A stretch of DNA of 64,000 nt from an uncultured Candidatus Poseidoniales archaeon (GCA_963997415.1 CAXEMN010000006.1:1927-65926), one strand, 5' to 3'. Shown: positions 1-64,000, numbered from the stretch's first letter. A program made the numbers and translations. The notes: a model not told the origin generated them from the sequence alone.

Positions 1-8
1 TTGAAGGT

Positions 9-290
9 ATGCGTGGGACCGCAGAACGAACCGTATTTTCCAGACGCTGGATGGATGATTTCGAATCGGTCGCAGTTGAAGCATCCCCTGATGTCCGATT
101 CATGCGAATTCAACACCGTGGTCGCTCAGAAGATGGGGACAGAGCGGCTTTTGAGGTGAGGGACACCCGAGAAATCGGGTGGGGTCTCGATCAAATTATC
201 CTCGAGGCAGATCACCACATAGACAACAACATCGAACTTGAAATTTTTCAGGAAAATTGTCGGAATTGGTACCTGAATTTTAAGGCGTGA
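9..290 (+). CDS. hypothetical protein, possibly the 3' part of a gene running off the left edge
   Basis: 93-aa ORF. The frame stays open back to position 3, so the true start may lie upstream of the window. No recognisable motif. Confidence 0.3.
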   Translation: MRGTAERTVFSRRWMDDFESVAVEASPDVRFMRIQHRGRSEDGDRAAFEVRDTREIGWGLDQIILEADHHIDNNIELEIFQENCRNWYLNFKA

Positions 291-433
291 ACCCTTGAAA
301 ATTTCCCCATCACAAAAAGCACAATTGGCGATGCTTTTCAAGTGCGCAGGACGCCGGTTTTAGCGGCTTGGTTCACCCAAGTGTTATAGTCGGCCACAAC
401 TTGTGATAAATTGCTTCGGCAAGGGGTGCGCAT

Positions 434-1960
434 ATGGCGAGAAAAAACAACAAAGGCGGGGGCAAGCGTCAGCGAGCCCAACAACGCGCTCAATATGACG
501 AACTGGACAAGTATCCAGTCTTGCCTCCACACGCCTTTGCACGGATTGTTCGTGACAAGCAAACGCTCAACATCATTTACCAGATCATCGAGCCCCCGAT
601 GACCAAAAAAGAACAAGAGCAGCGAGACGAAATCCTTGACATTTTCATCCGCTCCCTCACAGCAAACATTGACGAAATTGATGCGAATCCGGAAGCCTAC
701 ATCCGCACGGCAATGGATAAAGTCATCAAATCATACGGTATGAAAATCAACAAAAAATCCAAATCGAAGATTTTCTACTACCTCAAGCGAGACCTCATCG
801 GTTATGGTGAAATGGACGTATTGATGAACGACATCAACGTCGAAGATATTTCCTTGGATGGAACAAACGTTCCGATTTTCGCTTACCACCGCAAGTTCGA
901 ATCCGTGGAGACAACCTGTGTTTGGAAGACCGATGAGGAACTCGAATCCTATGTCATCAAATTGGCACAACGGTGTGGAAAGCACATTTCAGTTGCCGAC
1001 CCGTTGCTTGACGCAACCCTGATGGATGGTTCCAGAATCGTCATGAAATTGGGAAGAGAAGTTTCAACAAGAGGCTCAGCATTCTGTATTCGACGGTTCA
1101 AGGACGATCCGTTCTCCCCGGCTGATATCGTCGCATTCCGCACCATGTCTTCGCTCATGGTCGCCTACCTTTGGATTGCGTTCCAAAACGAAGTGCCAAT
1201 GCTTTTCGTCGGCGGTACGGCATCTGGAAAGACAACAACGCTCAACGCCATGTGCATCTTTATTCCTTGGCAAATGAAAATTGTCTCAATCGAATCCACA
1301 CGTGAAGTTAACATCCCTCAACCAAACTGGGTCCCAGGTTTGACCAGACAAGGGTTTGGTGGCGAATCAACCGATGGCGTCATCGGTGAGTTCGAACTGC
1401 TCAAGGCTGCTCTTCGTGAACGGCCAGAATACATCATTGTCGGTGAAATTCGTGGTGCTGAAGCATATGTGTTGTTCCAAGCCATGGCGACGGGTCACTG
1501 CGCATACTCAACGGTTCACGCAGATTCTGTAGCATCGCTTGTTCACCGGCTTGAAAACAAGCCGATTGACATCCCACGTGTCCTGCTGCCCGCATTGGAA
1601 GCCTGTTCTATTCAGATTCAAACACGTATCAATGGAAAACGTGTTCGACGGACCAAGCAACTTGTGGAAATTGTCGGTATCGATCCAAACTCACTTGAAA
1701 TCATCACCAACGAAGTGTTCCGTTGGGACGTCACCTCGGATGACTTCATCTTCAGCGGCAAGTCCTATGTGCTCGAGAAGATCATGGTGAAGATCAATTA
1801 TTCGCAAGACGATATGCGTCGGGAATTAAGAACCCGAAAGCGTATTCTCGAGTGGATGGTGCTGAACGACATCCGTAAGGCAGACCAAGTGTCCCAAATC
1901 GTCACAGAATACTATGTGCGACCAAACGAAATCCTAGCCAGAGTCGACGGATTGCGTTGA
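434..1960 (+). CDS. archaeal type IV pilus/secretion ATPase (FlaI/ArlI-PilB-TadA, VirB11-like family)
   Basis: Walker A 'VGGTASGKTTTLNAM', 'IIVGEIRGAEAYVLFQAMATGH' (Walker B/His-box region), and an FlaI-like N-terminus 'YQIIEPPMTKKE'. AGGGGTG lies just upstream of the ATG. T2SSF-like membrane genes follow. Confidence 0.9.
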   Translation: MARKNNKGGGKRQRAQQRAQYDELDKYPVLPPHAFARIVRDKQTLNIIYQIIEPPMTKKEQEQRDEILDIFIRSLTANIDEIDANPEAYIRTAMDKVIKSYGMKINKKSKSKIFYYLKRDLIGYGEMDVLMNDINVEDISLDGTNVPIFAYHRKFESVETTCVWKTDEELESYVIKLAQRCGKHISVADPLLDATLMDGSRIVMKLGREVSTRGSAFCIRRFKDDPFSPADIVAFRTMSSLMVAYLWIAFQNEVPMLFVGGTASGKTTTLNAMCIFIPWQMKIVSIESTREVNIPQPNWVPGLTRQGFGGESTDGVIGEFELLKAALRERPEYIIVGEIRGAEAYVLFQAMATGHCAYSTVHADSVASLVHRLENKPIDIPRVLLPALEACSIQIQTRINGKRVRRTKQLVEIVGIDPNSLEIITNEVFRWDVTSDDFIFSGKSYVLEKIMVKINYSQDDMRRELRTRKRILEWMVLNDIRKADQVSQIVTEYYVRPNEILARVDGLR

Positions 1961-1978
1961 ATTGAGGAGTGAGCATCA

Positions 1979-2998
1979 ATGGACCTAACGGCATGGCAAA
2001 GGATTTGCAACAGAATCCTAGGTCGTGTTGTCAAGAAACGGGCAAGGGCTGACAAAGAACTCTCTGACAACCTCGTCAAGGGCTCAATGAAAATGATGCC
2101 AGAGGTCTACCTCGCCACTGCAATCATGACCACCATAGCCATCACTTTGGTGTGCTGGGGCTTCGTTTCATTGTTCTTTATTCCCGACATTGGCATCATC
2201 GCTTATTGGGAATCGATTCAGGACCCTGCGACCCTCGACTATTGTTTCGAATGGGAGTATTGGAACCAAGACCTTGTCGACCCGACAAAACCAGGAAACG
2301 GTTGTGATGAATTCGCCTATCAGGTCTTCCCTCCTGCGCTCAAAGCAATCATCATTGCACTTGGTGGCGTCATCATTCCCTATGCGGCATTCAAGTACAA
2401 CAAAGGTGGAGCCAAGCGAGAAGCCGACCGCCGTGGCGCAATGATCGAGAAGTACCTCCCGTACGCTGCATCCTATACTGCAGCAATGTCGGCAGCAAAC
2501 GCAACGCCTTCCAAAATTTTCAGGTCCCTTGCCATGAACAAAGAAATCTATGGCGATGTGGCCGACGATGCGGCAATGGTTTACCGTGATGTTACGTTGC
2601 TCGGCTACGATTTGATCACGGCGATGAAGATGAGCGTCGACCGGGCCGCCTCTGTATGGTTGACCGAGTTTTTCCAAGGTATGGTTGGTACACTGACCGC
2701 TGGTGGACAGCTCAAGTTGTACTTCTTGAACCGAGCAGAACACTACATGCGAGAAAACCGAACTCGCCTACAGATGTTCCTTGAATCAATCGCACTTCTT
2801 GCAGAATCATACATTGTCGTGGCTGTTGCTATGCCTCTGTTTTTGATTGTCATGCTCGTCATTATGTTCTGGGTTTCGGGTTCAGGCGCACAAATGTCTG
2901 AGGGCATGCTCTACGGCATCGTGCTTGGCTTCGTCCCAATGATTCACGTCGCCTATGCGATCTTGGTGTACACGAGCAGCAAGGAACAAGATATGTGA
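1979..2998 (+). CDS. T2SSF-domain (FlaJ/TadB/TadC-like) pilus platform membrane protein, first of two
   Basis: Starts 18 nt after the ATPase stop, behind a GAGGAGTGA SD. Hydrophobic helices flank a cytoplasmic helical segment ('EKYLPYAASYTAAMSAANATPSKIFRSLA...LITAMKMSVDR') typical of T2SSF repeats. Confidence 0.65.
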   Translation: MDLTAWQRICNRILGRVVKKRARADKELSDNLVKGSMKMMPEVYLATAIMTTIAITLVCWGFVSLFFIPDIGIIAYWESIQDPATLDYCFEWEYWNQDLVDPTKPGNGCDEFAYQVFPPALKAIIIALGGVIIPYAAFKYNKGGAKREADRRGAMIEKYLPYAASYTAAMSAANATPSKIFRSLAMNKEIYGDVADDAAMVYRDVTLLGYDLITAMKMSVDRAASVWLTEFFQGMVGTLTAGGQLKLYFLNRAEHYMRENRTRLQMFLESIALLAESYIVVAVAMPLFLIVMLVIMFWVSGSGAQMSEGMLYGIVLGFVPMIHVAYAILVYTSSKEQDM

Positions 2999-3011
2999 GG
3001 GGGTGAATGAA

Positions 3012-4610
3012 ATGGCAAAACGGAAGAAGAAGAACAAGATCATCGTCGAACTCGATCTTCCAAAAGACGATTCAACCCTCACAAAGTTGTATGCTATTCT
3101 GTTCGTTTCTATTCTTCTCGGTTTGGGGACGGCAATTGTATGGTCAACGAATTCCGGATTCATCCCGACTGCTAATGGCGAACCGATGTTCACCAACGTC
3201 TACTGTGGCGCCACAGCGACCGACAGCATGGGCAACAGCATGGGTGCTCAATTCCAAACCAATCAAAAGCCATCGTACGCGGCCAATGAATCGTGTTCAA
3301 TCCTCAAAGACAAGCCCGATGTGGTGAGTTGGACTGGTGAAGAATGGACCTCTGTTTACAAACGAGGGAAAAATTTCGACGTACCCGGTATTGATTCATC
3401 ACAAACTGGGGGCGTGGCTGTAGCCCAACCTCTGTGGGCAAATTGCAGCGTCAGTGCAGATATCCCAACCGATTACACGATTGCGATTCGTTCTCAAGAT
3501 GGCGTCATCATCGACTACCACAACGGCACAACTGACAACGATAACAACCCCGACAATGATGGCTGTGCAATGATGATCCCCAACATCCCGGCAGACAACC
3601 GTTACGAATTCTTAGCCTTCTCCAATGAGGAAGGTAAATTCCTCTCTAAGGTGACCTTTGATGTGACTGTCCACTACTTTGACGGCATACCTGCCAACAT
3701 GAATAACGCTTCATTCTGGATTGGTCCTGAAGTCTCCATAGGCCCTGTTGACATCCACCCCTTCATCTTCCTGAACTTCTTTGGTTTGACGTTCTTTTTC
3801 CTGCTCTACCCCGCCTCCTACTACTGGGAACGGGTCGAGGGTGCAAAGAACGAAGTCGAAGAGAAGTTCCCGGATTTCCTTCGAGATCTCGCAGAATATT
3901 GGAAGGGTGGTCTTTCCATGACGGTGGCTGTACAAACCCTTGCAACCTCCGAATATGGTGCCCTGAATGACGAAGTCAAGAAAATGTCAGATCAGCTGAG
4001 CTGGGGTATCAAGTTCAGCGACGTCATTCGCCAATTCGCAGACCGGGTCGGTACACCTCTTGTCCAAAGAGCGATTGCATTGATTGCAGAAGCTGACCGA
4101 GCAGGTGGAAAGATTTCGGATATTCTTGTCACAGCCGCCAACGATTCACGTGAATTGAAGTTCCTTGAAGGGGAACGACGGCGTGCGATTGGATCGTACA
4201 TTGCGGTTATTTGGACCTCATACTTCGTTTTCCTTGGCGTGATTGTCACACTCGCAGTCGTCTTTATTCCTGCAATTGCAGGATCCAACTCAAGCGGTGA
4301 AGATGGTGGCGACAGTGGTGGTCAAACCATCGGAAACATGACGATTCGTAATATCGACCCCCTGTTTTTCCTCACCGTGTTTTACTATGGAGTCACCATG
4401 CAAGCAGTTGGTAATGGAACCATGGCCGGATTGATGTCAACCGGCCGTTTCTCAACTGGATTCAAGCACTCCGGAATGATGATTCTCGTGTCATTGTTGG
4501 TGTTCAATTTCCTTGCATTCACACCGAACTTGATTGGAATCACCGAAGTTCCAGGGCTTAACCCCTCCTCTGGTGCCTTTGTTCCTGCAAGATTGTACTT
4601 CGGTGGTTGA
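3012..4610 (+). CDS. T2SSF-domain (FlaJ/TadC-like) platform membrane protein with a large extracytoplasmic insert
   Basis: ATG at 3012 preceded by GAGGGGGTGA; the track ORF from 2955 would overlap the previous gene. It has an N-terminal basic stretch plus a TM helix, then a Cys- and N-x-S/T-rich region of about 200 aa. A T2SSF-like segment ('FPDFLRDLAEYWKGGLSMTVAVQTLA...RAIALIAEADRAGGKISDIL') and C-terminal TM helices follow. Confidence 0.7.
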   Translation: MAKRKKKNKIIVELDLPKDDSTLTKLYAILFVSILLGLGTAIVWSTNSGFIPTANGEPMFTNVYCGATATDSMGNSMGAQFQTNQKPSYAANESCSILKDKPDVVSWTGEEWTSVYKRGKNFDVPGIDSSQTGGVAVAQPLWANCSVSADIPTDYTIAIRSQDGVIIDYHNGTTDNDNNPDNDGCAMMIPNIPADNRYEFLAFSNEEGKFLSKVTFDVTVHYFDGIPANMNNASFWIGPEVSIGPVDIHPFIFLNFFGLTFFFLLYPASYYWERVEGAKNEVEEKFPDFLRDLAEYWKGGLSMTVAVQTLATSEYGALNDEVKKMSDQLSWGIKFSDVIRQFADRVGTPLVQRAIALIAEADRAGGKISDILVTAANDSRELKFLEGERRRAIGSYIAVIWTSYFVFLGVIVTLAVVFIPAIAGSNSSGEDGGDSGGQTIGNMTIRNIDPLFFLTVFYYGVTMQAVGNGTMAGLMSTGRFSTGFKHSGMMILVSLLVFNFLAFTPNLIGITEVPGLNPSSGAFVPARLYFGG

Positions 4611-5051
4611 ATGATTCAGGATGAAGAAGCCCAAGTTCACATCCTTGAGATGTTGACCCTGTTCTGGCTGTTTTTCATGTCAGCGACGTTCCTTATTCGG
4701 GTTCATGTTCCAGATGCACCATCTGTAGCTCATGATGCCTCTCTCGAAATTGCTGGTGACGATGCCGTGCGGTATGCACTTGGCTTAGAGGCGGAAATTG
4801 AAGGCGAAAGCAGATTGGAAGAATTGCTTGACAATGGCGCTCTTGATGACGCCTGTGCGCTGCTTCAAGACAGCATTGCTGTTGGTAAGGAAGCCAATTG
4901 TTGGTTGACCCAAAACAGTGGTGTGGCAACGCCATATGGTCGGACAGGAACACCGGCTGGTGGCACGGTGACAGTCCATCACCTCGTGGTTGTTGATGCG
5001 AATGCCTGGACGGTGACCCTCGATGTATGGGCAAGAGGAGGTGCTGCTTGA
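4611..5051 (+). CDS. small pilus-operon protein with an N-terminal hydrophobic helix (candidate pilin-like subunit)
   Basis: Starts immediately after the upstream stop. The N-terminus 'MIQDEEAQVHILEMLTLFWLFFMSATFLI' is a short polar head followed by about 20 hydrophobic residues. No further motif. Confidence 0.45.
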   Translation: MIQDEEAQVHILEMLTLFWLFFMSATFLIRVHVPDAPSVAHDASLEIAGDDAVRYALGLEAEIEGESRLEELLDNGALDDACALLQDSIAVGKEANCWLTQNSGVATPYGRTGTPAGGTVTVHHLVVVDANAWTVTLDVWARGGAA

Positions 5052-5500
5052 TGCAGATGACACCACTGAACACCTCAACAGATCGTGACACGGCACAGAT
5101 GCTGCTTGCCACGGGTGTCGTGCTGTTGATGTCCTTACTCTCAATGGCCATTTTTGGGGTCAAAGTTGCTGGGCTGACCCTTCCTCATGACACAGCATCA
5201 GATGGCGTCATCATCACAGCACAAGAGGTTTCAGAAGGACTTCCAGAACTTGTTGAAGCACGAACCCAACTTTGGATTGATGGCGGCCTTGAACCTCTTG
5301 ATGCCGGTCAAACAGCCATGGATGGTGTTCACAACGACATGCTCCACCATGGCGAAGTTCGTGGTATTGAAGTGAAAATGATTGACATCCAAGTCACAGA
5401 AGCAAGTTCGATGACGTTGAGAATTACAGGTGAACTTGGCGTTTCTGATGGTGATGCAATGCTCACCATACCACTGGATTTCACCATCACGCACGAATGA
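5051..5500 (+). CDS. small pilus-operon protein with an N-terminal hydrophobic helix (candidate pilin-like subunit)
   Basis: ATG at 5051 overlaps the upstream TGA (TGATG) and sits 8 nt after GAGGAGGTG. The N-terminus 'MQMTPLNTSTDRDTAQMLLATGVVLLMSLLSMAIFG' has the same 'A-Q + hydrophobic helix' layout as the preceding gene. Confidence 0.5.
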   Translation: MQMTPLNTSTDRDTAQMLLATGVVLLMSLLSMAIFGVKVAGLTLPHDTASDGVIITAQEVSEGLPELVEARTQLWIDGGLEPLDAGQTAMDGVHNDMLHHGEVRGIEVKMIDIQVTEASSMTLRITGELGVSDGDAMLTIPLDFTITHE

Positions 5501-6178
5501 TCAGCGTTGCTGATGTTCGTTCCATGCCACATCTAACAGATGTTTGATTCGGTCTGTATCGCTCTTTACCATCGAGAGATCAACGATGGGCCAAGAAGCA
5601 ATCTTTGCCCGGTCGGTAAGACCGTCTTGGATGGCTCGAATCCGAGGAAACGCCGCAAGATAGCGATCTGCTCTACGGAAGGAATGGGCATCTCTTGAGC
5701 GGAGCATGCCCTTGTGACGTTCTTCTTCACTCACTGCCATGACAACGCCAACTGCAATGCCTCCTGCCTCCCTCCAACTCCTCAGAAGGCGTTCACTGGG
5801 ATTGATGTGTACGCCCTCGATGAGCAAATCAATCCCTTCACGGCGAGCCCGATCGATGGTGGCAACGATACCAGTTTCCACCGCTTGACAGGTGTCGAGC
5901 CAATCAATCACTGGCTCACCTGATGCGCCCTTAGAAAAGGATGAGCGGTGGAGATTATCTTGGCTGCGTTCAGGATCACAAGCACGCATGATTTCTCGAA
6001 TAGCATCGGTAGAAAGGAGACGAGCAAACCCCGAATCTGCTGCAAGTTGGACCGAGGCGGTGGATTTCCCTGTGCCGGTCGCCCCCGCAATAACAAGGAG
6101 GCGTGGTGCCCGGTCAGCCAAGGTCTTAGCGGCTTGTTCCCCCAAACCAACCTTCCGAGCCATACTTCGCTGTGGCAT
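5501..6178 (-). CDS. 2-phosphoglycerate kinase-like P-loop protein (COG2074 family)
   Basis: P-loop 'VIAGATGTGKSTASVQLA' followed by 'LLSTDAIREIMR', the pattern I associate with archaeal 2PGK-family proteins. Confidence 0.65.
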   Translation of the reverse strand: MPQRSMARKVGLGEQAAKTLADRAPRLLVIAGATGTGKSTASVQLAADSGFARLLSTDAIREIMRACDPERSQDNLHRSSFSKGASGEPVIDWLDTCQAVETGIVATIDRARREGIDLLIEGVHINPSERLLRSWREAGGIAVGVVMAVSEEERHKGMLRSRDAHSFRRADRYLAAFPRIRAIQDGLTDRAKIASWPIVDLSMVKSDTDRIKHLLDVAWNEHQQR

Positions 6179-6283
6179 GGGTGCATTGATGAGTCTTTTC
6201 GCACAAAGTCGAGGCTTCGATGGGGTTTAGACCAACAAATTGCCAACCGAATGCCTTTGAGGGGACAGCACTTGGCACTGAAC

Positions 6284-7720
6284 ATGAGCGCAGAACAGAT
6301 GTGGATTGCCGGTGAATGGTGTGACGCAGAAGATGGAGCAACGGCCGATATTCTCAACCCTGCAACAGGCGAGGTCATGGCCACCACCCCGAAGGCAACC
6401 ATTGCAGATGTCAACCGTTGCGTGGAGGCTTCACGTGCGGCATTCAACGATGCTTCTTGGAAGAACATGGACCCTGCACAACGTGGCCGTATTCTGAACA
6501 AAATGGCACAGGCCACCTACGCTAACGCAAAGGCACTCGCCGCTATTGAATCCAACAACAACGGCAAAACATTCCGTGAAGCATTGTCTGAAATTCGCTA
6601 CGGTGCATGGACCCTCGAATACTTCGCTGGACTCTCGGATAAAATCGAAGGAACAACCATTCCAGTCCCTGGCAACCGATTGAACTACACTTTGCGCCAA
6701 CCGCTGGGTGTCACCGTTCACATCGTGCCGTGGAACTTCCCGCTTCAACTCGCCCTTCGCTCCATCGCACCTGCGCTTGCTTCTGGATGCACCGTGATTG
6801 CAAAGCCAGCGTCCTGGACCCCGCTCTCGCTCATCGCTTGGGCCAAGGCCATGGAAGAAGCAGACGTTGGCCTCCCCTCTGGCGTGCTCCAAGTGATCAC
6901 TGGATCTGGTGGACTGATTGGCGATGCACTTGCAGGCCACACTGGCATCGATGGCGTGGTCTTGACCGGCGGTGTACCAACAGGACAAGCCGTCATGGCA
7001 AAAGCCAGTGAAAACCTCACTCCAGTCACGCTTGAACTCGGTGGAAAAGGCGCCAACATCATCTTCCCTGATGCGAACCTTCGCTATGCTGCCAAGGCCA
7101 TCTGCTTTGGTATCTTCATGAATGCAGGACAAATGTGTTGGGCCGGATCTCGACTCATTGTCCACGAAGATGTCCATGACGAACTCGTCGAGGCCGTTGT
7201 GGCTGAAGTTGGCAAGTGGAAGGTTGGACCGGGCATGTCTGAAGGTGTGCGCATCGGTAGCCTTGTGCATCAATCGCACCGCGCAGAAGTGCTTGAGAAA
7301 CTTGAGGCTGGACTCGCCATGGGTGGAACCGTCGTCTGTGGAGGAAAGGCCATTGAAGGCGATGGAGCCTTCATGGAAGCCACTGTCGTGACCGGTGTTG
7401 ACAAAGATAACCTCCTGTTCAATGATGAGTTGTTCGGCCCTGTCTTGGCTGTCACCAAGTTTAGTGAAGATGCCGAAGCGCTTGCTTTGGCCAACGATTC
7501 TCCGTTTGGCTTGCTCAACGGCATCTGGACCAACAACCTCAGCCGAGCCCATTCGATGGCTCGCGATTTGGAAAGCGGTATGGTCTCGATCAACGAATAC
7601 CCAATCACCTTCCCACAAACCGCCTTTACCGGTTGGAAGCAATCCGGTATTGGTGTCGAGCAAAGCCAAGACGCCATGCGCTTCTACACCAAGGTGAAGA
7701 ACGTCAACGTCAAACTCTGA
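6284..7720 (+). CDS. NAD(P)-dependent aldehyde dehydrogenase
   Basis: 'VPWNFP', 'ELGGKG' and the catalytic Cys context 'NAGQMCWAGSR'. I take the ATG at 6284 ('MSAEQMWIAGEW') because the longer track ORF from 5948 overlaps the divergent 2PGK-like gene. Confidence 0.9.
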   Translation: MSAEQMWIAGEWCDAEDGATADILNPATGEVMATTPKATIADVNRCVEASRAAFNDASWKNMDPAQRGRILNKMAQATYANAKALAAIESNNNGKTFREALSEIRYGAWTLEYFAGLSDKIEGTTIPVPGNRLNYTLRQPLGVTVHIVPWNFPLQLALRSIAPALASGCTVIAKPASWTPLSLIAWAKAMEEADVGLPSGVLQVITGSGGLIGDALAGHTGIDGVVLTGGVPTGQAVMAKASENLTPVTLELGGKGANIIFPDANLRYAAKAICFGIFMNAGQMCWAGSRLIVHEDVHDELVEAVVAEVGKWKVGPGMSEGVRIGSLVHQSHRAEVLEKLEAGLAMGGTVVCGGKAIEGDGAFMEATVVTGVDKDNLLFNDELFGPVLAVTKFSEDAEALALANDSPFGLLNGIWTNNLSRAHSMARDLESGMVSINEYPITFPQTAFTGWKQSGIGVEQSQDAMRFYTKVKNVNVKL

Positions 7721-7729
7721 GGTGGAACC

Positions 7730-8494
7730 ATGACCGTTCAAATCGAGAACCGAGACAACGGCATTCGAATTGTTCGCCTTACAGGAGCTGCAGCGAGCAA
7801 ATCATTCTCTCGTGAATCGTTGCCGATCATTGCACAAGCGATTGATGATGGGCTAAGTGACCAGAGCGTCCGAGCCATGATCATCACCGGTGATGGGAAA
7901 TTCTTCTCCGCAGGAGCAGACATCCACGCCTTCCAAGAAGCGATTGATGCCAACGATGCGCCTCAGTTGATTCGAGACCTCACGAACATCCTTCATCCCC
8001 TTTTGATCCGCATTCGGCAATCCTCGACCATCGTGGTTGGCGCCATCAACGGAGCGGCTGCCGGTGGTGGACTTGGCCTTGCTTTGGCGTGCGATGTCCG
8101 CATCGGCTCACTAAAAGCCAAACTTGCTGCCTCCTATGCCAGCATCGGTCTTTCACCTGACGGCGGGACAACCTGGCTTCTCCCTCGTCTTGTTGGCGAA
8201 CACGTGAGCCGCAGATTCTTTTTCGAAAATCAAATTTGGTCGGCAGAAGAAGCACTCAGTGCCGGGGCCCTCGATGAAGTGGTTGAAGCAGAGGATCTCA
8301 TCGCCAGATCAATTGAAATCGCCACAGATTGGAGTCAGTGGGGTAACCATTTCCGAGAAGCGACCAAGCATTTGCTTCATGTCCAATCGCTCAACGATTT
8401 TGAGACACACCTCAAGCATGAACAAACGCTGATCGAAGCCGCCGGAACGACGCCTGAATTCAAGGAAGGCGTCTCCACTTTTCTTGGAAAGTAA
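7730..8494 (+). CDS. enoyl-CoA hydratase/isomerase (crotonase family)
   Basis: 'FFSAGADI' and 'AINGAAAGGGLGLALACDVRIG' oxyanion-hole motifs. Starts 9 nt after the ALDH stop. Confidence 0.85.
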   Translation: MTVQIENRDNGIRIVRLTGAAASKSFSRESLPIIAQAIDDGLSDQSVRAMIITGDGKFFSAGADIHAFQEAIDANDAPQLIRDLTNILHPLLIRIRQSSTIVVGAINGAAAGGGLGLALACDVRIGSLKAKLAASYASIGLSPDGGTTWLLPRLVGEHVSRRFFFENQIWSAEEALSAGALDEVVEAEDLIARSIEIATDWSQWGNHFREATKHLLHVQSLNDFETHLKHEQTLIEAAGTTPEFKEGVSTFLGK

Positions 8495-8495
8495 A

Positions 8496-9059
8496 TCAAT
8501 GACCTGCATGAGGAATGCCACCATAGGGCATCACCATGAGATGGTAGGGCGATTCGTAGGTTCGAATCCATCCTTTTGACTCATTTCTAAATTGAATCAA
8601 TGGAGCAAAACTTGCATCCATGAACCGCCATTGCTGAACGAGCATGCCAAACTTCTCACGAAGCCCAAACATCCGCTGCATGGTGAATTGGTGACGTGAG
8701 ACAAGAATCAGTTCCTCTGTCCTCATTCCACGCATGTGCATTCGGATTCGGCTTCGGATTTTCCGAATGATGTCTTCTAATTCGATGTCAGGGTGATCGA
8801 CAAAAATCACCAATCGTGGATTGAACGGCCCAGGTACGCCGCCGGGAAACACGTTGCACCCACCATCGGGACCGTATTCTGAGGCAATACGGTCAACATC
8901 TCTATCGTCGAAGGGACGAGGTTCTTCCCAATGGACATCACAGGTTTGGGTTTGGCCGCAACTTGGGCACGGGTCGGTTGGTCGATGGTGGTCCGATGTT
9001 ACTTTTTCACCGTGCCATAATGCTCCATGTTCTGCGCAATATCCTCTTAATACAAACAT
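8496..9059 (-). CDS. hypothetical protein with a Cys/His-rich N-terminus
   Basis: 187-aa ORF filling the gap between the crotonase and the 3-hydroxyacyl-CoA dehydrogenase. 'CAEH...CPSCGQTQTC' suggests a small metal-binding knuckle. No family recognised. Confidence 0.5.
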   Translation of the reverse strand: MFVLRGYCAEHGALWHGEKVTSDHHRPTDPCPSCGQTQTCDVHWEEPRPFDDRDVDRIASEYGPDGGCNVFPGGVPGPFNPRLVIFVDHPDIELEDIIRKIRSRIRMHMRGMRTEELILVSRHQFTMQRMFGLREKFGMLVQQWRFMDASFAPLIQFRNESKGWIRTYESPYHLMVMPYGGIPHAGH

Positions 9060-9103
9060 ACCAAGTCATGGTTGTCGACTCCTAATAAAGAATGGCGTAG
9101 AAC

Positions 9104-9955
9104 TCACCATTCAAAGAAACCCTGACCGGATTTCTGACCAAGATGACCTTTGGCCACCATCTCTTCCAACAGTGGATGTGGCGCATATCGGTCGTCGTTG
9201 AACGAACGCTGCAGATTCAGTAAGATGTCACGACGCACATCCAGACCAACAAGATCGGTCAACTTGAGCGGGCCCATCGGGTGCTTGTAGCCAAGCACCA
9301 TTGCCGTATCGATGTCTTCAGCACTCGCCACACCATCGGCGAGCATGCGAATCGCTTCGTTGCCAAGCACAACACCAAGGCGGCTGGTCGCAAATCCTGG
9401 TACATCCTTGACCAAAATTGTGGTCTTAGCCATCGCAATACCAGCCGCTTCTGCAGCTGCGACTGTCGCATCACTGGTTGAATCGTGACGAACGAGTTCG
9501 AGCAATTTCATGATTGGAACCGGATTGAAGAAATGCATGCCGATGACCTGTTCGGGCCTGCTTGTAGCCGCTGCGATATCAGCGATTGAAAGCGAGGACG
9601 TGTTGGTGCCAAGGATGGCATGAGCCGGTGCTAAGCGGTCAAGATCAGCAAAGATACTGTGCTTCAAATCTGGAATTTCTGGAACAGCCTCAATCACCAT
9701 GTCAGCCTTGCCAACGGCTTCAGCCATGTCACCTACTGCATGAAGACGAGCAGCCCATTCTGCCTTTTGCTCAGGCGTGGTTTTGCCACGAGCGATGCCT
9801 TTGTCCCAAAAGGCGTCAATGCGTGCCATACCACGCTCAAGACCGTCTGGAAAAGCATCGAAGAGGTTGGTTTTCCAACCTGCTTGAGCACACACTTGGG
9901 CGATACCAGCACCCATTGTTCCAGCACCGATCACGGCGACTTCTCGTATCTCCAT
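9104..9955 (-). CDS. 3-hydroxyacyl-CoA / 3-hydroxybutyryl-CoA dehydrogenase
   Basis: N-terminal Rossmann 'VAVIGAGTMGAGIAQV' and 'LGTNTSSLSI...HFFNPVPIMKLLE...PGFATSRL', typical of the Hbd/PaaH family. Confidence 0.9.
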   Translation of the reverse strand: MEIREVAVIGAGTMGAGIAQVCAQAGWKTNLFDAFPDGLERGMARIDAFWDKGIARGKTTPEQKAEWAARLHAVGDMAEAVGKADMVIEAVPEIPDLKHSIFADLDRLAPAHAILGTNTSSLSIADIAAATSRPEQVIGMHFFNPVPIMKLLELVRHDSTSDATVAAAEAAGIAMAKTTILVKDVPGFATSRLGVVLGNEAIRMLADGVASAEDIDTAMVLGYKHPMGPLKLTDLVGLDVRRDILLNLQRSFNDDRYAPHPLLEEMVAKGHLGQKSGQGFFEW

Positions 9956-9978
9956 GCCTCATGCGAAGGGGCCGAACT

Positions 9979-10902
9979 TCATGATGCTTCCTCGGAGTTT
10001 GACTTGTGACTTTGAGCCAATGCCACACCGCCGACGATCAGAATGAAGGAAATCAAGAGGGGGACACCGAGTTTCTCATCGAGCAGAAGCCAACCACTTA
10101 GGATGCCAAATGGGGGTACCAAGTAGACATAGAGGGCGCTCTTTCCTGCACCGATTGTGCGAATACCATCCGCGAACCAGACGTAGGAAATTACGGTTGA
10201 AAACACGGCAAGGAAGACCAACGAAATCCACCCGTTCATGTTTGAATCGGGCAGACCAACCTGCCAGGTCTCAATCGCCACAACTGGGGTGAGAAGAAGA
10301 AAACCAACCACTGAAGACCAAACGGTGAGATGCAGAGGCGACATCGATTCTGTTGCATCGGGTGCAGGTGTGGTCATGGCCTTCTTCATCAGAATGCTGT
10401 TGCAGGCCCAAGAGAACGCTGCTGCCGCAATGAGGAGATCGCCCAAAGCTCGCTCGTTGAACGGGATATCGACATTCGGTGAATACAAGAACAAAATGGT
10501 GACACCACTGATGCCCAAAGCAAGACCAGTGCCAAGGCGCCAATGCATCTTTTCGTTGAGAAAAACGATGGCAAGCAAGGCAGTGAAAAAAGGATTGAAG
10601 GTAATCATGAGCGACGCATCACCTGCTGCAGTGTACTGCATACCAAACATGAAAAATGCCTGGTAAACGACAGTGGAAAAGAAACCAATGAGCGCAACCC
10701 GTTTCCACTCACCCCGTGTAGGAAGTGCCCAATTATTGGTCGCCTGTAACAACCCAAGAAAGCAGACGATAGCGACAACATAGCGCAACCATGCGGCTGC
10801 AAACGGTGCCATTTCTTCGGCTAAAACCCGACCTGCTGGCCAACCAAGACCCCATATTGCGGCAACGATAACAAGCTTGAGATGAATGAGTAGATGCTTC
10901 AT
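9979..10902 (-). CDS. EamA/DMT-family transporter
   Basis: About 10 predicted TM helices in two similar halves, with a Gly/Ala-rich EamA-like composition. Confidence 0.7.
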   Translation of the reverse strand: MKHLLIHLKLVIVAAIWGLGWPAGRVLAEEMAPFAAAWLRYVVAIVCFLGLLQATNNWALPTRGEWKRVALIGFFSTVVYQAFFMFGMQYTAAGDASLMITFNPFFTALLAIVFLNEKMHWRLGTGLALGISGVTILFLYSPNVDIPFNERALGDLLIAAAAFSWACNSILMKKAMTTPAPDATESMSPLHLTVWSSVVGFLLLTPVVAIETWQVGLPDSNMNGWISLVFLAVFSTVISYVWFADGIRTIGAGKSALYVYLVPPFGILSGWLLLDEKLGVPLLISFILIVGGVALAQSHKSNSEEAS

Positions 10903-11456
10903 TCAAACCGCTCCAAACCAAGTTGGAGCATGCGGGAGCGGGGCAAACCGATTTCGGGTAATCCTGCTGCAGGAGCGTACATTTTCAGGCCCTCGAGACG
11001 AGACACGTAGAGGCCATACGAAGCGATGTCGTGAGGCTGGTAGGGCGTTGGAACACCCATTCGTGTGAGGGTTGCGCATGCTGCTTCAGAATAAATGGGG
11101 AAGAGGTTGGTGCTAAAATGCATCCATTCAGAAACACGCTGCGCATCGATATGATCGAGTGTCAAGAGATGTTCAAGCATCGAGACGTCAGGGTACGTCG
11201 TGGTGCGCAAGGTCATCTCGACCTCATTGGTGATGTCCTCTGGCCAAGCAAAAGGTGAGTGATTCGCCCACACATCGGCAATACGTATGTGTTCTAACGA
11301 AGCCTCACTCTCGACTGAAAACAGAGCGTTAGAATACGCTTCATCATCAACGCTGTCTGCAACAAGGCCGGGGAGCGCTGCGTAGAACGCATCACACATG
11401 TCGACATCAACGCCATAGAGCGAAACTGGGATCATCAAAAGGCCCCCGTGACGCAC
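10899..11456 (-). CDS. hypothetical protein (unknown, acidic, soluble)
   Basis: 185-aa ORF with no gap to the BoxB-like gene (stop 11457, start 11456). Its stop overlaps the start of the DMT transporter by 4 nt. Confidence 0.55.
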   Translation of the reverse strand: MRHGGLLMIPVSLYGVDVDMCDAFYAALPGLVADSVDDEAYSNALFSVESEASLEHIRIADVWANHSPFAWPEDITNEVEMTLRTTTYPDVSMLEHLLTLDHIDAQRVSEWMHFSTNLFPIYSEAACATLTRMGVPTPYQPHDIASYGLYVSRLEGLKMYAPAAGLPEIGLPRSRMLQLGLERFE

Positions 11457-12617
11457 TCAAGCTTTTGCACCGATACCGGATGCAATTTGGCGAGCAGACA
11501 TTGGCTTGTTGGCAACCCATTCTTGCTTGAAGAGTTCCTTGAGGTCTTCTTCATCTTGGGCGGTCGGTAGAATGGTGTGGAGGTAAGCCTGGTATTCTTC
11601 TTCAGAGCCTTGGAATTCTTCACCATCAACAGTGCAGTTGGTTTTCTTGAATGCACCAATGTCTCTGTTGAAGTTTTCGTGAGGTACGTAGAGTTGTGGT
11701 GAGCCTTCTGGAAGATATCCGTTGAGTTTTGCAACTTCGCCAACGATTTCAGTGTGGTAGTGCCCACGTGCTTCTTCGTTGAGCGTTTCCTTGTCGACTT
11801 CCACGCCTGCTTCGAGCTTCTTGCGCTCATCCCATCGGCCTTTGACGCCCCAGACATAGGACCAGTGTGCAGATGAAGATGCGTCAACTCCGAACAAGTC
11901 GTGAGCGGTTGAAACCCACTTGTTGATGTAGCGCTGGAGCATGTCAAGCGGGATCACACCGGCCTTGATGACACGGCGCAGCCCATTGGACCCGGTTCCA
12001 AGGTGGAATGATTCCTCCTTGAGCATAGGACCCATCGACGCAGCCAGTGGCTTGAATGCCGAAGTGGAGAGCATGCCGAGTTGGAACTTTCCGTCTCGGT
12101 CGACAAACATGGTGTAGCAGAAGAAATCCAACCAGTGTGGCATTGGCCTGTTGAAAGCACCGAGCAGTCGATCGCCATCCTGAGCGTTGCGTTCGAGCAA
12201 CTTCTGAGCTTCACGACGACCTTGTTGGCCGAAGTAGGTCATGAGGAGGTGAGCCATTTGCCATCCATGTCGTTGTTCTTCGGCCATGATTCGAGCTGCT
12301 GCATATCGGTCGTAATCGGTTGGAGCGGTCGCCAACAGATGGCGCTGCTGCTCAACAGAGGCGAATTCTGTGTCGCCTTGAACGGTGATCATGGTGACGA
12401 GTGCGTCACGCATGCTTTGGTGGGGAACTTGAAGTGAGCGTTCCCACTTTGGTCGACCTGCATAGTCACCAAATTCGATGACATCGCCGGCTCGGTCCCA
12501 GTCGTATTGAACGGAAAGGTCGAAATCACCCATCCATTCTCGGTTAAATCCAACTCGGTCTTGCCATTCGCTGAAGTTTGCAATCCATTCGTCCCATGTG
12601 TTCGGTAGGTTGTCCAT
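11457..12617 (-). CDS. BoxB-like diiron oxygenase (benzoyl-CoA 2,3-epoxidase component B family, shortened form)
   Basis: 'ITVQGDTEFASVEQQRHL', 'AEEQRHGWQMAHLL' (E-x-x-H diiron ligand motif), 'DRDGKFQL' and 'KEESFHLGTG' match what I recall of BoxB ('VTQGDTEPASVEQQRHL', 'EEGRHLW', 'DRDGKFQL', 'TEEAHHLFVG'). At 386 aa it is shorter than canonical BoxB, which I recall as roughly 470 aa. Confidence 0.75.
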   Translation of the reverse strand: MDNLPNTWDEWIANFSEWQDRVGFNREWMGDFDLSVQYDWDRAGDVIEFGDYAGRPKWERSLQVPHQSMRDALVTMITVQGDTEFASVEQQRHLLATAPTDYDRYAAARIMAEEQRHGWQMAHLLMTYFGQQGRREAQKLLERNAQDGDRLLGAFNRPMPHWLDFFCYTMFVDRDGKFQLGMLSTSAFKPLAASMGPMLKEESFHLGTGSNGLRRVIKAGVIPLDMLQRYINKWVSTAHDLFGVDASSSAHWSYVWGVKGRWDERKKLEAGVEVDKETLNEEARGHYHTEIVGEVAKLNGYLPEGSPQLYVPHENFNRDIGAFKKTNCTVDGEEFQGSEEEYQAYLHTILPTAQDEEDLKELFKQEWVANKPMSARQIASGIGAKA

Positions 12618-12675
12618 GCCCCACCCTAGGCGCCGGCTACCTTATTGCCTTTGCGAACATGTTCGTACGAACATG

Positions 12676-13302
12676 TTAGGGGCTGCGCTTTCTGACTTCA
12701 TCTGCAAACGCATGTATGACCGTTGATTCGATTCGCTGAAGTTGTGCTGAAAGGGTCGACTTTGCAACATCTAATTTTGCTGCAAGAGCGGTGAGTGAAA
12801 TTCTTCTCGGCACATCATAGAACCCTTCTTGGGTTGCTGCATCGAACACCAACCTCTGTCGAGGTGTGAGCATTCGCGATGACACGCCGCGCGTTGAAAG
12901 CAACCGATATGGAATGTTTTCCTGATCAAAACCTGCGACCAATGCTCGCACTTTACCCTGAGCACAAGCGATTGTCCAGTCAACCCAACCATCCCTTACC
13001 TCAAAGGGCGTATGTGGAATCACACCGACCGTTAACAAGGGCTTGAGAAAACCGCCACCTCCTGCGATGATGTCCACGGCGAAGTGTTGTTGATCGAAAG
13101 AACGAACCTCCTCAATCCCTGGATGTTGGCCCACTGTGGAAGCGATGTCTTCACTGCACGCCGCTTTGGCGGTTCCTCGGCCTTTTCGAAGCGGCATATG
13201 TTCCTCAATTCTCAACACTGCAGATGGGTGACTTCGAGTAACATCGCCCGCCCAGTGCCCCTCAGGCAACCGAACTTCAATGCGAACCTGTTGGACGCCC
13301 AT
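12676..13302 (-). CDS. HTH_10 (bacterio-opsin-activator-type) transcription regulator
   Basis: C-terminal 'LTPRQRLVFDAATQEGFYDVPRRISLTALAAKLDVAKSTLSAQLQRIE' is a typical HTH_10 domain. The start is ambiguous. The track ORF begins at a TTG at 13398 and overlaps glpX by 53 nt. The first ATG (13302, 'MGVQQV') avoids the overlap but has no obvious SD. Confidence 0.65.
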   Translation of the reverse strand: MGVQQVRIEVRLPEGHWAGDVTRSHPSAVLRIEEHMPLRKGRGTAKAACSEDIASTVGQHPGIEEVRSFDQQHFAVDIIAGGGGFLKPLLTVGVIPHTPFEVRDGWVDWTIACAQGKVRALVAGFDQENIPYRLLSTRGVSSRMLTPRQRLVFDAATQEGFYDVPRRISLTALAAKLDVAKSTLSAQLQRIESTVIHAFADEVRKRSP

Positions 13303-13345
13303 GGAATGTTCTGGAGGGGCTACCTCTTGAAGGTACTCAAACGAC

Positions 13346-14299
13346 TCAAAGGCTTCGAGTGGTTTCGATTTTGCGAACAGTTCCACTGGCCACGTCAATC
13401 ACTTCACTGAATGTCGTCGTCGTCTTTTCTCCAAGAATGACACCGGGGAGATAACCATCGCATACACCAGCAGCAGCGAAAATAGCATCCTCACTTTGGC
13501 ACAAATCATTGGCTTGCCAAAGTCGGGTTAAATCATCACCAACCATGTTGCCTGCTCGGGCTTCTTCTTCATCCGAACGGAACACGAGGCGTCCTTCGAA
13601 CACACCACCGAGGCCACGAATGGCCGTAGCTGAAATGACGCCTTCTGGAGCAGCACCAATGCCCATGAGTAAATCGAATGGTCCATCGGGGCGAGCTGCC
13701 CATATGGCTCCAGAAACATCACCATCGCCCATCAGTTCAAGCTGTGCACCAGTCGCTCGAATTTCTTTGAACAGGTCGGCATGTCGATCACGGTCAAGAG
13801 CGACAACTCGAACTTCTTCGATCGATTTGTCCAAAGCAGATGCTGTTTGTTCAAGGTTGTAAGCAACACCACCATCAAGGCTGATTTCACCAACCAGTTC
13901 TTGTCCACCAGCAATCTTGTCCATGTAACAATCTGGGGCGTGCAAGAGAGCACCACGGGGAGCTGCAGCGAGCACTGCAATGGAGTTTGGTGAATTGTCA
14001 GCGCAGTTATTTGTGCATTCAAGTGGATCCACTGCAATGTCAATCATTGGGGCGCCTGCAACGCCAACCATGTTGCCAATTTCTTCACCAATGTAGAGCA
14101 TTGGCGCCTCATCCCGCTCACCTTCTCCAATGGCCACACGGCCATCGAATGGAACGGTGTCAAAGGTACGACGCATGGCTTCGACTGCCGCCTCATCGGC
14201 CTTGTCTTTCTCACCCAAACCGCGCCATGCTGCGCTCGAAATTGCTGCTTGATCAACAGCTTCGAGAAAGTGATGGTAAAGGTCGCCGACGTCGCCCAT
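13346..14299 (-). CDS. glpX: class II fructose-1,6-bisphosphatase (GlpX type)
   Basis: 'VAIGEGERDEAPMLYIGEEIG', 'DIAVDPLECT' and 'GIGAAPEGVISA' closely mirror E. coli GlpX. Confidence 0.9.
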   Translation of the reverse strand: MGDVGDLYHHFLEAVDQAAISSAAWRGLGEKDKADEAAVEAMRRTFDTVPFDGRVAIGEGERDEAPMLYIGEEIGNMVGVAGAPMIDIAVDPLECTNNCADNSPNSIAVLAAAPRGALLHAPDCYMDKIAGGQELVGEISLDGGVAYNLEQTASALDKSIEEVRVVALDRDRHADLFKEIRATGAQLELMGDGDVSGAIWAARPDGPFDLLMGIGAAPEGVISATAIRGLGGVFEGRLVFRSDEEEARAGNMVGDDLTRLWQANDLCQSEDAIFAAAGVCDGYLPGVILGEKTTTTFSEVIDVASGTVRKIETTRSL

Positions 14300-14408
14300 G
14301 GCTCAAGACGAGCGCGCCCCATCCATCAATGAAACGGTCGGACACGAATGCAAACGAACCTCAAATTATCGAAGCGCTGAAGTTTGAAACATCAACGCTG
14401 CAGTTGAT

Positions 14409-14861
14409 TTAATCCTCTGCTTTGAATTTCTCAACCACAACAATGTCAGTGATTGAAGTGCTAGGGTATTGCCCATTCTCATCTTTCTCCAAGGATTTCA
14501 CCATGTCCAACGCACACAATAGGCCTGCACTTACGCCGGTGAGCGCCTCCATTTCGATGCCAGTCTTGTAATGAGCGGCTACATTCACAGTGCAGCGCAA
14601 AGCGTTGCCCTCAAACGACCATGAAACAGTGCATCCCTCCAAGGGAATTGGGTGGCAGTGAGGGATGATTCGTGGCGTTTCCTTCACCGCCTGAATGGCT
14701 GCAATGGTCGATGCTTCGAGCACATCGCCCTTCTTGATTTCTTTATTTTGAATGGCCAAGACCGTGGCCGCTTGAAGATGAAGCAAGCCTGTGGCTGATG
14801 CGTGGCGTTCGACAACCGGTTTCGATCCAATGTGCACTATGCCTTCAATCTCTTTTTCCAT
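14409..14861 (-). CDS. moaC: cyclic pyranopterin monophosphate synthase MoaC
   Basis: 'KGDVLEASTIAAIQAVKETPRIIPHCHPIPL' and 'GIEMEALTGVSAGLLCALDMVK' are MoaC hallmarks. Confidence 0.9.
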   Translation of the reverse strand: MEKEIEGIVHIGSKPVVERHASATGLLHLQAATVLAIQNKEIKKGDVLEASTIAAIQAVKETPRIIPHCHPIPLEGCTVSWSFEGNALRCTVNVAAHYKTGIEMEALTGVSAGLLCALDMVKSLEKDENGQYPSTSITDIVVVEKFKAED

Positions 14862-14871
14862 GATGTATCCC

Positions 14872-15321
14872 TCAGCCTAAGCCTGCCTTCCATGACTCAC
14901 CTTTGTTGGTCACTTCTTTTTTCCACAGGGGCGCCTGCTTCTTGAGTTCGTCGATGAGCCATTCACATGCTCTGAATGCTTCCTTGCGATGAGGGCTACC
15001 CACATGGATGGCAACAATCGGCTCTTCGGGCCCTACAGAACCGACCCTGTGTGCCATCGCAACACAGCGAACCTTGTGCACTTCGATGGCTTGTTCAGCC
15101 AGACCGTAAAGAACGGAGGAGAGTTGTTCTTGCCATGCATCAAATTCCAAGCGAAGGACTTCCGCATCACCCTCCATCCCTCTTGTGATCCCCAAAAAAG
15201 AGACGACTGCCCCACATCCATTCAACGGAAGTTTGGCCTTGAGCGCATTTTCATCAAGCGCATCAAGCGCTTCTTCGATGATGATGTGCGCCGCCATGGC
15301 TGCACGAAGAGAACGCATCAT
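14872..15321 (-). CDS. moaE: molybdopterin synthase catalytic subunit MoaE
   Basis: 'AVVSFLGITRG', 'HRVGSVGPEEPIVAIHVGSPHRKEAF' and 'APLWKKE'. The start could be the internal 'MAAHII' Met at 15297. Confidence 0.85.
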   Translation of the reverse strand: MMRSLRAAMAAHIIIEEALDALDENALKAKLPLNGCGAVVSFLGITRGMEGDAEVLRLEFDAWQEQLSSVLYGLAEQAIEVHKVRCVAMAHRVGSVGPEEPIVAIHVGSPHRKEAFRACEWLIDELKKQAPLWKKEVTNKGESWKAGLG

Positions 15322-15338
15322 TCAAACCCCACGCCTCC

Positions 15339-16622
15339 ATGGGGTATCCCATGGGCGAGGAGGCGGCAATCCATATCATGGGCGCTGGACTCTCAGGTTT
15401 GGCTGCAGCGACCCTTCTGGCACGTGCTGGAAAAGAGGTGCATGTCCATGACATACGCGCTGATTCTGGTGCACGATTTGACGGTGATTTTCAGGCGCTC
15501 GAAAATTGGAGTATGGATGAAGATTTCTTCGACCAACTCAAAGCGTGGGGTTTTGATACCTCGGAATTCAAAGCAACCGAATTCGATGTTGTGGACCTGA
15601 TCCATCCCGATGACGTCATCACCCAGGCGACCACATCAAAGGTGGCCTACAGAATCGTTGAGCGTGGCACTTCTGAACACACCATCGATCAAGGCTTCAA
15701 GCGACAAGCTCTTGCCGCAGGCGCACAAATTCATTACAAATCAAGGGTAAAGGAAGAGGATTGCACCATCATTGCTTGTGGCCCAAAGGGCACTTCTGCA
15801 GTGGCCTATGGTGAGATATTTCACACCGATCACCCCAATCACATCGGGTTTCAATTGAACGACAAACTTGCCCCCGGGTCCTATTCGTACCTGATTATCA
15901 TCGATGGTGTTGGCCTCATCTGTACCTGCCTTTGGCGCAAGCAGAAGAAAAGCGACCGGTTCCTCAACGAAACAATTGCTTGGTATGAAGCGCATTATCC
16001 AAACCTCAATCGAAAACCGATCAAACGGGTCGGAGGCAAAGGCGACTTCACAATCAACAAGAGGTACAAGCAAGATGGTCGCTACTATGTTGGTGAATCA
16101 GGTGGCCTTCAAGATTTCATGTGGGGCTTTGGCATGAGAATGGCCGTGTGGTCAGGCGTTTTGGCAGCAAATGATCTGCTTGGAAAAGGCGACTATGAAG
16201 CAGATGTACGTCAGCAGTTGATGCCGTATGTGCGCACAAGTGTGGCCAACCGTTGGCTCATGAATAGGGTCGGAGATCGAACGTTCAAGCGCATGTGTAA
16301 CGCATGGATGAAGGATCAGAGGAAACGAGACGATGGTTTGATTTGGATCGGGAAATTATTCAGGCCAACGTGGTACAAAGGCCTCCTGTATCGCATTGTG
16401 AACCCGTTCATGCTCCAGAATGATGCCAAAGCCATGGGCCGAGGCGTGCGAAGAATGCCATTCCGCAAGGCACTCAAAAGAGATGTCTGGGAACAGTCCG
16501 AAGCAGCCAAAGCTGTGGGAGCCCAATGGGATGCTGCCCGCCGGAAGGGTGGGGAAACCTCGTTCGCCAATGACACTGAAACCTCCAAGGATGAGCAATC
16601 CGAGCATGCGATTTCTTCATAA
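15339..16622 (+). CDS. FAD/NAD(P)-binding oxidoreductase
   Basis: N-terminal dinucleotide-binding fold 'IHIMGAGLSGLAAATLLARAGKEVHVHD'. The rest is not assignable by eye. Confidence 0.65.
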   Translation: MGYPMGEEAAIHIMGAGLSGLAAATLLARAGKEVHVHDIRADSGARFDGDFQALENWSMDEDFFDQLKAWGFDTSEFKATEFDVVDLIHPDDVITQATTSKVAYRIVERGTSEHTIDQGFKRQALAAGAQIHYKSRVKEEDCTIIACGPKGTSAVAYGEIFHTDHPNHIGFQLNDKLAPGSYSYLIIIDGVGLICTCLWRKQKKSDRFLNETIAWYEAHYPNLNRKPIKRVGGKGDFTINKRYKQDGRYYVGESGGLQDFMWGFGMRMAVWSGVLAANDLLGKGDYEADVRQQLMPYVRTSVANRWLMNRVGDRTFKRMCNAWMKDQRKRDDGLIWIGKLFRPTWYKGLLYRIVNPFMLQNDAKAMGRGVRRMPFRKALKRDVWEQSEAAKAVGAQWDAARRKGGETSFANDTETSKDEQSEHAISS

Positions 16623-16645
16623 TACGAGTCCGTGTGGCTTGACGC

Positions 16646-17512
16646 ATGGACGACCTACACGGATTGACCCTCGAACCAATGCCTAACCGACTTGTCAACT
16701 ATGGTGTCACAAACAACGGCATCGCAGTGATTGAACTCACCTCAGACTCTGCTGGTGCTCCTCTCGAAGGCGCAAATGACCGCTCACCAAACACCTACAC
16801 CCACGAAATGATGCGAGACATCGATACTGCGATCGTCAAGGCTCGTTTCGATGACGATGTAACATGCATCGTCTTGACCGGTAATGGAGCGTCGTTCTTC
16901 TCGGCTGGCGCATCCATTCAAATGTTGAACAGCGTCACACCCGGCTTCAAGTACAACTTCTGCCTTCACGCCAATGAAACCCTTTCCCGTCTTGAGCAAA
17001 CCTCGAAACTCGTTGTTTGTGCCATCAATGGCCACGCCGTCGGCGGTGGGCTCGAAATTGCAATGGCAGCAGACATTCGTATCGCACGAAAGAACTCCGG
17101 TAAAGTCGGTCTGCCTGAAATCAACCTTGGTGTCCTCGCTGGTACCGGCGGTACCGCTCGTCTGACTCGACTGATCGGCAAAGCAAAGGCGCTGGAAATG
17201 ATGGTCACTGGCGAATTGATGTCTTTTGAGGACGCCCACGGCTGCAACCTCATCAACCACATTTGGGAAGGGTCCCCTGAAGACTTCCGAAGAGACATTC
17301 TCGACTGGTGTGGTCAATTCACCCTACCAAACAAGGCTGTCAAGGCTGTTGGAAACATCAAGCGTTCCTGCCAAACCGGTCCAGAAATTCCATTCGAGTA
17401 CCACTTGGCGCTCGAGCGGGAATTGCAAGCAGCTTTGTTCAACAGCAGCGACGCCAAAGAAGGCATTGCCGCATATGTGGAAAAGCGTGTTGCAAACTTC
17501 ACTGGACAGTGA
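16646..17512 (+). CDS. enoyl-CoA hydratase/isomerase (crotonase family), second copy
   Basis: 'FFSAGASI' and 'AINGHAVGGGLEIAMAADIRIA' crotonase motifs. Confidence 0.85.
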   Translation: MDDLHGLTLEPMPNRLVNYGVTNNGIAVIELTSDSAGAPLEGANDRSPNTYTHEMMRDIDTAIVKARFDDDVTCIVLTGNGASFFSAGASIQMLNSVTPGFKYNFCLHANETLSRLEQTSKLVVCAINGHAVGGGLEIAMAADIRIARKNSGKVGLPEINLGVLAGTGGTARLTRLIGKAKALEMMVTGELMSFEDAHGCNLINHIWEGSPEDFRRDILDWCGQFTLPNKAVKAVGNIKRSCQTGPEIPFEYHLALERELQAALFNSSDAKEGIAAYVEKRVANFTGQ

Positions 17513-17651
17513 AGACACCTCTTGCTTTGAGACGATCTGCTCGGTGCAGTTTGTGACCCCTCACTCGTTGATGTGCGCATGCTGAACTACAAAAAAACCG
17601 GCCGCAGTCTTGAAGTTCCCTCCACCTTTGGCACGGAACACAGGTGAGCCG

Positions 17652-18587
17652 ATGACCAAGTACAACGTCCCAGCAGATGTCCCTAACGATTTAGTCGAAA
17701 CATACATCGCAAACATGGATGCTGCAACCGCAGGAACAGGAAAGATGAATCTGTTTGCATGCGATCAGAAAATCGAACACTTGAACGATGATTTCTATGA
17801 CGGTGGAGACAAAATACCATCGACATCAAACGACCCAGGCCATCTCTTCGAAATTGGACAACGTTGCCACGATGCAGGTACAATCGGAGTTCTTGCTGGT
17901 CAATTGGGCCTCATCTCTCAATACGCCCGTGACTATCCAGACCTTCCATACCTCGTCAAGCTCAATTCAAAATCTCACATGGTCAAGACCGCTCAACGAG
18001 ATCCAATCTCACAAGCGATGTGGGATATGGACGACGTCATGTCCCTCTCCCACAACGGCATCAATGTCGTGGGCATTGGCTACACGGTCTACATCGGTAG
18101 TGAATTTGAACATGAAATGCTCTCTGAAGCTGCTCAATTCATCCGTCAAGCCCACGAGCTTGGCATGATTGCTGTGGTTTGGATGTATCCAAGAGGGCAA
18201 GCCGTTGCTGATGAAAAGGACCCTCAGTTGATTTCTGGCGCCGCTGGGGTCGCTGCCTGTATTGGTGCAGATTTTGCAAAGGTCAATTACCCCACTGCAT
18301 TCGAAGGAATGACGCAGCCTGAATCCCTTGCTATCGCTGCACAAGCCGCTGGTCGAACTGGAATTATCTGCTCAGGTGGCGGCTCGCTTCCGGCGTTGGA
18401 TTTCCTTCAACGACTGCATGACCAAATGAGCGTTGGCAACTGCATGGGTGCAGCAACAGGGCGCAACATTCACCAACGCACAACAGAAGAAGCTGTTCGA
18501 ATGACTGCTGCGTGCCATGCCATCATTTGCCAAGGGGCTTCAGTCACCGACGCAATGGCGATTTTTGAAGGCAAATCATCGGCGTGA
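17652..18587 (+). CDS. class I aldolase (DhnA/FbaB-type fructose-bisphosphate aldolase family)
   Basis: 'LVKLNSKS' and 'GADFAKVNYP' resemble the Lys-containing strands of archaeal-type class I aldolases. ATG at 17652 follows AGGTGAG; the track ORF starts at a TTG at 17610. Confidence 0.65.
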   Translation: MTKYNVPADVPNDLVETYIANMDAATAGTGKMNLFACDQKIEHLNDDFYDGGDKIPSTSNDPGHLFEIGQRCHDAGTIGVLAGQLGLISQYARDYPDLPYLVKLNSKSHMVKTAQRDPISQAMWDMDDVMSLSHNGINVVGIGYTVYIGSEFEHEMLSEAAQFIRQAHELGMIAVVWMYPRGQAVADEKDPQLISGAAGVAACIGADFAKVNYPTAFEGMTQPESLAIAAQAAGRTGIICSGGGSLPALDFLQRLHDQMSVGNCMGAATGRNIHQRTTEEAVRMTAACHAIICQGASVTDAMAIFEGKSSA

Positions 18588-18593
18588 ACAGGA

Positions 18594-19400
18594 TCAAACC
18601 TTCCAACCACGATCTCGTAAGCCCTCGACGAACGTCTCCTTATTGGTCGGTTGATCTTGTATTTGCAAGTACAACGCGACTTCATCGCCTCCACCAAGGA
18701 TGACATTGGGGACGTCGAGGTATTCTAATTTCCATCCGAGCACATGGTCGGCAAAGTAGGACAACCACAAGTCCTCGATGTGGAGTGCATCTTTTGGATG
18801 ATCGAACAAAGCCTCATGAGAAAAAATACTGATGTCCATGATGCTGACTCCTGTCCCACAGTAGTCCACGCGTTCGTTCAATGATTGGACACGAGTTCGA
18901 TCTTCTGGATTTTTGTAGGGTTTGCCATTTAATCGCCATGCCCACCAGGATTTGTAGGACTTAGGCTCGTATTGAGACATGGCCACCTCGACATAGCGTG
19001 CTGAAAAACGGACATCATCATCGATGAACATCATGACATCATAGCCTTCAGCATGGAGCTTCTTTGAGAGATCAAAGCGTCTGAAGCCTTTGCGATCATT
19101 CGAGGTATGGATGACTTCAATCTCCATTTTTTCCTGATATTTAGCGACCTTGTTGTCAACGATTTCGGTAATTTCTTCATTCGCGTTCGAAATGAACAGC
19201 GTGAAATCACCATAGGTCTGAATCGCTAAGGTTTCGAGCGCTTTATCGAGGAGTTCAGGACGTTTCCACGTTAACAACAATACTGCTAATTTGAGCGAAC
19301 GATCGAATTCCAGTTTTGGTTCATTCGCTGCTGTTTTGTTCGCACGCTCTAACTTTCTTGTTGAAAAGAATACACGAATCCTTGCTGGGAGATGTTGCAA
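18594..19400 (-). CDS. glycosyltransferase (GT2-like fold)
   Basis: 'AVLLLTWKRPELLDKALETLAIQTY' and 'MFIDDD' (DxD-like) fit a GT-A fold enzyme. Confidence 0.55.
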   Translation of the reverse strand: MQHLPARIRVFFSTRKLERANKTAANEPKLEFDRSLKLAVLLLTWKRPELLDKALETLAIQTYGDFTLFISNANEEITEIVDNKVAKYQEKMEIEVIHTSNDRKGFRRFDLSKKLHAEGYDVMMFIDDDVRFSARYVEVAMSQYEPKSYKSWWAWRLNGKPYKNPEDRTRVQSLNERVDYCGTGVSIMDISIFSHEALFDHPKDALHIEDLWLSYFADHVLGWKLEYLDVPNVILGGGDEVALYLQIQDQPTNKETFVEGLRDRGWKV

Positions 19401-19538
19401 GAATTTGATTGGGTGGATGCGCGCGATATCATCCCCTCCTGCACGTGATTGTCGAGAAGACGGTCATTTCAATGCTTCTCTTGAAGCACGAACCAACCGG
19501 CCAAGTCGAGACTGAGGACGAGTCAGGTTTCGAGTTGT

Positions 19539-20837
19539 TCATGTTCCGACTGTGTAGTCGTCAAGGTAGGCGAGTTGAGCGTCTGTAAGCACATCAATAC
19601 TGAAACCAAGGGTTTCGAGTTTGGTCGTTGCGAGGTCCTGATCTTGTTCGGTTGTGATATCATACACTTCATTGTTCATGGAAGCGCCCTCTTTTGCCAA
19701 TCGACAAAGGGAGAGGAACTGGTTGGCAAAGGACATGTCCATCACTTCGGAAGGGTGACCTTCTGCAGCTGCCAGGTTGACCAAACGCCCACGGGCCAAG
19801 AGGAACACTCGGCGGCCATCCGGCATGAGGAATTCTTCATTGTCAGGACGGATGGTCCGAACTGAGGTGGATAATTCTTCGAGGTCTGTGATTTTAATTT
19901 CGCAATCATAATGTCCGGTGTTGGCGATGATTGCACCATCCTTCATTGATTCAAAATGCCGTCCAACGATGACGTCTTCCATACCCGTTGCGGTACAGAA
20001 AATATCGCCAATTTTTGCGGCTTCGTCCATTGTCATCACTCGGTAACCTTCCATCACTGCTCGGAGTGCCGGCAGGGGGTCAACTTCGGTGATGATGACG
20101 TTCGCGCCCATGCCTCGGGCTCGCATGGCAACACCGCTGCCACAGTGCCCAAAGCCTGCGACAACGAATGTCTTTCCTGCGAGGAGAACTGATGTTGCGC
20201 GGAGGATACCGTCGAGGGTTGATTGGCCTGTTCCATAGACGTTGTCGAAGTCCCACTTGGTCACTGCATCGTTGACTGCGATCACTGGATAGCGAAGGTC
20301 ACCAGCAGCACCCATAGCACGCAGGCGGTGGACGCCAGTTGTGGTTTCTTCAGTTCCACCGATAACGCCTTCAGCGTATTCTGATTTTTCACCATGAACA
20401 CGAACGATCAAATCTGCACCATCATCGAGGGTCAGTGTTGGCTTGAATTCGAGGGTACGGTCGATGCACCAGTAGAAGTCATCGTTGGACTGACCGTGCC
20501 ATGCATGCACTGAAAATCCTTCTTTGGCAAGGTAGGCAGCAACGCTGTCTTGTGTAGAAAGTGGGTTGCAGCCCGACCAGGAGATTTCGGCGCCTGCGGC
20601 TCGAATCGCTTCGATGAGAACAGCGGTTTCCTTGGTGACGTGAAGGCAACCTGCCACACGCATGCCTGCGAGTGGTTTTGTGCGTTCTGCTTCTTCTTTG
20701 AGTTTAGCGAGCACGGGCATTCGTGCACGAGCCCAGTCAACTCGAAGAGCACCTTCATCGGCTAAATTGATGTCTCGAACGGTGTAAGTTTCTGTTGCGT
20801 CTAAGCCTTCCATGGCACGGCGACAAGCCCGCCTCAT
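19539..20837 (-). CDS. ahcY: adenosylhomocysteinase
   Basis: 'RMPVL...GCLHVTKETAVLIE', NAD site 'VAGFGHCGSGVAMRARGMGANVIITEVDP' and 'GHYDCEI'. The start may be the downstream Met at 20813. Confidence 0.95.
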   Translation of the reverse strand: MRRACRRAMEGLDATETYTVRDINLADEGALRVDWARARMPVLAKLKEEAERTKPLAGMRVAGCLHVTKETAVLIEAIRAAGAEISWSGCNPLSTQDSVAAYLAKEGFSVHAWHGQSNDDFYWCIDRTLEFKPTLTLDDGADLIVRVHGEKSEYAEGVIGGTEETTTGVHRLRAMGAAGDLRYPVIAVNDAVTKWDFDNVYGTGQSTLDGILRATSVLLAGKTFVVAGFGHCGSGVAMRARGMGANVIITEVDPLPALRAVMEGYRVMTMDEAAKIGDIFCTATGMEDVIVGRHFESMKDGAIIANTGHYDCEIKITDLEELSTSVRTIRPDNEEFLMPDGRRVFLLARGRLVNLAAAEGHPSEVMDMSFANQFLSLCRLAKEGASMNNEVYDITTEQDQDLATTKLETLGFSIDVLTDAQLAYLDDYTVGT

Positions 20838-20914
20838 TTGAAGTCTATCGTACGAACTGCATGAGCGATCGTACCAACCTCATCGGCTGATGGCGTCAAG
20901 ATGAATGAATGGAA

Positions 20915-21244
20915 TCAAAGACGGTTGTTCGAAGAAGCGCCGGTTGTGACGTTTCCTTCATTGTCGATGATAATTGGAGTTCCTTCTTCCCAACCAGGGC
21001 AGTTGGTGGAAACCCAGTTTCGAGTGGCCCATTCGCAGATATCATAGCCGCCTGATAGGATCCCGGAGCGCTTGATGTAGCCGACCTTCACGATGTCCTT
21101 GTCCTTGGACAACACGTTACCGAGCTGTTGGCTTGTCGTTCCATGTCGCATGGTGCTGTTGATGTGTTCAAGGATCTCGGCCGTATTACGGGGTCGGTCG
21201 CCTAAGAATTTCTTGATTTTCTCTCTGATTCGTGTGGTTTTCAT
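20915..21244 (-). CDS. small hypothetical protein, winged-helix-like N-terminus
   Basis: 109 aa. 'RPRNTAEILEHINSTMRHGTTSQQLGNVLSKDKDIVKVG' looks like an HTH plus wing. Divergent from the 837-aa gene. Confidence 0.5.
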   Translation of the reverse strand: MKTTRIREKIKKFLGDRPRNTAEILEHINSTMRHGTTSQQLGNVLSKDKDIVKVGYIKRSGILSGGYDICEWATRNWVSTNCPGWEEGTPIIIDNEGNVTTGASSNNRL

Positions 21245-21514
21245 GCGTTTTTCCTCCTGTCATGAGGCACTTTCCCGCTAAGGGTGAGTGCCACTGCTAC
21301 AGATGAACGAGGCCGCTCATATAACCATTGCTCCGAATCAGGACAGTTGGTTACCATTGCTGACCATTTTGTGGTGTATTTTCAACATCGCCGAATGTCA
21401 ATGTAAGTAAAAAGTCACATCTCCACTGGAAATGTATAACTTTATGTAACTAAGTAGTAAGTTCAAGTGAAAGATTTATCTAAGTGGCCGTGGACCACCG
21501 AGAGAAGGTGACTC
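21245..21514. promoter_or_regulatory. AT-rich divergent control region with an ORB-like element
   Basis: 270 nt without a plausible ORF, and visibly more AT-rich than the flanks. 'CTCCACTGGAAATG' at 21421-21434. A weaker inverted relative (reverse complement 'GGTCCACGGCCAC') at 21485-21497. About 50 nt of AT-rich DNA lies between them. Confidence 0.4.
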
Positions 21515-24028
21515 TTGGTGTCAAAAGGGCGCATTCGTAGCAACTATCAACGACGGGTGTTGAATTGGTTACTTGATGGTGGAGGCACAGTCTCCCACAT
21601 CGCCACGGCATTGTCGTTGCAAATGCCCCACGCTTCGCTTGCTTTACGCCAATTAAGGGAACGAGGCGATGTTGGACGGGACGATGAAGCAGGAATTCGA
21701 GGGGCAGACCACTTCATCACAGATCAAGGAAGGCTACGTCTCGAGCATGACGCACTTGCTCGATTGAGAGATGCCCCTCTGGAAGGTGCCACTCAAGCCG
21801 ATGGAATCATGCTTGGTCATGATGGGCAATATGTCTTGCTTGGTTATGTGAAACAACTGCAATCTGAGCTCATCAAACTCCCTCAACATGCCATCGACGC
21901 CTCATTCCCACCCGTTGACAACTCCAATGGAAACACAGGGGGGGCTTGGGCGGTTGTGCGCACAGAATCGAGCCGTTGGTACGACCTCGCCACGTTGGAA
22001 CCAACACCCCCCCCGCCAGTAATGGAGCAAGGGACCCTCAGTGATTGGTCGTTGCGTTCACCTTCAATTTGTGTGATCCATGCACAACTCCTCGATCCAA
22101 CCCACTCATGGAGCATGGCCCCTGGGTCTTGGTTCAACACCCTTGAGACCACCACCGAGATGGGGCTTGCCTATGGCAAACATACCATTGGTCACACGAT
22201 TGGCAACACTGTGCCAATACGCCCACCAATGTCGACCCATGGCCATCTTCCTTCGAAAGTTGGAAGGAAAATGGCGCTTGAAGCGCTTTCTGATGGCGCT
22301 CTTGTGTTTGAACATCTGCGCCAAAGCGGAAGCGAACGAACGCTGCCATTGGAGGCTTTGTGGTATTGGCTCCGTCGAAAGCATCCACGTTTAGCCACAA
22401 AGAAACTCGAGCTGCGATTCCAAGATCTCTGCAGGTACTTGGTGAATGAAACCTCCACTGCACCATCAATCGCTTTGCAGAGAGCACTCCTCGCAGACTT
22501 TGGAAAGGCGAATTGGACCCTTGGCGAGGTGTTGAGTCGAGTCAATTTTTCTGGAACAACAAGTGTGGGTGCCAGCGCTCTGCTCGAATGGTACCTTGCC
22601 GACACCGAGGTGGAATCCGTTGTCGAATGGGAGCATCAAGTTGATGGCAATCAGGACCTTTTGCAACACTTGTTGGCCTCTCAGCGCTGTAGGATCTTGC
22701 TGACCTCAAGTGGTGAAGCAAGGCGGCTTTCTCACTCATCAGCATCGATAAAATCTGCTGGAGAACTCGGCGTGGTCATCCTACGACTTGGAAGAGGGAA
22801 AGCATTCTCTGTTAAATTGGTGGAAACCATTCGTGAAACAAGGCCTACGTCCGTCCATGAACAAATCCCTACAACTGCACTTGAATTGATTGATGCTGCT
22901 AAAGATGATGCCATTCACTACGAGAAGTTCACCACCAAAGCTCACTCATTGGAGCAACGAAAGAACATATGGCATGCATTATCACTCTACCCGGAAGGTG
23001 ATGAGAAGTGGGCGAATCAAATCGAAAGCACGTTCCCACTTGCCTCATGGATTGCCACCCCGCAGACTGAACGGAGCAGTCGATGGATACGATTACGCAA
23101 CACACTCGAGCCTGGTTGGGCCGATCTTTTACCCATCGAAGCATGTGACACTTCGACGTTGATTCGAGCTATGCCCGTCGCCTCAACACAATGGGCAAAT
23201 AAGGCACTTGACAAGGTAAGGCAGCGGTTTACCCACAACATACAGTCGATTTTGCAATACGAGTCTTACCTCGGCGATGAACAACTGAAGCCTTGGATGA
23301 GTGCGGCGGTCCTCCTTACCGCACAGCACCTGCCTGATGAATTCCAGCGAATGGTTGAAGCTGCATGCAAGCAATGGTTGATGCAACCTCACGCTGTTCA
23401 GGAGGTGTTGGAAGCACTGTTCCCAATAGGCATGCCCCTGAATGAAAGGAACCAAGCCTGCATGCAATTATGCCTCGATGCTTCCACTCAACAACCTCGA
23501 GGCACCCTCTTGCATGCATGGGGCGCTACCGTTCGGATGATTGAGCACAATCAACAGACCTCCCCAGAAGGGTTGCGGACGTTGATGCGGCTGTTGCCTA
23601 ACGCATGGTGGACCGTTTGGTCAGGTGATTGGTTATTGGTGCAACTTTCTTCAACTTCAGGAAGGCGCTGGTTAAGCGAACAAGAGATTCCATGGCCAGC
23701 TTTGCTTGCACGACCTCCCGGTGAGCGAGCTGGACTACCAGGCCTTGCCATTCAGCACCCTCAGAGAATGTTAGCGCTTGAGGATGTATTGCAAATTCAT
23801 TTGATCGAAGATGGGATCGGCAAACCCGCCTTGCTCGATGTTCACGACATGTTAGCAACAGTTGTCCGAGAAGAACCTGTACACTATGGACGGTTACACC
23901 CGTTAGTTGGCTGGCTTGCACGTCCGGTTGATGCATGGCCAAGCATTCGAATCGATGACCTGAAAACAGGTGATGAGGAAGTGGCAGCGCTGCTTTATGC
24001 ACGCTCTTTTGCTCATCGTCTCGAGTGA
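21515..24028 (+). CDS. large (837 aa) hypothetical protein with an N-terminal ArsR/MarR-like winged helix
   Basis: The N-terminus 'RRVLNWLLDGGGTVSHIATALSLQMPHASLALRQLRERGDVGRD' is wHTH-like. The remaining ~750 aa are Trp/Leu-rich, helical-looking, and without any catalytic motif I recognise. Non-ATG start (TTG 21515 or GTG 21518). Confidence 0.7.
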   Translation: MVSKGRIRSNYQRRVLNWLLDGGGTVSHIATALSLQMPHASLALRQLRERGDVGRDDEAGIRGADHFITDQGRLRLEHDALARLRDAPLEGATQADGIMLGHDGQYVLLGYVKQLQSELIKLPQHAIDASFPPVDNSNGNTGGAWAVVRTESSRWYDLATLEPTPPPPVMEQGTLSDWSLRSPSICVIHAQLLDPTHSWSMAPGSWFNTLETTTEMGLAYGKHTIGHTIGNTVPIRPPMSTHGHLPSKVGRKMALEALSDGALVFEHLRQSGSERTLPLEALWYWLRRKHPRLATKKLELRFQDLCRYLVNETSTAPSIALQRALLADFGKANWTLGEVLSRVNFSGTTSVGASALLEWYLADTEVESVVEWEHQVDGNQDLLQHLLASQRCRILLTSSGEARRLSHSSASIKSAGELGVVILRLGRGKAFSVKLVETIRETRPTSVHEQIPTTALELIDAAKDDAIHYEKFTTKAHSLEQRKNIWHALSLYPEGDEKWANQIESTFPLASWIATPQTERSSRWIRLRNTLEPGWADLLPIEACDTSTLIRAMPVASTQWANKALDKVRQRFTHNIQSILQYESYLGDEQLKPWMSAAVLLTAQHLPDEFQRMVEAACKQWLMQPHAVQEVLEALFPIGMPLNERNQACMQLCLDASTQQPRGTLLHAWGATVRMIEHNQQTSPEGLRTLMRLLPNAWWTVWSGDWLLVQLSSTSGRRWLSEQEIPWPALLARPPGERAGLPGLAIQHPQRMLALEDVLQIHLIEDGIGKPALLDVHDMLATVVREEPVHYGRLHPLVGWLARPVDAWPSIRIDDLKTGDEEVAALLYARSFAHRLE

Positions 24029-24350
24029 AAGTGGTTCACGATGTATTGAAAAAGGGTTGACCAGTGGTTGACGTTGCCGTACCAGCAACATCAGGCAGAG
24101 CTACTGTGAAATTGCTGTGAAGTCTGATACCAAGTGTACGGTGCGCAATCGAAGACTGGGATGACCCTTCGGGGGATGATTCCCGGTGCAAACGCGCTTA
24201 AACCAACCGGTAGGTTATGGGTCCTCGTGCGACGTCAGAATGAACACGAGACAACCACCCTTCCGGACAGCACACCCTGGCGCTGGGTCAGGCCCTCGAG
24301 CTTTGCGATGAAATGGGCCGTTACGCGCCGGGGTACAGCCTTTCTTTTCC
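24026..24350 (+). ncRNA. rnpB: probable RNase P RNA; boundaries approximate
   Basis: The 393-nt gap has no credible ORF. Five collinear matches to RNase P RNA conserved regions as I remember them from E. coli M1 RNA. (1) 'UUGAAAAAGGGUUGACC', an A-rich J3/4 plus P4 5' strand (CR-I). (2) 'GACCAGUG'. (3) 'AUCAGGC...GUGAAAUUGCUGUGAAG' against 'AUCAGGUAAGGGUGAAAGGGUGCGGUAAG'. (4) 'CCCGGUGCAAAC' against 'CCCGGAGCAAGG'. (5) 'CAGAAUGAAC..ACGAGACAACCACCCUU' against 'UAGAUGAAUGAC..ACGACAGAACCCGGCUU' (CR-IV/V). 'AAGGGU' can pair with 'ACCCUU' as P4. A T-rich tract 'CCTTTCTTTTCC' near 24339-24350 is a plausible terminator. Confidence 0.6.
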
Positions 24351-24421
24351 TCCCTTGAAACCCAATATTCTGCACCCCGCAAAGCGATGCAATCAAAGAG
24401 CCGCTTCACCCACCTCAATAC

Positions 24422-25444
24422 ATGACCAATGAGCAACGCTTCCGATGTTGCCTCGTTGGCGGCACCTTCGATCGACTTCATGCCGGTCATCGGCTGTTGC
24501 TTGAAGCAGCCAAGAAGCATTCTGAATGCATTGAAGTTCACATCACAACCGATGCGATGGCTGAAGAGAAGTCATTGCATGTCCTTGATTTCGAACAAAG
24601 AAGGCATGATATCTTAGAATGGGCAGCGAACACAACGGATTCTTCGATCACCGTTCATGCTCTCGAAGATGCTTTTGGACCTGCACCCACTCACACAACG
24701 GCCGATGCAATCGTAGCGACCCCTGAAACGATCAGCATGTGCCACGCCATTAACGAGCAACGGCAATCCAATGGATTGCAGCCATTGTCCATCATCGAAG
24801 TCGCCCACTTGCGAGGCATTGAAGGTGGAATTATCAGTTCCTCTGCCATACGAAATGGAGGGATGGACCAAGAAGGCCACCCGTGGATGAGGGAACATCT
24901 CAGAGATTCAATGTTGAAAATGGCGCCTGCGCTGGATTCTGAATTGAAAACCCCAATGGGGACACTCTTTCATGGCCCTGAAGACGACCCTGAAATTGCT
25001 ATGGCTGCCGCCCTTGACGGCATGCCACTTCATGTCAATTTGCTTGTGACTGTGGGCGATGTAACCACAAGAACACTGTTGGAGATGGGCGTCACACCCG
25101 ACCTTGCCCTTATCGATGGCATGACGAAACGAGCCCAGTTGGACGCCAAAGACCTCGTGAATCCAGAGACCTTCCACCATCACCTCAAAGCGACCAATCC
25201 TGCGGGCTTCCTCACCCCATCGCTCTGCACTGCCATTCAAAGCGCACTCGGCGCTGATGAGTCGGTGCTGTTGGAGGTCGATGGCGAAGAAGACTTGGCA
25301 CCTCTGATGATCCATTGTTTTGCTCCAATTGGAACGGTGGTCCTGTACGGTCAGCCAAAGACAGGTGTTGTGATGCAAATCACCTCTCTTTCTGTGAAAG
25401 AGCGTTGTCGGAATTTACTCAATCTTTTCGAGGTCGTGCCATGA
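24422..25444 (+). CDS. fusion of phosphopantetheine adenylyltransferase (archaeal PPAT) and a DUF359/GTP-dependent dephospho-CoA kinase-like domain
   Basis: N-terminal cytidylyltransferase motif 'LVGGTFDRLHAGHRLLL'. The C-terminal half has 'VTVGDVTTRTLLEMGVTPDLALIDGMTKR', the G-D-V...D-G-x-T-K-R pattern of DUF359 proteins. Confidence 0.7.
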   Translation: MTNEQRFRCCLVGGTFDRLHAGHRLLLEAAKKHSECIEVHITTDAMAEEKSLHVLDFEQRRHDILEWAANTTDSSITVHALEDAFGPAPTHTTADAIVATPETISMCHAINEQRQSNGLQPLSIIEVAHLRGIEGGIISSSAIRNGGMDQEGHPWMREHLRDSMLKMAPALDSELKTPMGTLFHGPEDDPEIAMAAALDGMPLHVNLLVTVGDVTTRTLLEMGVTPDLALIDGMTKRAQLDAKDLVNPETFHHHLKATNPAGFLTPSLCTAIQSALGADESVLLEVDGEEDLAPLMIHCFAPIGTVVLYGQPKTGVVMQITSLSVKERCRNLLNLFEVVP

Positions 25445-26574
25445 GTGAACATCCCCTCGTGACCCTCACAGTGTGTGTCCGGGACGGAGTGGATTGGGTT
25501 GATGGATGCCTTGAAGCGCTTGTCGCTCAAACATACAGACCCCTCGAAATTATTGCAGTTGATGATGGCTCAATCGATGGTTCGACCGAGCGGTTAATGA
25601 AATGGCATAATGAAACGGGGAACCCAAGCGTCAAGGTCCTTACACAATCTGCAAAGGGACTTTCAGCTGGTCGGCAATGGGCGGTTGAAGAATCAAGAGG
25701 TGAATGGGTTGCAATCACAGACATCGATGTTCGACCAGAACCCGATTGGATTGAAATGATGATGGCTGAAATTCAGCCAATTGCAGATGGGGAATCGATC
25801 GTTGCTGTGACTGGTCGAACTGTATTCGCACATGACGGCGACGTTGCAAGTCGGGTCAGATCGATGGAAATTGCGAGAAAATACAGAGCCAGGCCAAGAC
25901 GAACAAGCCTCGCCAATGGTCCATGTTCGATGTTTCATCGGGCGTCACTTTTGGCCATTGGAGGATTCAACCCTGAATGGTATCATGCCGAAGACATGGA
26001 AGTCAGTCTCAGGTTGATCAGCAACGGGGGCACGATTATTTACGCACCTGGAGCGGTTGTCAACCACGTACCTGAAGTTGAGCGGAAGCGGTTTCTTGCA
26101 AAACGGAAGCGCGATGCCAGAGCGCACGTTCGTATCCTACGCCATTTTCCCCGACGGAAACGAATCGGCCCCGGATTGGACTTTATCGGCAGTTCGACCT
26201 TTGTTCTCATGATTCTCCCCTTGTGGATTTCTGCACTCGTTTCAGGACTGCCTTTTGCATTCAAGGCATTGACGATGACTGAATGGTCATGGGACACAGC
26301 ACAACAATGGTGGCAAACAAAAATGCTCCTTGGTACTGTGGTGTTGATGGCCGTTCATGAATTTCTGCTCTGGCGCGGGCCTTTGGGTGAAGTCAATCGA
26401 GGAGCTTTGCGCGAAGGCAAGGTCGATTTGAAAGGCATATGGAAGATTAGGAAATTGACCTTTCGATGGAGCATTGCTCTATGGCAAGGCTTGATCTTAG
26501 GTATGCTTGATGCGTTGCGAGGCAAAAATGGACATCGCCCATTGTTTAGAGCATCAAGGGATGACTTCAACTGA
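25441..26574 (+). CDS. family 2 glycosyltransferase with a C-terminal membrane domain
   Basis: 'LTVCVRDGVDWVDGCLEALVAQTYRPLEIIAVDDGSIDGS' and 'ITDIDV' (DxD), with TM helices at the C-terminus. ATG at 25441 overlaps the upstream stop (ATGA). Confidence 0.8.
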   Translation: MSEHPLVTLTVCVRDGVDWVDGCLEALVAQTYRPLEIIAVDDGSIDGSTERLMKWHNETGNPSVKVLTQSAKGLSAGRQWAVEESRGEWVAITDIDVRPEPDWIEMMMAEIQPIADGESIVAVTGRTVFAHDGDVASRVRSMEIARKYRARPRRTSLANGPCSMFHRASLLAIGGFNPEWYHAEDMEVSLRLISNGGTIIYAPGAVVNHVPEVERKRFLAKRKRDARAHVRILRHFPRRKRIGPGLDFIGSSTFVLMILPLWISALVSGLPFAFKALTMTEWSWDTAQQWWQTKMLLGTVVLMAVHEFLLWRGPLGEVNRGALREGKVDLKGIWKIRKLTFRWSIALWQGLILGMLDALRGKNGHRPLFRASRDDFN

Positions 26575-27169
26575 GGGTTTCATCGCCTTCTGGGGCATTC
26601 GCTGAGGCCTTGAGTGCGAAACCAAAGGCGATCAGTGCAATGCTTACTGAATAGACACCTGGATCGGTCCAACCGGTGTGGGTGATGCCGTAATATGCAT
26701 AGAAACCAAATCCAAGAAGAAGACACCATGCTGCGGCTAGCATGGACCATCCTTTGTGGGAAGGGTCAGCAAGCGCTGGCCATGTGTCATTGACAAGCAG
26801 GCCTTTTGCCCATCCGCCAATCCCGCCTTCTTCGCCAGCCATGGTCTTGAAGCCGAGCCCAGCGAGTGCTGCACAGATGCCAATGAACACAAAGTCGGAT
26901 GCAACGATTTGCATGCCGCTTTCTTGTTTGAGTTCGTAGGCAGCATTCGACATTTCGAAGGTAAAAAGACCGCCCCATGACCAGTGGTAGGTTGGGTGAG
27001 CCTGGCCCATGATGTTGAGAATGGCAAGGAGAATGCCCCACAATCCAAGGGCGATGAACCATTGGGAAACACCCTTTGAAGGGTTCATTATTGCTGTGAT
27101 GAGGTTGCTTGAACCGTCGTTCTCATCTTTGCTCATAGACTGCGCCACCTGCCTTTTGGATATAAGCAC
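26567..27169 (-). CDS. hypothetical integral membrane protein
   Basis: 200-aa ORF with about 5 hydrophobic helices rich in Trp/Gly. No family recognised. The start may be the internal 'MSKDEN' Met. Confidence 0.5.
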   Translation of the reverse strand: MLISKRQVAQSMSKDENDGSSNLITAIMNPSKGVSQWFIALGLWGILLAILNIMGQAHPTYHWSWGGLFTFEMSNAAYELKQESGMQIVASDFVFIGICAALAGLGFKTMAGEEGGIGGWAKGLLVNDTWPALADPSHKGWSMLAAAWCLLLGFGFYAYYGITHTGWTDPGVYSVSIALIAFGFALKASANAPEGDETLS

Positions 27170-27202
27170 ACCGAATCAACACGACGATGGAACATCTGAA
27201 TT

Positions 27203-28444
27203 TCAGAGTCGAGATTGATGCCGATATGGCCGCTCAAACACTTCTTTCATTTGTGATTCAGATTCGACCATAATGCCTTCAGCATCAATGTTTTGAGGAA
27301 TGCATGAATTGATTTCTTTTGTCCGTCCATACCTTCCACGGGAAACGGTTCTTGCCGTGATAAGACCAAGCATATCCAAATTAGAAATCAATCCTGAGAC
27401 ACGACGTTGTGTCAATGGATTTTGCCTGACATATCGACAAGCTTGGGTGTAAACGGCGTAGACTTCACCCGTCTGAATGTTTCTCAAGCCATTCCGCTCA
27501 TTGAGAAGAATGGAGGCAAGAACCAATTTCTGTTGGCTTGGCAATGAGGCGAGTACGGGGTGCATCTGATCGGCTTCCAATTGATGTTGAGCCATACGCA
27601 CGTGGGATTGAGTCACGCACTCATCACCAGATTGCTCTGCTTTTTCTGTCGACACACGAAGAAGGTCAAGAGCGCATCGAGCATCACCGTGTTCTTGAGC
27701 GGCGATGGCTGCACAGAGGGCAATAACGCTATCATCCAATGCACCTTCAACGAGGGCGCCTTCAGCGCGTTGACGGAGAATGTTTTGGAGTTGCATGGCG
27801 TCATATGGGTTGAACACAACATCTGATTGACCGAGGCGAGAACGTACACGAGGGTCAAGGAAGTCTGTGAATTTGAGATCGTTTGAAATTCCGATCACAC
27901 AAGCTCGGGCTGATTTTAGCGATGCGTTAATGCTCGTGAGGTTGTACAACAGATCGTCTCCAGCCTTTCGAACAAGATGATCAATTTCATCGAGAATAAT
28001 CACAAAGACGCCGCCTCTGTCGTCCATTCTTCGAACGAGTTCACCAAAGACACGGTCAGTTGGCCAGCCGGTGAAGGGGATTTCATCGATTTCATGTGAT
28101 TCGAGCAAGGAATTACCAAGGTGGCTCAGAACTCTGTACTGAGTATCGATTTGTCGGCAGTTGACCATAATGGTCTGAACTGGTCGATTGATTTCCCTAC
28201 CCTTTGCTTCAAGTTCATCACAGACATAGGAGGTGACCGCTGTCTTACCTGCACCAGTCACGCCGTAAAGGGTCATGTTTGATGGGATGTGACCGTTGAG
28301 GGCTTCAACCAAATTGAAGGTCAACTTCTCAATTTCACTTTGTCGGTGCGGGAGTTTTTTCGGACGGAAGTCATGACGAAGCACTTCTTTGTCAACGAAC
28401 AGGGTTTTTCGTGAAAGGAAGTCATCGAAGATGTTTCCAGTCAT
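27203..28444 (-). CDS. cdc6: Orc1/Cdc6 replication initiator
   Basis: 'FRPKKLPHRQSEIEKL', Walker A 'LYGVTGAGKTAV', Walker B 'VIILDEIDHL', and a C-terminal winged helix ('VSGLISNLDMLGLITARTVSRGRYGRTKEI'). Confidence 0.92.
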   Translation of the reverse strand: MTGNIFDDFLSRKTLFVDKEVLRHDFRPKKLPHRQSEIEKLTFNLVEALNGHIPSNMTLYGVTGAGKTAVTSYVCDELEAKGREINRPVQTIMVNCRQIDTQYRVLSHLGNSLLESHEIDEIPFTGWPTDRVFGELVRRMDDRGGVFVIILDEIDHLVRKAGDDLLYNLTSINASLKSARACVIGISNDLKFTDFLDPRVRSRLGQSDVVFNPYDAMQLQNILRQRAEGALVEGALDDSVIALCAAIAAQEHGDARCALDLLRVSTEKAEQSGDECVTQSHVRMAQHQLEADQMHPVLASLPSQQKLVLASILLNERNGLRNIQTGEVYAVYTQACRYVRQNPLTQRRVSGLISNLDMLGLITARTVSRGRYGRTKEINSCIPQNIDAEGIMVESESQMKEVFERPYRHQSRL

Positions 28445-28694
28445 GGTTGTTCCTCAGTTTTTCTATGTGCCCGTGAATCTGCCGGAGTGGCAGATGCGCG
28501 ATATTGTGCGTGAGTCCGAGTCCCCCTCATAAGCATGTCCACTCGAACAAATTGGTTTGGCCAAATTGTCGAGTATTCGCTTTGACCTTTGAGAATATAA
28601 AGGAGAAGGACATTTAAGTTAAAAATGTAAAAATAACTCATCGAAAGAACAGAAATTTGTCATTTTCCGGAAAGGAAATTTTTCTTCTTCAAGA
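28445..28694. promoter_or_regulatory. orc1/cdc6 upstream region: candidate replication origin with a DNA-unwinding element
   Basis: 250-nt non-coding spacer next to cdc6. Inverted repeat ATCTGCC-GGAGT-GGCAGAT at 28477-28495. 10-bp palindromes TTTGGCCAAA (28556-28565) and TTTCCGGAAA (28664-28673). A strongly AT-rich stretch at about 28596-28660. Confidence 0.45.
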
Positions 28695-29510
28695 TTATTG
28701 CACTGACCAAATTCGTCCTTCCCGAACGACTCGCAAACCATCCTCGGCATGATTCACATTTGATGGGTGGTTCGGATACGTATCTGTGACCGTTGGAGTT
28801 CGACCTGAACCTGGCGTGTCAACATAGGTATGCGTGATAATGAACTCAACATCTGCATGTTTCTTGGCGATGCTTTCGACGTCCGAAGGTTTGTGGTGGG
28901 TATCAGAATCCACCCATTGTGGCAATCCCATCTCGAGGATCGTCATACTTGATTGAGCGATTTCATCATACAATGAATCACAGGGTCCAGAATCACCGCT
29001 GTGTACAAAACTTCCTTCTTTTCCCTTATCGAAATGATAGCCATAAGGATCTACGGATTCATCATGGTACACGGCAAAGCGATCCCAGGTCAATCCACAC
29101 TCAAGTTCACCGACGGAGGTTTCCCGCCACTGTATACGCTCAAAAGATTCCTCCAAACTTCCAGGATAGGCCAAATCACACAATTGCTTCAAGCGCGCTT
29201 TAACGCCCGGTGCAGCAACCACTGTGAGTGGCTTTTCATTCGCTCGATCAGAGATGTACCGGCGTTCGAGAAGCAGAAAGGGGAAGCCAAACACATGGTC
29301 ACCATGGACATGTGTGATGAAGATTGTTTCGATATCGCTGACGGATTGGCCTTCACGTCGAAGACTTGCAAGTGCTGTTGGAGGGCAATCAATAATGTGT
29401 TTTTTGTCAATCATTGCGAAGGAATGATACCGGCCATAAGGAAGGAAGGCGTTGCCAGTTCCAAGCATCACCACCTCATGCGCCATGATGGTCGGTAAGG
29501 GTGGTTGCAC
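28695..29510 (-). CDS. MBL-fold metallo-hydrolase (RNase Z / beta-lactamase superfamily)
   Basis: 'ITHVHGDHVFGFPFLL' (HxHxDH motif) and later conserved His/Asp residues. Confidence 0.7.
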   Translation of the reverse strand: MQPPLPTIMAHEVVMLGTGNAFLPYGRYHSFAMIDKKHIIDCPPTALASLRREGQSVSDIETIFITHVHGDHVFGFPFLLLERRYISDRANEKPLTVVAAPGVKARLKQLCDLAYPGSLEESFERIQWRETSVGELECGLTWDRFAVYHDESVDPYGYHFDKGKEGSFVHSGDSGPCDSLYDEIAQSSMTILEMGLPQWVDSDTHHKPSDVESIAKKHADVEFIITHTYVDTPGSGRTPTVTDTYPNHPSNVNHAEDGLRVVREGRIWSVQ

Positions 29511-29568
29511 TTGTCTTCATCGGTCACAAATACATATCTTGATACGCAGAATGACTGGTCAAAAATTC

Positions 29569-30396
29569 ATGCCGGAGGGACCAGAAATACGTCGTGCGGC
29601 AGACCGGTTGGGCAAAGCACTGATTGGCAAAAGACTCGTAGAAACCAAACTTCCTTACACGACGTTTCTTGGCCGAGAACATTTGATTGAAGATCAAATT
29701 GTCATTGATGTCACCAGCCAAGCCAAAGCCATGCTGATTCGTTTTGAGAATGGCTGGACAATGTACAGTCACAACCAATTGTATGGCAGATGGACGGTTC
29801 ACTTGAGAACAACTGAACCTCGAATGGGGCGCACGTTACGAGCTGAATTGTGCACAGAAAAGCACGCTGTACGTCTCTGGTCAGCAACAGATATCGATTT
29901 GATTCCGACTGCAGAGGAGCCTCTTCACTCGTTTTTAGCTCGTCTTGGTCCCGATGTGTTGGATGAGGGTGTGACCGTGGACGCACTCTTTTCTCAACTC
30001 AAATCCAAGAAGTGTTTTCGAAAGAAGGCGGCAACCTTGATGCTTGACCAGAGAAGTTTTGCAGGACTGGGGAATTACCTCCGCTCTGAGATTCTCTTTA
30101 TCGCAGGGATTCATCCTGATGACCGGCCATGTGATCTTTCAGAGGAGAAACTCCACACTTGGGCTCAATGCATCAAACAAGTCACTGTACAAGCCTATGA
30201 AACCGGTGGCGTCACCGTTCCAAAAGAGATCGCTGCTGCAGGTAAACGAAGGGGGGAACCACGTAGAACATGGCGCCATTACGCCTTTTGCCGGAATGAG
30301 CGACCATGCTTACAATGTAGCACATTGATTGTTCGACTTCGCTACGGAGGGCGTCGTCTTGACCACTGCCCTAATTGCCAAATGGCTCACCGTTGA
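29569..30396 (+). CDS. nei: endonuclease VIII (Fpg/Nei-family DNA glycosylase/AP lyase)
   Basis: 'MPEGPEIRRAADRL', 'YSHNQLYGRW', 'LGPDVLD', 'LLDQRSFAGLGNYLRSEILF' and the zinc finger 'CLQC...CPNC' are near-collinear with E. coli Nei. The catalytic Pro2 fixes the start at 29569. Confidence 0.9.
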   Translation: MPEGPEIRRAADRLGKALIGKRLVETKLPYTTFLGREHLIEDQIVIDVTSQAKAMLIRFENGWTMYSHNQLYGRWTVHLRTTEPRMGRTLRAELCTEKHAVRLWSATDIDLIPTAEEPLHSFLARLGPDVLDEGVTVDALFSQLKSKKCFRKKAATLMLDQRSFAGLGNYLRSEILFIAGIHPDDRPCDLSEEKLHTWAQCIKQVTVQAYETGGVTVPKEIAAAGKRRGEPRRTWRHYAFCRNERPCLQCSTLIVRLRYGGRRLDHCPNCQMAHR

Positions 30397-30397
30397 G

Positions 30398-32059
30398 TTA
30401 CTGTTCATCTGGCCGAAGTGTCTGGCCGTTGGTGAGTGCCTCTTGAACTCGAAGAAATGTTCGGTGATCGACTCGTTTCATCTCTTCACTGCGCTTTGCA
30501 ACATTTCTCATTGCCATTGAAAGCCGATGATTTCCGGAAAATGCAAGCGAGTGGCGATCAAGATAGGCCCAGTAGAGCCGCCCAATTGGGCATGTTTTTT
30601 TCGGGTGAAATTCGCAACTTTTGCAGTGGTTGCTCATTCGATTGATGTATGCAGAGCCTGCAACATATGGTTTTGTCATCATCGCCGAGCCAAGTGCAAA
30701 GGTCCCCATCCCGAGCACATTGGGTTCAACTACCCAATCGTAGGCATCAATGAAGGCAACATGGAACCAATCTGTGAGTTCTCGCGGATGAACATCAAGC
30801 AGATGGGCAATGTTACTCAGCACCATCAGCCTTGGAATATGATGTGTCCAACCTTCATCCATCACCGAACTTACGGATTCATCCAAACAGGCAAGACCAC
30901 TTTTCTGGCCCCAGAACGCCTGTGGTAGTGGGTAGGTTTGCTCGAGATGATTTGGATGAGCTTCAGAATCCAGCGGTGCAGTTTCATGCCAATTCGCATC
31001 GCGTCGCGACATGGACCGGTTGATCTCCAACGTCCGAAAGCCATCGGTCACTTCGTGAATATGATGAACATACTCGCGCCAGATAAGTTGGCGCACAAAC
31101 CCCTCAATGTTGTTGAGTTGGGCGTCGCTCTCAAGGGCAAGTTCAATGGCCGTTCGAGGCATGACCCTGTGAAGATTCAGTAATGAGGCAAGGCGTGTAT
31201 GAAACAAGCCGCGACTATCGGTCGACATTGCATCTTCATAGGTGCCAAAATGCATGAGGCATTGTCGAGCGAAGTCAAGCATACGGCCCGCGTCATGACG
31301 AGTGGTTGGGATTTGGCTAAAATCGATTGAACCTGGATGGTCATGAAAGACTCGATTGACGAGTTCTTCGACTTCTGAGTCAATCTCATCTGATTCGAAC
31401 ACCGGCACTGAAGGGGCGGCTGGTTCACCCTTCCATGGTTTACGGTTTTCTTCATCAAAGCTGTATTTTCCACCCACAGGTTGCCCGTTGGCCATAAGCC
31501 ATCCCGTGGATGTTCGAACCTTTCGATAGAAACGATCCATTCGGAAAGGTGGCGTTGTCCCTACTGCCTCAACAAACCAATTGCGAGGCGTTAACCATCC
31601 ACGGTGTGGGTGGGTAACAAGATGACCTGAGTCAATGAGTGACTCAAGTTCCAATCTCGTTGAATATTCAGCTGCTTCAATGCAGTGAATTGGGCGTTCA
31701 GGTTCTGCAAGGGCTTCGATGACTCCAGCATAATCGCCCTTCGTGACGATGTATTGAACGGCATAGCCTTGGGCTTGAGCCTCTAAGCTGAAATGACGTT
31801 GATTGGAAAGCAGGAGCGCCAACTTTTGCTTGTGATAGGGTCGAGAACGCCCTTTCATTTCTGACTCAATGAACACAAGGCCAATCGTCCCAAATCGCTG
31901 TTCGATATCCCGAATCAATTCCAGATTTAGTTGGTCATATGCCATCCAAACCCAAGCATTAACTGAATTAGACACGCGGAGAATTCGGCGGCCAAAGCCC
32001 GTCGAACAGGTGGTTTCATTCAAACTGTACATCCAATCAACCTCGGACGTAAGCATCAA
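30398..32059 (-). CDS. cryptochrome/photolyase-family protein of the Fe-S bacterial (6-4) photolyase type (FeS-BCP, COG3046-like)
   Basis: The N-terminal 'VWMAYDQLN' and 'GLVFIESE' are COG3046-like. 'WREYVHHI' sits in the FAD-binding region. The C-terminal Cys cluster 'YINRMSNHCKSCEFHPKKTCP' fits the 4Fe-4S ligands. The start may be 32032 ('MYSLNE') rather than 32059. Confidence 0.8.
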   Translation of the reverse strand: MMLTSEVDWMYSLNETTCSTGFGRRILRVSNSVNAWVWMAYDQLNLELIRDIEQRFGTIGLVFIESEMKGRSRPYHKQKLALLLSNQRHFSLEAQAQGYAVQYIVTKGDYAGVIEALAEPERPIHCIEAAEYSTRLELESLIDSGHLVTHPHRGWLTPRNWFVEAVGTTPPFRMDRFYRKVRTSTGWLMANGQPVGGKYSFDEENRKPWKGEPAAPSVPVFESDEIDSEVEELVNRVFHDHPGSIDFSQIPTTRHDAGRMLDFARQCLMHFGTYEDAMSTDSRGLFHTRLASLLNLHRVMPRTAIELALESDAQLNNIEGFVRQLIWREYVHHIHEVTDGFRTLEINRSMSRRDANWHETAPLDSEAHPNHLEQTYPLPQAFWGQKSGLACLDESVSSVMDEGWTHHIPRLMVLSNIAHLLDVHPRELTDWFHVAFIDAYDWVVEPNVLGMGTFALGSAMMTKPYVAGSAYINRMSNHCKSCEFHPKKTCPIGRLYWAYLDRHSLAFSGNHRLSMAMRNVAKRSEEMKRVDHRTFLRVQEALTNGQTLRPDEQ

Positions 32060-33275
32060 CGGCTTTCGCTACCGACTCTGCAGATTGGAGCGCTCCCTCG
32101 ACACTGCCATGAAGGGTATGATCACCGCATTCAAACCCGTTGATTCTGGGTGCAGACTCAAGGATACAATCTGACCCAACTTCGGGCAAAGCATGCTCGA
32201 TGTGTTGAATGGCGAGAAGGCGCCATGCTGGGGAAGAAGAGGGAAACCACAGGGCAAGTTCTTGTCTCACTGCTGCTTCAACGGCCGCTGCGTCTGTGTA
32301 CCCAGCTGCTTCGGCTCTCTCACCAACGACTGTGACGGTTACGAGCGAGCGACCGGGTGGTGCATAGGTTGGTTGTATATCGGAAGGAACTGCGAGATGG
32401 GCGATCAAGCCATTGTGGAGTTTGACATCACCGTTGAGCAGCACATGTTGCGACCTGAGAGGGGAGGATTCAGCATCGAAATGGAGCGTCCAAACATGCC
32501 GCTTTTCCAAATGCTGTTGCGTGTTAAATGCACGAATAACTGCGTCAAAGGAAGAGGGTTTACCATCAATTTCAATCGTGGTATCATTCACAATATTCAC
32601 ATGGCTATTGAGATGAATCCGTTCAGCACCTAAGCGTTCTGCGAGTTGATTTGGTGCCGCAATGATTCCACCTTTGGGTAAAATCATGTCTCCTTTCGAC
32701 ATCATTCGAAATACAAATCGGAACATCCGTTCATTGGTTCGCAAATCATCCTCAAGAAAAATCCCGGAGAAGAGTGGGTGGAAAAAGCGGTCAATCATCG
32801 AAGTTGAGAATCCAGAACGCTCGAGGTAATGGCGTGTATCATGGTTCTCGCCTCCAAAGACTCGCTCGGTTCCACCACGGCGCACCGAAAACCGCAGTCG
32901 AGCGACTCGCAGCAAATCGAATGGAGATGCGAAACGGTTGAGTCCACTCATCGCACCTTGGATTGGGCGACGAAACGGATCGGCCATGCGCCAAAATTTC
33001 GCCTTGTTTTTTCGTTGTTGGACAATAAGGGCGCCAGGTTCGAAGGCTTTGGCGCCCATTGCATTGAAGTCAAAAGCCCGTTTTGAAGTTGGATACGCCG
33101 TCTGCATGACATGAAATCCATGATCGAGCAGAAAACCATCAACCTCGTCGGTTCTCATTCGCCCGCCAATCGAATTCGAGCGTTCATAGACAGAGACCTC
33201 ATGGCCCGCAGCCTGCAACAATGTGGCGCATCTCAGACCTGAAAGTCCCGCACCCACAATTGCAATCGATGCCAT
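32037..33275 (-). CDS. FAD-dependent oxidoreductase (amine oxidase / phytoene desaturase-like fold)
   Basis: 'IAIVGAGLSGLRCATLLQAAGHEVSVYERSNSIGGRMRT' dinucleotide-binding motif and a C-terminal 'GDHTLHGSVEGALQSAE' FAD-contact motif. Confidence 0.8.
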   Translation of the reverse strand: MASIAIVGAGLSGLRCATLLQAAGHEVSVYERSNSIGGRMRTDEVDGFLLDHGFHVMQTAYPTSKRAFDFNAMGAKAFEPGALIVQQRKNKAKFWRMADPFRRPIQGAMSGLNRFASPFDLLRVARLRFSVRRGGTERVFGGENHDTRHYLERSGFSTSMIDRFFHPLFSGIFLEDDLRTNERMFRFVFRMMSKGDMILPKGGIIAAPNQLAERLGAERIHLNSHVNIVNDTTIEIDGKPSSFDAVIRAFNTQQHLEKRHVWTLHFDAESSPLRSQHVLLNGDVKLHNGLIAHLAVPSDIQPTYAPPGRSLVTVTVVGERAEAAGYTDAAAVEAAVRQELALWFPSSSPAWRLLAIQHIEHALPEVGSDCILESAPRINGFECGDHTLHGSVEGALQSAESVAKAVDAYVRG

Positions 33276-33284
33276 ATTCTTACC

Positions 33285-34502
33285 TCAAATTTCCAGTTTT
33301 GTTTTGAATTCTTCCAAAAATGGGCCCATGGATTGAATCAGCAATGCGTCGGGGTGCGTGCGAATCACAAGACCGTCGAGGTACATCAAAGCACGAATGA
33401 TTGGGAAGGCCTCTTCGCCAAATGTTGCTCCAGCATGTTCGACAGCCGCTTTGACAGTGCCCATCATAATGCGAGTCAAACTTTGTTCTCCGACAGGTTT
33501 CTTCTCGAAATCAGTGTAGATTTCAGTCATTGTGGCATAATATTTCGCCAATTTTTTCGGTGTTGGGTTGACCTCAGTCATTGTGAGAAGGGCATCGAAG
33601 GCCTCCTGCATCTCTTTGCGGGAGAGGTGGTCAAAGAAGTGAAAGAGTGCATGAGCCACGTTCTTTGGTGCGTGACAAATCGCTCCATTGTCGATGAAAA
33701 CAAACCGTCCGTCGTCATCGACAATACAATTCCCGGGATGCAAGTCTCCATGAAAGGTTCCGATTCCAAATAAGTAAGCGCCGTGGATTCTGAAAAATTG
33801 GAGAAGGAAATCCCATGTGAGAGCCTTTTCTTCGATGCCTTCCTCAAGAGACATACCTTGAACATACTCAGAAACGAGAATATCTTGATTTGACAATTCG
33901 GCATAGTAGATTGGGAATCTTAGAAGGTCCATTTGGAAGGTACCATCGAGTGAATGTTTGATCTCTGCAAGTTCTTCTGCACCCTTGATTTCATTTCGGA
34001 GGTCGAGTTCTCGAAGTGTATAATCCGCAACGTGGTTAATCAGGGCCATTGGGTTGCCAACTTTGCGAAGTTTAGGTGCGAAAATCAGGAAGATTCTGAG
34101 CCAGCGACGCATTCGCACAACTTCTTTTTTGAATTCGACAGCATTTGTCTGTTTGATGAATTTGATGACAACTTCTTCCCCACCCTTGAGCCGTCCCCTG
34201 TGGACTTGCCCGACCGAGGCTGCTGCAAGTGGTTCATCATCGATTGATTCGAATGCATCCATGAAACCCTTAGGTGCTTTCTTGGCGATGGTTTCGTGAA
34301 GATTTTCCGAGGCAATTGAAGCTGCATGTTGGTAGAGTTGCTGAAGTTGACGTGCCTTTTCTACACCCAGCAAATCTGGGCGAAGGGCAAAGATTTGGGC
34401 AAGTTTGACTGCAATCAGTCCCTGCCGTTGAATCCAGTCCAAGTCTGCTGGCTTTTTCCTTAGAATCTGCCGCATAAAGCGGAAGAAGGTCAGCATCCTC
34501 AT
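33285..34502 (-). CDS. ABC1/UbiB-family atypical kinase
   Basis: 'KLAQIFALRPDLL', 'PLAAASVGQVHRGRLKGGEEVVIKF' and 'FHGDLHPGNCIV' are ABC1/ADCK signatures. Confidence 0.85.
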   Translation of the reverse strand: MRMLTFFRFMRQILRKKPADLDWIQRQGLIAVKLAQIFALRPDLLGVEKARQLQQLYQHAASIASENLHETIAKKAPKGFMDAFESIDDEPLAAASVGQVHRGRLKGGEEVVIKFIKQTNAVEFKKEVVRMRRWLRIFLIFAPKLRKVGNPMALINHVADYTLRELDLRNEIKGAEELAEIKHSLDGTFQMDLLRFPIYYAELSNQDILVSEYVQGMSLEEGIEEKALTWDFLLQFFRIHGAYLFGIGTFHGDLHPGNCIVDDDGRFVFIDNGAICHAPKNVAHALFHFFDHLSRKEMQEAFDALLTMTEVNPTPKKLAKYYATMTEIYTDFEKKPVGEQSLTRIMMGTVKAAVEHAGATFGEEAFPIIRALMYLDGLVIRTHPDALLIQSMGPFLEEFKTKLEI

Positions 34503-34540
34503 ACCGCTGACTCAGCCGTTTGGCTTATCAAGAGATGTTT

Positions 34541-35932
34541 TCATTCTAACAGTTCTTCATCGGTTTCGTCGATGAAAACGAGAGTGTATCGCCATGAATC
34601 ATCACCTTCTGGCTCTCTTCGAATCCGAACATTACCATTTTCCGGGTAGCGGGCAAGCAGAGCGCCTTCGATGATCCCATCATCAAGTTGCCAAAGTGGA
34701 AGTACGTCATCTCCTTCAGTTTCAGGGTGTGCGAGATTGACGATGATGTGGAAGAACGGGTCAGCGTTGTAATCCAGTTCACCAAGTCCAGCGTGCTCCC
34801 ACCAATCCATAAGTTCGTTCAAGAATTCCACATGGCCCTCAATCTTTCGAAGGCTGAAGGTGAGTTCTTCTCCAATACGTTGGCCGACTTGTCGCAACAT
34901 GGTCGCGAGGTCAATCCCCAGTTCATGTAAACTGCTCATTCGTCCGTCTTGCAGTGCCGCCCTAGCTTGGTTGATTTCGCTGCTCGATGCCAAGAACGAT
35001 TCCGGATTGAACGGTACATCGTCAACTGGCAAATCTTCGCTTACTTTGAGGGCTTGGCGGAACTGTTCGAGGAACGAGCCCTGCCCTACTGTCAGGCGGA
35101 GAGGATCGACAATTCGTTCTTCGGTGAATCTTTTCTTAGCTGCCTCGATGTCGATGGCCTTTGTCCAAATAGCATTAACGAAATCACTGTGTGAGGCGGC
35201 AAAGACATCAGAGTTCACGACAAGTGCTGCATCATCTCGGCCGCGGCCGACTGGGTTTTCTTCAACGTGGAGGAATTGGATGACATTGCTGTTATCTTGC
35301 AGTACGCCCAACGAACTCACTTCATCGGAGTGCCGTACCGAAATTGAATCATGAAGTTGGTCATAAAATCGAACTGTTCGACGGTCCAATTGTGCGAGTA
35401 CAGTGATGATTACACCTCGCTCTGCGGCAGAGTTCACTTCCTCAAGGCCAACCGATCGGCAAAGATGGAGGATTCCAAATCGTCCAAGGAGTAAGACAAG
35501 GCGTTCTTCTGCTTGCGAAGCGAATTCACCAATTCGCTTGTGAATGTGTTCTCGCCCCTTGAGGACTGCGAATTTTGCGTTGGTATCTTCGGTGCTCTCT
35601 TCACCGCTTTCGTCGTAATCAGCAGTTGCACCTGACATGATGGCATCGAAGGCTTTGGATGTTCGTTCAATTCGCTCCCGCTGTTCGTTGAGCAATCGTT
35701 TGAACAACACAGGCAATGATGAGCAGGAAAAACGCATTGGCCGATCGGCCGTCACAGAGACCAAGCCAATTTCTGTCAGTCGTGAAAGAGAATTGTATGC
35801 GTCGAGGCGATTTGTACCGAGTTCTTTGGCCAATTCACTTGCTTTGAGTTCTTTTGAGGACGAAAGAATCACCAAGGATCGCGCTTCCCTTTCAGACAGA
35901 CCAGCATCTTCGAACAATTCGAACCAATTCAT
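34541..35932 (-). CDS. TrmB-family transcription regulator with a long uncharacterised C-terminal region
   Basis: The N-terminal 'GLSEREARSLVILSSSKELKASELAKELGTNRLDAYNSLSRLTEIGLV' is a TrmB-type wHTH followed by a coiled segment. About 330 further residues have no recognisable motif. Confidence 0.75.
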   Translation of the reverse strand: MNWFELFEDAGLSEREARSLVILSSSKELKASELAKELGTNRLDAYNSLSRLTEIGLVSVTADRPMRFSCSSLPVLFKRLLNEQRERIERTSKAFDAIMSGATADYDESGEESTEDTNAKFAVLKGREHIHKRIGEFASQAEERLVLLLGRFGILHLCRSVGLEEVNSAAERGVIITVLAQLDRRTVRFYDQLHDSISVRHSDEVSSLGVLQDNSNVIQFLHVEENPVGRGRDDAALVVNSDVFAASHSDFVNAIWTKAIDIEAAKKRFTEERIVDPLRLTVGQGSFLEQFRQALKVSEDLPVDDVPFNPESFLASSSEINQARAALQDGRMSSLHELGIDLATMLRQVGQRIGEELTFSLRKIEGHVEFLNELMDWWEHAGLGELDYNADPFFHIIVNLAHPETEGDDVLPLWQLDDGIIEGALLARYPENGNVRIRREPEGDDSWRYTLVFIDETDEELLE

Positions 35933-36408
35933 TTCATTGTGCCCCCAGAGGAGAGCTCGCTGAAAGCGTCAAGAATTCGTGCCACGTGTCGGCGAGGACG
36001 GAAGAGCCAGTCGTACGTGTAATGCACCGTTCGGTCTGGTCCAATCAAAAAAGATGACTTTGCTGGGAAACGGCCCAGGAACACCGGTACTCCAAAGGCA
36101 TCTGCTACGAGCCTTTCAGGATCGCTCAATAGGGGAAAAGGAAGATTCAGTTCGTCTTTGAATCGACGATGATCCTCAACTGAGTCTTGACTGATGCCGA
36201 TAACTTCGACGGGCGGTGTGAGTGATTGGAACAAGTCATATTGCTCCTTGAATGTCAAACAACCACGCTTGCAGGTAGGAGAGCCGTCCTTTGCATAGAA
36301 GAACACAACCTTCCATTTTCCGTCGAAATCAGACAGCGAAAATGTTTCACCACTCGAAGAAGGGAGGGTAAACTCCGGTGCTTTTTCTCCAGAAAGTTTG
36401 TTTGCCAT
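35929..36408 (-). CDS. bcp: peroxiredoxin (Bcp/PrxQ-like, AhpC/TSA family)
   Basis: 'APEFTLPSSSGETFSLSDFDGKWKVVFFYAKDGSPTCKRGC' fits the thioredoxin-fold peroxidatic Cys context. Its stop overlaps the start of the TrmB-like gene by 4 nt. Confidence 0.8.
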   Translation of the reverse strand: MANKLSGEKAPEFTLPSSSGETFSLSDFDGKWKVVFFYAKDGSPTCKRGCLTFKEQYDLFQSLTPPVEVIGISQDSVEDHRRFKDELNLPFPLLSDPERLVADAFGVPVFLGRFPAKSSFLIGPDRTVHYTYDWLFRPRRHVARILDAFSELSSGGTMK

Positions 36409-36447
36409 ACCTTCGCCTCAAAACTCCTGTTTATAATTTGAGAGGAC

Positions 36448-37059
36448 TCAAGCCTCTTCGGGAATCAGGTGGCCCATTCGCTTCTGCTTGGTGGAGAGGT
36501 AGTGGTCGTTCAACTCACATCGCCCTGCCAGGTGGGGGACTCGCTCAGCAACCTTGATTCCGTTAGTACGGAGACCTCTGATTTTCAGAGGATTGTTGGT
36601 CATCAAATTGACTTTGGAAACCCCAACATTACGAAGCATGTCAGCACAGAAAGAGTACTCCCGTGCGTCGGCTGGAAGGTTGAGGGCTAAGTTTGCATCA
36701 AGGGTGTCGAGGCCACGGTCCTGAAGCGCATAGGCCTTGATCTTGGCTTCGAGCCCGATGCCGCGTCCTTCCTGGCGCATGTAGACAATTGCACCGTGAC
36801 CATGTTCCTGGATGCGAGCCATTGAGGCTTGCAATTGTGGGCCGCAGTCACACTTCAGGGAACCAAAGGCGTCTCCAGTAAGGCATTCTGAGTGGATTCG
36901 AACGATTGGGGTAATCTCTGGGTTGTCAAGACCAACGGAGAGAACTGAATGTTCAGCACCTTGGTCGTCGACGAAGACTCTCATTCGGAAGTTTCCGTGT
37001 TCGGTCGGAAGGTTGGCATCTGCTTTGATATTGACAGCGAGGTCGACATGCTTTGACAT
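36448..37059 (-). CDS. ribA: GTP cyclohydrolase II
   Basis: 'VRIHSECLTGDAFGSLKCDCGPQL' and 'GAIVYMRQEGRGIGL' are RibA signatures. Confidence 0.92.
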   Translation of the reverse strand: MSKHVDLAVNIKADANLPTEHGNFRMRVFVDDQGAEHSVLSVGLDNPEITPIVRIHSECLTGDAFGSLKCDCGPQLQASMARIQEHGHGAIVYMRQEGRGIGLEAKIKAYALQDRGLDTLDANLALNLPADAREYSFCADMLRNVGVSKVNLMTNNPLKIRGLRTNGIKVAERVPHLAGRCELNDHYLSTKQKRMGHLIPEEA

Positions 37060-37154
37060 GGCCGATGGTTACGAGGTTGAGGTTATAATGTCCTGTTTTT
37101 TTTCTTACAGGACCCAAAACAGCCCTTTATACGCATACTCTGAAAACTCACGGC
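37060..37154. promoter_or_regulatory. bidirectional control region of the two light-protection operons, with an inverted repeat
   Basis: 95-nt spacer between ribA (-) and the NUDIX gene (+). TATA-like 'GGTTATAAT' and 'CTTTATAC'. Inverted repeat GTCCTG-N12(T-rich)-CAGGAC at 37090-37113. Confidence 0.45.
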
Positions 37155-37646
37155 ATGCACAGCGTAGATTGTGATGTGGGGGTTGCGGCAATCGTCCGCA
37201 GAGCTCGCTCAATCTTGCTGGTCAGAGAACTCCACGGGCGCTATGAAGGCCGCTGGGGCCTTCCAAAAGGGTATGTAGATGAGGGCGAATTACCTCGCAA
37301 CGCCGCCCTGAGAGAACTCAGAGAAGAATGCGGCGTCGATGGTACCGTTCGTGGGATTCAATCTGTGCGGGAACGATTGCTCGACGGCATGCCTGCAATC
37401 TTCATTGCCTACATTGTTGACATCGAACCATCTGCTGAACCCAAACCAAACGCCGAAGTCTCTGAGGCCGTCTTTGTCTCTGTGGATGAGTTTTCCCACC
37501 TTGACTGGATCAGCGATGCAATGCATGCCATGGCGGTGAACGCTGTCAACTCTAAACACATCTTGAGTTCAAATGATTACGAGGCCGAGCGAGGACATCC
37601 ATACGTCCTGCACACACTTCCTCATGCGCGAGGTGGGCTGTCATGA
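37155..37646 (+). CDS. NUDIX hydrolase
   Basis: Nudix box 'GLPKGYVDEGELPRNAALRELREECGV'. Confidence 0.85.
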   Translation: MHSVDCDVGVAAIVRRARSILLVRELHGRYEGRWGLPKGYVDEGELPRNAALRELREECGVDGTVRGIQSVRERLLDGMPAIFIAYIVDIEPSAEPKPNAEVSEAVFVSVDEFSHLDWISDAMHAMAVNAVNSKHILSSNDYEAERGHPYVLHTLPHARGGLS

Positions 37647-39145
37647 ATGAACGCCTGCACGAGCGAGCCAGAGCGCTGAACACCAAGCCCATCAATGAAA
37701 ATGGTGAATACGTCCTTTACTGGATGATTGCAAATCGGAGGTTCCACACCAATGCAGCCCTCGAATACGCAGCCCACGTAGCCGCCCAACGAGGTGTTCC
37801 TTTGTTGGTGCTTGAAGAAATCTCAACCCGCCACAAATTCGCCAATGATCGTATTACTTCATTCATGATTCAAGGGATGCTTGACAATATCCGTGTCTTC
37901 AAGGAAAATAATATTCGATACATTCCATGGGTGGAAACCCCGCTCTCAGGACACATTGGGAAACTTCACGAACTCGCCCAAAATGCAATGATGGTCATCA
38001 GCGATGATTTCCCCACATACTTCCCACGCAAGGCTGTGGAAAGCGCATCCAGATCATTGCCTCTCCGATTCATGGTTGTGGATTCAAACGGCGTCTTCCC
38101 GATGTCGTGGACAGAACGTGCCTACCCGACTGCACACGGGTTTAGGCGATTTGTTCACGAGAAATTTGTCGACTGCATGGAGACCTGGCCGTCTCACAAC
38201 CCTGTTCAACCAGGCCACTCCTTGTGGATGGAGGATGAGCGCTTCAATGAAATTGTCCAAAACTCGAAACTTGGTGTAACGCCCTTCGAATGGCTCTGGA
38301 GAGCTGGAGAGCAGGGCTCTTCTGGAAAAGATGCATTATCAACACTCGATATCGACCACAGCATTCCCCCTGTGGCCAACGTCCAAGGCGGGCGCGACAC
38401 GGCAGTTCGTATGCTAAGGGAATTCCTTTCCAACCGATTGAATCGGTACCATGAAGATCGGAATCAGGTCAAAAACCCTGCAACCAGTGGTCTGTCTCCT
38501 TGGTTCCATTTTGGACACCTGTCAACCATCGAAGTGGTTCGAAGAATTCTCGATTCAAATGGGTGGATGCCTGATTTGATTAACGCACCTCGTCGAGGCG
38601 CCAGAGCAGGATGGTGGGGCATGCCAGAACCTGTTGAAGCCTTCCTCGACCAAATCATCACGTGGAGAGAACTTGGATTCAATAATGCATTCCACAATCC
38701 AAATCACAACCACTACGCATCCCTTCCTGAATGGGCCAAGATTACACTGTCTGAACACGCTGATGACGAGCGAACAACCTACACGCTCGAACAAATTCGA
38801 AAAGCGGACACCCATGATGAGATATGGAATGCTGCACAGCGTCAACTCGTCCGAAAAGGCATCATTCACAATTACTTGCGAATGCTATGGGGCAAGCGAA
38901 TCCTCGAATGGGCCTCCTCCCCAGAAGAGGCTGCTGAATGGATGATTGAATTGAACGACACCTATGCTTTGGATGGACGCGACCCGAATTCCTACACGGG
39001 GATCTTCTGGGTGCTTGGCCGTCATGACAGAGCATGGGGTCCAGAGCGTGCTATCTTTGGAAAAATTCGATACATGTCGTCAGAGAATACCCGACGTAAA
39101 TTTGACCTCAAACCTTACCTTCAAGAGTTTGGGCACCGATCATGA
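37643..39145 (+). CDS. phr: class II CPD photolyase (deoxyribodipyrimidine photo-lyase)
   Basis: 'YVLYWMIANRRFHTNAALEYA', 'GLSPWFHFGHLS' and 'IHNYLRMLWGKRILEW...NDTYALDGRDPNSYTGIFW' follow the class II pattern. The start overlaps the NUDIX stop (ATGA). Confidence 0.88.
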   Translation: MNERLHERARALNTKPINENGEYVLYWMIANRRFHTNAALEYAAHVAAQRGVPLLVLEEISTRHKFANDRITSFMIQGMLDNIRVFKENNIRYIPWVETPLSGHIGKLHELAQNAMMVISDDFPTYFPRKAVESASRSLPLRFMVVDSNGVFPMSWTERAYPTAHGFRRFVHEKFVDCMETWPSHNPVQPGHSLWMEDERFNEIVQNSKLGVTPFEWLWRAGEQGSSGKDALSTLDIDHSIPPVANVQGGRDTAVRMLREFLSNRLNRYHEDRNQVKNPATSGLSPWFHFGHLSTIEVVRRILDSNGWMPDLINAPRRGARAGWWGMPEPVEAFLDQIITWRELGFNNAFHNPNHNHYASLPEWAKITLSEHADDERTTYTLEQIRKADTHDEIWNAAQRQLVRKGIIHNYLRMLWGKRILEWASSPEEAAEWMIELNDTYALDGRDPNSYTGIFWVLGRHDRAWGPERAIFGKIRYMSSENTRRKFDLKPYLQEFGHRS

Positions 39146-39154
39146 GGCGATGGC

Positions 39155-40534
39155 ATGGAATACACACACGTGACTCAAGTCCCTGATGACATTGAAACCA
39201 CATTCGCTTGGCATGAACGCAAAGGTTCCTTTCGCCGCCTCATGCCACCATGGGAACAAGTCGAAGAGGTTCGAGCAGATCCTACCTTAGAGGATGGTTC
39301 AGAACGCATCTTCCGATTCCCAATGGGGCCTATCAAACTGCAATGGATTGCAAGGCACAAGGGCTACAATCCACCACATGCGTTTGCTGATGATATGATT
39401 AAGGGTCCTTTCAAATCGTGGTCTCATGTTCACGCCTTCATCAGCAATGAAGATGGAACATGTCGAATCGAAGACCGCGTTGAATTCAGTGTGCCTCTCG
39501 GTGCTCTTGGGTCACTGGTCGCCGGCCGTAGCGTTCGCAAAAGAATTGATCGAATGTTCAATGCAAGAGGGATTCGATTGACCCGCGATATTCAACGCCA
39601 CAAAGAATTCCGTCATCGAGCACGCAAAAAAATCCTCATTGCGGGGTCATCGGGCCTTATTGGCAGGCAACTTGTCGCCTTCCTTGACACCGGGAATCAC
39701 GAAGTCTGGCGGCTCGTACGCAGAACGCCAGCCAAGGGAGCACAAGAAATCCAATGGGATCCAAAGAACGGTACACTTGATGCTTCAGCTTTGGAAGGCT
39801 TCGACGCTGTCATCCATCTTGGTGGCGCAGGCATCGGCGACAAGCGTTGGAGTAAAAAGCGGATGGAAATCATCAAGTCCAGTCGAACTGAAAGCACCGG
39901 GCTGTTAGCAAAAACACTTGCTGGATTGGAGCAAAAGCCAGAGGTCTTCCTTGTGGCGAGTGCCATAGGTTACTATGGAAATCGCGGTGATGAGGAACTT
40001 TTGGAATCCTCTGATCCAGGTGAGGGATACCTCTCTGAAACCTGTCTTGCTTGGGAAGCCTCGGCTCAGCCAGCCAAGGATGCAGGCATCCGCACCATTC
40101 ACGCCCGAACAGCAGGTATTGTCCTTGATGCAACTGGAGGTGGGCTAGGCAAAATGCTCCTCCCAGCTAAACTTGGCGCTGGAGGCCCTATTGGACGAGG
40201 ACGGCAGTGGCTGTCATGGATTTCAATGGACGATGAGGTCTATGCCATGCACCATCTATTGATGACTGAATCATGCGAAGGCGCTTACAACCTTGTCTCG
40301 CCAGGGATTGTACAACAGAAAAAATTTGCAAAGGTCTTGGGTAAGGTCCTCAGGCGACCTGCATTCATACCAACGCCACCATTTGGCGTGTGGATCCTCT
40401 TCGGCAAAATGGGCGTCACCCTGACCACGGACAGCACCAGGGTTGTACCGGGGCGCCTGCAAGAGATCGGGTACCGATTTGAACACCCGACGCTTGAACC
40501 GGCGTTGCGAGACACGCTTGGAATTTGGCGTTAG
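39155..40534 (+). CDS. SRPBCC-domain / TIGR01777 (YfcH-like, DUF1731) NAD-dependent epimerase-family fusion protein
   Basis: The N-terminal ~140 aa look like a START/SRPBCC lipid-binding fold ('FAWHERKGSFRRLMPPWE'). A Rossmann motif 'ILIAGSSGLIGRQLVAFL' follows, then a C-terminal 'GGPIGRGRQWLSWISMDD...VVPGRLQEIGYRFEHP', typical of TIGR01777. Confidence 0.75.
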   Translation: MEYTHVTQVPDDIETTFAWHERKGSFRRLMPPWEQVEEVRADPTLEDGSERIFRFPMGPIKLQWIARHKGYNPPHAFADDMIKGPFKSWSHVHAFISNEDGTCRIEDRVEFSVPLGALGSLVAGRSVRKRIDRMFNARGIRLTRDIQRHKEFRHRARKKILIAGSSGLIGRQLVAFLDTGNHEVWRLVRRTPAKGAQEIQWDPKNGTLDASALEGFDAVIHLGGAGIGDKRWSKKRMEIIKSSRTESTGLLAKTLAGLEQKPEVFLVASAIGYYGNRGDEELLESSDPGEGYLSETCLAWEASAQPAKDAGIRTIHARTAGIVLDATGGGLGKMLLPAKLGAGGPIGRGRQWLSWISMDDEVYAMHHLLMTESCEGAYNLVSPGIVQQKKFAKVLGKVLRRPAFIPTPPFGVWILFGKMGVTLTTDSTRVVPGRLQEIGYRFEHPTLEPALRDTLGIWR

Positions 40535-40571
40535 ATACATCGCCACATGGGCCGCGATGCAAGCGCTTCGA

Positions 40572-41579
40572 TCAATCAAGGCTCGGTGTGAACAAGGTTG
40601 AGAGTGCAACCTGCATCTTTCGATAGAAATTGAGTGTGAGACGTCGACTGAGCACATCCCCATTTCTTCGAATGGCCTCTTTGAGAATCGCGTTGTAAGC
40701 GGTGCACATCAGTCTTGGGGACCGTCGTGCATCTTTGTCGAGCAGTGGCAGCAGGCCCAATGCATTGTTTCGGTTGGTCACCACATGATCGATGTAATGG
40801 CGCATGAAGTTCTGCCACCCTGGGCGATTTGCCAATGTTGGATCGGTTAAATCATCATGGGAAAGGCCGAATTTGGCGAGTTCCTCGGTCGGGAGATAGA
40901 TTCGATTCCGTTGCAAATCTTCTTGGATGTCTCGAAGAACATTGACCAACTGCAAAAACAGCCCCATCTCCACCGCATGGCGACGAGCGCTTGGGTCGCT
41001 GTAGCCATAGATTTCGATAAGACACAGCCCAACGGTTGAGGCAACACGGTAGCAATATCGTCGCAAGTCTTCGAATCGGGCATAATTTGTTTCGAACAAG
41101 TCGTCTTCCATGCCGTTGATGAGTTCATGGAGGTGGTCGACTTCAATAGGATAGCGTTGAAGTGTATCGGCAAGAGCAACAAACATCGGTTCAGACATTG
41201 GTTCACCCTGTACGATAGCATCCAAGCGTTCCCTGAACATCATGAGGGCGCGCAACCGTTGATGATGCTCTTTTTGTGAGTAAATAGGATTGGCTTCTCG
41301 TTGCTCAAGAAGTTCGGTCAATCGTTCAGAGGTCCGCTGATCTAAATGTGAGAGATTTGCTTGCGGTAGCCAATCACCATCAACGATGTCATCGACTCGA
41401 CGGCAGAAGGCATACAGTGCGTTGACTGACTTCCGCTTTTGTTCAGGCAGATGGCGGAAGGAACGGAAGAAGGAACTGGAGGCTGCCCGGGCAACAGATT
41501 CGCAATGCAGGTAGGCATCCTCGAGGCGTTCGGAGAAGGAGGACCCTCCGTTTTCAACCAACAGGAAACTTGACGACAT
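40572..41579 (-). CDS. phytoene/squalene synthase-family prenyl transferase (CrtB-like)
   Basis: 'SSSFFRSFRHLP', 'ALYAFCRRVDDIVD' (first Asp-rich motif), 'YCYRVASTVG' and 'VLRDIQEDLQRNRIYLP' (second Asp-rich motif). I prefer the ATG at 41579, preceded by AGGTGGA, over the GTG at 41591. Confidence 0.85.
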   Translation of the reverse strand: MSSSFLLVENGGSSFSERLEDAYLHCESVARAASSSFFRSFRHLPEQKRKSVNALYAFCRRVDDIVDGDWLPQANLSHLDQRTSERLTELLEQREANPIYSQKEHHQRLRALMMFRERLDAIVQGEPMSEPMFVALADTLQRYPIEVDHLHELINGMEDDLFETNYARFEDLRRYCYRVASTVGLCLIEIYGYSDPSARRHAVEMGLFLQLVNVLRDIQEDLQRNRIYLPTEELAKFGLSHDDLTDPTLANRPGWQNFMRHYIDHVVTNRNNALGLLPLLDKDARRSPRLMCTAYNAILKEAIRRNGDVLSRRLTLNFYRKMQVALSTLFTPSLD

Positions 41580-41643
41580 ACGATATTCCACCTAGACAGC
41601 AAACCACATGCGAGTATATTCATATTTGAAGTATGGTTTTTTT

Positions 41644-41659
41644 CCGTCAAAAAAGACGG
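41644..41659 (-). terminator. putative terminator hairpin with an oligo-T loop downstream of the ALDH gene
   Basis: On the minus strand, CCGTC-TTTTTT-GACGG lies 10 nt after the stop at 41669. An AT-rich, TATA-like 'AAATATGAATATA' follows and would serve the CrtB-like gene. Confidence 0.35.
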
Positions 41660-41668
41660 CGTTCAACC

Positions 41669-43297
41669 TCAAGCCAATTCAGTCCAATCCACGTCGGCTT
41701 CAGCCATTTCGACTTCATCAACATCCATCTGAGCGAGTTGAAGTTTACCGGACAGTTCATCGTTCACAGCGTGCCAATACGAATAGGCTTCAATAACCCA
41801 AATACCAGATTCCCGAGTACCGTTGCCGCTGCCTTTGACACCGCCAAACGGAAGGTGAGCCTCAGCGCCTGTGGTTGAGTTGTTAATTCCTGTCATTCCA
41901 GCCTTGATGCCGGTCTTGTAGCGGTATGCTTCGAGGCGATCGTTGGTATAAATGGCAGAGGAAAGACCGTATGGGCTTGCGTTTGCCAAATGAAGTGCAT
42001 GTTCGAAATCCTTGGCTTTACAGATGGTGACAGCAGGGCCAAACACTTCTTCGTGGAAGCACTCCATGTCTTCAGTGACGTCGGTAAAGACGTGTGGCCA
42101 CATGTAGACGCCATCATCAGCGTTGCTCAGGAAGTTGGTTGGCTTGTTGTCGTTCGTGACTCGGCCTTCGCCGTGAATCATGGTTGCTCCAGACTTCTTG
42201 CACATTTCGACAGCTTGGAGGAAATCTTTAGCGTACTTCTCAGACAGCATTGGGCCGTAGAGAACACCGTCGTGGACGAGCGAATCACCAATCCGTGTCG
42301 CCTCGACTTTCGCCATGAATTTGGTCATGAATTCGTCGTAGACATCTTCGTGAAGAATGAGGTTTCCAAGAGATGTACAGCGTTGACCTGCGGTTCCAAA
42401 AGCACCCCAGTACGCACCCTCGACTGCATTGTCAAGATTTGCAGATGGCATGACGACCAGAGGGTTCTTGCCCCCCAATTCAAGAGAGCAGGAAACGAGG
42501 TTTCGGCCACAGACTTCGCCGATCATCTTTCCGACTTCAGTCGAACCGGTGAACGAGATCTTGTTGACGCGCCCTTCATCGACAGCGTCGACAAGGTGTT
42601 GTCCAGCGCCGCTTCCCTTACCATGAACAAGGTTGATGACACCGTTTGGTAATCCTGCTTCGTGCATGATTCGGGCGAGAGCAAACGAGAGAAGTGGGGC
42701 ATCTTGTGGACTCTTCCAAACGCAGGTGTTGCCGCACATGATGGCTGGAATCATCTTCCAGAACGGCACTGCTGCAGGGAAATTGCACGCATTGATGATG
42801 CCACAAACACCCAGTGGACGTCGGTAGGTGAACAGTTCTTTGTCGGGCAATTCAGAATTGACGGTTTGACCGTACAAACGTCGTCCTTCAGATTGGAAAA
42901 AGAGGCAGGTGTCGATGGCTTCTTGCACAGATCCAGCAGCTTCCTTCAAGGTCTTGCCAATTTCACGGGTTTCAAGAGCAACGATTGCATCTTTGTGTTC
43001 CATGAGCAAACGACCCATGTTTCCAATGATTTGGCCACGGGTTGGAGCAGGTGTTGCCGCCCACCCTGGGAAGGCAGCATGGGCTGCATCCAAAGCAGCG
43101 TTCACGTCTTCTTTGGTGGAGAGTGGGAAATGACCAAGCGTGTCGTTGAGGATCGCCGGGTTGATTGATGAAAAGGTTGAACCATCGCTTGCAAGGGTCA
43201 ACTGGCCATTGATGATATTGTAACCGCGAACCGCTGGTTTGCCATTTGGATTGTCGTGGGATATGAACTCGAGACCTGTTTCTAAAACATGAACCAT
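41669..43297 (-). CDS. aldehyde dehydrogenase family protein (semialdehyde/P5C-dehydrogenase-like) with an acidic C-terminal tail
   Basis: 'ACNFPAAVPFWK', 'LELGGKNP' and the catalytic Cys context 'TAGQRCTSLGNL'. An extra ~40 aa acidic tail ('DVDEVEMAEADVDWTELA'). Confidence 0.88.
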   Translation of the reverse strand: MVHVLETGLEFISHDNPNGKPAVRGYNIINGQLTLASDGSTFSSINPAILNDTLGHFPLSTKEDVNAALDAAHAAFPGWAATPAPTRGQIIGNMGRLLMEHKDAIVALETREIGKTLKEAAGSVQEAIDTCLFFQSEGRRLYGQTVNSELPDKELFTYRRPLGVCGIINACNFPAAVPFWKMIPAIMCGNTCVWKSPQDAPLLSFALARIMHEAGLPNGVINLVHGKGSGAGQHLVDAVDEGRVNKISFTGSTEVGKMIGEVCGRNLVSCSLELGGKNPLVVMPSANLDNAVEGAYWGAFGTAGQRCTSLGNLILHEDVYDEFMTKFMAKVEATRIGDSLVHDGVLYGPMLSEKYAKDFLQAVEMCKKSGATMIHGEGRVTNDNKPTNFLSNADDGVYMWPHVFTDVTEDMECFHEEVFGPAVTICKAKDFEHALHLANASPYGLSSAIYTNDRLEAYRYKTGIKAGMTGINNSTTGAEAHLPFGGVKGSGNGTRESGIWVIEAYSYWHAVNDELSGKLQLAQMDVDEVEMAEADVDWTELA

Positions 43298-43474
43298 ACC
43301 CCCCCGAGGAAAAGGCCCTTCTTGAAAGTGATGGAGGCGTACGGTGAGTCTTCACACGCCGTGAACCATGGAAAATCGACATTAGGTTAAAAGGGGGTCG
43401 GCGTGAAGAGGGAGGGGAAGGGCACTGTTAGAGGTTTAAATCATCTCGACGGATTCCTTCTTGGAAGTGGAAAT

Positions 43475-45703
43475 ATGGCCGATGATGAAAACACAATGTC
43501 CTTGCGGGTAGCAAAAGCAATTCCCTCCGATGTCGGCCATGGTCGAGCACGAATCTCGGGAGAAAACGATCTTGGTTTGAAGCCTGGTGATATCGTAGAA
43601 ATCAAAGGCGACAAGCGCTCGACCGCTGCAATCTATTGGCGAAGTCGACCCGAGGACACAAAAATGGAAATCATTCGTGTCGACGGTATCATTCGAAAGA
43701 ATGCCGGCGTGAGCCTCGGTGATCGCGTTACCGTTTCCAAGGTCGAAGCAAAAGAGTGCACCAAGCTTGTGCTCTCACCGGTCATGGCAAACAAACAGAA
43801 AGTGAAGTTTGGTCCAGGGATCGAAGGCTTTGCACGTCGTGGACTCTCAAAGCGGCCTGTCGTTCAGGGCGACCGGATTTTCATTCCTGGCATGACCTTG
43901 TTCGCCGAAGCCCTTCCGTTCGCTGTTGTCAGCACCGTGCCAAAAGGCATTGTCAAGGTGACCAATGACACGGACATCGTCATTAAAGACGAGACCGTTG
44001 ACGATGAAGATGCTGGACAATCCGAAGGCATCACCTACGAAGATGTCGGAGGCATTGGCCAACAATTGCAAAAGGTTCGTGAAATGATTGAACTGCCACT
44101 CAAGCATCCAGAATTGTTCCGACGCCTCGGCATTGATCCGCCAAAGGGTGTCCTCCTCCATGGGCCACCTGGCACAGGAAAAACCATGATTGCGAAAGCC
44201 GTTGCCACTGAAGTGAATGCCCACTTCAAATCAATCAACGGACCTGAAATCATCTCAAAGTACTACGGCGAATCAGAAAAACAACTCCGGGAGATTTTCG
44301 ACGAAGCTGCTGAGAACTCACCGGCGATTGTGTTCATCGATGAAATCGATTCCATCTGTCCAAAGCGTGAAGATGTCAGCGGTGAAGTGGAACGCAGAGT
44401 CGTTGCCCAAATGCTCACACTCATGGACGGTATGCAAGGACGAGACAATGTTGTTGTCATCGGAGCAACCAACCGAAGGGACGCGCTCGACCCTGCCCTA
44501 CGACGGCCGGGTCGATTCGATCGTGAAATTGAGATCGGGGTCCCAGACCGTGAAGGTCGCCAAGAAATCATGGATGTTCATACACGTCAAATGCCAATTT
44601 CTGAAGACTTTGAAATCAACTGGGTTCTTGACAACACCTACGGGTTTGTCGGTGCAGATCTTGCGGCACTCGTTCGAGAAGCAGCCATGAAAGCATTGCG
44701 ACGCTACCTACCTGAAATCGAACTCGATGAAGAGACCATTCCTCCTGAAGTACTCGAAAAGATGGAAGTTCGAATGGACGACTTCAAAGAAGCCATCAAG
44801 GACGTTGAACCGTCTGCGCTTCGTGAAATCTATGTCGAGATCCCAGAAGTGACCTGGGGCGAAGTCGGTGGTTTAGAGGAAGTCAAAGACCGCCTCAAGG
44901 AATCGGTCGAATGGCCGTTAACAAAACCTGAGTTGTTTGAGCACTTTGGCATCAAACCACCTCGTGGCATTGTTCTCTTTGGAGCGCCTGGAACTGGAAA
45001 GACACTCTTAGCAAAAGCGATTGCCAATGAGGCACAGGCCAACTTCATCAGCATCAAAGGACCTGAGCTGATTTCCAAGTGGGTTGGTGAATCCGAAAGG
45101 GCGATTCGTGAAATCTTCAAGAAAGCAAAGCAGTCTTCACCCGCAATCATTTTCCTTGATGAATTCGAATCCATTGCGAGCATGCGCTCATCGAATTCTG
45201 ATGGCTCTGGAAGTGATGTCTCCAACCGAGTGGTGAACCAACTGCTTGCAAGCATGGACGGAGTTGAATCACTCGACGGGGTCATCATCGTCGCTGCGAC
45301 CAACCGCCCTGAAATGATTGACCCTGCACTTCTTCGTAGCGGTCGGTTCGAGCGAGTGCTCCACGTTCCACCGCCGGACCTCGGCGCACGCGAATCGATC
45401 TTTGCCATTCACAGCGAAGGTATGCCGCTTTCGAAGTTCTCTTTGAAGGACATCATCGGTGGCCTTGACGGGTTCACTGGAGCGGACATCGAGGCAGTGT
45501 GCCGCGAAGCCGCCCTCATCTGCATGCGTGCAGGGAAGAAGAAGGTCACAAAGACGCACTTCGAAGAGGCCATCAAGCGGGTACGACCAACGGTGACGCC
45601 CGAGATGCTTGATTACTACCAGAAGATGGAAACTCGACTCACGAGTGGTCTGTCAAACATCAAGCGAAACCGAGACACCAGCTTCGGCATGGAATCAATG
45701 TGA
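43475..45703 (+). CDS. cdc48: CDC48/VCP-type double AAA+ ATPase
   Basis: N-domain ('LRVAKA...GRARI...GDIVEIKG'), D1 Walker A 'GPPGTGKT', D2 Walker A 'GAPGTGKT', and both SRH regions. ATG at 43475 lies about 34 nt downstream of a 'TTTAAAT' TATA-like box (43435-43441). Confidence 0.93.
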
Positions 45704-45774
45704 GCGGGCCCCGGACGTCGACGCATTGATGGGGCGCGTGTTCTTCGCATGAGATGGACAAGGAGTGAACATTC

Positions 45775-46014
45775 GTGGCAATTTTCGCAAGGGACATCAT
45801 TGGAAGAGATGTTGTCGGCCGTCAGGATGAACGGCTTGGGGAATTGAAGGATGTTGCTTTTGACACAGCGACTGGATCCGTGATGTCAATACGAGTTCGG
45901 ATTGAAGCCGATATCGACCCTTCAAAATTACCTTGGTCGATGGTTGACGGCTTGATGGAAATTCCTGTTGATGACATCAGTCGAATCGCCACAAAAATCC
46001 ACTTAAAGCGTTGA
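45775..46014 (+). CDS. PRC-barrel domain protein
   Basis: 79 aa. 'IIGRDVVGRQDERLGELKDVAFDTATGSVMSI' is a typical PRC-barrel core. GTG start 7 nt after AAGGAGTGA. A T6 run at 46034-46039 follows the stop. Confidence 0.7.
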   Translation: MAIFARDIIGRDVVGRQDERLGELKDVAFDTATGSVMSIRVRIEADIDPSKLPWSMVDGLMEIPVDDISRIATKIHLKR

Positions 46015-46150
46015 ATTAACGTCGTAAAGACCGTTTTTTCAAGAAAAGCAGTAACCATTTCGATGAGCATTTGTTTCCCATACAGTAACAACCTTCTAAA
46101 CCGATTTGAAGCCGTCGTCATGTCGGAATCGTGCTCCACTTGGTGATATA

Positions 46151-47758
46151 ATGTTCGGCGAGCGAAACATCAACTACCGAAGGGTCGGCCTCCAAGCCGC
46201 TTTTTGGTTTGTGATGTCACTTCTGCTGATGACCATTCTGCTGAATTTTGTCAACCTTTCAAACACCAATCAGTTGTCTGCATATGATGACGATTGGGAC
46301 GATATGTCAGCATTTAGGGCCGACCTGAAAGCCGCAGATATCAAGACGAGTTCTTTGGTAAGCAGCCCACTGCTTTTGGCCGATATCGAGGATCCTCGAA
46401 ACACAACCTACATCGTGGCTGGAGTTGAACGAGACACCCTTTCACTCCCACAATTCGATGAAGACGGTTTCATCACTATTGCGGCAGAAGATGGCTATTC
46501 GCCATCTGAGATCAATGCCATTGTGGAATTCGTAGAAGCTGGAGGTACAGCCTTGGTCCTCGATGATTATGGCTTTGCAGGAACCATTGCCGAAGCCTTT
46601 GGCATTCGCTACACTGGATACCAATTGTATGATACGACCTATGTGCCTGAATTGGATTACAACTTCATTTGGATGTGTGTTCAAGCAACCCCGTGTGGCA
46701 TGAACGGCACCACCATTGACGCCAGCACCCTTTCGGTCCACGACCGATGGAGTGGAAACTTAGGCGAAGGAGAGCATCCTTGTGCTGCCCTCAACGGTCA
46801 AACCATGCCGATTGAAGAGGCTGGGCTGTGCGCTCATCACTGGCAGGCTGGAGAAATTCGATACAATTCCACCTACCAAGTTCTGCTCAACGACATTACC
46901 GCATTGGAACTGATTCCAGGAGCGATCGGAGCGCTCCCTGAAATTTCAGTTCGAGCCGTGACAAGCAATGAAGCAACCGTTGACGTCAATGGCGATGGAG
47001 AAATTTGGGTTGGCAATGAACAGAATTCTGAAACCCCCGACCTATGGGGTCAATTCAACCTCAGTTTCGAAGCATGCGCTCGTAGCACGTGTGATCCAAA
47101 CGACGGTGGCCGGATTGTCTTCATGGCGGATGGATCTGCATTGATCAACGCCATGTACGACTACGAAGGTTTCAACGATGGTGAATATGGCCCAACCAAC
47201 AAAACAATCCCTGAAAATGACAACCGAAAGTGGGCTATGGATTTCATTGCTGAGGCATTGATGTCGACAGAACCTGACGAAGCGGGGCAACCTTCGCCAA
47301 CCGCCATGGTCATCTTCGATGAATCGAGGCACCCTCAAAACGCACTTCTAGCGGATTCATACAACACCATCTACTTCCTTCTGGTGTACTTTACCGGAGA
47401 AGGCCTTGCCATGCTCCTGCTCTTCTTGGTGCTGTTCGTGACCTTTGAAGCCGTTCTGCTCAAGAAGCGAGATCCCGAGCCATGGCGCCACGTCTTCAGC
47501 ATCATTTACTACGGGTTTGGTGATGCTAATCGCTACACATACTACGCGAAGAGCGAGAAAATCCGACAGGTGTTCCTCTCGAAGGTTCGCAATCAAAACG
47601 GCCTCACTCGTGAAGAGTTCCATGCCATGCCGGCAAAGGATCTTGTTGCCCTCATCAATGACCCTGTGCTTGCGAAGTTTGCTATTGAACCCAGCAAGTA
47701 CTCATTAGAACAAACCGTGGCTGTGGTGAAGAGAATCAAAGCGTGGGGCAGAACCTGA
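46151..47758 (+). CDS. membrane-anchored extracytoplasmic protein, possibly DUF4350-like
   Basis: N- and C-terminal TM helices bracket a ~400-aa exposed domain. 'GGTALVLDDYGF' resembles the DUF4350 motif (weak recollection). ATG at 46151 follows GGTGAT. Confidence 0.6.
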   Translation: MFGERNINYRRVGLQAAFWFVMSLLLMTILLNFVNLSNTNQLSAYDDDWDDMSAFRADLKAADIKTSSLVSSPLLLADIEDPRNTTYIVAGVERDTLSLPQFDEDGFITIAAEDGYSPSEINAIVEFVEAGGTALVLDDYGFAGTIAEAFGIRYTGYQLYDTTYVPELDYNFIWMCVQATPCGMNGTTIDASTLSVHDRWSGNLGEGEHPCAALNGQTMPIEEAGLCAHHWQAGEIRYNSTYQVLLNDITALELIPGAIGALPEISVRAVTSNEATVDVNGDGEIWVGNEQNSETPDLWGQFNLSFEACARSTCDPNDGGRIVFMADGSALINAMYDYEGFNDGEYGPTNKTIPENDNRKWAMDFIAEALMSTEPDEAGQPSPTAMVIFDESRHPQNALLADSYNTIYFLLVYFTGEGLAMLLLFLVLFVTFEAVLLKKRDPEPWRHVFSIIYYGFGDANRYTYYAKSEKIRQVFLSKVRNQNGLTREEFHAMPAKDLVALINDPVLAKFAIEPSKYSLEQTVAVVKRIKAWGRT

Positions 47759-47767
47759 GGTGAGATC

Positions 47768-49021
47768 ATGTGGACACGTAAGGCATCATTCACATTCACT
47801 GGAGGGATCGCTCTGGTGCTCATCGGGATGATGATTTCCAACCTTCAAATGATGATCTTAGGGTTGACCTTCGTTGCCTTCATCGTGGTTAATTCGTGGA
47901 TTTCAGGCCACGGCGAAGTCGAGGTTCAGCGAACACTTTCTGCAGACAACCTCTACAAAGGCGATGACTTGTATGTCGAATTGCTTGTCACGAACCGTTC
48001 CAATAGGAACACCCAGTTGCTCGAAGTCTACGATAATATTCCCCATGAGATGAAATTACGGAGTGGCCTCAATCAAATGCGACTCAACCTAAAGCCAGGT
48101 GAAAGTGCGCGAATCCGCTACGTACTGCGATGCCCATTACGAGGACACTATTCCATCGGGCCTGTTTCGCTCCGTTCACGCAATACCTTCAATCTCGGTG
48201 TCGATGAAATGTATGTCGATCACCACAGTGACATCGTGATTTTCCCACAAATCAAGGAAGTCGAGGAAGCGTTCCTTCGATCTCGCACTCCAAAAATGTA
48301 CACTGGAGCGACAACACTCCGAACACCTGGACAGGGTTCCGAATTTTACTCACTTCGCGAATATGTCCCCGGCGACCCGTTCAAGAACATCAATTGGAAG
48401 GCTTTCGCCCGAACTGGAGAGTTGATGGTCAACGAAAAGTGTCGAGATGCGGTGACTGACCTGTATTTATTGCTGGACAGTCGAGATATTTCTCGAATCG
48501 GAACCGTGCTCAAGAACCCGCTCGAAATGGGAACCGTTTCTGCAGCCAGCCTTGCTGCCTTCTTCCTCAAGCGACGGGACTCCGTTGCTCTGGCCATTTT
48601 CGATGAAAAGCTCTCCTACCTACCACCAGATACCGGTGACAAGCAGTACTTCAAAATCCTGAGCGCCCTTGCTGGAGTCTCGCCAAAGGGTGCAATGCCA
48701 CTTCAAGCCGTGACCAACTCCCTCAGTGGCCGTTTCAGTCGAGGCAGCCCGGTGTTCATCATCTCCTCGTGTGAAGGCGACGGAACCGTCCCTGCTGCCG
48801 TAAGAGATTTGGTCGGCAGAGGTCACGAAGTGACCGTCTTATCGCCATCGAGCATCGACTTTGAACGCTTGGTCAGCAGGATCCCACGTATGTCCTACGA
48901 AGTGCTCAAACTTGAGCGTCAAAACAGACTCACCACACTCGCTGGTTCAGGAGCGCAAGTCATTGATTGGATGCCCGACATGGACCTTTCTCAAGCATTG
49001 ATGCAGGTAAGGGGGTACTAA
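47768..49021 (+). CDS. DUF58-family protein (vWA-like, normally MoxR-associated)
   Basis: Two N-terminal TM helices. The signature 'FYSLREYVPGDPFKNINWKAFARTGELMVNE' is the hallmark DUF58 motif. Confidence 0.8.
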   Translation: MWTRKASFTFTGGIALVLIGMMISNLQMMILGLTFVAFIVVNSWISGHGEVEVQRTLSADNLYKGDDLYVELLVTNRSNRNTQLLEVYDNIPHEMKLRSGLNQMRLNLKPGESARIRYVLRCPLRGHYSIGPVSLRSRNTFNLGVDEMYVDHHSDIVIFPQIKEVEEAFLRSRTPKMYTGATTLRTPGQGSEFYSLREYVPGDPFKNINWKAFARTGELMVNEKCRDAVTDLYLLLDSRDISRIGTVLKNPLEMGTVSAASLAAFFLKRRDSVALAIFDEKLSYLPPDTGDKQYFKILSALAGVSPKGAMPLQAVTNSLSGRFSRGSPVFIISSCEGDGTVPAAVRDLVGRGHEVTVLSPSSIDFERLVSRIPRMSYEVLKLERQNRLTTLAGSGAQVIDWMPDMDLSQALMQVRGY

Positions 49022-49023
49022 GC

Positions 49024-50247
49024 ATGGCAGATGATGTTGGCCTCCAAAAAGACGTCACCGTTGGTGGAGATTACCGTCCGAGAACGCTTCATCTCAAATT
49101 GTTGAGAAAGCAATGGCAAATTTTGGCTCTGCAAATCATCGCAACCGTCGCTCTTGTCGGGATGTACCTTGAAGTCGTATCGACCTATGTTGTTGGCTCA
49201 ATTGACCACACCATGCTGTTTGATACAATCGAGGTCTTGATCGGACAGCAGCTTCCAATTGGGGACTTCCTTACCGGTGAGGGAAGCTCTGGTCTTGGGC
49301 GATTCTCAGTTCCACTTGTACTTGGGCTTACACTTGGTGGAAGCATGGCGCTGCTCGCCTTCCAAACACCAAAAACCCAGCAGAGAATCAAACTTGGTTT
49401 CATCATCACATTGATTGTCATGTTGATTGGAAGACTGGTCGTATCGTGGGGCTTTGGCATGCTCACCAGTTTCGACCTACGTCTTCCAGATCAAGCAGAA
49501 CTTTCAACCCTAGAATGGCCACTGCTGATGATTTTGTCGTTGATGATTTTGTTCATGTACCTGCTACCTGTCATCATGGGCACCCGTGGAATTTGGGGCT
49601 TATCTCGCCGTTCAATTGCATGGTCGATTGGTTTCACCCTGCTGTTCCTTGGTATCCACGCCATCCTAGCGTTCCCGCTCATCAACGGACAATTAGGCTC
49701 GTATGGGGATGCGCTGACAACGGTGGAGACGCAATTTACCGAACCGACCATTGGACTGTTTGGATTGATGCTGGTCACCAATGAACAGTTCGCTCTGATC
49801 ATGATTGCCGTGCTCATCATGGTGTTCCAAGAGTCCTCATATGGTGTCATTCGATACCTTGAGTATGCATATCGGCTTCCTGAGTCGTGCAAGCGAGACC
49901 CGGAATATGTTCGACAAATGGACAACGTGCTGAACACACATCTGAAGCACACCTTTGGCTTCCTTGGCCTGACCGGAATCGCAACAATGGTCGCCCTTGG
50001 ATTCCACAGCGTTCTGCTCGACATCGTCGAAGGATCAACTGGAAGTCAATGGGCTGGACAAGTCTCTGAATCCATTGAATTATCACTCACCTACGGCTTG
50101 GTGATTTCGGCACTGATGTTTTTGAGCATCATGGCTTTGTTGAGGTTCTTTGTCCCTTGGGAACGTGTATGGGGACTTGTCAACACCATCCGTGGTGAAA
50201 ATCAGGCTGCACCAGTTGCAGCGACGAAAGACGTCGTTGATCTCTAA
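49024..50247 (+). CDS. polytopic membrane protein of unknown function
   Basis: ATG at 49024, 2 nt after the DUF58 stop. About 9-10 hydrophobic helices. No family recognised. Confidence 0.65.
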   Translation: MADDVGLQKDVTVGGDYRPRTLHLKLLRKQWQILALQIIATVALVGMYLEVVSTYVVGSIDHTMLFDTIEVLIGQQLPIGDFLTGEGSSGLGRFSVPLVLGLTLGGSMALLAFQTPKTQQRIKLGFIITLIVMLIGRLVVSWGFGMLTSFDLRLPDQAELSTLEWPLLMILSLMILFMYLLPVIMGTRGIWGLSRRSIAWSIGFTLLFLGIHAILAFPLINGQLGSYGDALTTVETQFTEPTIGLFGLMLVTNEQFALIMIAVLIMVFQESSYGVIRYLEYAYRLPESCKRDPEYVRQMDNVLNTHLKHTFGFLGLTGIATMVALGFHSVLLDIVEGSTGSQWAGQVSESIELSLTYGLVISALMFLSIMALLRFFVPWERVWGLVNTIRGENQAAPVAATKDVVDL

Positions 50248-50255
50248 TTGGCAAT

Positions 50256-50498
50256 TTACCAGACACGTTGTAACACGCGTCCAAGGAATTCGGTAAACAG
50301 CATGAGCCCAATGGGTAAGCCACACCAGCCCACAATGAACGAGAGCCATGCTGGAGAATCGATGGCATCCATTGCACTTGGTTGAAGGACAACAAACCCA
50401 ACAACAGCAGCGACAAACAAAAGGCGCTCGAGAACCATTGGATAGGCACGACCAGGAGATTCATCGCGAGCCATGAGTGTCGTAGCCTCTTCTGACAT
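50256..50498 (-). CDS. small two-TM membrane protein
   Basis: 80 aa with two hydrophobic helices ('LLFVAAVVGFVVL', 'WLSFIVGWCGLPIGLMLFTEFL'). Starts 9 nt after the stop of the 1057-aa gene on the same strand. Confidence 0.45.
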   Translation of the reverse strand: MSEEATTLMARDESPGRAYPMVLERLLFVAAVVGFVVLQPSAMDAIDSPAWLSFIVGWCGLPIGLMLFTEFLGRVLQRVW

Positions 50499-50507
50499 TC
50501 AACCACC

Positions 50508-53500
50508 TCAAAGATCCAATCCAGAGAGTCGTGCTTCCAATGCCGCAAGTGCGGGATCTACTTTCACTTCAACGACCGGTTCTTTTCGGTGCTCCCAAGA
50601 AGCGTCGAGTTGTGCTAACTCAGCTTCTAAGGCGGCTCGTTCATCGCTACCTTCGCCATCCATCGAGACGACTGGAATTGGCTCAGCATGGACTTGAGTT
50701 GTGGCCTCTGATTCTACAGCATCATCAACTGGAACAGGCATTGATTCCCAGCCATCTTCATTGGAGGATGAATGTTCTGGAGTTGCATCGAGCGAGACTG
50801 GTACTTCACCGGCAAGAGACGATTCCATGGTTGCAACCATTTCGGTCTCGACGGGGGTGCGCTGAGAGGCTGGAACGGATTCTCGCTCATATGGGAGCAG
50901 GCCATCGCGCTGGAATTCCCAGAGCATACCTCTTGGTACTCCGTCTGCAAGACCAGATGCATCGAGTTGTGTGATGAGTTCCTCAAGCACACGAGCCGTG
51001 TCTTCCAAGGCTACAGCCTCTCCTGCATCCCTTTGGTCCGCCTCAAGATAGATATCATCCAATGCGACTTGAATCAGTTTTCGAGTCGCCTGAGCAATGC
51101 TCGGTAATGCTTCTGGGCGAGTGCAATTGTTGAGCAGGGCTTCCACTTCCTCTGGCGGAGCACCCAATCGAACCAGTTGCTCGAGCACATTTCTCAATCG
51201 ACGAAGCATGGTGATCGAACGGTCATAATCTTCGAGAAGGTGTTCCAAATCGATGACGACATGGCCTACAGTTTCACCAAGTTGGTGTTCCAGCCGCTGT
51301 TGAACCGACCAGCGTGCGAGCCCTCGAACTGCCCCTGCGGTTTGCGGCACTTGACGTTCAAGCAAGGTCATGACTTCGCTTGACAAAAGATGCCGTGGTG
51401 TGGCTGCGACATGGTCCACTGTGGATTGAATCACTTGAAGGCCACGCTCAACAGCCCGGTCGAGTAAGGTCACAGAGTACCCCAAAGCCCGGGCATGTTC
51501 GAGCCGTTCGAGGACAGGGCCAAGGCCGTCAAAGGTGGCAGCATCATCAAGCAAGGCTTGGGCGAGTGGTTCTTCCGCGAGCCTCGCCCGTAGGCGCTCA
51601 GCTTCCTGAATATCCGTCACTGCCGCTTCATGGGCATCTGACAAGGCTTCTGCTCGCTCGATCAATGAAGCAAGTTCTGCTTCAGAATGACCACGACGTG
51701 CACCAAGGTCACCCAATTCGCGTAGAATTTGACGGCGTTCTTGCATCAGTTCTCGCAACTCTGCTTGAACTTGGGCTTGCCTCGCCTCATCCGCAGCTAA
51801 GCGGTCACGATCTTCTTCAGCCCGGCGACGGCTCGCCTTCGCCTCTGCCTCGATAGCGGCAAGTTCCGCGGTATTTGTTTTGACTTTCTCATCGAGCAGG
51901 AGGACTTCGGCTTGAGCTCGAGCGTGGCGTTCTCGTGTTGCAGCAACCTGTTCCTGAAGAACTTGAAGGCGACGCTCATCGTCCTCTGTTTGTTGCCGTA
52001 TCGTTGCCAATTGTTGGCTGTGAGTGTCGAGTTCTGCATTGAGTTCTGCTTCCTTGAGCGACATGTCTTCGATCGCTGTACGAAGCGATTCGCTGGAGGA
52101 TGCATCCCCGAGTGCTTTGGCCAACTCTGCAGCCCGCACTGAGACTTGATGTTCAAGTTCATTGACTCGACGAACCAGACGCTCTGCTCGATTTTCTGCT
52201 TGCTCTGTTAATGCCTTGGCTTGCGCCAATTCAATTTGCATTGTGCTAAATTGGCTGTGAGCCTCCTCAAGAGAGGTCGTTGATTCCGTACGGGTTTCAG
52301 TGGCTTCTCTTGCTATGATTTGTGCAGCATTTGCTGCTGCAATTGAGGAATCCAAGTGACTTTGAAGAGCGGCCTTTTCCTTCTCCAATTCATCAATTCG
52401 ATGATCTGCAGTTTCTAGACGCCGACGTAATCCAGCATCCACAGCCAAGGGTTGGGCCGTATCGCCGGGCAAACCACCGCTCACAACATCAACAGTTTCT
52501 GAAAATGTAGCCCTGGCTCGACTCTTGCGCAATTGTTCCATTCCAATTTCAAAGCCAAACAAATCGTTCAGTTTTGCCTTGAGGGTGGCCCTGCGGCTCT
52601 CCGAACGAGTCCGGAGCGTCACAAGCAAATCATGGAAATCATCAAGCTTGAATTCTTCAACTGTGCCGGATTCTCTTGAAATGATGCTTCCTGCAGGGAG
52701 TCGGTGCAACTTCAAGAGGCGAGTGGAATCTGTGAAGGTCAGCATGGCCTCTTCGAGGGACTGTCCCTCGGGAGCGGAAACACCCACAGGCACACCTCGT
52801 GCCAGCAACACCGAAACGGATGTCGAGGATTGACCGGATTGAAGATGGCCAGTGACCTGTTCCTTGACGCCAGCGGTGAGCATGGACAAGATTGCATCCG
52901 GACCACCTCGGCCTTCACGAAGGACAAAGCCATCAGGAATTGGACCACCGGCTGCGCCAATGGCTCCAACTTCCCCATCAAGAACTGCAGCCACTGCAGA
53001 AATCAATCGCGCATGGTTGGTATTCGCCTCGGTCCACACACCCAATGACACGTCACCGGCTTTGGCTAAGAGAAGCGAGCCATCTTCATGGTGCATCGTC
53101 CAATGACTTCCATTACTGACGCCATCCTCATCGAGCACGCTGATGTTCATGGATTCAAGTGTGGAATGGATTTCTTGTGCCAACATTTCTGGAGAATTAG
53201 GCAAGTCGCCAACGCTGTCGATGAGCATACCTTGATCGATAGCAACGGCGCCACGAACGGTATCGCGTTCCACAACAGCCCGTAGCACGGAAGACAAATC
53301 TCTGGCGAGAAGACGAACAACAGCGTCGCCACGAGGTAGGAGTCCCTGGCGGTCTGCTTGATGCTCAAACGCTTCAGGGATTGTTTCTGCCACACTCCCA
53401 AGGCCGGCGAGCGAATATGATCCTGCGATGTGACGGCAATGTTCCTTCGCCTCAAGTTCCTCGAGCCTCAGGCGAGCTTCCTTTCCTGCAAGCAAAAGTT

Positions 53501-53681
53501 TGCCTTTCCCGGATTCTGCAAGCCAACCAACAACACGGCCTGCTCGAACCAGCCGGTGCCCTGCTGGCGTTTTTCTTCGGCCAATCCATGTGCTGATGAC
53601 GCCGTGGTCGAATGATTGAATCGCACCAGCCTCGACAGAAATTGCGCCTTCAACTGGTGTTCCTTGTGGTAGTGTAAACAT
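50508..53681 (-). CDS. 1057-aa protein: Roadblock/LC7-like N-terminal region, long central coiled coil, acidic C-terminus
   Basis: Residues ~125-235 ('VRGAVAIDQGMLIDSVGDLP...LLLAKAGDVSLGVWTEANTNHARL') look Roadblock/LC7-like. Residues ~395-745 are an uninterrupted A/E/R/L/Q heptad-like coiled coil. The C-terminal ~100 aa are Glu/Asp-rich. Confidence 0.75.
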   Translation of the reverse strand: MFTLPQGTPVEGAISVEAGAIQSFDHGVISTWIGRRKTPAGHRLVRAGRVVGWLAESGKGKLLLAGKEARLRLEELEAKEHCRHIAGSYSLAGLGSVAETIPEAFEHQADRQGLLPRGDAVVRLLARDLSSVLRAVVERDTVRGAVAIDQGMLIDSVGDLPNSPEMLAQEIHSTLESMNISVLDEDGVSNGSHWTMHHEDGSLLLAKAGDVSLGVWTEANTNHARLISAVAAVLDGEVGAIGAAGGPIPDGFVLREGRGGPDAILSMLTAGVKEQVTGHLQSGQSSTSVSVLLARGVPVGVSAPEGQSLEEAMLTFTDSTRLLKLHRLPAGSIISRESGTVEEFKLDDFHDLLVTLRTRSESRRATLKAKLNDLFGFEIGMEQLRKSRARATFSETVDVVSGGLPGDTAQPLAVDAGLRRRLETADHRIDELEKEKAALQSHLDSSIAAANAAQIIAREATETRTESTTSLEEAHSQFSTMQIELAQAKALTEQAENRAERLVRRVNELEHQVSVRAAELAKALGDASSSESLRTAIEDMSLKEAELNAELDTHSQQLATIRQQTEDDERRLQVLQEQVAATRERHARAQAEVLLLDEKVKTNTAELAAIEAEAKASRRRAEEDRDRLAADEARQAQVQAELRELMQERRQILRELGDLGARRGHSEAELASLIERAEALSDAHEAAVTDIQEAERLRARLAEEPLAQALLDDAATFDGLGPVLERLEHARALGYSVTLLDRAVERGLQVIQSTVDHVAATPRHLLSSEVMTLLERQVPQTAGAVRGLARWSVQQRLEHQLGETVGHVVIDLEHLLEDYDRSITMLRRLRNVLEQLVRLGAPPEEVEALLNNCTRPEALPSIAQATRKLIQVALDDIYLEADQRDAGEAVALEDTARVLEELITQLDASGLADGVPRGMLWEFQRDGLLPYERESVPASQRTPVETEMVATMESSLAGEVPVSLDATPEHSSSNEDGWESMPVPVDDAVESEATTQVHAEPIPVVSMDGEGSDERAALEAELAQLDASWEHRKEPVVEVKVDPALAALEARLSGLDL

Positions 53682-53690
53682 TTCATCAAC

Positions 53691-54029
53691 TCACTGTGGG
53701 GTGGTGGCAAAGATCCTTCGATCTCTATCAATGGCATGACGCCAGCGTGCCAAGCGGCCGCCAGAACCGGACAATGCTACAACCCGTGTTGGGGACGCCA
53801 CGTCAATCATTGTACGTTCCTTCCCTTCACACCAAACCTCGTAGATTGCTCCCAATCCAAGAGCATCTGCCGCTTCGAGAGCAGCGGATAGGACGTCCAC
53901 TGCATGATCGACTGGTGGTATTGCGCCCTCATCGCCAACGCTCGCCAATAGAGAACCACTGTCATCGAACAACATGGCTTGTTGAACGCCATCAAGGCGA
54001 TACAATCCGGCCAGCGCACGTTGTAACAT
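53691..54029 (-). CDS. Roadblock/LC7 (MglB-like) domain protein
   Basis: 112 aa. 'LDGVQQAMLFDDSGSLLASVGDEG' and 'RVVALSGSGGRLARWRH' fit the Roadblock/LC7 alpha-beta-alpha pattern. Its stop is 9 nt upstream of the start of the 1057-aa gene. Confidence 0.65.
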   Translation of the reverse strand: MLQRALAGLYRLDGVQQAMLFDDSGSLLASVGDEGAIPPVDHAVDVLSAALEAADALGLGAIYEVWCEGKERTMIDVASPTRVVALSGSGGRLARWRHAIDRDRRIFATTPQ

Positions 54030-54252
54030 GGATGCTCAAACCTCTCGTCAGCGTTGTGGCCTTCAAGAAGGTTGCTGTTTCCATCCCCCTAAAGGGGGAT
54101 TTGCAGACCCAAATCAATTTCCCAACTGGACTTCATCGTTTTGAAACGCGGAAGAGCTTGGGTGCGCTTCTTTCCGCGTACAGTTGCCGCCACGAACGCA
54201 TAGATCTGGCGACACAAATGATTCCATTCGTGCTTTCTTTTGTGAAATTAAT

Positions 54253-54296
54253 CAATTGAAAAATTAAATTTCCAATTGGAATATTTGATTCAATTG
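54253..54296. promoter_or_regulatory. three spaced CAATTG-core palindromes (operator-like sites)
   Basis: TCAATTGA (core 54253-54258), TTCCAATTGGAA (core 54273-54278, a perfect 12-bp palindrome) and TTCAATTGGA (core 54291-54296). Centre spacing is 20 and 18 nt. They lie 45-90 nt upstream of the ttuA-like start, in AT-rich DNA. Confidence 0.4.
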
Positions 54297-54339
54297 GACC
54301 GCCCTATGAACCAAATCCGAGCGGGGAGTTCAAACCACA

Positions 54340-55350
54340 ATGGCCCTCCCACCACACATGGCAGAGCAAGAAACACCGGGGTTCGTCATCCCCCAGTGCG
54401 ACAGTTGTTCACGTCCTGCTGTGCTAGAACAGGCCTATTCGGGGCGAATATTATGCAACGAACACATGGCAAAGTCAGTTCGTAAGAAAATCGCAAAGGA
54501 ACTGCGTCAACAACTCGTGTTGCCAAAAGATCGTGACACGACCATTTTTGTTGCAATTTCTGGAGGCAAGGATTCCGCAGTCCTCCTCGACAGTCTTGTC
54601 GATTTAATCGGAGCACGCCCTGACGTGCGCATCGTTGCAGGCACCGTTGACGAGGGCATTGAAGGATACCGCCCGCCATCCCTTGAATGCGCCCAAGAAT
54701 TATGCGATCGCCTCGGCATCGAATTCATTACTGTCTCTTATCCAGAGTTAAGTTTCAAAGAAATGGATGAGGTTGCAAGCCGTATTCCAGACCTCCTTGA
54801 ATCAAACCCCAGTGCGCCACGGCTCCCCTGTTCCTATTGCGGCGTGTTTCGCAGACAAGGCATCAATCACTTAGCAGACAAAATCGGTGCCGACATCATT
54901 GCTCTTGGGCACAACCTCGATGACATGGCCCAGACTGTGTTGATGAACATGACCAACGGCGACCTTGACAGAACCCTCAGATTAGCCCCGCATACAACCA
55001 CAGTCGTGGAAGGCATGGCGCCGAGAATTGTTCCATTACGATGGATCCCCGAACAGGAGGTGCACCTGTACGCGCTGCACCGGAACTTGCCACTGCATCA
55101 TGAAGAATGCCCGCATGCACAAGGAGCACTCCGTTGGAGGCATCGAGAATTGGTAGCTCAAATGGAAGCAGATTCACCGGGTACGAGGCACGGACTTCTT
55201 CGCATGGCAGATAACATCAAGGCCCTTAGAAACAAACAACCTGGAGACGAACCATCCATTGCTCCGCCTACGCCATGTCCAAAATGTGGAGCAATGACAT
55301 CTGGGAGTCAGTGCAAAGCGTGCGACTTTAGAGCGCTGCTCAACGACTGA
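54340..55350 (+). CDS. tRNA 2-thiolation PP-loop ATPase (TtuA/NcsA family)
   Basis: N-terminal CxxC...CxxH knuckle ('CDSC...CNEH'), PP-loop 'VAISGGKDSAVLL', 'ALGHNLDDMAQTVLMN', and a C-terminal 'CPKC...CKAC'. Confidence 0.8.
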   Translation: MALPPHMAEQETPGFVIPQCDSCSRPAVLEQAYSGRILCNEHMAKSVRKKIAKELRQQLVLPKDRDTTIFVAISGGKDSAVLLDSLVDLIGARPDVRIVAGTVDEGIEGYRPPSLECAQELCDRLGIEFITVSYPELSFKEMDEVASRIPDLLESNPSAPRLPCSYCGVFRRQGINHLADKIGADIIALGHNLDDMAQTVLMNMTNGDLDRTLRLAPHTTTVVEGMAPRIVPLRWIPEQEVHLYALHRNLPLHHEECPHAQGALRWRHRELVAQMEADSPGTRHGLLRMADNIKALRNKQPGDEPSIAPPTPCPKCGAMTSGSQCKACDFRALLND

Positions 55351-55827
55351 TCAAAGAACATTCTTGACCAGTTCATCAAGATCTTGTGGTCGACCACAGT
55401 AATGGCATCGCAATTGCAATGGATCCCTGCTTACAACCCGAAGTCGATGAGCAAGTGGCTCCCTGGAATTTGTCGTGATGCAGTTGGAGAACGTACATCG
55501 GACAACGTTGACAACTTCTTCGCCAAGATTAATTGACAATTTTTCAGCAACAACATAGGCACGAATGATGGCGACATGAGCGTCAGGCGCCACCAACGCT
55601 AGGCGGTCCAATTCGCTTTGAGTGAGTTCACGGTCTTCGACCTTGATGATGTCTTTCGATCCGAGTTTCTTTGATGGCACGTTCATCACCAATGACACTG
55701 GGACTGATGTCTCTCCTGCGATGCCTAGCATCTCAAGCACACGAAGGGCCTGACCAGAAGGCACGTGATCGATAACCGTACCATTTCGAATAGCGGTGAC
55801 ACGGCGCATGCTTTGTTCGTTCGACAT
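55351..55827 (-). CDS. pyrI: aspartate carbamoyltransferase regulatory subunit
   Basis: 'VTAIRNGTVIDHVPSGQALRVLEML' and the C-terminal zinc site 'C..NC...CHYC'. The start overlaps the pyrB stop (TGATG). Confidence 0.92.
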   Translation of the reverse strand: MSNEQSMRRVTAIRNGTVIDHVPSGQALRVLEMLGIAGETSVPVSLVMNVPSKKLGSKDIIKVEDRELTQSELDRLALVAPDAHVAIIRAYVVAEKLSINLGEEVVNVVRCTFSNCITTNSREPLAHRLRVVSRDPLQLRCHYCGRPQDLDELVKNVL

Positions 55828-56783
55828 CAGAGCACACCTCCTTCAGAGGCAACATCAGCAGGTACTGTGACACCGAGTAAACGGCACAGCAGTGCCATTC
55901 GAGCCACGACACCGTTGAACGCTTGTTCGAAGTATCGAGCGTGTCGTGTGTCATCCACCGACGGATGAATCTCATCGACCCTCGGAAGTGGGTGCATGAT
56001 GATCATGTCTTCCTTGACATCTGCAAGATGCTTGACATCGAGTTTGTACGCACCAGCGCAGCGTGCGTATTCGTCTTCATCTGCAAATCGCTCCTTCTGA
56101 ATCCGAGTCATGTAAACGACGTCAGCATCGCCAATCGAGTCGTACAAATCTTCGGTTTCTATGACGGTTGCGCCGTGCTCTCGGAGGTCGGAAACAATCT
56201 CTGCTGGCATTTTCAACAGGGTTGGACTTGCAAAAATCAATTCACAACCAAAGCGTGTCAGAGCATGAGAAAGTGAGTGGACTGTTCGCCCGTAACGCAG
56301 ATCGCCTGCAAGCACCACTTTCAGACCATCAAGGCGACCATGCGCCTGACGAATAGTAAACAGATCGAGCATGGTTTGCGTGGGGTGGTGGCCAGCACCA
56401 TCGCCACCGTTCAAGATTGGTACTCGTGCTGCATCTTGGGCGTACTGAGCTGCTCCTTGCCGAGGGTGGCGCATGGCGATAATGTCGGTGTAGCCATCGA
56501 CCATTTGAATCGTGTCGAAGAGGGTTTCTCCTTTCACCACTGAAGAGGTTTTAACATCACCAAGATTGATGACATCACCACCAAGGCGCTTCATCGCAGT
56601 TTCGAACGACATACGTGTTCTGGTGCTTGGTTCGAAGAAGAGATTGCCCATGATTCGTCCTTTGAGAAGTGGAAGATACAATTCCCCTCGAGCGACAGGA
56701 AGAAGGCGCTCTGCGTCATCTAAAATGCTGAGGATTTCCTCATTGGTTAAATCGTCCATTGTAATGAGACCGGTCATTGTCAC
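55827..56783 (-). CDS. pyrB: aspartate carbamoyltransferase catalytic subunit
   Basis: 'FEPSTRTRMSFE', 'GAGHHPTQ' and 'IIMHPLPRVDEI'. Confidence 0.95.
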   Translation of the reverse strand: MTMTGLITMDDLTNEEILSILDDAERLLPVARGELYLPLLKGRIMGNLFFEPSTRTRMSFETAMKRLGGDVINLGDVKTSSVVKGETLFDTIQMVDGYTDIIAMRHPRQGAAQYAQDAARVPILNGGDGAGHHPTQTMLDLFTIRQAHGRLDGLKVVLAGDLRYGRTVHSLSHALTRFGCELIFASPTLLKMPAEIVSDLREHGATVIETEDLYDSIGDADVVYMTRIQKERFADEDEYARCAGAYKLDVKHLADVKEDMIIMHPLPRVDEIHPSVDDTRHARYFEQAFNGVVARMALLCRLLGVTVPADVASEGGVL

Positions 56784-56943
56784 TCCTCACTCCTAAGAAG
56801 GCGGTGAACGACACCCATGAACATTCCCGTCATATCCATTGAAATTCGTGGCTCTAAACCACAGCAAAATACGCTCAACTCTGGCATGGAGCGAGGGTAC
56901 AGCGGAGCGGAGTGATTATCACTGTGCGCTCAAAGTCGCGGTC

Positions 56944-58707
56944 ATGGTGGACGCTTGGGCTGATGTAGAAACGGCAATTCAAGCTGCCATACAACAGCGT
57001 AAACAGCGCCTTGAGAGGCTCACCAGTGCATCAGCACTCGTTCTTCTTGCTGGAGCCTTGTGGTTGATGTGGCCCAGTTTAAACGCCGCTATGCGAGGTG
57101 AGTCTGGGCTACTCAAGGGACTGGGCTTTCCTTTAGTCATCATCGTTTGGGGCCTGATCATACAGGATTTGACTGTCGATCAACCCCGTGCACGGACAAG
57201 AGTAGGCTCTGCCGCAAGCGTCGTATGGCCGATTCTATTGATGACAGGAAGTCAATCGCTCGACATCTCAAACACGAGCATGGTCGCTGGAAGTCTGATT
57301 CTTGTGATGGTCGGCCTCGCTTGCTTGAATGCCTCCAAAGCAATTCTACAAGGTGGACTTGACGTCCTTAGGTGGCGGGCGATCATGACAGGGCTTGGAA
57401 CCATCGTGGCGTTCTCGATCTTTGCCGGTGCACCTCCAGAATCGATGACTTATGAGTGGTTAGCTGCCATTGGAACACTCGGATTCAGTTCCGTTTTGAC
57501 CGCCTACATCTGGTTCGTCGGTGATGACCAACGCACTGCACGCAGAGCGTTTAGCCGTCGCCTTGATGCTCTTGAAGTCCGTTTACTTGAACTGAAAGCA
57601 CAAGGTGCGGCCGTGGATCAAGCTTCGAGTTTGATCATGACGGCAAAAGAAGAGGGACACGTGGATCCATCTCATGGAATGAATCTTCTCGACGAAGCAG
57701 AAGATGACATTGAGAGGTCACTTTCACTGTCTGGCGATGTTGAAGCGATCCGAGAGGATGCTCGAGCGGCAATGGATGAAGCAGAAGCTATTGCTCCTAC
57801 CGCAAAGCGACCGCGTAAATCCTTTGAAATGGGAGAACGAGAAGTCAAACTCGGTTCGCTTCGCGAAGGTGAAATGCTCTTTCGAACCTCAAAGAAGTAC
57901 TCAAATGAAATCATTGAATGGTGGTCTGTTGCAGAAAAGGCAATCGCTGAAGCCGCACGACAACTCCAAGGGAACGATGGTGAAGGCGTAGCCCACCTCA
58001 AAGAAATGCTGAGTGATGCAAAGAAGAAGTTGGCTGCAGAGGCGCCAAAGAAAGCCTACGAATTTGCTGTTGTCATTCCTGCTCAACTCGCGGCAGACGA
58101 TGATGCACTCGGGAAGGCTGCAGAGTCGCTCAAAGAAGCACATCGGCAACTGAAGCAAACCGATGGACTCGATACGAAAGCAATGATCGAACGACTCGAA
58201 CATGCTGAGTCGGCTCTTGAGTCAGGTAACGCAGGCCAGGCCATCGGGCTCGCTGACGGTGTCGTGCGTTCAATCCATAACGAGCGTGAAGCCATGGATA
58301 CCGTTCAGCGCGCACTTCGTCAGCGAAAGAAACTCGTTGCTCAATATGAATCAAGAGACGATCGAAAAGAATGGGATGACCGTATGGCTGCCATCGAAAA
58401 AGCGGCTGATCAGCGACAATGGACCGAGGCGGCTGAGTTGTTGAGCGCTATGAATCAAAGCCTGGACAAAGAAGGTAAAGCAAGCGAAGAGGCACTTGAG
58501 TTGTACGATTTCGTTATGGATGAATGGCGCATCTTGCGCAACCAATGTGAAGCCGCACACATTTCTGTTGAGGACGACGATCGGAGAGCTGTTGAAGAGG
58601 CCATTGCCTTAGCAGAAGAGAGCCTTGGCGTTGGACGGGTTGAAGATTGTTTGGAGCATCTTGGACTTGCAGATGCAGCCATGGAACGATTACGTCGCCG
58701 GATCTAA
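56944..58707 (+). CDS. membrane protein with a long cytoplasmic helical-repeat/coiled-coil C-terminal domain
   Basis: About 6 TM helices in the first ~230 aa, then ~350 aa of A/E/L/R-rich helices with a recurring 'L..AE..L..G....A' motif. First ATG at 56944; the track ORF begins at a TTG at 56839. Confidence 0.65.
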   Translation: MVDAWADVETAIQAAIQQRKQRLERLTSASALVLLAGALWLMWPSLNAAMRGESGLLKGLGFPLVIIVWGLIIQDLTVDQPRARTRVGSAASVVWPILLMTGSQSLDISNTSMVAGSLILVMVGLACLNASKAILQGGLDVLRWRAIMTGLGTIVAFSIFAGAPPESMTYEWLAAIGTLGFSSVLTAYIWFVGDDQRTARRAFSRRLDALEVRLLELKAQGAAVDQASSLIMTAKEEGHVDPSHGMNLLDEAEDDIERSLSLSGDVEAIREDARAAMDEAEAIAPTAKRPRKSFEMGEREVKLGSLREGEMLFRTSKKYSNEIIEWWSVAEKAIAEAARQLQGNDGEGVAHLKEMLSDAKKKLAAEAPKKAYEFAVVIPAQLAADDDALGKAAESLKEAHRQLKQTDGLDTKAMIERLEHAESALESGNAGQAIGLADGVVRSIHNEREAMDTVQRALRQRKKLVAQYESRDDRKEWDDRMAAIEKAADQRQWTEAAELLSAMNQSLDKEGKASEEALELYDFVMDEWRILRNQCEAAHISVEDDDRRAVEEAIALAEESLGVGRVEDCLEHLGLADAAMERLRRRI

Positions 58708-61280
58708 GACGAAAAGTCGAGAAGGCCCTTGTTTTGAATGGACTTCAAATCAAGGCCACCTGGGAAACCAAGGTCGACTGGCATGCCACCAATGGTGACC
58801 ACAAGACCAGTGAGATGCAAGAACAAACAAGCAGGCAAGGCGGACTGGTCGATTTTAGCAAGCATCTTCCAACCGTTGATTCCTTTCTTTGCAGCAATGG
58901 TCAATTCATTATCAGGTCCATTTGCAATCCAAGCATTTGCCGACCATGCATGCTGCCGTTCAGACTTCTTGTTAAATTCAGGAGGGGGTGAAACCACGTG
59001 CTTATTTGCCCATACCTCTGCAACATTCAATCCAGATTCCGTGGCCCATTCCATGTCGGTAATTTCACTTGAACTGTGAGGGGTGAGACCAGACCGTGAG
59101 AGGTGGCCAAGCAAGGCCCTCAAATGTGGGTGCCGTCCATGCTCCTTTGCAAGTTCCTCTGCCATGACAACAGCGGTGTTTACTCGCCCTTGATCCAGAT
59201 GCAGGAGACAGCGAACCACCTCGCCATGAATCCATGATTCAATGGCGTTTTTCTTGATGAACCGTTCGAGCAGGTCAAGCGCATCTTCGCTTCGTCGAGC
59301 CAAACGCATCCTTGCAATATCCCCAAGAAGGAACATGCGACCTGCCGGTGTGTTCAAACTCTTCAGTTCAGAACATGCGGTGTTTGACTCGAAGCGTTGT
59401 ACGAGATCGATGTTTCTTTTTGTGGTGCTATCCATGGCCAGTAATGGTTTGTACCTCTTGTCGAGTGGTCGGCTTTTCGGCTTGAACAGAGAGGCGACCC
59501 ATTGAAGGCGTGCGCTTTCGATGTCATCTTCAGCCAAGAGGTTCAAACGAGGTTTTGCCTCTGGTAAATCACGCTGAGCGAGGCTGGCAGCAGCAAGGGT
59601 CAGTCGTGCCATTTCTGCTTCTTTCCCACCGCGTAAAGCCAGCAGAGACACCGCCTGTTCTTCTGCTTCGTTCCATCGGCCAAAACCAGAATACAACGTC
59701 ATGATTGCACCGGTTTTTCGCCCGAGTGCAAGCCCGTCTAACTCCTCACCGTGACCTTTGAGCACATCATCAAGTTGGCCAAGAGCTTTCACCCACTCAT
59801 CATTGGCGATGAGTGTGGTCAAGGGTTGCTTCTTGAGATAAATCATATCTTCCATCTCAGAAAATCGCGCACGATTTCCTTCAACGGCTGCATCAAAGGT
59901 AATGTCGTCGAGGCGGGATCCAACGCGTAGCGATTTCGTCCATATGGTGAGGAAAGCAACTTGACCTCCAGAAGAGAGCATCCATGTCAATTCCTCTAAG
60001 GCGTCCTTGGTCAAAACGGCACAAACGGTTGAATCCCAGGTGCCGCATTGAGCCTGCTGAGGCAAGAAACTGGAATCCCAGAAGGTGATCATACCAAGCG
60101 CAAGCAGAAGCATGGATTGACCAGCAAATCCAGTAAAGCAGAAGTTCAACACTTTGGCTTGCTGCGAACGTTCTGCACGAAGCAAACGACTGTCGGCGAG
60201 TTTGATCCCTCCAGCGCCAGAAACGTCTTGTACGTCCAAGAACAAAATTCTGGCAACTTCATAGACAAACAAAAATCCAATGATGGCGACGTTCAAAAGC
60301 AGGAACAGCAGCACCATCGAAACGATAGGCACCCTAATGCCCTCAACAGGAATAAACGAAAAGAGTTCGATTAAACCAAACCCAAGCAAGCCACCTTCTT
60401 CCATAAATGTGGTCTGTGGCCGGTACTCTGGTAGAGCGAGAACTCGGTCCGAATGGGAAAGGAGGGTTGGGTTCCACAGCAGCACGGCAAGAGAAAGGAA
60501 GGTGTTGAATGCAACGAAGGGCATTGCTACGAGGTTGAAATTAACAATTTGAGCCACTGCCTGTTGGCGGGGACTTGGCGTATGGTTGTGGAAAGGAGAA
60601 GGTTCGCCCCCAGCGATTTTCTTTGAAGACTGTCTGAGCGCCCTCCACGATGACCCAAGAATTCGCCCATAGGCCAAAACCGATGGTGAGAACATAGCAA
60701 ATGCTGCAATACTAAAGCGCCGGTCATCTGGGACATCTAGCAAACCAAGTGCGATGTAGAGCATCGCAACCAAGCCCATCCAAAAGGCGAGAAGGATGAT
60801 GTAACTGTAGCTACGAAGCGCACTGGAATCTTGCAATGATGCACGATCTTGCCCAATTGGTTTGATGACCTGGGCACCCAATGAAGAGCCACTGGAAACG
60901 AGCGCTGGAAGAGCAATGAACATCAAAGCGATCGCCAATGATGGAGCATGGTAGCCCTCTGCGAGATCGAATCGAGCCATCAAGAACTCAAAGAGGAGAA
61001 TCAAAACTCCAACCAGGGCGAACAAGTAGGTGGTGACCCCGAATCGCATCCCTGGAGATTGAAGTAGGGCCTTTGCATCTTCAGTGCTATGGGTCACCCG
61101 ATGCACTTCATAGCGTAATTCTCCAGTCTCAAATGCAACCTGCAATCCTCTAAGTTGGCGAGGAACAACTTGCCTCCAAAAGAACCACGCAGTCGATGCC
61201 GCAAGAAGCATCGGCACCACTGCTGCGAGTGAAAACCCGTCAACAATTGGTGGTGCATTCATCAAAAAAACCTCGGTCAA
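58704..61280 (-). CDS. large polytopic membrane protein with a TPR-like C-terminal domain
   Basis: 858 aa. About 12 hydrophobic helices in the first ~430 aa. The C-terminal half is helical with TPR-like A/L/G/Y spacing. Its start overlaps the thrS stop by 4 nt. Confidence 0.7.
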   Translation of the reverse strand: MTEVFLMNAPPIVDGFSLAAVVPMLLAASTAWFFWRQVVPRQLRGLQVAFETGELRYEVHRVTHSTEDAKALLQSPGMRFGVTTYLFALVGVLILLFEFLMARFDLAEGYHAPSLAIALMFIALPALVSSGSSLGAQVIKPIGQDRASLQDSSALRSYSYIILLAFWMGLVAMLYIALGLLDVPDDRRFSIAAFAMFSPSVLAYGRILGSSWRALRQSSKKIAGGEPSPFHNHTPSPRQQAVAQIVNFNLVAMPFVAFNTFLSLAVLLWNPTLLSHSDRVLALPEYRPQTTFMEEGGLLGFGLIELFSFIPVEGIRVPIVSMVLLFLLLNVAIIGFLFVYEVARILFLDVQDVSGAGGIKLADSRLLRAERSQQAKVLNFCFTGFAGQSMLLLALGMITFWDSSFLPQQAQCGTWDSTVCAVLTKDALEELTWMLSSGGQVAFLTIWTKSLRVGSRLDDITFDAAVEGNRARFSEMEDMIYLKKQPLTTLIANDEWVKALGQLDDVLKGHGEELDGLALGRKTGAIMTLYSGFGRWNEAEEQAVSLLALRGGKEAEMARLTLAAASLAQRDLPEAKPRLNLLAEDDIESARLQWVASLFKPKSRPLDKRYKPLLAMDSTTKRNIDLVQRFESNTACSELKSLNTPAGRMFLLGDIARMRLARRSEDALDLLERFIKKNAIESWIHGEVVRCLLHLDQGRVNTAVVMAEELAKEHGRHPHLRALLGHLSRSGLTPHSSSEITDMEWATESGLNVAEVWANKHVVSPPPEFNKKSERQHAWSANAWIANGPDNELTIAAKKGINGWKMLAKIDQSALPACLFLHLTGLVVTIGGMPVDLGFPGGLDLKSIQNKGLLDFSS

Positions 61281-63304
61281 TCATCGGATTCGACAACAAC
61301 AATCGAGGGTTGTGCTACCTTCGAATCAATCTCATCCCTCAAGGCGGTGATGAACTCATCGAGACCCATACCACTGATCTGGTCACCATTTCGAGCACGC
61401 AGACTCACAGTTCGACCTTCTGCTTCACCATCACCTACAATCGCCATATAGGCTGGTTGCAGCTTGCGATGGTTGCGGATTTTTTTACCGACCGTGTCAT
61501 CGCCATCATCAACAAGAACTCGTATTTCATGTGATTTGAGCGCTTCAGCGACCTCATTTGCATAGGCCTTATGCTTCTCTGAAATGGTGATGATATGAAC
61601 TTGAGTCGGTGTGAGCCATGTCGGGAATTTACCTGCAAAGTGTTCGATGAGAACGCCACAGAACCGCTCCATTGAACCGAAGGGCGCCCTGTGAATCATG
61701 ACTGGGCGATGGATTTCACCATCACTTCCCTTGTATTCAAGACCAAATCGTTCTGGTAGATTGTAATCAACTTGGACCGTTCCAAGTTGCCACTCCCGGC
61801 CGATGACATCTTTGACTACGAAATCGATTTTTGGGCCATAGAAAGCAGCCTCGCCTTGTTCCTCTGACCAATTGACACCAAGTGATTGGGCCGCTGATCG
61901 ACAGGCTTCTTCGGCCTTATCCCATCGATCTGAGTCACCGACATACTTGTCCGAATCAGCATCCCGAAGGCCAACTCGAACACGGTAATCCGTCATGCCG
62001 AGTTTCTCAAAAATGATCTGGACCAACTCGATGCAACCGAGTACTTCCTGAGCGATTTGATCCTCTGTCACGAACAGGTGGGCATCATCTTGAGTGAAAC
62101 CACGAACACGTGTCAAACCGGAGATCTCACCGGACTGTTCCCAGCGGTAGACCGTACCAAACTCTGCTAAGCGAAGGGGTAGGTCACGGTATGAGCGTTG
62201 TTGAGAAGCATAGATCTTGACGTGATGAGGGCAGTTCATCGGCTTCAACATGTAGCCATCGATCTCACCGGCTTTCATCATGTTTGATAATTCACCACAA
62301 GTGCACCCCTCGTCTGCCAATTTCTTCATCAACTCCTTTTCGACCATTGGCGGGTATTGTGAGTCTTGGTAGTACGGGAAATGACCTGATGTCCGGTAAA
62401 GATCGAGTTTACCAACGTGAGGTGTAAACACTTGAGAATAGCCTTGTCGGCGAAGATGGAATGAGATGAAGTCCTGAAGTTCTTGACGAACGATGGCACC
62501 TCTTGGCGTCCATAGAATCAAACCTTGACCAACTTCTTCATCGATATGGAACAATTTCAAATCCTTGCCAAGTTTACGATGGTCACGTTTCTTGGCTTCT
62601 TCAAGGCGCGTTAGAGTTGCTCGTAGGGCTTCCTTGGAAGGCTCGACAATGCCATAAATTCGCACCAACTGCTCCCGATCTTGGTCCCCTCTCCAGTAGG
62701 CGGAGGACACGCTGGTAAGTTTGACATGCATGAGGCGAGAGGTGTTTGGAACGTGAGGACCAAGGCATAGGTCGTACCAATCATCTTGTTTGTAAATGGT
62801 TGAGCCACCGCCGTCTTCGATCTTATCGTTGATGATTTCGAGTTTGTAGGGATTGTCTGCAAAGTGGTCCTGAAGTTCTTCGTCTGAAAGTTCGATTCGT
62901 TCGACCGTGAAGTTCTTTCGTGCTAATTCCTGCATCTTCTTTTGAATTGGTTTCAAATCAGATTCTGTAATTGCCTCCATGGCAAAATCGTAGTAGAATC
63001 CTCGATCGATCGCCGGACCGATGGTGGGCTTTGCATTTGGATAGATTGAGGTGACAGCTTGTGCGAGAAGGTGAGCTGCGCTATGGCGAAGAATGTGAAT
63101 GCCTTCATCTGATTCCGAAAATATACCCTCGACAGAACAGTTCTCTTCCAACTCGGTCGCCATGTCCCGTTCGACACCATCAACACGAGCTGCAAGACAA
63201 CCGTGTTTGCGCCCGAGTGCATCGGTGATGACCTCAGCACATGTGATTCCTGAGGTGTATTCGTTGACAGTTCCGTCTGGCAAAGTCACGTTGATGAGTG
63301 GCAT
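61277..63304 (-). CDS. thrS: threonine--tRNA ligase, full-length bacterial/eukaryotic-type architecture
   Basis: TGS domain ('INVTLPDGTV'), second additional (editing) domain with 'HSAAHLLAQAV', class II motifs ('GLTRVRGFTQDDAHLF', 'FGSMERFCGVLIEH') and a C-terminal anticodon-binding domain. Confidence 0.95.
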   Translation of the reverse strand: MPLINVTLPDGTVNEYTSGITCAEVITDALGRKHGCLAARVDGVERDMATELEENCSVEGIFSESDEGIHILRHSAAHLLAQAVTSIYPNAKPTIGPAIDRGFYYDFAMEAITESDLKPIQKKMQELARKNFTVERIELSDEELQDHFADNPYKLEIINDKIEDGGGSTIYKQDDWYDLCLGPHVPNTSRLMHVKLTSVSSAYWRGDQDREQLVRIYGIVEPSKEALRATLTRLEEAKKRDHRKLGKDLKLFHIDEEVGQGLILWTPRGAIVRQELQDFISFHLRRQGYSQVFTPHVGKLDLYRTSGHFPYYQDSQYPPMVEKELMKKLADEGCTCGELSNMMKAGEIDGYMLKPMNCPHHVKIYASQQRSYRDLPLRLAEFGTVYRWEQSGEISGLTRVRGFTQDDAHLFVTEDQIAQEVLGCIELVQIIFEKLGMTDYRVRVGLRDADSDKYVGDSDRWDKAEEACRSAAQSLGVNWSEEQGEAAFYGPKIDFVVKDVIGREWQLGTVQVDYNLPERFGLEYKGSDGEIHRPVMIHRAPFGSMERFCGVLIEHFAGKFPTWLTPTQVHIITISEKHKAYANEVAEALKSHEIRVLVDDGDDTVGKKIRNHRKLQPAYMAIVGDGEAEGRTVSLRARNGDQISGMGLDEFITALRDEIDSKVAQPSIVVVESDD

Positions 63305-63395
63305 GGTAATCGCTCCTTCAACCCCTACGGGGTTGCTTCTCCCTCATCAAACCACCACTCATATTTTCAACGAGAACGCCATAGTGAAGCGTTTG

Positions 63396-63947
63396 TCACC
63401 AAGGGAATTTCAAATTCCAATAAATACAATCCAGAAGGATGCACTGGATACCGAGTAAAATCGATCCGACAAGCATCGCCCCGCCACCAGAAACATCGTC
63501 TTGCCAAGCCGAATATCCCAAGAGCCCCATCATGATGTTTCCAATGGATGCAAGCACCAACACACCGATGACGAGGATTGGTGTCCAACTGTAATCATGA
63601 TCGAGATGGTAAATCGTAGCCTCAAGCCAAAGTGCGCTGGGTATGACCAACATGGCAAACGCAAGCAAGAGCCGCCCGCCGCCATGGCCGTCGGATTCGC
63701 CCCACGGCCAGCGTAAATCTGCAATGACACTGGCATCGCTCTGATAGAGAATAACCCACCAATACATCAAGAAACCGAACGCAGCTAAGAACATGAACGG
63801 AACGATAAATTTCGCTTGTGACCAAGGAATACCACCCCAAAGCGCTTCTTTGTCAGAGGCGTGGGAAAGCCCGTACATGTAGGACACAAGAACAAGGGTA
63901 CCGAAAATGTAGATGAAAATACGAAGGAACTGGCGGGAGACTTCCAT
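63396..63947 (-). CDS. hypothetical integral membrane protein
   Basis: 183 aa with about 5-6 hydrophobic helices, rich in Trp/Tyr. No family recognised. Confidence 0.5.
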   Translation of the reverse strand: MEVSRQFLRIFIYIFGTLVLVSYMYGLSHASDKEALWGGIPWSQAKFIVPFMFLAAFGFLMYWWVILYQSDASVIADLRWPWGESDGHGGGRLLLAFAMLVIPSALWLEATIYHLDHDYSWTPILVIGVLVLASIGNIMMGLLGYSAWQDDVSGGGAMLVGSILLGIQCILLDCIYWNLKFPW

Positions 63948-64000
63948 ACCTGTCCTAAGGGCATTTGATTGATAAGCACCTGTATGTGACTTACCATTCC

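Follow-up and report, generated by a model that had tools for sequence, protein, structure and literature searches.

A Roadblock protein, a Roadblock-containing coiled-coil giant and a small membrane protein encoded side by side in Poseidoniales: a candidate membrane-anchored scaffold

In the sampled archaea of the order Poseidoniales (Marine Group II, MGII), a small Roadblock protein, a very large coiled-coil protein with a Roadblock domain of its own (the giant) and, in most lineages, a small membrane protein are encoded next to each other. It is proposed here, with a probability of about 0.4, that this trio of genes forms one operon and that the encoded proteins come together as a scaffold, anchored in the membrane and found only in Poseidoniales. 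The trio was analyzed in a 64,000-nt stretch of DNA, called the window, from an uncultured Candidatus Poseidoniales archaeon (GCA_963997415.1 CAXEMN010000006.1:1927-65926). Proteins with the Roadblock fold are dimers and act as platforms for assembly (Tran et al. 2024, PMC10933270). The Roadblock fold itself is known; its combination with a coiled-coil giant, a C-terminal helical domain and a membrane protein looks undescribed. Literature searches returned no paper describing an operon of a Roadblock protein and a coiled-coil giant, in agreement with the remark in an earlier note on this DNA that no characterized equivalent was known.

The family is confined to Poseidoniales: of 1.84 billion representative proteins, 72 matched. 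Relatives were detected in 212 stretches when species-representative genomes were scanned, and the 80 loci that were kept all belong to Poseidoniaceae or unclassified MGII. Orthologues of the giant with 34-48% identity are found in Poseidoniaceae, Thalassarchaeaceae and unclassified MGII lineages, where the same small genes flank them, and the Roadblock gene and the giant are adjacent throughout both families. The recurrence of the trio in the same order across species-representative genomes makes the arrangement an observation beyond chance.

The earlier note described three minus-strand genes of 112, 1057 and 80 aa, and the ORF coordinates bear this out (Table 1), with gaps of 9 nt both between gene 1 and the giant and between the giant and gene 3. 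In the window, both internal genes, the giant and gene 3, are preceded by Shine-Dalgarno-like motifs. In many species, these motifs (GTGAT and GAGGTG before the start codons) are conserved and overlap the stop codon of the preceding gene. In 82 of 87 loci, gene 1 ends 4-11 nt before the giant begins, and in 83 of 87 the giant is followed by a small ORF, mostly at a distance of 8-9 nt. With all genes on the same strand, the tight spacing and the Shine-Dalgarno-like motifs, the arrangement looks like an operon.

Table 1. Positions of the genes, giant domains and upstream elements, counted from the first letter of the window
Feature	Position	Strand	Description	Basis
Gene 1	53691..54029	-	112 aa, single-domain Roadblock/LC7/MglB-type protein	ORF call
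Giant (gene 2)	50508-53681	-	1057 aa, 115 kDa	ORF call
Giant D0, aa 1-124	53310..53681	-	basic N-terminal domain	alignments, AlphaFold2 (low confidence)
Giant Roadblock domain, aa 125-240	52962..53309	-		AlphaFold2, Foldseek, profile, Pfam
Giant D2, aa 241-350	52632..52961	-	alpha/beta domain	AlphaFold2
Giant linker, aa 351-414	52440..52631	-	basic, helical	AlphaFold2, alignment
Giant coiled coil, aa 415-704	51570..52439	-		heptad periodicity vs shuffled controls
Giant C-terminal domain, aa 705-935	50877..51569	-	all-alpha	AlphaFold2, conservation
Giant tail, aa 936-1057 and stop codon	50508..50876	-	acidic linker, then two conserved amphipathic helices	
Gene 3	50256..50498	-	80 aa, two predicted membrane helices	ORF call
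Region upstream of gene 1	54030..54300	-	conserved, non-coding	alignments of 41 to 77 species
CAATTG boxes	54253-54296	-	in upstream region of gene 1	
Inverted repeat CGCGGAA-N18-TTCCGCG	54147-54178	-	in upstream region of gene 1	
CAGTTGG motif	within 54030..54300	-	in upstream region of gene 1	
Hairpin	54083-54100	-	in upstream region of gene 1	
Near-invariant block, ~32 nt	54047-54078	-	in upstream region of gene 1	

The motifs of the upstream region are unique within the 64-kb window. The ~32-nt block is present in one copy per locus, always about 45 nt ahead of the start codon of gene 1, and the hairpin keeps its position between clades while its stem sequence differs. Rfam searches with the upstream region gave no match. 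The upstream region probably serves the operon as promoter/operator and 5' leader.

The product of gene 1 is assigned by sequence to the Roadblock/LC7/MglB superfamily (PF03259), as the earlier note had suggested for the 112-aa protein. The window copy itself stays below the Pfam gathering score of 23 (E=0.0033, 17.6 bits), yet the assignment holds because 17 of 19 family members match PF03259 (best 2.8e-7) and the family profile matches the Roadblock structure 7yh1 in the PDB (E=0.004), with 7f8m and LAMTOR2 weaker. The C-terminal helix is basic and nearly invariant in the alignment (GGRLARWRHAxDRDRRI), and the last 25 residues have a pI of 12.0.

The AlphaFold2 model of the N-terminal part of the giant is of low overall confidence (mean pLDDT 53.5). 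In two alignments, the first domain, D0 (pI 8.98), begins with a conserved MFxLPxG and also carries the motif KTPxGHRL; it had no match in the PDB, and a Pfam scan of the full-length window giant found nothing here. For the following domain, the Roadblock-like segment that had been noticed at 52976-53309 (aa ~125-235) is confirmed from several sides, at moderate model confidence. The model of aa 129-233 has an alpha-beta-beta-alpha-beta-beta-beta-alpha topology, with pLDDT mostly 50-73 and dipping below 50 at aa 178-199. The 50 best Foldseek matches in the PDB all belong to Roadblock, LAMTOR or MglB proteins, at E about 1e-5 and with target-based TM-scores of 0.45-0.79 that mostly lie at 0.65-0.79. 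In addition, a profile of aa 118-245 matches CvnB5 (3leq, E=6.5e-5), and PF03259 is matched in 8 of 16 family members. This is the one confirmed Roadblock domain of the giant. The domain D2 is modeled as beta-alpha-beta-beta-beta-alpha-beta (pLDDT 60-86, and 75-86 over aa ~261-320), and sequence searches of the PDB and Pfam gave no significant match for it. The linker (pI 9.68) is modeled with helices at aa 346-355 and 361-390 and carries the conserved motifs RTRSExR and GFExGxE.

The middle of the giant is a coiled coil, as the earlier note had stated, but neither of the ~350 residues nor of the unbroken form given there. Heptad periodicity exceeds that of shuffled controls at aa 415-645 and 665-704, together about 290 residues, and two conserved Gly-containing breaks are present at aa ~522-532 (ELAKALGDxxS) and 646-664 (RELGDLGARRG). 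Gly and Pro are absent from aa 426-~650. Only weak matches of the coiled-coil type, to SMC, Rad50, tropomyosin and JetC, were obtained for this region.

The C-terminal domain is the most conserved part of the giant, with about twice the conservation of the remainder: its identity to the most distant family members is 60%, whereas the N-terminal domains reach 31%. AlphaFold2 models it as entirely helical, with pLDDT mostly 81-93 over aa ~720-940 and one 10-residue block at 66. The best Foldseek match in the PDB reached only E=1.2, a sequence-profile search of the PDB gave nothing significant, and the Pfam scan found no domain. The earlier note had overlooked this domain, the most constrained part of the system. 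It had called the tail highly acidic, and aa 936-1057 contain 27 acidic and 6 basic residues (pI 4.05). Within the tail, the acidic linker is poorly conserved and the terminal helices, modeled at residues 322-342 and 354-364 in the numbering of the AlphaFold2 fragment, are conserved, up to a C-terminus of the form LxxLExxLxDL(D/E)(L/I/M)-COOH. The charge of these acidic helices is complementary to that of the basic C-terminal helix of gene 1.

Gene 3 is predicted from hydropathy only to encode a two-helix membrane protein, with hydrophobic stretches at aa ~22-40 and ~49-70 that match the two membrane segments noted earlier. It is poorly conserved (31-68% within its family). In the alignment, which covers both families of the order, helix 1 is preceded by a conserved YPxxLER motif and helix 2 is followed by a conserved ExxGRxxQ motif; the external loop is short and variable, and there is no sensor domain. 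The inclusion of a small membrane protein gene in the module stands for most lineages but not universally. In one lineage (P0180), a gene for a 448-aa FG-GAP membrane protein takes the place of gene 3 and extends into the 3' end of the giant gene. That a membrane protein is once more encoded at this position was counted in favor of a membrane-anchored scaffold.

In the proposed scaffold, the giant would dimerize via its coiled coil, and an extended, parallel coil could give a rod roughly 40 nm long. Since Roadblock domains are dimeric in the matched solved structures, the Roadblock domain of the giant would find its partner either in a second copy of itself or in the 112-aa protein, and the paired domains may build a platform resembling the stacked Roadblock dimers of Ragulator or MglB/MglC. 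With the conserved motifs at its N- and C-termini, the 80-aa protein may anchor the complex to the membrane on the cytoplasmic side. The helical C-terminal domain of the giant, together with its acidic terminal helices, would then bind a client that is very conserved and encoded elsewhere, which could be a small GTPase or another protein. Such a complex likely has no catalytic role but one in spatial organization at the membrane, for example in positioning the machinery for division, motility or the cell surface. The domain content would fit the cytoskeletal, polarity or tethering module envisaged in the earlier note.

It could also be supposed that a small Ras-like GTPase, with its gene elsewhere in the genome, is regulated by the Roadblock domains as its GAP and/or GEF, and that the giant places this activity at a defined membrane site, resulting in a polarity or positioning oscillator comparable to MglA/MglB/RomR. 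Like the MglA/MglB system of Myxococcus and Thermus, the trio includes proteins of the Roadblock fold, and MglB ranks among the best structural matches. Its neighboring genes for two products with a Roadblock domain recall MglB and its Roadblock paralogue MglC, and a spatial or positioning role like that of MglA/MglB with the scaffold RomR is plausible for the trio. Unclassified Rup-type small GTPases together with orphan MglB homologues are found in Thermoplasma and Aciduliprofundum, which are related Thermoplasmatota (PMC4316618 supplement), and Roadblock genes of archaea often lie in type IV pilus loci (PMC4858521); such a locus is present in the same window at 434-4610. However, unlike MglA/MglB, the trio has no MglA-type GTPase in the operon, in the window or in the neighboring 10 kb of those distant orthologues for which flank was available. 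None of the window ORFs has both a Walker A motif and NKxD, Pfam scans of 51 of the larger window ORFs found no GTPase, and none lies within 10 kb at the distant loci with flank available (L082, L084, L085, L086 and L087). A cognate MglA-family GTPase within about four genes, by which coupled MglA/MglB pairs are defined, is thus missing, and the earlier observation that no GTPase gene neighbors the trio stands. The weight given to this absence as a telling sign does not: 328 of 749 MglB homologues are orphans, two of them in the related Aciduliprofundum (Wuichet & Sogaard-Andersen 2014, PMC4316618), and with orphan genes so common the absence is not remarkable. Further points against such a switch are that the group 4 MglA proteins of archaea occur almost only in methanogens and that no orphan MglB had been characterized as of 2014 (PMC4316618), and also that conservation in the trio peaks in the C-terminal domain and not in the Roadblock domains. 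In contrast to MglA/MglB, a Roadblock domain of the trio is fused to a ~290-aa coiled coil and a helical domain, and a membrane protein belongs to the cluster. A GTPase switch of this kind is considered rather unlikely.

Another alternative is that the three genes are independent and adjacent only through general collinearity of the chromosome. A neighborhood of ~20 kb is indeed collinear across the order (pyrBI, ncsA, the trio, a membrane protein, DUF58, DUF4350, a PRC barrel and CDC48), and the housekeeping genes on either side of the trio (pyrB, pyrI, ncsA, CDC48 and DUF58) hold their order, also next to the 34%-identical orthologue. The adjacency of the trio alone is therefore weak evidence of shared function, and the conserved gene order counts for less as support than might be expected. 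The exchange of the third gene in one lineage also fits independent genes. On the other hand, the trio shares one strand, its few-nucleotide gaps are kept in more than 80 species, conserved Shine-Dalgarno-like motifs overlap the preceding stop codons, and the neighboring gene 1 and giant carry the same dimer-forming domain. In addition, the trio is intact in some genomes with rearranged flanking genes, for example where pyrBI is inverted in L029, L032 and L035. Taken with these points, independence of the three genes is unlikely.

The closest sequence match of the giant Roadblock domain, to Streptomyces CvnB5, and the membrane protein encoded in the cluster would be in line with a conservon-like or sensor-type signaling module, in which a membrane component passes a signal on to the Roadblock proteins for relay. 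This is very unlikely, as Pfam analysis of the neighboring genes shows none of the conservon partners, that is, the histidine-kinase-like sensor CvnA, CvnC (DUF742) or the GTPase CvnD, and outside the membrane the 80-aa protein offers no more than its short, variable loop, with no domain for sensing; membership in the CvnA-D conservons was rejected.

A chromosome-organizing or DNA-tethering protein of the SMC/Rad50/MukB kind is highly improbable, and membership in these families is close to refuted, since the weak profile matches to SMC, Rad50 and JetC over aa ~410-705, the basic N-terminal domain and linker and the annotation of some orthologues as 'nucleic acid-binding Zn-ribbon protein' in one source are set against matches limited to the coiled coil (25.7 bits vs a cut-off of 567), a motif scan that, in agreement with the earlier note, found no Walker A motif, the absence of a CxxC hook or hinge (the cysteines of the giant are two, at aa 82 and 853, and stand isolated) and AlphaFold2 models of both giant ends without an ATPase head fold.

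For the scaffold reading, further known systems offer partial parallels. As with dynein LC7/Roadblock on the intermediate chain, a small Roadblock dimer could clamp a long helical partner independently of a GTPase; unlike dynein, there is no motor, and the C-terminal helix retained in both the 112-aa protein and the giant domain places them in the 'RB' type and not in the shorter 'LC7' type. The top structural and profile matches for both Roadblock domains include the Asgard proteins Thor-RB and MK-D1 RB (7f8m, 7yh1, 9jue), which are archaeal single-domain homodimers; Asgard Roadblock proteins stand alone or are fused to a GTPase or longin domain, and none is described with a coiled-coil giant or such a C-terminal domain. 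The archaeal Dip divisome-positioning system (DipA GTPase, DipB DUF2073, DipC Zn ribbon) was compared by description and set aside, as the trio has no Pfam match to a GTPase, DUF2073 or Zn ribbon.

The proposed scaffold would resemble Ragulator (LAMTOR1-5) in being a membrane-anchored Roadblock-dimer platform with an elongated helical scaffold, and LAMTOR2, 4 and 5 are among the structural or profile matches of the Roadblock domains. The trio encodes two products with a Roadblock domain as well as a membrane protein, and no Rag-like GTPase was seen nearby. Ragulator is anchored by a lipidated wrapping peptide, whereas the anchor of the trio would be a predicted two-helix integral membrane protein. 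Unlike Ragulator, only two Roadblock domains are encoded in the trio; a Rag-like GTPase with its own Roadblock domain was not found near it, and there is no sequence relationship beyond the fold. More speculatively, and with a limited chance of being right, the trio may be an archaeal, independently evolved counterpart of the eukaryotic Roadblock scaffolds: a ~40-nm membrane-anchored coiled-coil platform whose extremely conserved C-terminal domain would recruit a core machine (division, archaellum/pilus or surface-protein export), with a GTPase encoded elsewhere or none, and with the 5' leader and its clade-covarying hairpin as a dedicated regulatory element. If true, this Ragulator-like reading would point to a new spatial-organization system in archaea that rank among the most abundant groups of their domain in surface seawater.

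The three minus-strand genes described in the earlier note encode a 112-aa Roadblock protein (gene 1), a 1057-aa protein (the giant) and an 80-aa protein with two transmembrane segments (gene 3), and both their coordinates and the 9-nt gaps between them have been confirmed. As judged from sequence, this trio represents a putative variant of Roadblock-based scaffolds that is specific to the order, previously undescribed and equipped with a new core domain. No publication on the locus was found in literature searches that paired Roadblock with Marine Group II, with Poseidoniales or with Thermoplasmatota.

Features of the three-gene locus and its upstream region
Feature	Position	Strand	Description
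Gene 3	50256-50498	-	80-aa ORF
Giant	50508-53681	-	1057-aa ORF
Gene 1	53691-54029	-	112-aa ORF
~32-nt block	54047-54078		near-invariant in 41 aligned species
Hairpin	54083-54100		
Inverted repeat	54147-54178		CGCGGAA-N18-TTCCGCG; invariant arms, free loop
CAGTTGG	within 54030-54300		AGTTGG invariant
CAATTG boxes (three)	54253-54296		upstream of gene 1

The window copy of gene 1 has a sub-threshold match to Pfam Roadblock/LC7 (E=0.0033), and 17 of 19 orthologues match PF03259, with a best E-value of 2.8e-7. Among solved structures, the family profile matches the Roadblock protein 7yh1 (E=0.004) and, more weakly, 7f8m and LAMTOR2. In the family alignment, the last 25 residues (GGRLARWRHAxDRDRRI) are near-invariant and strongly basic. 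In profile-profile comparison with the N-terminus of the giant, gene 1 gives a weak local match only (probability 6-11%, alpha1-beta1-beta2 region).

The giant itself shows no domain in a Pfam scan, and the AlphaFold2 model of aa 1-410 has a low overall confidence (pLDDT 53.5). Within this model, aa 129-233 adopt the canonical Roadblock topology, alpha-beta-beta-alpha-beta-beta-beta-alpha. The assignment is backed by Foldseek, in which the top 50 PDB matches of the N-terminal model are all Roadblock, LAMTOR or MglB (E about 1e-5), by a match of the aa 118-245 profile, built from 16 diverse members, to the conservon Roadblock protein CvnB5 (E=6.5e-5), and by individual PF03259 matches of half of these 16 members. 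The Roadblock-like segment flagged from sequence in the earlier note is therefore the Roadblock domain of the giant. The preceding region, aa 1-124, is basic and starts with a conserved MFxLPxG, and the following region, aa 241-350, is a well-predicted beta-alpha-beta-beta-beta-alpha-beta domain; relatives were detected for neither, and sequence support for a further Roadblock domain in either region is absent. Since the Foldseek output does not specify which part of the model was matched, a distant Roadblock- or longin-like fold stays conceivable for aa 241-350, and this region may have one.

Heptad periodicity above shuffled controls is found at aa 415-645 and 665-704, with conserved glycine-containing breaks at ~522-532 and 646-664, so the coil comprises about 290 residues and is interrupted. 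The observation in the earlier note was real and its domain calls were right, except that the coil had been taken as an unbroken stretch of ~350 residues. Residues ~410-705 give weak SMC, Rad50 and JetC matches in NCBIfam and PADLOC, far under the cut-offs. The giant contains no Walker A motif, as had been noted from the sequence, and it lacks a zinc hook because its only two cysteines are isolated; membership in the SMC, Rad50 or JetC families was ruled out, the matches being coiled-coil noise without ATPase motifs or hook. A known anti-phage defence system was also ruled out, as PADLOC returned coiled-coil matches only and the locus lies inside a collinear housekeeping stretch.

In a second model, covering aa 690-1057 (pLDDT 74.9), residues ~720-950 are confidently predicted as an all-helical domain. 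Neither a significant structural match in the PDB (best Foldseek E=1.2) nor a sequence match was found for this C-terminal domain. It is the most constrained part of the giant, with 60% identity to the most distant family members against 31% for the N-terminal domains. In the tail, a variable acidic linker leads into two amphipathic helices that are conserved, and the family ends in LxxLExxLxDL(D/E)(L/I/M). In the gene 3 protein, two hydrophobic stretches (aa ~22-40 and ~49-70) are joined by a variable loop; YPxxLER is conserved ahead of the first stretch and ExxGRxxQ past the second.

The architecture appears to be an invention of the order Poseidoniales, judging from the taxonomy of the giant's relatives. 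A profile of its N-terminal 410 residues matched only 72 of 1.84 billion representative proteins; apart from fragments, these measure 1020-1089 aa, and the named sources are Poseidoniaceae, Thalassarchaeaceae, Poseidoniales or unclassified 'Euryarchaeota'. When species-representative genomes were scanned, they gave 212 matching stretches, the best 80 loci of which all belong to Marine Group II. A search from the most distant member returned the query alone, its candidate list probably swamped by coiled-coil words. The window is chromosomal DNA of a Marine Group II archaeon (Poseidoniaceae), and close relatives of its proteins come from Poseidoniales metagenome-assembled genomes. One contig deposited as 'Verrucomicrobiales bacterium' (L070, NZEQ01000033.1) carries the complete Poseidoniales gene block and was probably misbinned or given a wrong label in the public database.

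Gene 1 and the divergent ncsA are separated by 310 nt whose conservation exceeds that of the gene 1 protein. Each locus has a single copy of the ~32-nt block, about 45 nt ahead of the start codon. The hairpin has a fixed position and a clade-specific stem (ATCCCCC/GGGGGAT, TCCCCCC/GGGGGGA, CCGGCCC/GGGCCGG or TCGTCCT/AGGACGA); such stem changes between clades concern this single hairpin only, which is missing in the genus Poseidonia. RNAalifold gave no overall consensus or covarying structure for the region, and a known RNA family was ruled out, as Rfam gave no match. A leader peptide or an N-terminal extension of gene 1 was also ruled out, the reading frames being incompatible. The region (54030-54300) probably serves the operon as promoter/operator and 5' leader, or possibly encodes a small RNA.

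The reading preferred here, tentatively and at a probability of about 40%, is a membrane-tethered Roadblock/coiled-coil scaffold, with all interactions inferred from the list of parts. All solved Roadblock proteins matched here dimerise and, as dimers, assemble into larger platforms (Tran et al. 2024, PMC10933270; PDB matches). In such a scaffold, the coiled coil would dimerise the giant, its Roadblock domain would partner itself or the 112-aa protein, the small membrane protein would tether the assembly, and the strongly constrained C-terminal domain and tail would engage a conserved client whose gene lies elsewhere.

An unlikely alternative is a true regulator of the MglB kind, acting on a distant GTPase; such a partner may be encoded at a distant site in the genome. 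No ORF with Walker A and NKxD is present in the 64-kb window, Pfam detected no small GTPase or additional Roadblock gene in 51 of the larger window ORFs, and the flanks of distant orthologues of the giant contain no GTPase either. The absence of an adjacent GTPase noticed earlier is thus confirmed by motif and Pfam searches of the window. It is not exceptional: among MglB homologues, 328 of 749 were classed as orphans, none characterised at the time (Wuichet and Sogaard-Andersen 2014, PMC4316618). In the same survey, archaeal MglA is nearly confined to methanogens, and its tables include orphan MglB genes from Aciduliprofundum, together with unclassified Rup-type GTPases from both Thermoplasma and Aciduliprofundum. 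Roadblock genes of archaea frequently lie in type IV pilus loci (Makarova et al. 2016, PMC4858521). A type IV pilus/archaellum-like locus that encodes a T2SSE-family ATPase and a pair of T2SSF-family membrane proteins is present at 434-4610 (+), 46 kb from the Roadblock operon, and a link between the two is only a lead.

That the trio reflects synteny only, with no joint function, is quite unlikely. The surrounding stretch has one gene order across all of Poseidoniales: pyrB-pyrI, ncsA and the trio, followed in convergent orientation by a ~400-aa membrane protein, DUF58, DUF4350, PRC barrel and CDC48. Because the entire neighbourhood is collinear, adjacency alone proves little, and the argument for linkage rests on close spacing and translation signals, both of which speak against synteny alone. 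The earlier note had proposed comparing the gene order in relatives, and it is kept in most of 87 orthologous loci. In 82 of these, the giant is preceded at a distance of 4-11 nt by a Roadblock-like ORF, and in 83 a small ORF follows, mostly 8-9 nt off; loci without a detected flanking ORF are mostly cut by contig ends. In locus L086, the upstream gene appears frameshifted or uncalled and the detected downstream ORF fails to align with the gene 3 family. Conserved GTGAT and GAGGTG motifs lie ahead of each internal start codon, with the second overlapping the stop codon of the giant, which fits translation from a single polycistronic mRNA. Orthologues of 34-41% identity keep the arrangement. 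It reads 123 aa, giant and 89 aa in Thalassarchaeaceae L084, 114 aa (weak PF03259 match), giant and 72 aa in L087, and giant and 83 aa in L085. In the most divergent lineage, P0180, a divergent Roadblock-like protein is encoded upstream of the giant, and the place of gene 3 is taken by a 448-aa FG-GAP repeat protein (L082 13221-14567) with hydrophobic N- and C-terminal segments, whose gene shares 50 nt with the 3' end of the giant.

The trio lies among common housekeeping genes of archaea (NcsA, PyrB, PyrI, CDC48, Orc1/Cdc6, ThrRS). A same-strand cluster at 43403-50247 (CDC48, PRC barrel, DUF4350, DUF58 and a 426-aa membrane protein) ends convergently, its last stop codon 8 nt from that of the 80-aa gene. 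The DUF58 protein (47768-49021, +) is 92-100% identical between species of Poseidoniaceae and 76-82% identical when compared with the order's most distant lineages, a conservation equal to CDC48 and above PyrB. A 79-aa ORF (45775-46014, +) directly follows CDC48, where related loci have an annotated PRC-barrel gene; CDC48-PRC adjacency is frequent in archaea, and the PRC-barrel protein CdpB acts in haloarchaeal FtsZ-based division (bioRxiv 10.1101/2023.03.28.534520). Two large uncharacterised proteins hold their synteny across Poseidoniaceae: a 622-aa protein (56839-58707, +) without a Pfam match, with a hydrophobic N-terminal half and a charged C-terminal half that, by its sequence, is probably helical, and an 858-aa protein (58704-61280, -) with a weak TPR match only. 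The Orc1/Cdc6 gene (27203-28444, -) adjoins the lowest-GC stretch of the window (about 28000-30000, GC 0.47), which could be a replication origin region. An 837-aa ORF (21515-24028, +) matches no Pfam family at E<=1e-5.

A conservon-like signalling module is improbable, as the partners found in Streptomyces conservons are missing at the trio. An SMC-like DNA organiser is hardly credible, since membership is effectively refuted and the giant lacks the ATPase heads of SMC proteins. The trio resembles MglB/MglC, Ragulator and LC7-dynein in placing Roadblock domains next to elongated helical partners, but belongs to none of them, and the coupled GTPase is missing. The recently described archaeal Dip GTPase oscillator and the PRC-barrel/CdpB division proteins were ruled out as relatives, their proteins being unrelated to those of the trio.

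Poseidoniales are among the most abundant archaea of the surface ocean; to our knowledge, they have no cultured representative and their cell biology is nearly uncharted. The Roadblock fold builds GTPase-linked positioning platforms in eukaryotes and bacteria. The module described here uses this fold, is retained in both families of the order and has a core domain without known relative. It is a defined target that can be tested by heterologous expression, multimer modelling and metatranscriptomics. If its products form a membrane scaffold, the Roadblock fold would be used without a linked GTPase, an orphan use for which the 2014 survey (PMC4316618) knew no experimentally studied case. Such a scaffold would also provide a handle on envelope organisation in Poseidoniales cells.
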